From contig CDRNST010000123.1 in NCBI GenBank assembly GCA_977016875.1, forward strand, positions 806,001 to 870,000: a stretch of DNA of 64,000 bases, read 5' to 3'. Positions 1-64,000 of this stretch are shown here, in pieces; within the stretch, counting starts at the first letter, position 1, and each line of letters opens with the position of its first letter. The notes under the pieces were generated by a model. The model was given only the letters and a program-made list of their open reading frames with translations, did not search any database and was not told the DNA's origin. This stretch comes from Pavona decussata (Eukaryota). A program made the translations under genes and the position numbers.

Positions 1-602
1 TTTTCAGAAAAGAAAGAAAGGAAGAAACGGAGAATCACAAGTTTTGTTCACCATACATAAATCCATGTTCACACTAAAGCCACTCACGCACACATTGATA
101 ATAAATTCCTTTATGTGAGGAGGGGATATAGTCCACCGTGTTTGAAAGAAATTCACTTTTACATTCTGCAGACTACTATAACTTTGTGCTTTATATTTCG
201 CTTAACCTTGGCTCTCAATCCATGTAGTTTTATAAGTTTCTTATTTCTTCTATAGACCAGCATATAAACTTTTGCAATGATGAGAAAATTTAATCAATCA
301 AGTGAAGGGGTTTGTCTTGCATTGATAGGTGAACTTTTTCATTGGTATAAAGTTGGTGCCAATATAACTCAAAGTCCGACCAGAAACACTTTGAATATGG
401 ACAATAATGAATGAAATATCTTTAATGTTTCTGGCTCAGAGGATAGAATGTTCATGCATGTAAGTCATTCAACCACTTTGAGATAGAATCTAATTATACT
501 GAATTGGAGCGTTAAAATTTCTTTAGGTTTTCTTTGAACCATAGAGATTTTAGGCGTCGAGGGTCTCCAAAATGTTGATACCTCTAACACAACAGGAATT
601 TT

Positions 603-947
603 ACAATAACTGTCCAAATTCCCGCGCGCTGATTGGCTCGTAGCTATTGTCTATAAGAGTACGGACAATAAAAATGACGTCAGATGTAACGCGCGCGCTT
701 TCTCAGCGAAAAAAAATAGCCACTTCCGCTCGTACTTTTTCCATGTTATTGTAAAAAACAAATCGGTGGCAGTTTTCTATGGTCTATACTCTTATAGACC
801 ATAAAATGACGCCATAAAATGTCCAAAACTTGGCAGTGAAACCACTCGCCTGCGGCTCGTGGTTCTACTTGAGTTTTGAACATTTTATGACGTCATTTTA
901 TGGTCTATAAGAGTATAGACCATAGAAAACTGCCATCGATTTGTTAA
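603..947. repeat. Non-autonomous repeat with long internal hairpin (arms ~757-830 / ~872-945)
   Basis: AACAAATCGGTGGCAGTTTTCTATGGTCTATACTCTTATAGACCATAAAATGACG... is the near-perfect reverse complement of 872-945. Confidence 0.7.
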
Positions 948-1716
948 ATGAACAATTGAAAATCGGTGTTTTTCTCAAGTTCTGAAAATTCTATGAGAGT
1001 TCTCTTTGAAAATTTCCCCACCTTTCGCTTCTGGAGGCCTGAAATCGAGTTTCTACGATAACTTTGCGTGTTGCTGATCAACCCCTTTTTCCGTTGAGGG
1101 GATACTCCCTTATTTGGCCTTCATGGGGACGTACCGCCGGACATTGTACAGTTTTTTCCCTCTGTTCTGAACAGAGTATACAATTTTATGCGAATCTCTC
1201 TTATACAGTGTCTGATCCGGTCGGATCCTGTCCTAAGCACGGTGAAGTTGCACGATTGACGTCGTAAGATGTTGTTTTTCAGTATAATGCAATCATACTG
1301 AAATCAAACGTGTTGTCCTACACAGGGAAGGTATTTTGGGATTTTTTTTTTGTTCTATTAAAACAGGGTCACGGTTTGAACCCCCCAGAGGCACCTCTAT
1401 ACCCAAACATGGGTCAAGTCTTCCACTGGCCAACGAATTGTGCACAAGGGTGGGAGCTTTTCAACTGAATCAGGTCTATGACACTGGGGATGGTCCCGCG
1501 TTGTTTGAACTAATCAAGTTAGAAGTGTAATTAGATGACCTTCTAGTTCCGTAAAGTTGCTATGAAATCTGCTTACCACGGTGCGTGATGGCAGAAAATT
1601 AGAATTATTTTTCCTTTTTTAAATTTTGCATTAATTAGAAAACTCAACGTAGAATTTTTTCAGATCAGTAAACTAGAACTTGTGCTAGCCTTTTGTTAAA
1701 CTGATATCTACCTGCT

Positions 1717-1717
<1 letters not shown>

Positions 1718-1750
<33 letters not shown>
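1718..1750. repeat. (GTT)n microsatellite
   Basis: visible tandem GTT. Confidence 0.95.
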
Positions 1751-3289
1751 ATGTTTTGTTTTTGTAGAATTTTGCAGAGCTTAAATATCGTTTTGTCCAA
1801 TAGAATTCTAGAAATGTTTCTTATGTTCTTTAATTTCACTTATGATGTAATCCTGCGACTTGATCCATCTTAGTCATAAATAATGATGCGTTGTGAAGTG
1901 TTATTTGGCTACATATTAAAGTTTACGCTGGAACCAAGTGCCGTCTGTTCTATTCGTCTCGGAGATTTTATTTGCCGGTTGTAGCAGATCTCAGCTGCTC
2001 TCCGCAGCCGAGGAGGGCTTTCCCCCCAGATTTAGAAATGGAATAATAAGACATCGCGTCTTAGCTAGCCCGGCCATGGGCACTACCTCAACAGGTAGTA
2101 CTCAGGCATCGACTGGTCCTTGACACGGGCGTTGGTCCAGCGCTTTTTCCCCATGCCTCCCTGAAATACAATAAATAAAATGGCAGGCGACAAATGGATG
2201 AATGAGGAAACAATTGCTCCGTGGGCACCAAGGTCTGAACAACATCCTTTTCATTGTCCTCACCGGCTCCTAGTCTGAACAGGGCCTTAGTGATTTAAGC
2301 CAAGCTGGTGGTCTGGACAATGTGTCTATAAAAATGTTGGTCAAATCGCCCCAAAGGCAAATTACCCTGAATATCCAGCCCCCTAACAATAACAGTGCTC
2401 GAAATTAGTGGTTGTCCGGCCATCCAAGACAACTAAAATGTTTATCGGGCAACCAATTTTTCAGTTAAATGTAAGGGTTAGTCGTCCAAGAAGAAACCTC
2501 TTCATACGGACAACCAAGATATATCGATCAAACATAGCTAAACATCAACAACCATATGCACAGTAGTGAGTACTTACTTTTCGATTATATCCGACAGAAC
2601 AAATATTCGCTTGGTTGGAAGAATTTTAGACCTTTACCTACACATGTAGCTTAAGGCTTTTGTCTTCTTTTATCTCAGTTTCCTTCTTGAACGAAAGTAA
2701 CTTCTTAAACTTAAGGGGCGGACCATTAAAAATCACGGGGGGGATAAAAATTTTTTAGTGGGCGAATTTTGTTTTTTAAGTCCGATTTGTCTGCATGTAT
2801 TAGTTTTTTCGACGTGGAAGCTCTGCACGATTTTTTTTTCGACAGAACTTCTTTTGATATTAAAGGCATGCAAAGCTTCGCACAGTTGAATTACAGTACC
2901 GCTCAAGCCGGTGACAGTCTCTTTGGAGTCTCGATTTTCGCGAAATTCGAGTATCGCGATTACTAGAAAGAAATAAGCTACTAAAGGTATCGCACCTCAT
3001 TCGTCTTGACCATTACACGATTACAAGATGACAATTAGTGTTTTCTGTCGGAATATGTTGTTTTTTTAGCGCGTTCGTGTTTAAAGTGCCAGTGGGGTCC
3101 AGCATTACGGCTTCACAAATACTTTAATTTAACCATAACAAGGCACGTGCCCGACAACGCGCATGGCTAAGCAATATCAACAGTACTTTCATCGTCTGTA
3201 CTGAATGTTTAGATAACTGAAAATATTTGTCGTTATGGATCTTTATACATACCCCACCCCCCCCCCCCCATCCCTCCCCTTGATCCTTC

Positions 3290-3760
3290 TGCATCAAGTT
3301 GACATCTCCCCATTTCTTGATGTCATGGTCTCCTTCAAAGATGGCTTCATAGAAACTGAACTGTACACTAAACCTACATGCAAACACCAGTATTTTTTTA
3401 TTCTTTCCTGTCATCGTACTCACAAAACCCACATAATTTTGCTCTTCGCTTCCCCCTTCCCCGGCGTCCCGTCATTGCCTTCGCCGGCAACTGCTTTAAC
3501 AATAACACTTAAGAAAAAGGGAATCGCGTGAACTTATGGATTACCTCGCTAATCTGGGTTGTGTCTTATAATTCTTAAAACGCAAATACATCGAGATTCT
3601 GACATTTCTTGCAACAGCGCACTTAAAAGCAAACTTAAGAAAAAGACTGCGACTGTCCCTTTCGATATTATACAGAATCCCGGTCTGGTTAACATCTCTC
3701 ACATGCCTTACAAACATTCCACTCTACATTACTCGTCTGACCGTTGTAAAATCTCTTTTC
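3290..3760 (+). mobile_element. Degenerate Penelope-like RT C-terminal fragment
   Basis: ISPFLDVMVSFKDGFIETELYTKPTCKHQY..LSCH resembles the PLE FLD...T..Y.KPT....YL...S.HP motif; frameshifted. Confidence 0.6.
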
Positions 3761-4649
3761 AGTAATGTCCACTTAGGTAAGGAGTAATCCCTTGGTGAAG
3801 GACGCGCGAGTGCACGCGGAAATCGCTTACTGCGAGAAGAGGCGACGCGCAGTAGGAAGGCATTTGTGTTAACCCGTACTAAACAGCAAATTTCAATTAA
3901 AAAAAGAAAGGCAATCAGGCTTGTCTGACCGTTCTCAACGCCATCAGAATAACTTGCGTTTTACTTGAGGGCAGAGCCGAACGACACTTTAGAGGATATA
4001 AATAAAACGCTTGAAAACAAGAAAAAAAAAATGATCACAACGCGCTCAGAAGGTTTTTTTTTTGTAATATACAATAAAAATTTCTCCTCGGCTCACATAA
4101 TTGTTTTAAGTTATGATCAATTCAGGAGACTGCCGCTTATTGGAGCAGATAATTTCCTGGAACAATTGTCCGTGCACATTCTTGCACCAAATTGATCGTG
4201 CATGTTTGTTTATATAAGTTTAAAAGGTCATTAAAATAACAGCTACATCCCTACTACAGTCTAGGTCTGCTTACAGAGCTATCTCAACTATTTTATATTT
4301 TAGAAACCTAAAAACTCAATGCAAGTAACAGATGATGATTTATTTTGTTCGGAACGAACTCTAGGTTTTCTGAAACAATAAGTTAAACTTAATGCCTTTG
4401 GCTATGGACTGCTATGGACTGCGTGGAAGTCCAACTTGGAAAAGCTGGACCAATGATTTGAAGCTCTTCTCATGTGTCTTGGAAAATCGCTCAAATTGGT
4501 TACGGTTTTTGTGTAATGGTTTCTTTACTTTGTAAATATTATTTCCTATATTTTTCTCGGGTTCTGAGAGCATTGCGTGTACGAAAATTAGTGTATTGTT
4601 TTTGTTTCAACACAGGTTTGACCCAAACCCTGCGACTTCGCCCCTTTTA

Positions 4650-5153
4650 ATGGCTGGCAAAAATCCACCATAGAATTGCAGATTCAGTCTAGCGTAGAGG
4701 GCCACGTAATAAGCGTTAAATCATATCTGTCAATATCGTGTGTTACTGCTATTATTAGTTTCCACGACTTAACGTGAGTTACCCACTAAAGGTTATTCCA
4801 TCCTTTGACCCACTTCCAGTCATAATTTTCATAAATTAGCTACGTCACTTGGCCAAATGACGTTGTTGATCAAATTCTATGTTCTCAGGACTGGTGCGAA
4901 TTTGATCACTTTCTGACCTTCTGAATTGTCAAATTTGTCGCTTCTTTTCCTAGTTACTTCCACCTTGATTAAAATTTAGATTCCCTCAAACTTCCACCCG
5001 GAAAGAAAGAATGAGAATATTAACCTTGGTCAGTTTAAGGGATGGGCCGCTAATAAGGAGAATTCAACGTGAATTTCGGCCAGTGGTATCAAGGATACCG
5101 GAGGAAGACAGGTGGAGACCTTGATAAAGCAGTTCGATTGTCCTCTTTCAAGA
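4650..5153 (+). promoter_or_regulatory. Putative proximal promoter/5'UTR of gene A
   Basis: Blocks shared with the region upstream of gene B: CTGGCAAAAATCCACCATAGAA, TTTCCTAGTTACTTCC, ACCCGGAAAGAA.GAATGAGAATATTAA, CAGTTTAAG..ATGGGCC. Confidence 0.55.
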
Positions 5154-5226
5154 ATGAGGTTGTCCACAGATTTTCAGCTGTTAGCTACGCTTTTGATTTT
5201 GTGCACACTTTCCTGTTTGGTTGAAG
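5154..5226 (+). CDS. Gene A exon 1, signal peptide
   Basis: [24 protein letters not shown](G), hydrophobic core, phase-1 donor GTAAG; same 73-nt length in B. Confidence 0.85.
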
Positions 5227-7015
5227 GTAAGGCCGGTGCAGTAATTTCTTAGTAACCGAACTTTGTTTCGTTTAAAATGTTCAGATACTTTGAGATAGCT
5301 CAAAATCGAAGGAAGATAGATAAGAGCAAATCACACACCACATAACAATTTGAAAATAATTTAGCTGCAATGAGTTAAAATTTGTAAATAATGATAATAA
5401 CACCGCAGCTCGTCAGTTGCGTGTGGAGATATTTTACCAAAACACAGTAAATTTTGACTGATTTGGTTGAGGTTTCTTCCCTCTTTGGAAGGACAAGTGC
5501 GCAAACCTATTACGGACACTGTCAGCAGATAGCGTACAATTTGTTTTTGGTGGAATTTCTTGCTATTATTTAATTTTAATTCGAATACACCTTAAACTAA
5601 TGTATTTTATATGTCGTAACACTTTCCTCCCCTCCCATAGGCGCCCAAAATTAAAATTCAAGAAAAATTGACTACACTACAGCTGAATAGTTTGTATTCC
5701 AATGGCCTCTCACCCAGAAATTTCCACAAACCGGGAAAGTTAGCAGCGCAATACATACAGGGTTTCAACCTGGAATCAAAATTGTTCGCAGGATAAAGCA
5801 AAATCATAAGTTACTTGGAAACTTAAACGTTGCCTTTGAGTTGTTCCTTTTTGACTGTTTCTTATACAATTTTCCCTCAGGGCAAAATCTCTTCCAGCAA
5901 GGAAAGGTCAACTTCTCCGTGTCATATTCTGACTTGGTCCATTGCAAAACCGTGCAATACCCTCAGGTATTTTCCAGCTCGGGCAATATTCGTGTTCTTG
6001 CATCCATCAGCCATGAAAATGAGCCTCCCAGTGTTCATGATTCAGCAGTAGCGTGGACCGCCGAAGTGACGCAGAATAATTTCCGCGTCTGTGTGTTGGA
6101 ATCAGGCCTTGGTACAAATGGATCTGTTGTTGTGAATTGGGTTGCGTTTCGCGGCACGCCTTCTGGAGCACTTGACGGCACCGCCTCCTTCAATGCATTC
6201 ACCAGCGGAACACAGTGTGAAAGGGTTGACTTTGCACAGGTATGTAGCTGCTTTTTTATAAGTTTTATAAGCTCGTATTTTATAAGTTTAGACAATTGAA
6301 GTTACTTAGTATTCGTTAAACACAAAGGAAGTAGCACATTGAATTTAGGAGGTTCTCCTTGAATTTGGTGTTACTTATAACCAAAACATCATTCCCTCTG
6401 CATGCGTTTGCCTGTGCCATCCAGTTTACGTGTTAGCGCGGTATATTTTGTCACTCAAAGATGAAAAGTGGGTTGCTTCACTTTGTAATTAAAGCGTCTA
6501 ACCTACCTATCCTAAGCCAGACCCATAAAAACCAAGGGTCACTTATTAAAAAAAAAGTTTAGACGGTGTTTAACAACACCATGTTTTAAGCCATTTTCAA
6601 TGTTGCCAACATTCATATCCAAGCTTGCTTCCCAGACTAGAAAACTATTTATCCACTTAAAATAAACCACTTATAAACAGATTTGGAGGGCCACTGATTG
6701 CCTTAAGCCGCGGCCAAAGTTAGACTCTGCTTAAATAACTGGCCCCAAGTGATTAGTAGTATTACTACTCCCCTCTGGAGAGAACTTCAATCCACCGCAG
6801 GGTATCTCCGAACGGAGAAGGCAGGTATTAATGACGGGAGGTTTGGCTTTGAGATTAATTTTTGCCGAGCAACTGCTGACTCTTTTGGGTTTGAAATTTT
6901 CTTTCGGAACCTTTCTGGGAAGTAGTGATTTTGGCAGTTTGACTCTTTAAAGGCTTTTATGTGGAGAACAATCGACTTTTTTGGATTACACACACCAGTT
7001 TAACCAAATAGATCA

Positions 7016-7071
<56 letters not shown>

Positions 7072-10000
7072 ATATTATTTCATCGAGTGATTTGTCCTCA
7101 TTCATACCTCCTCGTCATTAATATACCCGAGTATGTGGAGAACAATCGTTTTTTTTTTTTTAATTACCTTCTGGCACACACCAGTTTGACCAAATAGATT
7201 ATTGTTATTGTTAAATATTATTTCATCGAGTGATTTGTCCTCATTCGCACCTCCTCGTCATTAATAGACCCGAGTGCCCCCGCCCCCACCCCCCACTCCC
7301 TGGGGATAAACTCAAGAACTTTGTTAAATTTCGCTAACGGCTCTCATCTAAATTTAAACCTGGCTGGTCTGAGAGAAAGTGGAGTACGTACCATGAGTTT
7401 GTGGTGTAAATCATCAGCACAAGACGTCTTAAACACTGAGACAACGCGTCTTCACAAAATAATGCCCTCGTATTTTCTTAAAAGCTATAATTTTCCCTTG
7501 ATGTAATATTTGATGACTTCTGCCCCTTCTCCTCAGACAAGCAATACTTGACCTGTTCTTTATTCTTGCCGGGAGTTATACATCATTTGCATACCGAAAA
7601 GTGAGGATTATCGTAATTGTTTTAGGTATTAGTTGGCTTGAAAAACAGTTTTTACTTAAGCTTATTATTGAGCTAAAAGTCGTTTTCATCTTAAATGATC
7701 TGTTCTTTTCATGAGGGTTTGCACGTCTCTTTATGAAGGTTAGCAGGGGGGAGGGGGAATTGGGGATTGACCGGAAATTAGGGGGGGGGGGAGGGGGTGA
7801 AAAAGACGAGAGGAGAAAAACAACTGAACGATTTTGAAAGAAGTCTTTGGAAAAGCTAATCAAGTGCTTCTTATTCGTTAGATAATTTCTACTTTATTAT
7901 CGATGAAAAGGATGTAAATACAGTTTCATTTCCTGGAGCGCCATTTCTGTTCATAGCAATGGCAGTTAGAATATGAGGGTCGGGAAGTAAAGGATGGGAA
8001 TCGGGAAGAGTTGTGATTTCAATTCTTACTTAGCTTTTTGCAGCCCCTGAAAAAGGTTAGTATTATCTAACCGAAATATTGGGAAATAAAATTATTTCGG
8101 CTGTCCGATCAGCCTTGCATTTAATTTTACGTTTTATTCAACATTGCAGACCCTGATCTACACAAAGATCCGGCTACACTTTGCTACTGTTTGTACAAGT
8201 GGTTCCTGCACTATTCAAGAAATACCTTATGTGATTTCTTGTCCGACCTTAAAAGTATTAAACACTTTTCGTGACAAGATATCCTTTTTTATTGCCTAAG
8301 AAGGTCAAAGGTTTAAATAAAGCAGTCCATACTCTCTGTAACCCCTTACCAAATGTAAACAATTCTATTTTTTGCTTCACAGCGATTTCCTTCTGTCCCC
8401 AAAGTACTTGCCACCGTACGTCACGCTGGCAGCACCAGACCACAGGACGCCATGAATTTGTGGATAGAAGAATTACGAGAAGATCATTTCCGAATCTGTA
8501 TCCGAGAAGTGAAAACATTTGACGGTAAACATCAGAATCTGCAAGTGGTAAGTTTTTTATTTATGCTAACGCGCACGTGACGCCTACCTCAAACCGCACG
8601 TGACCTCTTTATACACACTTGTATATTGCCAGATTTTCGCATATTTTAATTCGGTGTTTGAGCTAAATTTATCATATCCTTCAGGAGAAAACGGTAGAGA
8701 TTTTGTTCAAATACCCTCGAGTTTACACCCGTTTCTGATCAGTCACGAAACAGTCGTATGACAGATACAAAACATTGGACAGCCAAAACAACACTGAAGC
8801 CAAGGCTAAAACAGTGGAAGTTGAGGATCTGTGATGGACATCTGGATCGGCATAAAATCTTCAATGAATTTAAAGATTTACTGCAAACTGCGGCGAAGGA
8901 AAGATAAACGCAAGAAGAATACAATCCAAATTGCTTTTTTAACAAGTGGATTGATTCACAGAACTGAAAAGAATCTGAAAAGAATTGCTGTTGCTGGAGG
9001 TGCTGATTAGTACTGTGGCCGAAGTTCAAAATTTAGTGTCGATCCACTGCTGACGATGATTGAGGTGTCATGAAGTTGACACGAAAGACCATTTCACCAT
9101 TAGTCTGTTTGGTTAACATAAAAAAAAGAATTCTCCCTTGCTTTCCTTAGTATTTTCATCATCTTCTTTTTTTTTTTTTTTTTTTTTTAACGTAGGCAAC
9201 TTCAAACTAAACTACAAGGTCAAAAGGGAAGCATTAGATAGATTTTTTCCGTGTTTGTGATCTTTAGCAAGAGATTATCAGTACCTTGTAACTAAGTGAA
9301 CATTTTTTATTTTCTCTTTCAGGACTGGCTGGCTTTTTCACAGGGATTTGCTCAGTTGACTTTCCACGGAAAACTGCAGTTTGAAAATGGTGGGGCTCCC
9401 CTGGAACAGGACAACTTCGCCTTCTGTAAGGTAATGATCATTTGTTCTTGTTTTGTATTTGTTTTTACGAACTTTTGAAGGCGATAAAAAAAGCAAATCA
9501 GAGCAGGAAATGAATAAAGAAATAGTTTCTCCCCAACCAACTACCCAGCATAGAGATTCGAGTTAGCTCTCGGGCGCTGTTGTTATTTGGAGATATCAAA
9601 AGAGCGAGCTGATAACAGGATGGGGCGCTTATTTTCTGTTATGATCTCACACGTGGGAATGCCTGGACTGTAAACTGTAAAAATACCATGAACGTTCCAA
9701 AAAACTAAAGTATGACCTGTACAAGTAAAGCAAATCTCAGTTTAATCAGCTTCGCTCTTGAATTTTTCTTTGTGATAGGTACTTAATTTTACTGAGAAGT
9801 TTTATGCACCTCCTGTTGTCATGGTGACAGTCAATCACCTATACGATAGCAAGAACGTGTATTCTGTTAAGCCGGAAAACAACGTCCTTAACACCTGGAT
9901 CGAGGTAAGTTATAATCATTCCTAACAAGAAGATTTTCGGTCTACTTAGTACAAAAATAAAACCCTTGAGACAGTCACATGAATTTACAACCTTTAAATT

Positions 10001-13000
10001 ACATGTCAAACCCGGCGGTGTTTTATCAAGCTATTCACCTCGAGACCTTCCATTAGTTTCATGAAAAACACAAGCTATTCTCCTCGAGACCCTCCAAGTT
10101 TCAGGTAAAACAATTGTCTGCAACCTTGAAACCTTGCAGCAAGTTACTGCTTAGTGCATTGATCGCCATTTTACTTTTTTGAGTTCACTTCTGGTCTTAT
10201 CACAGGAAACAACCGTTTCTTACGTCCGCGTCTGCATAAAAGATTTGGCAGGAATGGAGAGCCAACATGATCCGGTCACAGTTGATTACGCAGTTATTGG
10301 AGGTAAATGGCAATATTGTATGACAGGTTTACTTTCTGATATTCTTTGAAGTCACCACGAGCTAAATGAGAACGCTTTCAATAAATGAAAAAAGCACATG
10401 TATGTATTACTTCATGTAAAAATGAAAATAACATATTGGAAATAACTTACTTTTAGAAATCCTGATTTTATTAATCCAGTCCTGTTACGAAACTTAACGA
10501 ACGGACAAAAATGTCGTTTGTGACATAAGGTCAGCCAGAACTTTCGGAAAGCCAACAGCAGCTCGGCTGGTAGATTTAGGGGATTTGGATCTGTTCGCTA
10601 AAATTTTGAGCCTGAGAATCTGATAAAATTAAACGGCGTTTATAATAATAATGTTGTAAAACAGAAAACAGCATCCGAAGTTTTTTTTGTTTGTTTGTTT
10701 AAAATTCCTTTACTGGGTGAGACAGTTGAGATGGATAAAATTTGAAAGTTCTTTGTATGCTGAAAATGACCCGGCTTTAGGTGAGGGGCCACAATCGCTT
10801 GGCTTCTAAGAAAACAACCACCAATCTATTCTAAAGTCTCGTTACATAACAGTGATTGAATAATTCATTTTAATATTGTTTCTTTCGTTTACTTATTCCT
10901 TATAAACCCTCTAAAGTTAGAGTACTTAATTGAGAAAAACAAAACATAAAATTCTTTGCATTTCATGTTGCAGAATTTGATCCGTGCATTAATGTCTCCT
11001 GTACGTACTTCGCCGTTTGTAAGGCATTTGGTCCCAAGGACGCACGCTGCATATGCGTGGATAATTGTCCGTCGTATGAAGAGCCTGTGTGTTCCTCTAA
11101 TGGTACCACATATGACAACGTGTGTGTGTTCCAGCGAGAAATGTGCCATCTGAGAGCAAACTTCACTATCTATCACCCGGGTGATTGTACAGGTAATGTC
11201 ACTGATTTCACTTCTTTTCCACAGCTGCAGATAAATTTTGAACAAACGTAAAGTGGACACTGACAGTTACACGAGATTCAAACAACACCGCAGTAACACC
11301 ACAACACATCATCTACAGTGTCCACGTCTGATAACAGTAGTCCCATTATAGGATTGAATTGACTTAGTGTTGTTGACTTTTTTGCAGGATTCCCTTCTCA
11401 AAAGGGCCGGCATCGCCTCCGCCACAATCCAGTTTGGGCTGAAGCAGTTTGTGAACAAGTTCCACTGGCTCCTTACGTCTTTTATCCTGACAAACCGGTT
11501 CACATACAGGTTTCTGTCAATCACGTGAACTTCTCAGATCCCGCATATGTCCACGAAGCAGTTGTTGCTTGGGTTGAAGAAATCATGGAAAACAATTTTA
11601 CAGTTTGTGTTACACAGGCTGGGAGAAACGAGAAGAGAAATGGAGAAACGTTTGCAACTGTTGACTGGCTTGCCTACCAGGGGGCCCCTGACGGGGGAGT
11701 GTCTGGTGAAATGGACATGCCGACTTGGTGGACTGGAACGAGCTGTCGTACTGTGTCACTTCCCTCGGTAAGAGGCAAATTGTTATTGTTTTTGTTTTTT
11801 TTTTTGAAACTGAGTTTTAAATTTTTGATCTGGTCCGGTGGTTAGAACACAAACCCTCGCACCAGCTTAGTCAGTGTACTGGAAGGTATATTGAACTAGA
11901 CATAACGGGGAAAAAGTGCGGTCAATTAAATAATATCTCTACCAAAAAATCAGAGAATTTCAAGATTTGAGTTTTAGTTAGGCAGAAGAAATTTTTATTT
12001 ACCGCTTTTATCTACATATAAACACTTATATTGCCGTTGAAAATTGGGCCTTTTTTGTTGTCCTTGATTACAGAGCAAGTTTAAGTCGACGCCCACAGTT
12101 CTAGTGTCAGCGGAGCATGAAAGGCGTGGTGTGAAGCACGATGCATCTTCTGTGTGGTTAGAAGATATCACGAGAACTTCTTTTAAGATCTGTGTCAGAG
12201 AATTACAGAACTTTGATGGAGTTCACCAAAGTATTTTCGTTGTAAGTGGTTTTAGTTGTTACTCGTCTTATGATTTCCTCAAGTTCAAACTTCGCGCCAA
12301 AACTCAACCGAGGCCCGTTGTATGAAAAACTGCATCCAATTTATACCTCTATGTTAGACGGTACGGAAAAAGACTGGATGAATGGAAAACAATTGTTCTT
12401 GGAGTTTTTCTTGAAGCATGCTCTTATTGTTTTCGATCGGTATATTTCATTTTATCACAAATGGAAATATGCTGCTTTCGATTTATAGAGTCTTGCACCG
12501 GGTATTCTTATAGGAAGATCACCATAGCTATTTCTTCTCTCTTAAACATTAACCTCTTGGACGGTTGACAAGTGACAACGTGATAACAAACAATGGCTTC
12601 TTTGCAGGATTGGATAGCCTTTGAAGAGCTTCATCGACCTCTGTTTAGAGAGCATGGGGCTATATACTTCTCCAATTCAAACAAGCCATCCCGACATTTC
12701 AACAATGCTTTTTGTGAGGTAGGTAGGCCAGTATTGCACTTACGTTTACAACCTCTGACGGTCTTTAAACGGTTACAACTCCTTTTATAGATGACCACCG
12801 GCACGTCTGATCGCGAACATATGCACTTATACATTCACGCTTGTAGTCGTGCCTACATTTGCGCATGCACCCTAACCCACTCACACAAACAAACTTACGT
12901 ATGTTCACACTCGCTTTTTCGTTCATTTTTTATTTGCTCTTTTACTCACTTTCTATCAGATGCACTCCTGAAACTTTTAATTTAATCAACCCTTCATCTC

Positions 13001-16000
13001 TCCTTTCCTTTTTTTGTCTCTCCCTTGTTATCTTTCTTCCCTGTTCTTTCATTTTTTCTTCCCTTCCTTTTGTTGTTTTATTCTCTAGTTCATAATTGCT
13101 TGGTTGATTTTTTTAATTGTTTATTTTATTCTTTGTTTGAAAATATTCTAAACTTACAAAAGGTTTGTTTTACCATCATGCACAAACAGTGAAATTTTTT
13201 CACCTTTAGGATGTCGTGTTTAAGAAGCATTACAATGACTCTCCCGAAGTGTTGGTGTCAGCAAACCATTCAACAAGTGGAGGAAACCTTAACCCTTTGT
13301 ACAACTCTATTTCAGCTTGGGCTGAGGTAAGACAACAACAGCATTTGTAAGTTAATCTTAGCTTCATTAGTGTTTTGCAATGCACCGTAAGAGATGTGGG
13401 CATATAGTGTAGAGTGATCGTTAAGAGCTCGTTAGGCGAGATTCTTGGTTTGAGAATTGGTCCTAGCTTGCTTTCTCCTTTTGAACGGGTGAGGGTATTA
13501 TAGAGGCGAGAACTGAGGCCTTGCGATAAACTGGCTTCTTATATAGGGAAGTATAGTTACCCTTTAGGCACTTTATGCCAACAAAACGGGAGCTCATCTA
13601 CAACTTGATGGGCAACTTCAGGAACAGACCTACTCTTAAGTTGTCTTTATGGTTGCATGCTACTAATTTCTAACACATTTTATTTTTTTTTTATCTTTGC
13701 AGTACATAAACAAGACGGGCTTTAGAGCTTGCGTGAAGGAACTATTTGTGCAACAACACGACCCTCTGTCAGTGTCTTACGCAGTTTTCCCAGGTAGGCC
13801 CTGAGCCATAGCTAATTATAAATAGCGCTGCAATTCTTGGTCTAACTACAAATCGATTCGCCAGAGAATGTTATTAGATATATCAGATTTGATCTGCTTC
13901 TGTATAAAAAATTTCCCCAAGTCTAATTTTTCTTCTCATGCAAAAGTTGTCTCTTGAAAACAGGAAATTTTATTTTAGCCGGGACAAATATTATTCTCAT
14001 ACGGAAAAGGTACTGCTTAGGAGGAAAGCCAAATTATGGGTTGTTTCATAACCTTAAAAAAATGTTAGCTTTTGTTTTCTCTCTTTCGTCAAATAACTTT
14101 TTTGTAGCATTGGTCTCTCCTTTAACATTACGGTAACAACAACAGCTTCGTAGTTTAATTTATTACTTTATTTTTCAAAGATGTCTGTGAACCCGGCTGG
14201 AGTTTCTACAATGGCTCCTGTTACTTCACCAGCGAAACATGCGAGACTTGGTCCAATGCAAGTATAGCCTGCAGAGCCATGGGTGCAAATCTTGCTGGTA
14301 TTGAAAGCCAGGAAGAAAACGTATATATCCAGCATAGGCACAACGGTGACAAGGCGTGGATCGGTTACAATGACATTGCCACAGAAGGATTATTCAGCTG
14401 GGTGGATGGATGTCCTGATAAATTTCGCTACTGGGCTCAAAACCAGCCAAACGACTTTAGAGGGGAGGACTGCGTCCACACCCTGGGGGCAGGGCATGGG
14501 TACATGTGGAATGACGTGGATTGCTCTGCCTGTCATCAGTACACATGCAAGAAAGGTAGTCACAAATTAGTTTCTGTCCTACTAGATACATTATCTTCCA
14601 CTATACTGAGAGCAATGTATATTCTCAAAAGAGATTCTAAAAGAAACAGAGAGATACTATTATTGAATCAGGGGAGATGGGTAGGGAAGGGGGAGGGGAG
14701 GGGTAAAAAGGAGGGGGAGAAAGGAGACGGACTTTCTTATAAGCTGATTAGACTGACTCTTTTGTTTTTTCTTTTATGTCATAGTAACAATTAATTTCCT
14801 TTGAAAGCCACTTTCAAACATCTTTCTGCTCAGATTATGACGAATGCAGCAGCAATCCATGTTTGAATGGCGGCACCTGTGTGAACGGAAAAAGGAAATT
14901 TACTTGCGTCTGCCCTCGGACACACAAAGGAAGTACATGTGAAGGTAAGCATACAACTCAGTTTTCTGATTTCTCTCTCACCCTTTTACGCCTGGGTTAT
15001 TTTTCTGAGTTTCTGTGTCAAGACTGCCCCACCATCACCACCGGATCACTAATAACTTCAAGAGTATTGAAAGTATGACTTCAAATCCTGGAGGATACCA
15101 AGTGCTTCCATTTATTTCTTTTGAGGTCCGTAAACTGGGATACTGACTGCATATGACGTGGATATTACGTCGTTTTACCGCACATCCGCAACCTTGGTTC
15201 TCGGTTCAGAAAACCATCCGAAATAACTCAAAGTAATGGAAACCGATAAACAAACGTTAAAATTGGTCAAAAATGTAAATGTTGCGAGGATAAACTTAAA
15301 TTTTTTATTAAAAAGTAAGAAATCCAAAGTTTGAGTCATGGAAATATCAAGTCATTATAAACATATTTTTGCCATCTGAGGAAAAGTTTGGTGCTGGTTT
15401 CCTTAATATTAAGGACCGATTATGAACGTTCAAATCAAGCGCAGGTACTTTGTGCATCGCAGACATTTAATTGTGCCGTCAAAAGGAAATCCAACCATAA
15501 AATTCTTTATGATCTAGCCTTATGGAAGCGGATAAAGTTTGGCCGTGCTATATATTTCTGTTATGGGGATGAAAACCATTAATTCTAATTATAAGTTGAA
15601 GTTTTAGCGTATCTTTTGCCTTTCAGAGTTTGACGAATGCTCCAGCAATCCCTGTATGAATGGAGGTACTTGTACTGATGGAAACAATAACTACAGATGC
15701 GCATGCCCATCATCATTCTATGGAAAACAGTGCCAAGGTAAGAAACCAATTTCGCAGTTGCTGATACATAGTTTAAGTTGGTTCATGATCGTACAGAGTT
15801 ACCAAAACTTTTTATCGTGTAGTTTATGGTGATAGTTTTTGGCAAATAAATATTATGTGTTGAGACTTTTTTTCCCAAAAAAGTCGCGCTTAAACGTTTA
15901 GGAAAGGTAAGTTTTCGTGGCAGGAACTCAGTATCCTCTTCAATGAAGGCTAAATTAAGAATAAAATCAAGGTACGTATTTACGTGGAGCTCGACTAAAC

Positions 16001-19000
16001 GATCTCCGGACCAGTTTAGCCACTTAGATCTATGACCTGCAATGTGTGTCATTTTTACCTGCCTTAGTTTGCCCCATTAAAACTCAAAACAGAGTTTTAG
16101 GTGACCATTTTGTACAAATGCAAGTAACATTTATTGAAGTTGATTTTATCACAATCTCAACAGAAACAAACGAGTGTCAGTCCAACCCTTGTCAAAACGG
16201 TGGAACATGCGTAGATGGTGTGAACAAATTTACCTGTCTGTGTAGAAGTGCTTACGGAGGAACATTTTGCCAAGGTAAGACCAAATACAATTAGTTGTTT
16301 TCCCTGAAGTTTATTCCTTTGTCATTAGTGTATACTCAAAACTCATCCAAATATGAAATTAGTCTTTGACCAATCTTTGCTTAGGTCTAGGTTCCAGACG
16401 CCACTCGGGTATCATCTCAGTCAGTTTGAAATTACCCAATTAAAGTGTACCCGCCCCCAATTCGCTTAAACAGTGCAACTTAAAATTAATAGCTCCTGGA
16501 AAAAATGGATTTGGATGAATCTGAGGTTTTCTGTGGCTCGACGAAATTTCGAAACTACCCCCTAGAACAGCGACATTTTGATTCGCTGGCGAGTTTAAGT
16601 TTTTGTTGAATGAGTCTGGCCTCTATTGTGACGTCTACGCAGGAACGGGGGATCTTTCGCATTGAGTAATTTATCTGAAGGAAGAGCACACGTAAAATGA
16701 GTTAAAATAAGGTTGGAAGGCCTGCATAATTTATACTTACTACGCAATGAAACATAACCAAACTTGGTAAACTTACCAATTTTTATGTCTTCTTTCTGGT
16801 GATGGGGTTTATTTTTGTCCATGTGACGCAATTTGAACAATGTGTTAACTAGGGCCCAGTCCCTTTATGAAATTTGGAGCGGGCAATTATACGTTTGCTG
16901 CGGGTTACCAAAGTGATTTGTAGGTTTTTGCTGCACTGAACCATCGCTTGTTTTGCATTTTGATCTGAAATGTCATTTCTGTCTTTCGTAGTCTGTGGCA
17001 CTCTCCTGTTTATCTGTCTCTTATTGATTCTCTTAAGCGACTGTGGTTCTTGTGCTATTTAAGTTGTTTCAAGTAGGTTTAGCTGGGGTCGTTTCAGTCC
17101 ATGATAATACGACTTCACTTCCGTTGAGATTCATCTAACGATACAATCCGAAACATTCTTTGGGCCGTATAATAAGCTTTATTGTTATATGATGTAATTG
17201 CCAGTTGTGCTGTAGGCAGGTTTGCTACTCCTTTGACCTTGGTCAAGACTTTCTTGAAGGTTAATGTTAAGAAGCTAAAAGGAAACCATTTTGTCATTCT
17301 CATTGTTTACCCTTTCCAGACACTCTACTAACATGTTACTACTCTCCATTAGTGTGTTTTTGCATACCACCGTTGCTTATCGTTTTGTGGGAAACGTCTG
17401 GTCTTGGTTGACATAAAGTCACAAACATGCTTAGAGTACAGTGGGCTGCAAGCCCTGTAGTTTTAGTGCATGTTCTCGAGAAGAGCAAGCTGACAGAGTC
17501 ATAAAGCAGATTGACTAAAGATTACCGTTACCTCTACGTTTTTTGAATTAGAACCTTGCGTGCGCAGCGTTTAGTAGAAGGAAGGCTGAAGTCTATTTAA
17601 GTCTAGCTCACGGCGCTTTTTTTGTCATGGTTTAGCTCCGCATTATAACTGTGAGGTTTGTGTTGCAGGGGCTTAACTCAATATTCTCTTTCTTCTTGTT
17701 TAGGCCAGTATATTGACTGTGTTTTGAGTTTGCAAAACGATACTTTCGATTCCTTCTTGCATCACATCAGTTGCCTTGAAAGGCTTTATTTCAGACTCGC
17801 TGTCGTAAAAAAATTCAAAGATATTCCGGCAGAAATTTACGAAGGAAGGAATTTACGAAATCATCCTAAGTTGAAATTCTAACAAGCTCGATTTTGTTTG
17901 ATCCTATAAACTGTCAAAATAATAGAATTAGCAGACTTGAGAAAGGAATGCTAAAGGCAGTCTGAGTGGGGAAAAAAAAAAAAAAAGAAAAATTATTTAG
18001 ACTAAAGTTCGGCCACTGTAAGAATGGAAACGAAACTCGCTGAACTGGTCGGCATTGAACATTCAATGGAGGAAACTGAGGTTGGAACCAAAACATTGTC
18101 TCGTAGACCTACCTAATAAAGGCAATTTTTGAACTCAGTCTAAATCGCATTTTATCAACTTCCCCTTAAGAAAAAAGGCGAAAAGAATGCGAAATCAAGG
18201 TCACTACGCATATTGGTTGGGAATTTGTGTTTGAAGCTCAAGTGCTTTGTTCGACGTCTACAAAACTCTGACAGTTCCAAAGTAACTTCCTACTCAGAAA
18301 CAATATGTGCAGTTTTATCGGCATTTTCTTTCCTTGTTTCGATCGAGAAGGAAGTCGAGGAACGCGAGCGGCGACGTCTCTCCCTCCCAATCCCTCCTCG
18401 TTTTTACCGTAAATTTGAATAAGTTATTTGAATTTTAACTCTTACGTATGATCTGAGGAAAAAGGATGACTGCTTGTAGTCTGCATTGATTATTACCGGC
18501 TAGACATGACGTACACAAATCTCGTTTGAAAATTGCTGTAATATTAACATTTGTTCACCAACAAAAAAACAAAAAAAAAGAAAAAAAACTCAACGAAACT
18601 TATGTCCTTAAAAAAAGGAGCCAATCAAGTCAGAACTCTCCGAAATAGAAAATGGCACGCTTTTGAGTCTATGTTCGCAGGAAGGCCATACTTTTTGTTC
18701 GAGGCAGGGGATGCCTTAGGTTATCATTCAGTTCTCATTAATCGGCAATAACCAATAGCATCAACAGTACCGTAACGTAGCCTAACTATTTTAGGATAAA
18801 AAAATTGTTTAAAATAAATAAATAAGTATTATCATCAGAGCCTAGGGTATTTAAAACTTTTACCATTTACATTTTTTATTTCATAGCTCCCGCAGCGGCA
18901 TCATGCAAGAGCCACTATTCAGCTGGGCGACGCTCAACTGGATTGTATTACATAAACATCGGAGGATCTTCTTTCCAAGTGAGTACGGTATTTGCATTGA

Positions 19001-22000
19001 TCTTGTAACGGTACGCATCTTCACGAAACGATCATCACTTGTTGCAGACAGTAGATTGGTCAAAGGAATTAATCTACATTTTTAATGGTTATTATAATTC
19101 TCGATAACCGCCGTCCAGAACGATCATCTTTAGGGACGGCGTCTCATTTTGTTACTACTGTTTCTTTATTACCTCTGCAAAACGTGTGGTTACCGCAAAT
19201 TTTCTGTTTGGATTCCAATACGGCCGCCCCTTGCTAAGATCTGCTTTTCCCGTGCAGTCTTGAATCCTGCAAAAATATCATTGTATAAGGAGGCACCATC
19301 CTTTACATCTGCAAACAGGTTTCAAGCTTCGTTTCTGAGGATACCATGGAGCGAAAACGCTTTTCTGCAACGATTCTTTTTCTGGACCTTGAAAAATAAC
19401 AACAACTCTGCATACTACACACGGGGTGCTTTTAATTGTCAGCTACAAGACGCTTACGCTTGTTAAATGAATGGGCCCATTTTTTTTTTTGTCTTTTTTA
19501 TTTCACTTCCAATGAAGAGTTACAGAGAAACAGTTACAAACATAAATACAAGCTAAGAAAATACAATACAATACAATACAATACAATACAATACAATACA
19601 ATACAATACAATACAATACAATACTTAGCTTTAAAAAAATGACAGAAAAAAAAAAGATGTTTGATTACAATTTACAATACCCAAGTTGCAGCTTACGTTT
19701 AATAGGCAAAAAGGTAGCTTTTTGCTCTATGGCATTTAAAGATTGATTTGTAATTTTGAATTGGGTTTTTCCATGTCAAGTTTGCTCCTCAGAACACCAA
19801 GGAAGGTATCAAAGAAATAAGGGTCTTCTTCTCTCGAGGCAATGTAAATGTAATCTTTTGCAATTATTAAACTGAGGTTCAGGCCAAGTTGCAGCGCGAT
19901 ATTGTTAGTGCGGAAGCCATAGATAATATTTTCTTCGTTGAGCTCGTTTTTTTATGTATTCCACCAATTTGCAAATTCCGTCCAAAAGCTTTTGACAAAT
20001 GAACAAGATATAAATAAGTGTGTTAGTGTTTGTTTGTGTTCGCAAAGATGGCATTTATCCTTCTCTTTAGTTTTATCTCTAAATAAGGTTGCGTTAGTTG
20101 GCAAAATATGGTGCTGAAAGATGGCGAGTTTAATATCTTTAGTGACATTAAACGGTATATTGTAGTTCGTTTGAATTGCGTTGTCAAAGTAAAAAGCTTA
20201 CTACATGCCCATGAGTGCGAAATTGTGATGCTCTCTGAGGAGGCTTTCCCATTCGAGTAAGTTAGTCTGATCCAGTTAACTATTTTTGAATGGAACTGTT
20301 AAAATTTATTTCGTATTGTTAGCCCTATTTGAAAAATGACCAGTTTCGTACAATTCGTCCACATCTTACGCGTTGTAATGGTAAAAAAAATATACATGTA
20401 TGTTCTAGTTCATAGGTAAATTGTTTTGTTGCGCTGAACTGCTACATTGTAATTTTTAAAGTTGTGAAATTTGATAGTTTAAATATAACGGCTGTTGTGT
20501 TTTGTCCAAATTTGACTCCATTCCATTCTAAATTTATGGTGAGGCGATCGGGGATCATTTGCGGTCCAATTTGGGGATCATATCCGGTCCGGAGATCATT
20601 TGCGGCCCGGGATCACTTGCGGGCCTGTACAGAGGTCGATAAAACCGGGCGGCAGATATCAAATCAGATGACTGTTACCGTCCTGATAACCACTATTTGT
20701 ACCTCTAGACGTGTTTCATCCAAATAGAGCGCGCGGAAATTCGGCATCACCTGTCTCACTCCCCCATTTCTCGCTCGCTTCAAACCTTTCGTTCGCACCA
20801 TCGCAAAAAATTGCAACTGTATTCCTGTCGACTTATGAACTGTGGTTTGCCAATTGCTTTGACATAAGTGGTCTTTTGTTTCAGCAACCATGTCTAATAC
20901 TTAGCATACCATTTTATTTCTGAAATTGATATCCCTTTTTTAACTCGTGAATGCACGCATGTGCAATGAACGAGTTATAGCGATTGTGGGGTTTTCACTT
21001 GGTTGGTGGGCAATCTCGTTCCCAGAGGCTGCTTTCTTTTTGGTCAGCACGAAGGAAACAAGACCTCTGAGCTAATCAATGTCAAAATCCAGCAAATAGA
21101 AATCTGATTGGCTAATATATTTTACCGGAAGTGCCTTTGAATTGGAGGTTTCAAAACAGGAAATAAAATAGACTATCAAAGACATCTGAAAGTGGGCAAG
21201 GCAAAAGCCGCCATAGAATCGAAATGCAACCAAATTTCCATTGACTTTTTTTTGCCAGTAAGACAACACAACAAAGATAACAAGTGTAAATCACGACTAA
21301 ACGGAAAAGGCGCAAAAACCTTTGCGATATGTTGCAGCGTTTGACAAAGCTGAATGACAATATGACACTTGCGTCGAAGCTCACGTCGAGGTTACGATAG
21401 ACTTGACATTTTTCGGAAAAAACTCCTCTAATTATCGACTCTGAAATGTGGTTCATAATCAATGCCAGCCGTTTAGAATCGTTCTTGACATTGTCTAAAG
21501 CGGATAAGAGTTTGACAGCCTTTCTCGTGCTGTTGAAGGAACTGAAAGAGCAGAAAGAAGCAAACTTGTAATCCATTCGCACCGCGGAGTTATTTGCGAG
21601 TTTATCTGACTGGAGCAGAATTTACTCAAGATTACTTCTTTGAACTGGAACAGATATTCTGTCTGCAGCTTGGCAGAAACATAATTGAAGGTTGAACAAG
21701 AAACACAAACAGCCTAAGTATGTGACTGCTGGGTTAAGATTATCCAAGAATGCGTTGCCCAAAAAGTGGTTCAGAAAGCGGTCGGACAGAAAGACAACGC
21801 CTGGAATAGCGATCGTTGTCACTCTTTACACCAAGTTCATTTGTGAGCTTTCTAAGTTTGCAGCTTATAGGACTGATAAACCACATCGAGTGCAGGTAAA
21901 ATATTTTTTTCAGGGTGAATTTCTTAAGCTTACACAGAGTGTGTGAATTGAAAAAAAAAATAGCCGATCTTTCTGATTAGCTTAGATTTTCAAGTTGCTG

Positions 22001-23804
22001 ATTATTTGGATTGAACTTTTACAGAGTTGTGTCTTCTTATTAAATGGTATGGGCGGCCATCACCGCCAAAAATACAAGCAGTGCAAACGATATAGAGTAA
22101 ACAGAAATGGTTTAATTGTCCTTTTTAAATTGGTTTAGACAATTTAGAGACGATGCAGTTAGAATGCATTTGGACAGGTTGTCTTTGATGGAATGATATA
22201 GCCAAACAATAAATGGTTTAGACAATTGCAAAACTGTCCAGCTATCAATGCCATAACGGTACACGAAAGACAGAAATGATCTAGTATGAATGTGAATAAT
22301 TCAGCTTCCGTTAGTAAAACAGCACAGGCAAAATAGAATTGGACAAAGTAAATGAAAAGTGGTGAAGTAGTCAATGTTAAATTGGCAAAGTCAATTCTCA
22401 AACGGTTTAGCGTAATTTGAAATGATTTAGTACAATGCCAAACAGTATAGCTTTCTGTGAAATGGTTTGTGACTTACCATCACAGTAAGCTTTGCTTTTT
22501 TTTTGATTCGTTTTATTATTTCAATATGCAAATTTCGTTTTCAAAAATTTCCGGATACGGCCGGAAAATACGCTGGATACGTGTGGACGCAAGCCGTATT
22601 CGTAAAAAAAAATTTGCGTTTTCACAAATTTCCGGATACGTGTGGACGACGCCTTAATGTAAAGAAGCACATGTCTTCTCAACTAGCGGATGAAATTCGC
22701 CCAGACAGAAGCCGCAGTAAATTTCATTCGGGGTCCAGTGTGAGCGATTCATTCATTTTCATAAGATCGATTCAACAGGAAAATGTAAACTTGCTAATGT
22801 ATAGCGACAATATTCAGCCAAAATAGCAACCTAATCAAAAAATGAAAGCTTCTTCTGATATGAAACGTGACAAAAGCCGTCGTTTGAACGTGGAAAGAAA
22901 TATTACCATGCCGAGAACAGGAAGATTTAGGTCACGTGCTGGGCAACCAAAGTCGTTGACATCAGTATCAAGTTTAATTCAGCAACAACACGACGCGAGG
23001 AAAAAAAATTACAGAACACTTTTTTGTCGATTGGCAACCATGCTATAATCGCCTATAATTATGTTCCTTTATTGGTCACTATGCATTTTTCCAGCTTTTA
23101 CGTGATCCCGTTATCTAAATGTAATTCGAAAAATTAGTTCCACGCAAAATACTAAAAGATTTATCTTTTTGTGTTTTAAGGTGTACTGCTATGGTGGCTG
23201 GACTTTAATCTCACGCTTCTCTAATGCTGACAGTGCGAACTGGATGCAGTACAACGCCAGCTGGTGGTACGACCGAACGACATCTTACGGCAGGGTAACC
23301 AGTCCTTCAAGCAACTATGACATGATATCACCCGCATTCTGGCTCGTCCGAGGCTATTACATCAGAATAACGCGCAATGACGACAGCTCCCATACATATC
23401 TTCTACAGACTGCTTATAGCTGCATTGGTGGGGTGACCTTCAGAAGCTTTATTACCAGCTTCGGAAACTTCAGGAATGGTAACGTCTGGAACAGCAACGG
23501 TTGTCGCAGAACCTGTTATTCGTACTTTGGGGGACGTTATTCATATACGGTGGGTTTCAGCCAAGCGTACTGCAGCAGCAATCTTCAAAGCCGTTCTTAC
23601 CTGTCATTCTGGTGTGACTGGAGTACTGGTGACGGATCTGTGATGATGATTGGCGGAGGAGGTGATTATTGCAAGAGGGCAGATCATGGGATTGGTATCA
23701 CAGAGGCTGATCAGGCTAAGTTCGGTACAAGTAACTGTGATGGAGACTTTGGTGATAATTGCAACACTCCTTCTAGCTACTCTCTTAATTTGTGGATTAA
23801 ATAG
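5154..23804 (+). CDS. Gene A (complete, 18 exons): secreted mosaic lectin-like protein, ~1145 aa; SP - 3x H-lectin-like - FS/Kazal - 3x H-lectin-like - CTLD - 3x cbEGF - fibrinogen/intelectin-like domain
   Basis: join(5154-5226,5881-6239,8383-8547,9323-9430,9779-9904,10206-10302,10974-11192,11388-11767,12074-12241,12608-12718,13210-13326,13703-13793,14181-14555,14834-14944,15627-15737,16164-16274,18887-18978,23181-23804). All introns GT-AG, phases compatible, total 3438 nt, no internal stop seen. Exons 1-17 are matched by paralog B. Confidence 0.9.
5881..6239 (+). CDS. Gene A exon 2, H-lectin-like module 1 and start of 2
   Basis: ccctcag|GGCAAAAT...GCACAG|gtatg; QNLFQQGKV...NFRVCV...VNWVAF...CERVDFAQ. 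Confidence 0.92.
6959..7275. repeat. Local tandem duplication (~175-bp spacing) with a (TTA)n expansion (7017-7070) in copy 1
   Basis: ATGTGGAGAACAATCG...CACACACCAGTTT.ACCAAATAGAT...TTTCATCGAGTGATTTGTCCTCATTC...ACCCGAGT occurs twice. Confidence 0.85.
8383..8547 (+). CDS. Gene A exon 3, H-lectin-like module 2
   Basis: cacag|[12 protein letters not shown]...[20 protein letters not shown]|gtaag, 165 nt. Confidence 0.92.
9323..9430 (+). CDS. Gene A exon 4
   Basis: ttcag|DWLAFSQG...DNFAFCK|gtaat, 108 nt. Confidence 0.9.
9779..9904 (+). CDS. Gene A exon 5, H-lectin-like module 3
   Basis: gatag|[20 protein letters not shown]...NTWIE|gtaag, 126 nt. Confidence 0.9.
10206..10302 (+). CDS. Gene A exon 6
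   Basis: cacag|[13 protein letters not shown]...DYAVIG|gtaaa, 97 nt. Confidence 0.9.
10974..11192 (+). CDS. Gene A exon 7, follistatin-N + Kazal domain
   Basis: [14 protein letters not shown]...[26 protein letters not shown]...C...HPGDC; 10-Cys follistatin pattern, phase 1-1. Confidence 0.93.
11388..11767 (+). CDS. Gene A exon 8, H-lectin-like module 4 and start of 5
   Basis: tgcag|FPSQKGR...[15 protein letters not shown]...VDWLAY...SLPS|gtaag, 380 nt. Confidence 0.92.
12074..12241 (+). CDS. Gene A exon 9, H-lectin-like module 5
   Basis: tacag|[13 protein letters not shown]...[20 protein letters not shown]|gtaag, 168 nt. Confidence 0.92.
12608..12718 (+). CDS. Gene A exon 10
   Basis: tgcag|DWIAFEELH...NNAFCE|gtagg, 111 nt. 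Confidence 0.9.
13210..13326 (+). CDS. Gene A exon 11, H-lectin-like module 6
   Basis: tttag|[20 protein letters not shown]...SAWAE|gtaag, 117 nt. Confidence 0.9.
13703..13793 (+). CDS. Gene A exon 12
   Basis: tgcag|[15 protein letters not shown]...SYAVFP|gtagg, 91 nt. Confidence 0.9.
14181..14555 (+). CDS. Gene A exon 13, C-type lectin domain
   Basis: [13 protein letters not shown]...AWIG...WVDG...WAQNQPND...EDCV...WNDVDC...YTCKK. Confidence 0.95.
14834..14944 (+). CDS. Gene A exon 14, Ca-binding EGF 1
   Basis: [37 protein letters not shown], 111 nt, phase 1-1. Confidence 0.93.
15627..15737 (+). CDS. Gene A exon 15, Ca-binding EGF 2
   Basis: [37 protein letters not shown], 111 nt. Confidence 0.93.
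16164..16274 (+). CDS. Gene A exon 16, Ca-binding EGF 3
   Basis: [37 protein letters not shown], 111 nt. Confidence 0.93.
18887..18978 (+). CDS. Gene A exon 17, start of fibrinogen-related-like domain
   Basis: catag|(A)[30 protein letters not shown]|gtgagt; homolog at 53424-53521. Confidence 0.85.
19560..20175 (-). mobile_element. 3' fragment of L1/Tx1-like LINE (zf-RVT region) with (AATAC)n tract at 19560-19624
   Basis: Minus strand reads [28 protein letters not shown]...[25 protein letters not shown]. Confidence 0.7.
20190..20629. mobile_element. One arm of the TIR family seen at 28738-30597
   Basis: GGGATCATTTGCGG repeats ending GGGCCTGTA; internal homology to 30214-30597 and to the reverse complement of 28738-29205. 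Confidence 0.75.
23181..23804 (+). CDS. Gene A exon 18 (terminal), fibrinogen/intelectin-like domain
   Basis: ttaag|[14 protein letters not shown]...YSLNLWIK*; phase-0 join with exon 17 gives the FQVYC..GGWT motif; AATAAA near 23972 and 24007. Confidence 0.88.
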   Translation: MYCYGGWTLISRFSNADSANWMQYNASWWYDRTTSYGRVTSPSSNYDMISPAFWLVRGYYIRITRNDDSSHTYLLQTAYSCIGGVTFRSFITSFGNFRNGNVWNSNGCRRTCYSYFGGRYSYTVGFSQAYCSSNLQSRSYLSFWCDWSTGDGSVMMIGGGGDYCKRADHGIGITEADQAKFGTSNCDGDFGDNCNTPSSYSLNLWIK

Positions 23805-24440
23805 CTTTGACTTTAGTGAGACCGTGCTTTATTGGCTAGATTGTGCCATTTTTTTTATGAGTAAATGTACCGGCTAGAGCACATAACAAGGAATATTGTA
23901 GAATTGACACTTATAATTTAAAGTGCATCTAATAAGGCCAAGATGATGCAGTAATCAGTTGAATCTTTATTAATAAAGTTATAATTACCATGAATAGAAA
24001 AACTAGAATAAAAAATATTGAACATTCCACAAAATAGATAAAGCCAAATCGGAGTATAAAACATAACGTGTTTAGGATAAAAGCAAAATGTGTTCCTTCT
24101 TGTCAATTTTCATAGTTGTCCTTTACTGAACCACATTCTAGCGGACTCACGAATAGCAATTTTTAAGGTTTTTTTTACAAGAAAAATTTACAATAAATTA
24201 AACATAAACTTGGCCAAAGTTTTATTTTTTGCCATGTAATGTAGCTCATGGACACAAGGTAAGCGGTGTCAGGTTATGGGTAGGAAAGGAATATTCATCA
24301 TCGAAGCGTTGGGTATTCTTTATGACTCTTGTGTTACTGATCCTACACACTGCTCTATAGCCACCGATTTCATTCGGCTATGGGACCACTTTTAAAGCGT
24401 CTAAACCCGAAAACCCTTTTGGGTCAAATAAAATCTATGT

Positions 24441-24559
24441 TGTAAAGTATATGAAATAATTCATATATGAACTGCGGATAAAGATGAAAGTGAGAAGTGA
24501 TCATCGCAGTGAATTTTCCAATTTATGCAATTGGAAATTGGAAGCCTGAAAAAAATTCA

Positions 24560-24592
<33 letters not shown>

Positions 24593-37700: not shown

Positions 37701-40700
37701 AAGCAAATTTCAGGATTTCCTTTAACTTACGTCATTAACTTAGCTGTCACACTTACATCTCACAGAACACTTGAACCTTTTGCCTTTGCATTTTCTTTGT
37801 GACAGGAGTTTAATTTTACGGAGAAGTTTTATGTACCTCCTGTTGTCATGGTAGCAGTCAATCACCTATACGATAACAAGAACGTGCACTCTGCTAAGCC
37901 GGAAAACAACGTCCTTAACACTTGGATCGAGGTTAGTTACTGTTGTGTTTAAGGGCCGCAGGTTGACAGTAAGTCGGACACAAAGTCACTAAGACACACT
38001 AAGGTCGCCATTATGGTTTCTATTTCAACAACACTCTGCTTAATTACATTCCCGGATGTAAACGTGTCTTTACTCGTACCCAGTACACCACAGTTACCAT
38101 TTTTACTAACAAGTAGATATGAATAGGAAAAGCTCATTCGGTATCAACCAACTTCGCATAAGCACACAACTTCAAAACTACATGTTAAACTCGGCTGCTA
38201 TTTCACTCGAGACGTACCAAGTTTCATGAAATAGAATTGTCTTCAACCTTGAAATCTTGCAGAAAATTATTACTAAGAGCATTGATCGCCATTTTACTTA
38301 TTTGAATTCATTTCTGCTCTTATCACAGGAAACAACAATTTCTTATGTTCGCGTATGCATAAAAGACTTGGCAGGAATGGACAGCCAACATGATCCGGTC
38401 ACAGTTGATTACGCAGTTATTGGAGGTAAACAAGTTGTTATACGGCCTAAATGGAAACACCTTTGAAAAAATGCACATGCTTGTATTACTTGATGTATTA
38501 AACAAAAGGGACACTCAACGATTCTTTTAAGTGAAGTAGGTCTTCAAAAGGTTTTTGTTGATGGAAATTCTGAGTTTTCTCTGCTATAAAAGTTTTCGAA
38601 CAGACAAATACAATAACGTCGTTTAGCGTGTAATAAAAGGTCAACTAAGATTTTTGGAAAGCCAAAAACAGCTCGCAAACTCCGGGGATGGGCTTCTGTT
38701 CACTGAAAGTTTGAGCTACTTAAAAGGTCAGCTCTGAGGTGAATGAATAGAAGTGTGTTTAGCTACACAAATATCAGTTTGAAAGGTAAGAAAACGCAAC
38801 CTTTGAAGGGTTTATTTACATTTTCTCGTCTGGTGCCCTTGAAACATTTAAGGCGGGAAAAATTTGCAAGTTCTGTTTTGACGTACATGCAAAACACGAA
38901 CCAGCTACAGTTGAAAAGCTTAGACAATTACTTACTGTGATGAAATGTGACATTTTAATGGTCCAATTATCCATGTTTGCTCACATGACGCCCAGTGATG
39001 TAATCTAAACCCTCGTAAAATGACAATGATTTTACGATGCGGGCTATTATCGGTTCTATCACTTTCTTTTTCCTTATTCCTTTACCTCTTAATTTATGTT
39101 ATACAGATGTTGATCCTTGCATCAATGTTTCCTGTAAGTACTTTGCCGTTTGTAAGGCATTTGGTCCCAGGGATGCGCGATGCATATGCTTGGATAATTG
39201 TCCGTCGTATGAAGAGCCTGTGTGTTCCTCTAATGGTACCACATATGACAACGTGTGTGTGTTCCAGCGAGAAATGTGCCATCTGAGAGCAAACTTTACT
39301 GTCCATCATCCGGGTGACTGTACAGGTAACATCGCTGAATTCACTCTCTTTTCATAGAGGTATTGTAACCCTTTAGTTACCAGGGTAGGGAATTTATTTC
39401 CCTTAAAAATGGAAATGCTTACAAAGACACTTGTCGTGCTCATCCTTTTCGACAGAATCTTACAAACCCATTATATTGAGATGATGCACAAAATGTACTT
39501 TGGTATAACATATGGACATTACTGGATCTGTTAAAATTGCGACGTGACGAACAGTAAAAATATTCGGAAAACAGTAAAACCTCTTCGTGTAAACTTGAAA
39601 TAGAATCGTTGTCCAAAGGACGCCCTGTTCCCCGCACAAGTCGGGTCGTAAGTCTTGATCCACAATTGGTAGACGGAATCCTCCGTGTTGGTGGAAGAAT
39701 TGATCAGGCGGAACTACCCTGGGAAGCCAAGCACCCGATCATCCTAGATCATGGACACGATGTTACACGCATGATTGTCATCCACTATCATCAAAAGCTC
39801 ATCCATGCGGGAGTAGAACATGTGTTCAATCATTTACGAGAGAAGTTTTGGATCTTACATGGACGTGCGGAGGTGAAGAATTGTACCGTGAAATGCCCGC
39901 TCTGTCATCGGCGTCGCGTGCGACCGCTGACCCAGAAGATGAGTAACTTGCCTGAAATACGACTCGGTGGAGTAAGCACACCATTTCAGCATGTGGGATT
40001 AGACTATGCCGGTCCATTCAAAGTTCGCGTTGGTCGCAACAGAGAAGAGAAGCGATATGTTTGTCTCTTTACATGCCTGCACATGCGTGCCGTTCATCTT
40101 GAAGTCACTCACAGCTTTAACACGGACTCGTGCATCATGGCACTCCGACGTTTCAAAGCCCGCCGAGGAAACCCAGTACGTATCCTGAGTGATAATGGCA
40201 CGAATTTTGTGGGTGCTGAACGTGAGCTACGTGAGGCCCTAGCCGAGTTTGACCAAGAGCAAATCCAGGATGAACTCAGTGCCCGCGGAGTCCAATGGAG
40301 TTTCAACCCACCTGCCGCGCCATGGCTTGGAGGAGCGTGGGAGTCTCTGATCAAGTCCACCAAGCGAGCGATGAAAGTGATGCTAGGGAACGTGCTTACG
40401 GTAGATGAAACCTTTCTCACCGTAGTCGCTGAAGTTGAATCTCTCCTCAATTCCCGTCCGCTTGTGTATGGTGGTAGCAGTATGTCGCCGTCTGATCTCA
40501 GTGCTCTAACGCCGAACCACTTCCTGCACGGTCGCGCAAGCGTGAATGCTTCACCGGGTGAATTTGTCCAGCGGGACATGTCGTTACGTCGGAGATGGAG
40601 ACACAGTCAATTCCTGGCGGATCAATTTTGGCGTCGTTGGAGACGAGAATATGTGCCTCACCTCATTGAGCGCAGTAAGTGGCCTAACATACAACGGAAC

Positions 40701-41550
40701 CTTCGCCGGGGAGATCTCGTTCTTGTCGTCGATGACAATGTACCCAGAGGGCATTGGCGCTTGGGGCGAGTAATGGCACCAATCGCCAGTGCAGATGGCC
40801 TCATCAGATCAGCAGAGTCAGGAACGTGTGTCCGTCCTGTTGGAAAGCTGGCCCTACTAGAAGCGCACCATGAGGAGGACAAAGAGTGACGTTACCCCCC
40901 GGTTCACGTCACGGGCGGGGGTGTTTTGGACAATTCGTTCTTGTTTTGCTGACATTGACATTTCTGTCTTTTTACTCTTTATTGTTGTATTTTTACATGT
41001 TAGCCGCGCGCGCTCTTAGCCTTGCGCCTCGCGAGGACTGGACATTAATTAATTTAAGTCGCGCGTTCCGCGCGCAAGATGGCGTGTGGAGTGGCGTAAA
41101 CAGGTTTTGAGTTTTTTTGCTTTTCGCCTCAAAGACAGTGTTTTCTTGTCGCTGGAAAAACAGTGTTTTGTACTTACAGTCTTGTCGGAAGCGATTGCCA
41201 TTAAAGCCAAGAAATCGTCAAAAACAATGTCAGCAAAACAAGAACGAATTGTCCAAAACAACTGAACTACAGAAAGCTCTAAGATTAAGTGGCTATATAT
41301 GGCTACTGGTTGTGCAAAGGGATAATCAATTGCAAGCAATTAAAAGTTGATAGTAACAGTTACACGGAACTAAAGAAAAAAAATCAACGACTATACAAAC
41401 TACAGCTTCTAACGAATGTCATAATGAGAATCGACATAAGAAGCGTGAACTTCCAAACAGTGTATTTAAGGACGGTGTCCACTAATACCGAAACATTTTT
41501 GCGCGGTTTATGACTATGCGGGAAAAGTAGATCTTTGCAAGGGCTATTGG

Positions 41551-41582
<32 letters not shown>

Positions 41583-44500
41583 TTTTTAGTTAAAAAATAA
41601 TTAAGCCACAATTATTCTAAAAAGCCGTAAAATACAAAGCAGTGTATGGCATTATTTTTCCAAATTGAAGCTTTATTATCTCTTAAATGGTTACCACCCA
41701 ATTTTCATTTTTAATACCAAGAGCACTTGCTAAGTTCTGCTTTCTCCGCATTGCTTTAAACCGCGCAAAAATACCCCTGTATTAGCAAGTACCACCCAAA
41801 GGAAACCCGAGTATCTCCAGATGCGCAGAATGTATGTGCAGTAACAAAAGTAGGCAACGTCCTTAAACGACAGCTATACCACAACAAAATGAAGATGTGA
41901 AGTAATATGAAGATTTGTACAGAATTTGCTGTATTTACTTGAATCATTATAAACTGTTTCACACTAATGAATCTGACAGCAATCTTTAGGCGCATAACCC
42001 TGGTGAAGCTCAAGCAAAGTATGGCAACTTGACCCTCAATACCTATGGCAACAGTATTGTAGTCCTATTATGAGAAAGAATTGAGTTAATGTTGTTAAAT
42101 TATTTCCAGGATTTCCGTCGCAAAAGGGCCGGCATCGCCTCCGCCACAATCCAGTTTGGGCTGAAGCAGTTTGTGAACAAGTTCCACTGGCTCCTTACGT
42201 CTTTTATCCTGACAAACCGGTTCACATACAGGTTTCCGTCAATCACGTGAACTTCTCAGATCCCAGATATGTCCACGAAGCTGTGGTTGCCTGGGTTGAA
42301 GAAATCTTGGAGAACAATTTTACCGTTTGTGCTACACAGGCTGGGAGAAACGAGAAGAGAAATGGGGAAACGTTTGCTACAGTTGACTGGCTTGCCTACC
42401 AGGGGGCCCATGACGGGGGAGTGTCTGGTGAAATGGACATGCCGACTTGGTGGACTGGAACGAGTTGTCGTACCGTGCCACTTCCCTCGGTAGGAGGCAA
42501 ACTTCTTTTGGTTTATTTTTGAAACTGAGTTTCAAATTTTGATCTGTTCCGGTGGTTGCAAAACAAACCTCAACACTAGCTTACTCAGAGTACTGAAAAA
42601 AAGAACTGACGTAATGGGAAAAAGTACGGTGAATTAAATCATAACTTTAGCCAAAAATCAGAGATTTTCAAGATTTGAGTTCGGTTTAGGTGAAATAAAT
42701 TTTCATTTACCGCCTTGATGTGCATAAAAACATTCACATTGCCGTTGAAATTGAGGCCATTTTTTGTTGTCCTTGATTACAGAGCAAGTTTAAGTCGACG
42801 CCCAGGGTTCTAGTGTCAGCGGAGCATGAAAGGCGTGGTGTGAAGCATGATGCATCTTCTGTGTGGTTAGAAGATATCACGAAAACGTCTTTCAAGATCT
42901 GCGTTCGAGAATTACAGAACTTTGATGGTGCTCACCAAAGTATTCATGTTGTGAGTGGTTTAAGTTGTTACTCTCTTTATAATTTCTTCAAGTTCAAACT
43001 TCGCGTCAAAACTCAGCCGAAGCCCGTTACATGAAAAACTGCACTCAATTTATCTCTTTGTTGGATGGTACAGTTGGAGGACAGTTGCTATTTGAGTTTT
43101 ACTAAAGTACGTTTTTAATGTTTTATCTTAGATCCGTATTTTCCATTTTAACACAAAAAGAAATACCGTGCTGTTTGACTTATATAGTCTTGCACTGGGT
43201 ATTGTTAGGACAGAGGATCACTCTTGCTCTTGGAAAATAGTTCTCAGAAAAGTGCCATTAACGTAATAGCAAACAATGGCTTCTTTACAGGATTGGATAG
43301 CGTTTGAAGAGCTTCATCGACCTCTGTTTAGAGAGCATGGGGCTATATACTTCTCCAATTCGAACAAGCCATCCCGAGATTTCAATTACGCTTTTTGTGA
43401 GGTAAGTAGGTCATTATTCTGCTCACGTGTTTGTTACGTTCTCCATCTACCTTTACAAACAATCACGTTTTCTTGTGCGGCTGCAGCGTCATTTTTAGGT
43501 GACCCACGCGCATCTATACATTCACGCTTGCAGTCGCGGCTGCATTTGCGCATGCACACACCCATGTCCACGCATACAAACACGCACTTACGCCTGTGCG
43601 CACTAACTTCTTTGTTTACTTTTTCATTCGCTCTTCTGTTCGTTTTTTTTTCAGATGTACTCTTGCCCGCTCATACATTCTCAACTTTTAACAGTAATCC
43701 TAACCATTCATCTCTCATTTCCTTTTTTCTCTCTCCTTCCTTCCCTTCATTCCCTCTTCCTTCCTTGCTTCCTTTTCTTCTTTTTGTTCCATCCTCCACT
43801 TTATTATAGCTTGATTAATTGGTTTGCCTGTTTATTTCATTTTTTGTTTAAAATGTTCCAAACTTGCCAAGGCCGGTTTTATTTTGAACTGTCATTCACA
43901 AGCAGTTGAAATCTCTCCTTTTTTTTTTTTTTTTTTCTAATTTAGGATGTCGTGTTTAAGAAGCATTACAATGACTCTCCCGAAGTCTTAGTGTCAGCAA
44001 ATCATTCAACAAGCGGAGGAAATCTCAATCCTTTGTACAACTCCATTTCAGCATGGGTTGAGGTAAGATATTACTTTTCTTTTTTGTCAACATGTATCTA
44101 GGAAATGACAGGGTCCCAAAGGGGGGGTCCCCGGAGCCCTGGAGCCCTGAAATTTCTGCTGTGGAGCCCGGAGCCCTATCATTATACTGACTGGAGCGCT
44201 GATCCTTTTTTGGGTGTGGAGCCCGGAGCCCAAAGACATTTTTCGCGGAGCCCGGAGCCCAGCATTTTCAAGTTTGATCATTCGAGTCCCCAGATTGCAT
44301 TGATTCTTGATTACTGCCTTTTGTGTTTGTTTGTGCGTGTTAACGGGCATAAAGAAAAAGAATCTGAAGAGAGGACAGTACATAATACAAGTATACGCGG
44401 TTATCTCAGTTTACAATGATATGCAACAACTTATTTAGGAATTTAAAGAAAACTTTGTTATAATCGTAGTGAGCGCGATAAAAATAACTTTATAGTAACG

Positions 44501-47500
44501 GGCCGTTCCTTTGGCAGTTTGCTCGCAGGTATCAGTTACAACAAATTAAAAAAAAAAAAAAAACTTGACAGATTATTTTGAAGATACAAATAATAATTGA
44601 TAAAGATTAATAGATTTCAATGCTTACCCAGTCCTTAATAGATTATATTGTTTACTGTTCATCTGATTCATGGCCCTTTCCATCCTGACTTTCGGGTCTT
44701 CAGCCAGCAAGGTGCATAGACGAAATGATGGTTAAATGGTTAAACCTAACACCAAATCCGCCTCGAATCCCAGTGTTTTATACCCTCACAAAAATTCAAA
44801 AACCGGCATTAGTCGGAAGACCTATCATATCTGGGTGTGATGGCCCAACAGAACGCCTATCATCATTCGTAGACAAACTACTTCAGCCAATAGCACAAAT
44901 ACAGGACTCGTACCTTAAAGATACGACACATTTCATAAGGTTTATTGAAAGCACTAGGGTGCCTAGAAACGCTTTTCTAGTCTCAATGGATGTCACTAGC
45001 CTTTACACGAATATCCCACAGGAGGAAGGAATCACTATAGTATGCAACGCATACGAGAACTTTCATGCCAATAACCCTCCTATAGCTGCAAATTTCCTGA
45101 GAGAAATGCTCAGCCTAATACTGAAGGAGAACTCCTTCCAATTTAACGGGAAAGACTATCTCCAAACACACGGAACTGCCATGGGCACTAAAATGGCAGT
45201 AGCTTTTGTCAACATCTTTATGGCATCTATAGAAAAGGAGATCTTAAGGCAGAGCGTTAGCAAATCACTAACGTGGAAAAGGTTTATTGACGATGTATTT
45301 TGCTTGTGGGCTACAATACAAACAAAGAAGAAATAGAACATTTCATTGAGCAAGCAAATTTGCACCACCCTACCATAAAGTTTGCCGCTGAAGTCTCACA
45401 ATTAGAAACAACATTCTTGGATACAACAGTCTATAAGAAAGAGAGATTCGAGAAAGAATCGATTCTCGACATGCGCACACATTACAAACCTACTGAAACA
45501 TTTCAGTACACAAACTACAAACTAACACCCAGCAGGCGTCAAAAAAGGCTTCGTTAAAGGAGAATCCCTTAGGCCACGCTGAGGACAAACTCTTCTAAAG
45601 TAGTGTTTGAGGAAACATTAAAAAATTTAAAACACGCCTGGCATCGAGAGGTTATCCTAGTAACCTGATGGACAAAATCCTCTCCGAAGTTAACTTCGCA
45701 GAAAGAAAGAATGCTCTTACACACAGAAAGCGCACAAGAAAATCTGATTCTACCCTTCGTGACACAATTTCAACCATCACTGCCACGTTTGAAAAATATT
45801 CTAATGGAAAAATGGCATTTAATACAAAACCAGCCGCTACTAAGAGAGATATACAAGGACCCTCCCTTGATGTCTTATAGAAAAGGGAAGTCGCTTAAAG
45901 ACATGCTTGTTAAAGCAAAACTATAAAGGCTTTTATCAACACAATGGGCACACAGCGGAGTTGTCAGCCCCATTTAAACAAGTTTAATATTTAATCCACT
46001 TTTAAATAGTAGGAGGTAATATAACTGGCTGCTTGGGTTTAAAAAATTGATCGGAATAGCTGACTTTTTTATTTGCGAATTCGATTTAGCGCTAAAAATA
46101 GAATTTTTACATATCACAATTGTAGACCAGAGTGGAGCCCGGAGCCCTAAAGCGTATGATGTGGAGCCCTAGAGCCCTGAAATTTTCGCCTTGGAGCCCT
46201 GGAGCCCTGCATTTTTAAGGCCGGAGCCCTGGAGCCCTAAACCCCTTTGGGACCCTGAAATGAAAACTTTCTGGGAGTGATATCAAACGGCAGCATTTGA
46301 AAGTCAATCTTAGCTTCATTTGTGTTTTGTAGTTAACGTAGAAAGATGTGAAGATACAGTGTAGAGTAATCGTTAATAGCATGTAACTGCGAGGAGATCC
46401 TTGGTTTGAGGATTGATCCTAGCTCGCTGAACGGGTGAGGGTATTATAGAGGCGAGAAAGGCCTTGCGATGAACTGACTTCCTATATAGGGACGTATAGT
46501 TATTCTTTAGTGACTTCACACCAAGAAAACGGAAGATCAGCTTTGTGCAACTACAGGAACAGCTAGACGTACTCTTTAGTTGTACAGGGGAGCATCCTTA
46601 ATGCGACCACTTTCTGGACGTAAACGGATGTGAACGTAATAACGGGGTGGTCGGATTAATGAGGTTGTAAATCTAAGGGAATGACTGGACTTTTGATTCG
46701 TTCGGGGCACAAACAAGTGGTCGATCGCAATAACGAGGTGGTCGTATTATCTAGGGGGTTCTACTGTATTTCCTTCATTTCCACTGTGGTATTTGCATAT
46801 TATTAATTTCTAAAGCATTTTATTCTTTGTATCTTTGCAGTACATAAACAAGACGGGCTTTAGAGCCTGTGTGAAGGAACTATTTGTACAACAACATGAT
46901 CCTCTGTCAGTGTCTTACGCAGTTTTGCCAGGTAGGGCGTTAGCTTTAGCTAATGTTATAGCGCAGAAATTCTTGAAGTGACTGAAAATCGATGTAATTT
47001 CTCACATTATGGAAATGTGACCTTTCCTTGTGGAGAAATTTTTATATATGATTGCAGACGTGAAATTTTATTCCACCTTGCCAAACTTTAGTCTACCAAA
47101 GCTACTGCGTACAAGGCAAGCCAAATTATGGGTCGCCTCAGAATCCTCACAAACGTGTTGTCGGGTTGGTTGGTTTGTTTGTTTTTTTTTTTTTTTCGTC
47201 AAACAGCCTTTTCAGTAGCGTTGGACTTCATTTTCAAATTAAGGGAACATTACAGTAACGACAGCAACATCATCGTTTTATTTCCCAAAGACGTCTGTGA
47301 ACCCGGTTGGAGTTTCTACAATGGCTCCTGTTACTTCACCAGTGAAACATGCGAGACTTGGTCCAATGCAAGTATAACCTGCAGAGCCATGGGTGCAAAT
47401 CTGGCTGCTATTGAAAGCCAGGAAGAAAACGTGTATATCCAGCACAGGCATAACGGTGACAAAGCGTGGATTGGTTTAAATGACATTGCCACCGAAGGAT

Positions 47501-50500
47501 TATTCAGCTGGGTGGATGGATGTCCAGATAAATTTCGCTACTGGGCTCAAAACCAACCAAACGACTTTAGCGGGGAGGACTGCGTCCACACCCTGGGGGC
47601 AGGGCATGGATACATGTGGAATGACGTGGATTGTTCTGCCTGTCATCAGTACTCGTGCAAAAAAGGTAAATGAACCAACCGTGGCCATTGGCTTTGCTAC
47701 CTGAGTTTTTTGACGCACATTTAGGACGCCGCAAATGTAGTTAACGTCTCAGCAATAAGAATGCGAACTTCATGAGAAGGGCATAGTAACTTTGAAGAAT
47801 AGTATGGTAAATTATGCGACGGTTTTACCGGGAATAAATTTTACCGGGGCGATTTTCTTGTTTTTCCTTAAAGGTCACAGATTCATTTCTTGGTGTACCT
47901 TAATGGTACTAATAATTCAATGGTGGGGTTATCGGGGAACAACTTTTCGTGAAACCTACTTTTTATCAAAAGTCGCAAAAATTAGAACCCGCAAGCACTG
48001 CATACCATACGGTATTTTTTAACATTTCACGTCTGGTTTCCGCGAGCAAGGAGCTCGTAAAAAAGACAGTGGATGAGGACATCTCTGGAGTCAAGTACAC
48101 TATATATATATTTGGGTGATATTTTGAAGTCTTCGGTTAATGAGCTGATTGGACCTTTGGGCTAAATTAATGCATGGTACCCGAAAAACTCTTCATTTGT
48201 TCAATGTTACAGTTATTTCGTACGATTCAAGACTAAATCAAACTGTTATTTTTAACTCTATAGTGAGCTACATTCTCCTAAGTTTTACCTCCTCCTAAGT
48301 TTTAAGAGTCCCAGTAAAACTTGATTGACTACATTTACTTTGTAGTGTTTGAAATACAAAACATTTATTTACTAGTCAAGTATAGATAGATATAGCCCGT
48401 GGTAAAATTATGATTACACAGTTCAGTGATGTTATTTTTCTAAAACTAGATTATGACGAATGCATCAGCAATCCATGTTTGAATGGTGGCACTTGTGTGA
48501 ACGGCGAAAGAAAATTCAGCTGCATCTGTCCTCGGACACATAAAGGAAGAACGTGTCAAGGTTAGTTCACTCACAAACGTTGAAACAAGAGTAAGGAAAA
48601 GTTGGGAACACGGTTTTGAACTGACAACTTCTCTTTTCGTTGTTTTAGAAGTCGAAAACTTGAAAAGATTTCATAAAATGCTGTGAGTTATTTCCTCAGC
48701 TTGAATTAGATGGTATAGTTTTGTCATCTCTGTTCGTATGTATCAGATTTCGGCCATCGTGATTCTTAGCTCAACGTACTGGCAACATTTTCCTAATCAC
48801 GCAGTACGTCATTCCAAAAAACGCCCAAGACTTAAATCAGAGGAAAATTTGAGCTAGCAAAGACAGTGAGTATTTGTCACACAGCCATTGCTAAAAACGT
48901 GTTTATGCCGACAGCGGCGCCTATATATAACCTTCGCGCACGAGAGACTGAAATGGGTATAATTGCGGTCATGCACGAGGCCAGGATTCACTGAATCACG
49001 GATCATTTGTTGGGTTAATTTGGCCACTCACGCGGTGTTTATTTCAAACCATTTAAATGCTAAGGTATCAAATTAATCAAGTAAACATTGCTTTTTGTAA
49101 ACTTATAGTATTTGTTTCAGTGAATTAAGTTGGGGCAAAAAATAGCCCAATAAGAGGTAGCAAGAGCAGAGGAGGAGTCAAGGGGATGGTGGAGAGCCGA
49201 ATAAAGAAAAGTAACGTAAGCTTTGAAAGCTTAACAGCTATCACGATCGGCGTTGGCAGAAAAAAGAGGCGAGAGATTGCTGAGCTCGCGAATTTATAGC
49301 TCGCTCTGCGTGTGGCGTCGAGCCTGCTATCGTTAATATCTTGGCTAACAACCTTTGAAGCCATTTACGCGAACCTAGTTTAATGGCCTTAGCTCACACT
49401 AGTCTCCAGTAGCTCAGTCGTGGAGCATTCGTACTAGTAATCGGATAGTCATAGGTTGGACTCCTTATGGGAGAACTAGGATTTCTGTTTCTGAGTATGC
49501 CTGTGCCACTAACTGAAAAATACATCTATCAATGTGTGTTGGTAGTTTCTGTTCGTTGTTTATTGTAGAGCTAGCTCCAATTGTTAATTCAAAGAGTGGC
49601 TAACTTTATACAGCTGATAAATCGCTATACTCAGCGGATAAAATGTATTAGCCGGAGTACATCTTATCCGCTCTTTGAATGGCCGGATCCTGATGCCACA
49701 TTTCCCACTCCATCCCGCGTTAGTTTCATTTACCCGGCCGAGGGCTTAATTTTCTGGACGCCATCTTGGTGAGGAATTTCTCTACAATTTACATTTTATA
49801 AAAATATAACTCTCATTCTGGATGTTTTTTTCTCGTTTCAGCGTTTGACGAATGCTCCAGCAAACCTTGTCTGAATGGAGGCACTTGTACTGATGGAAAC
49901 AATAACTACACATGCGCATGTCCTTCACCATTTTATGGAAGGCAGTGTCAAGGTGAGGGATCAATTTCGCTTAAAATCAAGAAAAAGTAGTTTTTTCTTG
50001 ACAGTTAGCTAACTTATATTTGTTAGTTTCATCAGTTTCGTTGTTGATAGACAGTTTAAGCTGGTTCATGGTCGTACAGAGCTAAAACTTTAATCGTGTT
50101 GTTTATGGTGATAACTTTTGGTAAATAAAAAAAACGTATTAAGAATTTTTCGTAGACAAGTGTAAAAGAAAAACAGGATTTCAGTGTGACCTTTAACAAA
50201 CATGACCCACAATGGCCCTCATTTTAACTTTCTTCGCTCCATTAAACTGAAGGTAGAGTCTTCGATGACATTTTTTTTACAAGTGCGAGTGACGTTTGTT
50301 GAGGTTGATTTTATTACAATCTTAACAGAAACAAACGAGTGTCAGTCCAACCCTTGTCAAAACGGTGGAACATGCGTAGATGATGTGTACAAATTTACTT
50401 GTCTGTGTCCAAATGCTTACGCAGGAACATTTTGCCAAGGTAAGACTAAGTACAATTAATTATTATCTTTGAAGACCATCACTTTTCATTGGTGTATACT

Positions 50501-53500
50501 CATGATCTTACTCGAATTAATTGAAATTAGACTTTGACCAATCTTAGATTAAGCCTAAGTTCTGCAGACGCCTGAATTGTTTCTCTTATCAGCCATATGG
50601 TTTGATATTATCCCAATTGAAGTGCACCTAGCACTTAAATAATTCCACCTTAAGTTAAAAAGTTCTTGGACAAATTTTTTGAATTGCTTGCATATGCGAT
50701 TTTCTGTGGCTCAGCGAAGTTTCGAAACTACCGTCAAAAACGGCGCGATTTTGTTTCGCGTCTAACAAATTAAACGGAGGACACGGAGCTATCTTATGCG
50801 TTCACTAACTTAAGGAGGAGCACACATAAAATGAGCTTAGGTATCAAGGCCTACTGAACTGTTCAGCCCTCTGCCGTGGGCTAATATGAAGATTTACAGG
50901 TCGACTGGTTACGGGCATCATTTATATCACGATGGTCGGCTGTGATTAGCGCATTTCGATCCTCAATGTTCCGGCAAGAAGTTGTTCACTCGGCGGTTCG
51001 CTGTTGTACCATTCTCCTATTGTTTCTTGTCCGTGGGCATCCATGCTTCGTGAATTTCAATTCCACTATCCTTGTTGATGTTATTAGGGTGAAGTCTTAT
51101 GTGGATAGCTTCCATGACCCTACAGGTGTACCAGTGAGAGTCTCGATCAATAAACTTAACCTCACCCAAAGCGGATAATGGCCGGTCTCGTGGGCGTGCT
51201 CAGAAACGGCGGAGGTCTGGGTACAAGCGAGTCGTATAACGAGTTTTTCTGTTTTTCGGCTTTTCTCTTTGTAGGGAAGAAGTTTGTTTAACACAGATTC
51301 ATACTTTCTGTTTCAGCAAAAAATAACCGGTTTTCCTTCACTGAATGTTTAATTTTTGGAATTTTATGGTAAAGCACAAATTCTGAAAAGCCGTTTACAT
51401 CCACGTCTTGTTGGCGATGTGTTCTTTATGTCACACCGAAGAAAGGACTTGAGCCACGCAACAACGCAAGCCGTTTATGCAATTTATTTTTTTCAAAGCC
51501 ATTGGCTCTAGAAATTTTTATAAGACCGGGTATACATGAGGTTATTTGTTGCCAAAATATAGGATATTATTATAGAAACAAGTTCTCGTTCGTATTCTGA
51601 GGTGTGCAATTGCTTTCTGCCCAAGAAATCGATCCCTTCTTATGGTTTATCATTTCAAGTGGAAAAGTTTGCTTCGGCTATTGTTTCTGTTTTGCGGACA
51701 ACTTGAACAAGTGGTCGTCTTTTTGTGCTTTCAGTTAGAAATCGGTCTCGCTTTGTTTTATTATCCTGCTTCAGTGACGCTCTAATTTTCTGCATTGTGC
51801 AGGCCGCTTCCTGATGAAATTACTGAGTTAGACAAAAGTAAAAACGCAATTTCGAGATGTACCTGTCTGTCCCGTTTAAAGAGTAACGAAGGTACCGGGT
51901 CAAAACCAGCCTACGCGCCTAAGTAACTGGACGATTCTGGGTAAGCTCGATCGGTTTCGATTGGACATATAACCTGTCGAAATGATAAAATAAACAGACT
52001 TGAAAATAAACCAGCTTAGACTTGTAATTGAAGAAAAATAAGGTGAAAGTTCGGCAACTGCGCATGGCTAATCGTTCCATTTTGGTACATGCACTTTCAT
52101 GGCAATTTTTCTTTCAGTCTCAGCGTGTACGGGTACTTTGGCTCGACTGCATCGAGCAAAAGTGGAAACGAAACTCATTGATTACCGTCATTGAAGATTC
52201 GGTGAAGGAAATTGAGGTTTGAAACAAAACATTGTTTCCTAGCCCCCATAATAAAAACAAGTGTTGAAGTCGCGGAGAATCACTATTTATTTACTTCTGT
52301 GTGAGGAAACCAAACACTTCCTCTAAACATTCAAGAAAAATGACGAAAAGAATGTGAAACCCAAGCGCAGTTAACTCTTGCTGATTATAAAAGTTTTGCA
52401 CACATCTACAAAACTCAGAGAGTTCCAATTAGAATGTTTACATAAAACCAAAATGTGCAGTTTTTGTGGCATTTCAGAAGAAACTTTTATTCAATCCATT
52501 TGTTTTGGGGTTGCATCTCCGTTGATAATATCCGTGGTGACCACACAGAACTTTAAATGCGTCACCAAATAGTAAGAGGGCTTAACATTTTCAACAAACT
52601 CAGGTTGTTCGGATTAAAAACCCACACGGATGACATTTTGTTGAATCACTCCTTATCATTGGCCAGATATGACATATTCATCAAATCCTGATTCCATGCA
52701 TAAATGTGTGTTTAACAGCCGAAAGAACTCAAGGAAAATTATATCTTTGAATAAGAGGTAGCCAATCAAAACAGACCTATATTTAATTGACAATAATGGT
52801 GCCGTATTTAGTCCACGTTCAAAGAAAGGCCATAGTTCTAGTCAGTTTCTCTTTCCAAACCAGTAATCAGGAATCCAGTGCCTACAATAATTATGATAAA
52901 ATAGTACCCCCAGGTACCTTAGGAAATAAGAATCGCTCTCGATGTTAGTCATGACGTCGTTCACACAGGTTACACACCTACATTCCCTTCATGTTTCTAA
53001 CTCTCTCCACAGCAGAGGCCCCTTTCCCACTCGAGCGGAGACATAACAACATGAAACAAGGGACTGGAGAGAGACGTTCCCCGCGCCCCATTTTTCTCCA
53101 TTTCCGTTTTTCTCCCCATTTCCGACTTTTTGCTTCCTTCTTTATGAAGGAACCTCTGCGGAGGAGAGAGTGTTTCTAACTATATTTCGTCTGTGTATGC
53201 TCTCGTAATTTGCACTAATCTATATATAATAACCAAACACCATTAATTGTAACGTAGTCTAACTAATCAAGCATAATAAAAACTATTTAATTAAAAATTG
53301 ATAAATGAATCAATCACGTACCGTAGCAAGCTCTAATGGGGGTTAGAGTACTGTTCCTCATTATCACAGCCTAGGGTGCCGAAAAATCATCATATCTATT
53401 AATTAAAAATTTTTATTTCGTAGCTTCTGTGCAGGCAGCGGCATCTTGCAAGAGCCACTATTCAGCCGGGCGGCATTCAAATGGATTGTTTTACATAAAC

Positions 53501-53521
53501 ATCGGAGGTTTTCCTTTTCAA
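31650..53521 (+). CDS. Gene B (tandem paralog of A), exons 1-17; 3'-partial in this window
   Basis: join(31650-31722,31958-32316,34506-34670,37335-37442,37806-37931,38329-38425,39107-39325,42110-42489,42783-42950,43291-43401,43946-44062,46841-46931,47291-47665,48450-48560,49842-49952,50329-50439,53424-53521). Exon lengths equal those of A except exon 17 (+6 nt); GT-AG intact. Confidence 0.88.
31958..32316 (+). CDS. Gene B exon 2, H-lectin-like
   Basis: 359 nt, about 11 differences from A exon 2. Confidence 0.92.
34506..34670 (+). CDS. Gene B exon 3
   Basis: [12 protein letters not shown]...HQNLQV|gtaag, 165 nt. Confidence 0.92.
35040..36760 (+). mobile_element. Degenerate L1/Tx1-like LINE 3' fragment in gene B intron 3, interrupted by unrelated sequence
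   Basis: KIK...[21 protein letters not shown] and [21 protein letters not shown]...CTFC (zf-RVT). Confidence 0.7.
35468..35528. repeat. (GCGGAGT)n 7-bp tandem repeat
   Basis: visible tandem array; gives spurious SALRTPH ORFs. Confidence 0.9.
37335..37442 (+). CDS. Gene B exon 4
   Basis: [11 protein letters not shown]...FAFCK|gtaat, 108 nt. Confidence 0.9.
37806..37931 (+). CDS. Gene B exon 5
   Basis: [14 protein letters not shown]...NTWIE|gttag, 126 nt. Confidence 0.9.
38329..38425 (+). CDS. Gene B exon 6
   Basis: [13 protein letters not shown]...YAVIG|gtaaa, 97 nt. Confidence 0.9.
39107..39325 (+). CDS. Gene B exon 7, follistatin/Kazal
   Basis: [16 protein letters not shown]...HPGDCT|gtaac, 219 nt. 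Confidence 0.93.
39609..40889 (+). CDS. BEL/Pao pol C-terminus: HHCC zinc finger, DDE integrase core, DUF5641-like region (partial)
   Basis: [13 protein letters not shown], HxxxxHAG...[43 protein letters not shown]; no ATG start. Confidence 0.88.
   Translation: MSKGRPVPRTSRVVSLDPQLVDGILRVGGRIDQAELPWEAKHPIILDHGHDVTRMIVIHYHQKLIHAGVEHVFNHLREKFWILHGRAEVKNCTVKCPLCHRRRVRPLTQKMSNLPEIRLGGVSTPFQHVGLDYAGPFKVRVGRNREEKRYVCLFTCLHMRAVHLEVTHSFNTDSCIMALRRFKARRGNPVRILSDNGTNFVGAERELREALAEFDQEQIQDELSARGVQWSFNPPAAPWLGGAWESLIKSTKRAMKVMLGNVLTVDETFLTVVAEVESLLNSRPLVYGGSSMSPSDLSALTPNHFLHGRASVNASPGEFVQRDMSLRRRWRHSQFLADQFWRRWRREYVPHLIERSKWPNIQRNLRRGDLVLVVDDNVPRGHWRLGRVMAPIASADGLIRSAESGTCVRPVGKLALLEAHHEEDKE
39609..41459 (+). 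mobile_element. 5'-truncated BEL/Pao LTR retrotransposon (integrase region, PPT, 3' LTR ~40922-41459) in gene B intron 7
   Basis: Purine-rich GGGCGGGGG followed by TGTTTTGGA...TTCCAAACA; the orthologous intron of A is only 195 bp. Confidence 0.85.
41466..41866. mobile_element. TTAA-flanked MITE (Kolobok-like termini)
   Basis: TTAA|GGACGGTGTCCACT ... AGTAGGCAACGTCC|TTAA. Confidence 0.65.
42110..42489 (+). CDS. Gene B exon 8
   Basis: 380 nt, homologous to 11388-11767. Confidence 0.92.
42783..42950 (+). CDS. Gene B exon 9
   Basis: [13 protein letters not shown]...HQSIHV|gtgag, 168 nt. Confidence 0.92.
43291..43401 (+). CDS. Gene B exon 10
   Basis: DWIAFEELH...NYAFCE|gtaag, 111 nt. Confidence 0.9.
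43946..44062 (+). CDS. Gene B exon 11
   Basis: [14 protein letters not shown]...SAWVE|gtaag, 117 nt. Confidence 0.9.
44109..46257. mobile_element. hAT-like non-autonomous element with GGAGCCC subterminal repeats, hosting a nested Penelope-like element (gene B intron 11)
   Basis: TIR CAGGGTCCCAAAGGGG / CCCCTTTGGGACCCTG; AAATGA on both flanks; absent from A intron 11. Confidence 0.8.
44704..45980 (+). mobile_element. Penelope-like retroelement RT, 5'-truncated and frameshifted
   Basis: [50 protein letters not shown]. Confidence 0.88.
46841..46931 (+). CDS. Gene B exon 12
   Basis: [15 protein letters not shown]...SYAVLP|gtagg, 91 nt. Confidence 0.9.
47291..47665 (+). CDS. Gene B exon 13, C-type lectin domain
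   Basis: [13 protein letters not shown]...WIGL...QPND...WND...CKK, 375 nt. Confidence 0.95.
48450..48560 (+). CDS. Gene B exon 14, cbEGF 1
   Basis: [37 protein letters not shown]. Confidence 0.92.
49371..49530 (+). repeat. tRNA-derived SINE-like repeat (uninterrupted relative of the copy split at 54506/57575)
   Basis: GAACCTAGTTTAATGGCCTTAGCT...TAGCTCAGTCGTGGAGCA...GGTTGGACTCC...GAGTATGCCTGTG. Confidence 0.7.
49842..49952 (+). CDS. Gene B exon 15, cbEGF 2
   Basis: [37 protein letters not shown]. Confidence 0.92.
50329..50439 (+). CDS. Gene B exon 16, cbEGF 3
   Basis: [37 protein letters not shown]. Confidence 0.92.
50895..51237 (-). mobile_element. Penelope-like 3' fragment (C-terminal part of GIY-YIG endonuclease)
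   Basis: Minus strand [23 protein letters not shown], frameshift, then [30 protein letters not shown]. Confidence 0.75.
52380..52680 (+). mobile_element. Highly degenerate LINE zf-RVT fragment
   Basis: STKLREFQ...[10 protein letters not shown]. Confidence 0.45.
53424..53521 (+). CDS. Gene B exon 17
   Basis: cgtag|(A)[32 protein letters not shown]|gtgagt. Confidence 0.85.
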
Positions 53522-54069
53522 GTGAGTATTTCAATCATTAATTGCTCTTGTAACTGTAGGTACCCTCATGAAACGATCATTATCACAGATAGTAAATTGA
53601 TCAAGGGAGTCAAGCTGCTTTTCTGTTTTTGAAGTAAATGAACAACCAGTGCAGGTACAACCGTTATTAATGATGATAAGCAATTAAAATAATGACAACA
53701 ATTTTCAGGCTTCGTTGCTTTGGTTTTCTGTAAGAATTATTTTTCTGAGCCTTTAAACACCAACAACATCAGCCAAATAGAGATGCCATTACTAAGTAAT
53801 GCAGATATATTAAGTAGGAATATAAGTTTCCACTGTTTCAGCAAATTCAAAAAAGATTCTGACGGGGCTTGAAAATCCTTGTTATATCCGTGGGAGGCAA
53901 GTAGAAGGATTTCAAGAAATTCGAATAGCTTTCAAAAAGAAACAAATTGACAAAATTATCTACATACAAACAGGATGCTTATAACTGGAAGCCAAATCAA
54001 TAAAACGCTGTTAGCGTTTACACTTGTTCCTGAAATTTTTTGTTTTGGGCCCTTAGGTTGTAAGCGAGG

Positions 54070-54312
54070 GCAAAAACAAATTTAATTTAACAATACAGTT
54101 GATGTTCGCGGGCGTAAATGTGCTTTTGGCACGGACTCTGCAGCTCATTTAAGTCCGAGCCACAGGCTAAAATGAGTTCTGAGAAGGGCCAAAAACAATT
54201 TAATATAACAATACAGTTGATGTTCGCGGGCGTAAATGTGCTTTTGGCACGGACTCAGCTCATCTTAGTCCGAGCCACAGGCTAAAATGAGTTCTGAGAA
54301 GGGCTAAAAACA
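54070..54312. repeat. ~118-bp tandem duplication
   Basis: AACAATACAGTTGATGTTCGCGGGCGTAAATGTGCTTTTGGCACGGACTC...GAGTTCTGAGAAGGGC occurs twice. Confidence 0.85.
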
Positions 54313-54349
54313 TATTTACGCCCAATAACATCAACTCTATTACTATTGG

Positions 54350-54506
54350 AAATAATGTGATGGAATATGTTAAGCCTGGGGAATACATGAGGATGATGTC
54401 TTAATCATGCACTTAATGACACAGGCATACTCGGAAAAAAAATCCGAGTGCTCCTATCAGGAGTCGAACCTAAGACCTTCCGATTACTAATTCGGATGCT
54501 CTACCA
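54350..54506 (-). repeat. tRNA-derived SINE-like repeat, 3' part (5' part at 57575-57630); split by the transposon
   Basis: Rejoined minus strand reads TAGCTCAGTGGTAGAGCATCCGAATTAGTAATCGGAAGGTCTTAGGTTCGACTCCTG (A and B boxes). Confidence 0.8.
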
Positions 54507-57500
54507 TATGGTTGGCCATTCGTTTCAAAATTATGACATGATATACGTGGGTATTTTTGCCGAGTATACTCGTAGCATCCGTTATGTATGGGCTTTTATC
54601 CCATATATATGGCCATTTATATCGCGTATATACGCGTACTAAAATACGCGTATATATGCGTCACCACCGGCGCGCAGATTTGCGTAATTAATGCCCATAT
54701 ATACGCGTGCTAAAATGCGCGTATACGCGGGGTTTCGAAATTCTGTCTGTGTATGTGGGCACGAAAAGTACCTTCATTTGGGAAGGCCTCCATGTATGAT
54801 GGCAATGAAAAAAACATGGCGGCCATTTTAAGATCTCTTGTTGTGGTCTTGCTTCTTCTTTCTTCTTGTCACTACTCTCCTACAAAAGAACTCTTAGAGA
54901 CTATTACTCAGCTTTTAACCGACTGTTCAAGGTCTTATCCTCACGCTGATCGCAACATGGCGGAGAATTTGATCGTCCGCCTTGAGGTTGCTGTAGATTC
55001 TGTTCGCCGTTTGGTTGATTCGTTGGACAGAGGTGATCAAGCGAATGACGAGAGAATGCCACATCTTGAATCCCCGGTGAGATAGCTTCAAATCTTATTA
55101 AGCAGATGGAAAATGTTTGAAATAAGAGCAGTTTCATGCACCTCTTTACGCCCCATTAGGGCTTTGCCAGGTGTGTCAGCTACACCTAATTCGCCCGGCG
55201 TACGAAATTTCAATATCTCAATTGGAGTATCTAGGAAACAGAATGAGATTTAATTGGCCCCAGATAACAAGAATGTTATTAGTTTCCAGAACTACTCTTT
55301 GACGTAGAGTAAGGAACATGGAGTCATTTTTCCTTCAAAGTCGTTATACAACCATCTCAGATTCTGATTTAGACGAATTAATTCGACATGTAAGACGTGG
55401 GTTTCCTAATGGTATTAGCATGATGCTGGGACATTTGCGAAGTAGAAATATCTATGTTCAGCGTCAACGTGTAAGGTCTAGTTTGGTTCGAACTGACCCA
55501 GCGGGGAGTGCTATGAGGTGGTTTAATACTATTACAAGGCGCGTTTACAGCGTCAGGGGACCTAATTCTCTCTGGCACATTGATGGACTGCACTGCCTTA
55601 TCCGTTGGAGATTTGTAATACATGGCGGGATAGATGGGTTTTCCAGACTTATAGTGTATTTAAGTTGTGCAACAAACAATTATGCCTCGACAGTGCTTGC
55701 CCTTTTCTTAGCAGCTGTTGGGAGTAATGGATGGCCCTCTAGAGTGCGTTCAGACAAAGGGGGTGAAAACATAGAGGTAGCAAGAGCTATGCTGAGGCAC
55801 AGGGGGTTGGATAGGGGGAGCATAATTGCTGGGCTGTCTGTACACAATCAAAGAATTGAGTGTCTTTTGAGAGATGTCTTCATTGGAGTTGGCCATTTTT
55901 CTACACCTTGTTCTACCAAATGGAAGAGAATGGTATCCTGGAATCAACGAGTATTATCGATCTGTTTTGTTTGCATCACATCTTTCTTCCAAGAATCAAC
56001 CATCAGTTAAATCTCCTTGTTGAAGCATGGAATAGTCATCCTGGATTCACAGAGGGTCATTGGACTCCTCAACAAATCTGGGTGAATGGTATGATTTCTC
56101 AAGATAATGCAGGGCATACTGCAGTCAGGGGCATTTTTGATGACAACAGCCAACCAGATGAGTTATATGGTGAAGACCCAACAGGACCAGCACCAAATGA
56201 ACTTGACCTGGGCAGTGTTGAGGTACCAGACACAAATTTCTCATTAACTGACACAGAACTTGCAGCTATTTCGTATATACAACCTCACGACTTGCCATGA
56301 GTAATAACTATGGGGTGGATCTCTACTTGGAAACTCGACAACTTATTTTGGTACTCATGCAAACCCGCCAAAATTAAGCAACAAACCTTTGACTTATCAG
56401 ATAATCTCAGTGGAAATACATGTAACTTAGAGTAAAAGACAGAAACATGGATTATAAAAATGAAGTACTTCAATGAAGAAATGTTGAAATTGTTCTGGTC
56501 AATGTTGCATTTTATAATGCACATATAAAAATCATGATCTCCTCTCTTTTGTTTATATTAAGCAAACATTTACTTTTGAACAGTTTACGGTTCAATAAGG
56601 TTGAGTTTGTGGGCAGAATTTGCGTCACTTGTTATAGTTTAGCTAGAGAATTCCTGGGGGGGGGGGGGGGGTGTTCCCATATGGATAAGACAGGGATACT
56701 CATCAGAAATTTTGAATTAAACCTTTAAAGCAGACCAATCTGGGCGTGGCTCAAGCTTTATTTGACCCCTATAAGATACCATTCCAGGGATTCCAAAAAT
56801 GACAGACAAGTAAGAGGTATAGTGATTAGCATGAAGTTGCAATCCGGCGATCCCTGGTAATCAAACCTCTTACGCAGTGTGACAGTATTTTTTATTTCTT
56901 CGCGTGCAACCCTAAACGATAATTTGATACACGTAAAGAGGTGCATGAAACTGCTCTTATTGCAAACATTTCCTATCTGTTTAAAAAGATTTGAAGCTGT
57001 CTCACCAGGGATTCAAGATGTGGTATTCTCTCGTCATTCGCTTGATCAACGAATCAACCAAACGGCGAACAGAATCTACAGCAACCTCAAGGCGGACGAT
57101 CAAATTCTCCGCCATGTTGCGATCAGCGTGAGGATAAAACCTTGAACAGTCGGTTAAAAGCCGAGTAATAGTCTCCAAGAGTTCTGTTGTAGGAGAGCAG
57201 TGACAAGAAGTAAGAAGAAGAAAGGCCACAACAAGAAATCTTAAAATGGCCGCCATGTTTTTTCATTGCCATCATACATGGAGGCCTTCCCAAATAAGGT
57301 ACTTTTCGTGCCTACATACACAGACGGAATTTCGAAACCCCGCGTATACGCGCATTTTAGCACGCGTATATATGGGCCCTTTTTGGACACGTATATATGG
57401 GCATTAATTACGCATATATGCGCGCCGGTGGTGACGCATATATACGCGTATATACGCGATATAAATGGCCATATATATGGGATAAAAGCCCATACATAAC

Positions 57501-57574
57501 GGATGTTACGAGTATACGCGGCAAAAATATCCACGTATATCATGTCATAATTTTGAAACGAATGGCCAACCATA
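54507..57574 (+). mobile_element. IS3EU-like DDE DNA transposon with ~640-bp inverted arms and 6-bp TSD
   Basis: CTACCA|TATGGTTGGCCATTCG...CGAATGGCCAACCATA|CTACCA; arms 54507-55150 / 56932-57574; integrase-like ORF inside. Family name rests on recalled IS3EU features (TAY..RTA ends, 6-bp TSD). Confidence 0.8.
54816..56377 (+). pseudogene. Disrupted DDE transposase/integrase-core gene
   Basis: HTH-like QLEYL...FNWPQITRMLLVSRTTL*RR; core [41 protein letters not shown]; tail SNNYGVDLY. Stops near 55083 and 55300; frameshifts near 55170, 55895 and 56285. Confidence 0.85.
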
Positions 57575-58869
57575 CTACCACTGAGCTACAGGAGAATCGT
57601 GGAAGCTAAGGCCACTAATGCTATGTTTGTCCCATGAACCTAGTTTAAAGGCCTTAGCTCCCACGCATTAACTTAAAACTTTGGCAGAACACCGCAAAAT
57701 TTGTCAAAAGAATCTTTGCTTTTAAGTTTTCAAAAGGAAAATAAAAGAATTTTGTCAACAGCGAAGTGTTAAAATTAATTGTGCAATTTCTAAACAGAGC
57801 GGGTTTCGCTCAACGAAGACAATTTTACATTCACCTCGCCACCGGCCATGGAGCTACTACAGGCATTATTTCCACCATCGCCCACGAGTTTCTGTATTTT
57901 AAAAAGACTTCTTCATCTAGCTGACACGACTAAGAATTTGCTTCTTCGTTAGGTTTTTCAGCCATTTTGTAGCTCAAACAATTTCTTTGTAGATGGCAGC
58001 GCTTCCAGTCAAACAAGCAAGAAAACGGTGCGAACAGTTGCATGGTTTCCAGTTCTGATTGGCTGGCTATGTTATTTTCTTCTTTTTTATTGGCTTAGAG
58101 CAGCACTGAATTCCCTATTTTAGCCCGCAAAATACGCCGCAATGTTCGATGAAATTATTATAATAACCAGTTTAAAAACAAGTAATAAGGATTGTTAAGA
58201 ACATGTACCGAATTAGACTGTAGCACAGTCCTCATTTGTCATCCATAAGTGTAAACGGTTTATTGAGTTGGCTCCTGAATTTTAATTATGGATTTCAAAT
58301 AGAAAATAAGAATCAAATTAATGTTATGGCTAGAAATGTGTACAAGTCGCATGTTCCTGAACTATTGCGTACTACGATTGTGAAAAGGGCACCCCCTTTG
58401 GGCGAAGCCTAATATCCTTAAAACCCTATTACATGGAGTTTTACCCCTTCACCCCCTCCCCTCACCCCTCAACACGCCCTTCCCCATCCCTCCAAGGCAA
58501 ATGCATGACTCTCAAAAGTAACGAAGGCCGGACAGGATAATTTAAACAATCAGCAATGAAGTCGCCTTGGTTACATTCTTTTAAAAAGTTAGACTGAAGT
58601 CCCTTATTGAATACTGACCGTAAATAAAAAATTATTTTCACAACAACAACAACAAAAAAAAAAAACTAAGGAGACGATCAAAATTGCGGCATGAGGGTTT
58701 GCTACCAGCGTATTATAAACTTTTTACCCTCAGCTAGCAGAGGTTTCTTTCTGGCAAGTCTTTTAGCATTGGGACTGGGACGAGATGGTCACAGCGAACA
58801 GACGCGTTTCGCTGTAGAGCGCCCTTTTCGCCTCCTTAAAGCCGAAAAAAATGAAAGCAAACAGTATAT

Positions 58870-59766
58870 ATGATGACAAACAAGAAGCGTAACCGACAAA
58901 GGAAACAGAGTGAAGCAAGCAGCGCGTCCTCCAGCGACGAAAACTCTCCCGCAGCAAAGAAATCCAATTTGACAGACGCCACGAGGTGTGACATCCCGGC
59001 CATCATGTCGGCACAAACGTTACATTCGGTGAGTGAAGAACCAAGTATCGGCCAAATAAGGCAAGTATTAATGAAAATACAAGCTGATGTTACAACGATA
59101 TTAAACGACAATCAGGAACTAAGAAAGGACGTGGAAAATTTGAAGACCTCGATGCAATTTCACGCTGAAATGGTAGATGCACTCAAAACGCAAAATGAGA
59201 AACTTGTTTCAACAAACAACGCTTTACATAGCGAAGTATTTGATTTGGGAAAGAGAGTGCAAACACTTGAATACGAGCACGATGCCCTAGAGCAATATAC
59301 GCGTAAATTTAATATCGAAATCCATGGCATTCCAGAATTCGAAGGTGAAAACCTGCAAGACATTGTCATCAAAACGGGCCAAAGAATGTCAGTAGATGTA
59401 ACAACCGAGGACATTGACATTGTACATCGACTGTACCGAAAGTCGCCAGCCATTAAACCCATAATTGTTCGCTTCACTACATACAAGAAGAGACGAGAAT
59501 TTTATAAAGGAAGATTTAATTTAAAAGAAGCGAATACTACAGAGATCATCGGGTCAACACAGGGAGATACAGAAGGAAGAATCTTCATAAACGAGAACCT
59601 TACACAATACAGACAAGAAATTCTGTCTAAGGCAAGAAAAATGAAAAGAGCTGAAAAGATCAATCGAGTTTGGACTGTGGATGGGAAAATTTTTGTTCGG
59701 AAAACTGAGGAGTCCAGACCGCTTAGAATCAGTGAGGCTTGGGAATTAGAAGAACTGGCAACCTGA
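58870..59766 (+). CDS. LINE ORF1-like protein (coiled coil, RRM-like region, CTD)
   Basis: 298-aa open ORF; heptads, LEQYTRKFNIEIHGIPE, IDIVHRL, PIIVRF, IFINENLT, VWTVDGKIFV. Confidence 0.85.
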   Translation: MMTNKKRNRQRKQSEASSASSSDENSPAAKKSNLTDATRCDIPAIMSAQTLHSVSEEPSIGQIRQVLMKIQADVTTILNDNQELRKDVENLKTSMQFHAEMVDALKTQNEKLVSTNNALHSEVFDLGKRVQTLEYEHDALEQYTRKFNIEIHGIPEFEGENLQDIVIKTGQRMSVDVTTEDIDIVHRLYRKSPAIKPIIVRFTTYKKRREFYKGRFNLKEANTTEIIGSTQGDTEGRIFINENLTQYRQEILSKARKMKRAEKINRVWTVDGKIFVRKTEESRPLRISEAWELEELAT

Positions 59767-60236
59767 TTATACTATGACTGTTTACCTCATATCCTTTAAT
59801 ACCTCATAAGTCGTTGGTGTAAGGAAAAATGAACAGACTTAGATATACTACATTATTCAATCATCATCAATTTTTTTTTATTAAATTACACGACCGGTTT
59901 TCAGGAGGCAAACACACCGTTATTAGACTATGCTTGTTTGATCGCTCGTCAAACCTTTTTTGTTTACTTGCTATCACATTAGGTCTTTAGTAATTTTAGT
60001 TATTATTTGCATTTGTTATATCGTTCTCCTATTTTTCCGTTTTGAATATAATCTTTTTTTCCCCTTTAGGTTTACTAGCATCATACATTTAGTTCGAGCA
60101 ACATCGGCGAATCGTTTGTTTTTAAATTGCTTATTTCTTGCATTTGTGATTTGCATGTATTTATATTGCCTGCTATCATCTTTTGTTCTGTTGATTAATG
60201 GATTCTGCAGTCCCAATGTTACTTTCCGCAAGTACG

Positions 60237-62580
60237 ATGTCTTTTAAGTTGATTTCGCTTAATGTGAAGGGCATAAGCAACTTTAAAAAAAGAAGAACTA
60301 TTTTTACTTGGTCCCGAAAGCGCAATGCAGACATAACCTTTCTACAAGAAACTCATTCCACTGCTGAAACAATTGTTCAATGGAAAAATGAATGGGGCGG
60401 AGAGCTTATTGCCTGTCACGGTAGCTCCAATTCACGTGGAGTGGCAATTTTGATAAAAAACGGTTTTGATTGCAAAATACAGCATACAATCGTGGACCCC
60501 ATGGGACGATATATAATTTTAAAAGCCGATATAAAAGATTCAAGGTATGTTTTAATAAATATTTATGCTCCAAACAAAGACAAAGATCAAATAGAATTCG
60601 TAAACAATCTACTTGATATATTGAGAAAGGAAAATCTCGACACCGAGGAAAAGATAATTATGGGAGGCGATTTTAACTGCCCCCTCAATCCAGCTTGTGA
60701 TAAAAAAGGAGGAAATCTAAATCAACGAAAATTAGTTGTGGAACGTATTGACTGTTTACAAAACGAGCTTGATTTAGTAGACATATGGAGAATTAAGAAC
60801 CCAAACACAAGAAGTTATACGTGGAGCCAAAAATCTCCCAAAATCTTTTGCCGCTTAGACTATTGGTTAATCTCAAACAATTTAAATGACCTTGTAAAAT
60901 CAACTGATATTATTCCCGCAATTAGAACAGATCACGATGCAATTACTTTAGATATAGAAGAATTGGCAACCGAACTAAGAGGTTCGGGATATTGGAAAAT
61001 GAACTGCTCTCTGTTAGTTGATGAAGAGTATGTAAAGAGTGTCACAGAAATGATCCCAATTTGGACTGCAGAAGGGCAAAAGGAATTGTCAGACGACCGC
61101 TCAACCTGGGATTGGATTAAATATAACATTAAACGTCACGCTATTTCACACTCAAAAAAGAAAGCGAAAGAAAGCTAAGAGATGTTGAGGAAAAAACTCT
61201 TCAAAAGGAACTAAACAAAGCAAAGGAAGCATTAGAAAAAAACACAAGTGATTCTAACATTACTCACTATCACACAATCCGAGAAAAATTAGAGGCGCTC
61301 TACGAAGAGAAAACAGAAGGAATAATAATACGTACACGTGCTCGATGGCATGAACACGGAGAAAAAAGTACTAAATATTTCTTGAATCTGGAAAAAAGGA
61401 ATCACGTAAAGAAACACATACGAAAACTTTACATAAAAGGTGCTATTAATACGGATCCAATTAGCATTCTGAAGGAACAAGAGCGTTTCTATCATAATTT
61501 GTATAAAACTGGTAACAATGATCCGAATATTGCGTTAAAAAGACTCGCTTTTTTGAGTGAATTAAATATTCCAAAACTTTCTGAGGAACAGAAAATCACA
61601 TGCGAGGGTAAAATTACATCCGAGGAATGTTTTCGCCTTCTAGATTCTTTTAACAACAACAAAACACCAGGGAATGATGGCATCCCTATTGAATTCTATA
61701 GAAAGTTCTGGCCTCTAATTGGTGATAGTTTTATAAGATGTGTAAATGAGTGCTTTGATAAAGGTGAGATGTCCTCATCCCAAAAACAAGCAGTTATTAC
61801 TCTAATTGAGAAGAAAGGAAAAGACCGTGCATTCCTTGAAAACTGGCGTCCAATTTCGCTAGTCAACGTAGATGCAAAAATAATGTCCAAAGTAATCGCT
61901 TCGAGAATTAAAAATGTGTTACCAGAGATTATTCATCACAATCAAACAGGATTCGTTAAAGATCGTTATATAGGCGAAACAATTCGATCTATCTATGATA
62001 TAATGGATTATACTGTTGAAGAGAATATTCCAGGACTAATGATTTTTATTGATTTTGAAAAAGCTTTTGATAGCGTGGAATGGGACTTTCTTTTCGAATG
62101 TCTTGAATCCTTTAATTTCGGACCTAACTTTCTTAACTGGGTTAAAACGTTTTATAAAAACATACAGAGCTGTACTATAAATAATGGAACTGCTTCAAAT
62201 TATTTTGTGCTTGAACGCGGAGTCCGGCAAGGTGATCCACTCTCGCCGTATCTTTTTATAGTAGTTGTGGAAACTCTTGCAATTGCCATTCGTCAAAATA
62301 AGGAGATAAAAGGAATCTCTATCGAGAATGAGGAAACAAAGCTATTGCAATACGCGGATGACACTACTGCAGTGCTCTCGGATATGAACTCGGCCAAAAG
62401 TTTATTTGAATTGTTGGACATTTTCAAGGACATTTCGGGCCTTAAGATTAATTGCACAAAAACTGAGGGTATGTGGATCGGAGCATCCAAAGAAAATAAA
62501 ACAGAACCTTTTGGAATTAGATGGCCTATGGAACCAATAAAAGCTCTCGGAGTATACTTCACTTATGACCTAAAACTGCT
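60237..62580 (+). pseudogene. L1/Tx1-like ORF2 (APE endonuclease + RT); one frameshift near 61175, cut by an LTR at 62581
   Basis: SLNVKG, FLQETH, NIYAPN, GGDFN, RLDY, TDH; KTPGNDG, NWRPISL, DFEKAFD, GVRQGDPLSP, QYADD. Confidence 0.92.
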
Positions 62581-64000
62581 TGTTAGCGCAGTTCCGTCGC
62601 GCGAGTAGCGCGCGCGTTCCTTTTTTCCCATAAGGCCTTACGGCCAGGTGCAGTGAGCATGTGCTCAAAGATCAAAACGAAAGCGTGTGTGTTCATGAGC
62701 TAGGTTTGTTCTTATGGCGTATCTACCGTTTTGACGTTTCTTATCACCGGATAAACACAATTTTTGAAACCGTATTTACCGTATACCGTATACCGTCCAT
62801 TCAACGCAACGAAAGTTTGTACGCGTTTCTTATCTGTGTATTAAACATCGCAAAATTCTTCTGTGCACCTACATTCGTTTCAAAAATTCTACGTTTCACC
62901 GTACTATGGATTTATCTGGCTGATATTGGAGGAACAGACCGTGAATGTACGCGAATTTGTGGCTGTACATCTTGCTTTGTGGATTCGTAAACAAATCGAG
63001 TATGGCCGATGGGTTGAGTCGGGCCCAGTCCACCGCGAACGTAGGCTCTGCGGAAAATTCGGATGAACTTCCGGACAAGCGAGAACGAAAGCGAACCAAA
63101 AAGGGACAGGAAGAGTATCTCAGGCTTCTCAAGAAGAATCAAACATCTGCAATTTCAGCTGTTTCCAAGAAAAGGAGCATATTAACAGATCTAATGGGAG
63201 ATGAGAATAATTTGCATCTTGTGAAATCTGAACTCATCCTACTTAACACGTTGTTTAATCAATACCAAGAGGCATACGAGCGCCATTATCAAGAGTTAAG
63301 TTCAGAAGATGAACAGTTTACCGAAAGCTCTCGGCATGAAGCTAAGGAGAATTCTGTCTTGGAATTCAGGAGACAAGTCATTGATTGGATTAGCCTTGTT
63401 GAACAACGCTTGACAGATCAGCTTGACCATCTTTCAGACAAGGGATCTGTATCATCCAAATCATCGAAGGGCACTAGTCAATCAAAGTCATCGAGAACAT
63501 CTGCACGAGAAAAAGAGAAAGTAAGAGTAGCTGAACTGCTGGCTGAGAAAACAATGTTAGAAAGGAAACAAGCCCTCCGTGCAGCGGATGAAGCACTAAG
63601 GCTCGAAACTGAAATAGTTAAGGCAAAAGCAAGAGAAAGGGTGTATGCTGATTTAGAACTAGAAGAGAACCCAGACAATGTAGAAAGTAAAGAAGCAACG
63701 AACACATTGTCTGAACGAATTCAGCCTAAAACTAGCACACCGAATGCACCTGTTTCTAAACTGGATCCAATCACACCAAAAGCAGCTGTACCCAAACCGG
63801 ATTCAATCACACCGAAGGCAGTTGTACCCAAACCGGATCCAATCACACCGAAAGCAGTTGTACCCAAACCAGATCCGATCACACTGAAAGCAGTTGTACC
63901 TAAACTGGATCCGCTCACTCCTGAGTTTCACCCAAGTGGCTCAATTGCGAAGTACCGGCCTCCAGATAACAGTACCACCTCAGATCTCAATGCACCTTCT
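62581..64000 (+). mobile_element. BEL/Pao-like LTR retrotransposon 5' end (LTR ~62581-62873, gag from ~63002) inserted in LINE ORF2; runs off the window
   Basis: LINE homology stops at YDLKLL; TGTTAGCGCA...TGCACCTACA with ATTAAA; then gag-like Ser-rich and coiled-coil frame (SKSSRTSAREKEKVRVAELLAEK...LRLETEIVKAKARE) with a probable frameshift near 63100. Confidence 0.75.
63737..63919 (+). repeat. 36-bp coding minisatellite, 5 copies (TPKAVVPKPDPI)
   Basis: CACACCGAAAGCAGTTGTACCCAAACCGGATCCAAT-like units. Confidence 0.9.

What the first reader, a model, noticed from the sequence alone, without database searches (positions are those of the whole stretch)
5154..23804. Secreted mosaic protein joining up to three unrelated lectin-type folds, present as a tandem gene pair
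Seen: manual splicing of 18 GT-AG exons gives an open 1145-aa frame with a signal peptide and no TM segment. It holds six beta-rich repeats (C..V.F...F...P.V...H...D....W.E......F.VC....V.W.A), FS/Kazal, CTLD, three cbEGF and a FQVYC..GGWT-initiated C-terminal domain. Known: H-type lectins (Helix pomatia agglutinin, discoidin, octocoral SLL-2, which acts on Symbiodinium), CTLDs and fibrinogen-related/intelectin domains each recognise glycans. Inference: one chain may read several glycan classes and cross-link microbes, symbionts or mucus. I do not recognise this architecture as a named gene.
Basis: partly seen in the sequence, partly recalled or inferred. Interest (0 to 1): 0.75.

Follow-up and report, generated by a model that had tools for sequence, protein, structure and literature searches.

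The report
LePin-like coral lectin gene array
This is a real 18-exon coral gene for a secreted protein that joins three lectin folds, but it belongs to the LePin family already shown to help soft corals capture their algae, and it is one of about twenty copies in a tandem array.

Summary
Eighteen GT-AG exons (5154-23804, + strand) give an open 1145-aa frame. It has a signal peptide and no membrane segment. The order is six beta modules, an FS/Kazal module after the third, a C-type lectin domain, three EGF modules and a C-terminal globular domain.

All three lectin folds are supported. Module 1 models as an H-type lectin sandwich (Z 8.0-9.9 to snail agglutinins, SLL-2 and discoidins). The C-type lectin domain passes Pfam. 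The C-terminal domain of a 75%-identical homologue models as an intelectin (X-type lectin) fold, Z 13.8-14.5 against at most 7.2 for ficolins.

The architecture is not unnamed. It is that of LePin, a secreted Xenia lectin that binds symbiotic algae. Homologues of 1150-1192 aa with the same domain order occur in Acropora, Stylophora, Oculina, Actinia and Nematostella.

The "tandem pair" is part of an array of about 20 gene units on this contig. The second copy is intact, but its last exon lies about 11 kb beyond the window.

Published LePin descriptions do not list the intelectin-like end. A model also supports each three-module block folding as a single-chain pseudo-trimer.

The scan had already reached the same reading on two paralogous stretches of this array. 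No RNA test was possible.

The parts
5154..23804 (+). Gene 1, a complete LePin-like gene: 18 exons, 1145 aa
   Evidence: Splice and frame reconstruction. Oculina patagonica proteins P0208 and P0067, and the transcript-like P0345, map colinearly onto the same exon borders.
5154..5226 (+). Exon 1: start codon and signal peptide (about 24 aa)
   Evidence: It holds the only hydrophobic stretch of the protein. The donor is AAG|GTAAGG.
5881..10302 (+). H-type lectin cassette A, modules R1-R3. Exons 2-6: 5881-6239, 8383-8547, 9323-9430, 9779-9904, 10206-10302
   Evidence: The R1 model has pLDDT 82.8 and six strands. Foldseek and VIA-align top hits are HPA, HAA, SLL-2 and discoidins, Z 8.0-9.9. R1+R2+R3 of the orthologue P0067 are predicted to pack together, score 0.88 against a best control of 0.20.
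10974..11192 (+). Exon 7: follistatin-type/Kazal module
   Evidence: Pfam Kazal_2 4.5e-10 and Kazal_1 2.2e-06.
11388..13793 (+). H-type lectin cassette B, modules R4-R6. Exons 8-12: 11388-11767, 12074-12241, 12608-12718, 13210-13326, 13703-13793
   Evidence: Exon sizes and phases mirror cassette A. R4~R1, R5~R2 and R6~R3 are the best pairs. Pfam H_lectin scores 16.8-17.1 bits on exon 9, below the cut-off of 24. The equivalent region passes Pfam in full-length homologues.
14181..14555 (+). Exon 13: C-type lectin domain with QPN (aa 760-762) and WND (aa 781-783) motifs
   Evidence: Pfam Lectin_C 2.5e-17, 64 bits. Motif positions.
14834..16274 (+). Exons 14-16 (14834-14944, 15627-15737, 16164-16274): three EGF modules, one per exon, all phase 1
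   Evidence: Pfam EGF 37.2, 34.6 and 35.7 bits. EGF_CA is sub-threshold. The D/E-x-D/N-E-C starts are visible in the sequence.
18887..23804 (+). Exons 17-18 (18887-18978, 23181-23804): C-terminal intelectin-like (X-type lectin) domain and stop codon
   Evidence: The window's own exons give no Pfam or NCBIfam hit. The 75%-identical joined homologue P0245 passes Fibrinogen_C over its N-terminal part, 37.7 bits. Its model matches intelectins at Foldseek 4.9e-9 to 4.5e-8 and Z 13.8-14.5 over 217-229 residues; ficolins and other fibrinogen-related domains (FReDs) reach Z 7.2 at most.
31650..53521 (+). Gene 2, the paralogue: exons 1-17, open, 91.4% aa identity to gene 1. Its last exon lies outside the window at C123:881155-881793
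   Evidence: dN/dS is 0.07-0.26 for the domain blocks (0.61 for the 25-codon signal peptide).
39558..40886 (+). Retroelement integrase ORF inside intron 7 of gene 2 (not part of the gene product)
   Evidence: Pfam DUF5641 4.6e-24, rve and Integrase_H2C2. This intron is 2784 nt, against 195 nt in gene 1.
44689..45333 (+). Reverse-transcriptase fragment inside intron 11 of gene 2 (not part of the gene product)
   Evidence: Pfam RVT_1 8.1e-08. This intron is 2778 nt, against 376 nt in gene 1.

Best explanation
Gene 1 (5154-23804) is an intact member of the LePin-like family of secreted anthozoan lectins, sitting in a large tandem array. The protein is exported through its signal peptide. Its two blocks of three H-type lectin modules each probably fold into a single-chain pseudo-trimer that mimics the obligate trimer of free H-type lectins, whose sugar sites lie between subunits. 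An FS/Kazal module separates the blocks. A Ca-type C-lectin domain (QPN/WND), a three-EGF spacer and a C-terminal intelectin-like head follow. The chain would thus carry several glycan-binding surfaces of three kinds and act as a soluble bridging or opsonising lectin, coating algae or microbes and presenting them to host cells, as shown for Xenia LePin. Shown here: the gene structure, the domains, the folds, family membership by architecture, and the array. Inferred: the pseudo-trimer (model only), sugar binding by each domain, and the biological target.
For: Gene model: 18 GT-AG exons and 1145 aa open. It is colinear with annotated Oculina proteins. It is also colinear with P0345, a 1153-aa protein carried on a 4380-bp contig, which cannot hold the introns and so must be a spliced transcript. 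Domains: Kazal and Lectin_C, EGF x3. H-lectin fold. Pfam H_lectin reaches 35-75 bits in full-length homologues, and the ESM Atlas nearest cluster carries H_lectin. Intelectin fold. Pseudo-trimer: ipSAE 0.88 against a best control of 0.20. That mark was reached by 51 of 78 solved complexes and 2 of 108 mismatched pairs. The runs agree in at least 84% of contacts and the partner's pLDDT is at least 74. LePin link: the published architecture and function. The three published Xenia LePin peptides find their best matches at aa 621 (R6), aa 221 (R3) and aa 790 (the CTLD/EGF1 junction, 10 of 15 identical); 0, 2 and 0 of 1000 shuffles reach those scores. Same-architecture proteins of 1150-1192 aa occur in Acropora palmata, Actinia tenebrosa and Nematostella, with shorter ones in Stylophora and Oculina. 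Both window copies are under purifying selection, dN/dS 0.07-0.26 for the domain blocks.
Against: Pfam H_lectin is below its cut-off on the window's own exons, and the joined protein was not scanned. The Xenia LePin sequence was not on hand, so homology to it rests on architecture and three 15-aa peptides. The intelectin model has only moderate confidence (pLDDT 69.2) and comes from a 75%-identical homologue, not from the window. Profile searches against PDB sequences find no intelectin or H-lectin. The complex prediction cut one chain into three, and it may score high from memory of solved H-lectin trimers. The family also occurs in Nematostella, which the LePin preprint describes as non-endosymbiotic, and exon-level homologues occur in the cold-water coral Desmophyllum pertusum. 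A symbiosis-specific role therefore cannot be assumed for this copy.
Confidence: 0.8

Rival explanations
1. Same protein, different job. The array encodes general innate-immune agglutinins or mucus lectins aimed at bacteria and other microbes, not at choosing Symbiodiniaceae. The large, diverging array would then be a recognition repertoire, like other expanded invertebrate lectin families.
For: The full architecture is present in Nematostella (P0351, 1192 aa), which the LePin preprint treats as non-endosymbiotic. Exon-level homologues are present in Desmophyllum pertusum. Vertebrate intelectins bind microbial glycans (cited in PMC6321704). The genome holds at least 34 close exon-2 copies and 50 last-exon copies. 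The last exon is the most diverged part between the two window copies: 75.8% aa identity against 91.4% for exons 1-17.
Against: The only functional data for the family (Xenia LePin RNAi and antibody staining) point to alga binding and uptake. dN/dS in the C-terminal domain is 0.24, so there is no sign of positive selection in this pair.
Confidence: 0.35
2. The exons belong to two or more separate genes (for example an H-lectin/Kazal gene and a CTLD-EGF-FReD gene), or this particular copy is an unexpressed duplicate in a decaying array.
For: No RNA evidence from this genome could be obtained. Introns 16 and 17 are long, 2.6 and 4.2 kb. Nematostella also has 712-aa H-lectin+Kazal-only proteins (P0070). 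Some array copies carry stops or are partial.
Against: All 17 junctions keep the frame with canonical sites. The transcript-like P0345 and the NCBI protein models of four other genera (listed as uncharacterized LOC proteins) join the same parts in the same order and at the same size. P0245 joins the exon 17 and exon 18 equivalents. dN/dS of 0.07-0.26 between the two copies argues that both are maintained.
Confidence: 0.07
3. Its main role is as a matrix or protease-regulating protein. The FS/Kazal module and the EGF repeats would be the working parts (follistatin- or agrin-like inhibitor or growth-factor binder), and the lectin-fold domains would serve only as scaffolds.
For: The Kazal module is among the best-conserved exons: 86-88% identity to Oculina and Acropora. 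The family's name itself stresses the protease-inhibitor domain.
Against: There is one Kazal module against eight lectin-fold domains. The C-lectin keeps its Ca/sugar-site motifs QPN and WND. No inhibitor activity has been reported for LePin in the papers read.
Confidence: 0.05

Closest known systems
LePin (Xenia sp., Xe_002591) and 'LePin-like' proteins of anthozoans (Hu et al., Nature 2020, PMC7332420; bioRxiv 10.1101/2022.12.13.520278; Palythoa preprint 10.64898/2026.04.08.717340)
   Same: Signal peptide, no membrane segment, several H-type lectin modules, one Kazal, one C-type lectin, EGF modules. The three published LePin peptides match homologous positions of gene 1.
   Different: The published domain lists name no C-terminal fibrinogen/intelectin-like domain. 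Whether Xenia LePin has one could not be checked. Here the gene is one of about 20 units in a tandem array; I found no such array described in those papers. Function is untested in any stony coral.
H-type lectins: Helix pomatia agglutinin (2ce6/2ccv), Helix aspersa agglutinin (4q56), octocoral SLL-2 (3wmp), discoidin I/II C-terminal domain (2w94, 2vm9)
   Same: Six-stranded beta-sandwich. Z 8.2-9.1, 85-89 residues aligned, rmsd 3.0-3.5. A trimer-like packing is predicted.
   Different: Those are separate subunits that assemble into trimers. Here three modules are fused in one chain, twice. Sequence identity is only 10-18%, and Pfam H_lectin is sub-threshold on single exons of the window. Sugar-site residues were not compared.
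Intelectins / X-type lectins: human intelectin-1 (4wmq, 6usc), Xenopus XEEL (5zc0, 4wmo), lamprey LSVL (7e1e)
   Same: Whole-domain fold match: Z 13.8-14.5, 217-229 of 250 residues aligned. Only the N-terminal part resembles Fibrinogen_C in sequence, as also reported for placozoan intelectin-like proteins (PMC6321704). A GGGG run is conserved.
   Different: Identity is 15-17%, with no sequence-level hit to any solved intelectin. The domain here is the C-terminal module of a 1145-aa mosaic, not a free protein of about 300 aa. The Ca/diol-binding residues were not compared.
Classical fibrinogen-related lectins (ficolins, tachylectin 5A, FIBCD1)
   Same: The start of the domain follows the FReD pattern (C...G..SG.Y.I....F.VYC....GGWT). 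Pfam Fibrinogen_C positions 3-97 are matched in homologues.
   Different: The fold match is much weaker: Z at most 7.2 and TM 0.25-0.41. The C-terminal two-thirds do not match the Fibrinogen_C profile.

Membership tests
LePin-like lectins (criteria of Hu et al., bioRxiv 10.1101/2022.12.13.520278) | N-terminal signal peptide and no transmembrane segment (secreted) | tested here: met
   The only hydrophobic 19-mer windows (KD 1.6 or more) lie at residues 5-25. SignalP and TMHMM were not available.
LePin-like lectins (criteria of Hu et al., bioRxiv 10.1101/2022.12.13.520278) | H_lectin, KAZAL, CLECT and EGF domains all present in one protein | tested here: met
   Kazal_2, Lectin_C and EGF pass Pfam on the window's exons. 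H_lectin is shown by fold and by Pfam in colinear homologues.
LePin-like lectins (criteria of Hu et al., bioRxiv 10.1101/2022.12.13.520278) | BLASTP similarity covering at least 60% of Xenia LePin | tested here: inconclusive
   The Xenia sequence was not retrievable. Only its three published 15-aa peptides could be compared. They match at aa 621, 221 and 790, with 0, 2 and 0 of 1000 shuffles reaching the score.
LePin-like lectins (criteria of Hu et al., bioRxiv 10.1101/2022.12.13.520278) | Expression in alga-hosting cells; binding to algae | not testable with these tools
No expression data for this genome.
H-type lectin domain (Pfam PF09458) | Score above the Pfam gathering cut-off (24 bits) | tested here: inconclusive
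   The window's single exons score 13.8-17.1 bits or nothing, and the own-genome six-frame scan reaches at most 21.4 bits. Modules are split over exons, and the joined protein was not scanned. Colinear full-length homologues score 35-75 bits.
H-type lectin domain (Pfam PF09458) | Six-stranded antiparallel beta-sandwich like HPA, SLL-2 and discoidin | tested here: met
   The model has six strands and pLDDT 82.8. Fifteen chains at Z 8.0-9.9 are all H-lectin-fold chains: the lectins themselves and the phage/pyocin fibre domains of the same fold. A gap follows to unrelated capsid jelly rolls at Z 6.2.
H-type lectin domain (Pfam PF09458) | Trimeric assembly | tested here: met
   This is at the level of a model only. 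R1, R2 and R3 of orthologue P0067 were folded as three chains: score 0.88 against a best control of 0.20, with R3 touching both R1 and R2. The score may reflect memory of solved trimers.
H-type lectin domain (Pfam PF09458) | GalNAc/Gal-binding residues at the subunit interface | not tested
   No residue-level structural alignment was available.
C-type lectin domain (Pfam PF00059) | Profile match, and the Ca-site-2 motifs (EPN/QPD-type tripeptide plus WND) | tested here: met
   Lectin_C 64 bits. QPN at aa 760 and WND at aa 781. QPN is a mixed motif, so the sugar preference cannot be read from it.
Intelectin / X-type lectin | Intelectin fold over the whole domain, distinct from classical FReDs | tested here: met
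   Tested on homologue P0245 (75% identical, exons 17+18 joined). Z is 13.8-14.5 for five intelectin entries against at most 7.2 for ficolins. Foldseek gives 4.9e-9 to 4.5e-8 against 3e-4 or worse. Model pLDDT is only 69.2.
Intelectin / X-type lectin | Detectable sequence homology to known intelectins | tested here: not met
   phmmer and profile hmmsearch against all PDB sequences find no intelectin. Pfam sees only the N-terminal Fibrinogen_C part.
Intelectin / X-type lectin | Ca-coordinating and diol-binding residues of intelectin-1 | not tested
   No residue-level alignment was available. The family has its own invariant block around the GGGG run.

The most novel reading that the evidence does not exclude
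The uncharted C-terminal end of LePin-type proteins is an X-type (intelectin-like) lectin head, and this head, rather than the H- or C-type domains, sets which alga or microbe is bound. In this coral the array would keep a repertoire of different heads (last exons 71-84% identical among close copies), while the 5' H-lectin exons are kept nearly uniform (87-99%) by gene conversion. That would give strain-level discrimination of partners by a family of tri-lectin opsonins built on two single-chain H-lectin pseudo-trimers.
Probability: 0.2. Interest if true: 0.65.

Novelty: new member of a known kind. Interest (0 to 1): 0.35.

Why it matters
LePin is one of the few coral genes with functional evidence for a role in taking up symbiotic algae. 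The authors of that work proposed comparing LePin-like lectins across corals to find what sets partner choice. Three points here would shape such work. First, in this stony coral 'LePin' is not one gene but an array of about twenty. This may be why one study could not confidently identify LePin in Oculina (PMC12278269). Second, the protein ends in a large intelectin-like domain that the published domain maps omit. Third, the H-lectin modules are probably built as two fused trimers. None of this changes the basic picture: the family and its architecture are already known.

Tried and rejected
- Joined protein: the spliced protein was never sent to a search tool. All searches were exon by exon, by reference. 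The joined translation was built only inside local scripts, for the frame check, hydropathy, peptide matching and dN/dS.
- Pfam and NCBIfam on the window's own exon 2, exon 8 and last exon: no hit.
- phmmer of exon 2 and the last exon, and profile searches with alignments A1 and A2, against all PDB sequences: only chance-level hits such as synaptotagmin and coagulase/fibrinolysin. These were rejected as noise.
- H_lectin family scan of the own genome in six frames: only sub-threshold exon hits.
- Xenia LePin itself: not among the 353 proteins fetched. A fuzzy peptide search of the first 222 proteins found none.
- 'Pseudogene' reading for gene 2: considered and rejected. All 18 exons are open and dN/dS is well below 1 in every block.
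- 'Classical ficolin-like FReD' for the C-terminus: considered and rejected in favour of intelectin-like, on the Z-score gap.

Full report
**1. The observation**

The window is AT-rich eukaryotic DNA (37-45% GC). On the + strand between 5.1 and 23.8 kb there is a chain of open segments. I scored every in-frame GT/AG pair between neighbouring segments and chose the chain that keeps the frame.

The result is 18 exons: 5154-5226, 5881-6239, 8383-8547, 9323-9430, 9779-9904, 10206-10302, 10974-11192, 11388-11767, 12074-12241, 12608-12718, 13210-13326, 13703-13793, 14181-14555, 14834-14944, 15627-15737, 16164-16274, 18887-18978 and 23181-23804. All have AG acceptors and GT donors. The CDS is 3438 nt and the frame is open for 1145 aa.

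The only hydrophobic stretch is the N-terminal signal peptide.

All database work was done exon by exon, by reference. The joined translation was used only in local scripts.

**2. Independent support for the splicing**

Two annotated Oculina patagonica proteins (P0067 and P0208; names) map onto the window exon by exon. The borders are the same and identity is 70-91%.

P0345 is a 1153-aa protein carried on a contig of only 4380 bp. That contig cannot hold the introns, so it must be a spliced transcript. It is colinear with exons 2-18 at 72-94% identity for most exons; the HSP over exon 11 extends beyond it and reads 57%.

P0245 is a 250-aa protein from assembled sequencing runs. It joins the equivalents of exons 17 and 18 across the FQ|VYC junction.

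**3. The domains**

Pfam on the window's exons gives:
- Kazal_2 at 4.5e-10 and Lectin_C at 2.5e-17.
- EGF at 34.6-37.2 bits for each of the three EGF exons. EGF_CA is below threshold, so 'calcium-binding' rests only on the D/E-x-D/N-E-C starts.
- The C-lectin keeps a QPN tripeptide and the WND motif.

*The six beta modules.* The window's single exons reach only 13.8-17.1 bits for H_lectin (cut-off 24) or nothing. An own-genome six-frame scan with PF09458 stays below the cut-off. This is because four of the six modules are split over two or three exons. Colinear full-length homologues score 35-75 bits.

The fold test is clear. Exon 2 (module R1) was modelled with a 106-sequence alignment, giving pLDDT 82.8 and six strands. 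Foldseek ranks Helix pomatia and H. aspersa agglutinins, SLL-2 and discoidin II near the top, together with phage and pyocin fibre domains of the same fold. VIA-align gives Z 8.0-9.9 for fifteen such chains, with 77-90 residues aligned. Unrelated capsid jelly rolls follow at Z 6.2. The ESM Atlas also puts exon 2 next to a cnidarian cluster that carries H_lectin.

*The C-terminal domain.* The window's own exons give no Pfam, NCBIfam or PDB-sequence hit. Homologues with exons 17 and 18 joined pass Fibrinogen_C, but only over roughly profile positions 3-97 of 221. The model of P0245 has pLDDT 69.2. It matches lamprey LSVL, human intelectin-1 and Xenopus XEEL at Foldseek 4.9e-9 to 4.5e-8 with TM 0.59-0.62. 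VIA-align gives Z 13.8-14.5 over 217-229 residues. Ficolins, tachylectin 5A, angiopoietins and fibrinogen reach Z 7.2 at most. The domain is therefore intelectin-like (X-type lectin) rather than a classical fibrinogen-related domain. Placozoan intelectin-like proteins show the same pattern of a short, N-terminal-only FReD signal (PMC6321704).

So three lectin-type folds in one chain are supported.

**4. What it is**

LePin is a marker of the alga-hosting cell type of the soft coral Xenia. It has a signal peptide, H- and C-type lectin domains and a Kazal domain, and it has homologues in Exaiptasia and in stony and soft corals (PMC7332420).

The follow-up preprint reports that LePin is secreted, lacks a membrane segment and is found on algae. 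[quoted passage not shown] The preprint defines LePin-like proteins by the presence of KAZAL, EGF, CLECT and H_lectin domains (10.1101/2022.12.13.520278). A 2026 preprint uses the same definition in Palythoa.

Gene 1 has all of these features. The three Xenia LePin peptides printed in the preprint find their best matches in gene 1 at aa 621 (R6, 7 of 15 identical), aa 221 (R3, 6 of 15) and aa 790 (the C-lectin/EGF1 junction, 10 of 15). Only 0, 2 and 0 of 1000 shuffled peptides reach those scores. The full Xenia sequence was not on hand, so the authors' 60%-coverage criterion remains untested.

An architecture search with the C-terminal domain of P0208 found the same full design at nearly the same length in Acropora palmata (1155 aa), Actinia tenebrosa (1150 aa) and Nematostella vectensis (1192 aa). 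Shorter versions occur in Stylophora pistillata (1062 aa) and Oculina patagonica (1028 aa). The architecture is therefore old within Hexacorallia. It is already in public annotation, mostly as 'uncharacterized protein'.

**5. The array**

Exon 2 has 29 copies at 82% identity or more on this contig, between 0.17 and 1.22 Mb, and 5 on contig C88. More than 100 further copies at 29-42% identity are spread over other contigs.

The last exon has 50 copies. Sixteen intact ones at 71% identity or more lie on this contig. Pairing the two lists gives about 20 gene units.

Gene 2 of the window (31650-53521) has 17 intact exons and is 91.4% identical to gene 1. Its introns 3, 7 and 11 are 2-2.6 kb longer. 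Intron 7 holds a retroelement integrase ORF and intron 11 a reverse-transcriptase fragment. Its last exon lies outside the window at C123:881155-881793. It uses the same AAG|GTG acceptor and has an open 212-codon frame.

Between the two copies dN/dS is 0.07-0.26 in every domain block and 0.61 in the 25-codon signal peptide. Synonymous divergence rises from 0.17 in the first H-lectin block to 0.66 in the last exon. This fits either gene conversion of the 5' part or recombination between older lineages.

**6. How it probably works**

Free H-type lectins are trimers whose sugar sites lie between subunits. This is established for HPA, SLL-2 and the discoidins, the entries matched.

Here the six modules form two cassettes of five exons each, with matching sizes and phases. 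R1/R4, R2/R5 and R3/R6 are the best pairs, so a three-module unit was duplicated.

I tested this by folding R1, R2 and R3 of orthologue P0067 as three chains:
- The score is 0.88 (three runs: 0.88-0.89) against a best control of 0.20.
- That mark was reached by 51 of 78 solved complexes and 2 of 108 mismatched pairs.
- The runs agree in at least 84% of contacts, and the partner's pLDDT is at least 74.
- R3 touches both R1 and R2.

The model supports the packing but does not show it. It may also draw on memory of solved H-lectin trimers.

My reading is a secreted chain with two pseudo-trimeric H-lectin heads, a Ca-type C-lectin, an EGF spacer and an intelectin-like head. It would act as a multivalent bridging lectin, as shown for Xenia LePin. 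Sugar binding by each domain, and the target (symbiont or microbe), are inferred, not shown.

The family also occurs in Nematostella, which the LePin preprint treats as non-endosymbiotic, and in Desmophyllum. A general immune or mucus role is therefore a serious rival.

**7. Novelty**

The family and its core architecture are known.

Three points appear to go beyond the papers read:
- The C-terminal domain has an intelectin fold. Pfam already flags its start as Fibrinogen_C in public homologues, but the LePin papers do not list it.
- Its place in an array of about 20 genes.
- Model-level support for fused H-lectin trimers.

Two earlier follow-ups of this scan reached the same LePin-like reading on paralogous stretches of the same array (s1-480583 and s1-480625). 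My tests were run independently of them.

**Verdict:** a new member of a known kind, of modest interest.

Noticed in passing
G000 contig C123:170000-1220000 and C88:50000-210000 (window = C123:806001-870000): Close copies of exon 2 are 87-99% identical to gene 1, while close copies of the last exon are only 71-84% identical. Between gene 1 and gene 2, synonymous divergence rises along the gene from 0.17 to 0.66. This suggests gene conversion of the 5' exons or mosaic recombination within the array.
   Followed up: partly
C123:319886-320506 and C123:308154-308462 (outside the window): A last exon 100% identical to gene 1's lies 509 kb upstream. An exon-8-type hit sits at the same 11.7-kb spacing as in gene 1, but no exon-2-type hit was listed at the expected place. 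This is either a recent partial segmental duplication or an assembly duplicate.
   Followed up: no
C123:884289, 243092, 364073, 435949/436492, 639917 (outside the window): Five times in the array, an extra exon-2-like exon lies about 3.1-3.4 kb after a last exon of the 75-77% class and about 4.7-6.6 kb before the next gene's exon 2. This points to a higher-order repeat unit that contains a solitary or duplicated exon.
   Followed up: no
proteins P0351 and P0070 (Nematostella vectensis): Nematostella has a 1192-aa protein with H_lectin, Kazal, Lectin_C, four EGF_CA modules and the same C-terminal domain (53% identity, E 3.5e-76). [quoted passage not shown] That describes P0070 (712 aa) but not P0351.
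   Followed up: partly
proteins P0069 (Porites evermanni), P0352 (Porites lutea), P0353 (Acropora digitifera): There is domain shuffling around the family. P0069 has the H_lectin-Kazal-CTLD-EGF body but ends in a uromodulin-type D8C domain. The intelectin-like end domain also occurs behind F5/8-C + sushi (P0352) and behind EGF + laminin-G-like (P0353).
   Followed up: no
window 54507-57574, 58855-59763, 60195-62605: The last intron of gene 2 (from 53522 to beyond the window end) is filled with mobile-element remains. These are an rva_4/rve integrase-core ORF (55303-56007), an ORF with a baculovirus-FP-like domain (58855-59763), and a LINE with endonuclease (60195-61175) and reverse transcriptase (61133-62605).
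   Followed up: partly
window 24494-24655: A short open frame whose translation looks like a read-through of a tRNA-like sequence. It is probably a tRNA-derived SINE between the two genes (judged by eye only).
   Followed up: no
protein P0208 (Oculina patagonica KAL9984803.1): This public 1464-aa model fuses an O-methyltransferase domain (residues 57-168) to the N-terminus of a LePin-like protein, and it carries five EGF matches with the C-lectin placed among them. It is probably a gene-model fusion or mis-join in that annotation.
   Followed up: no
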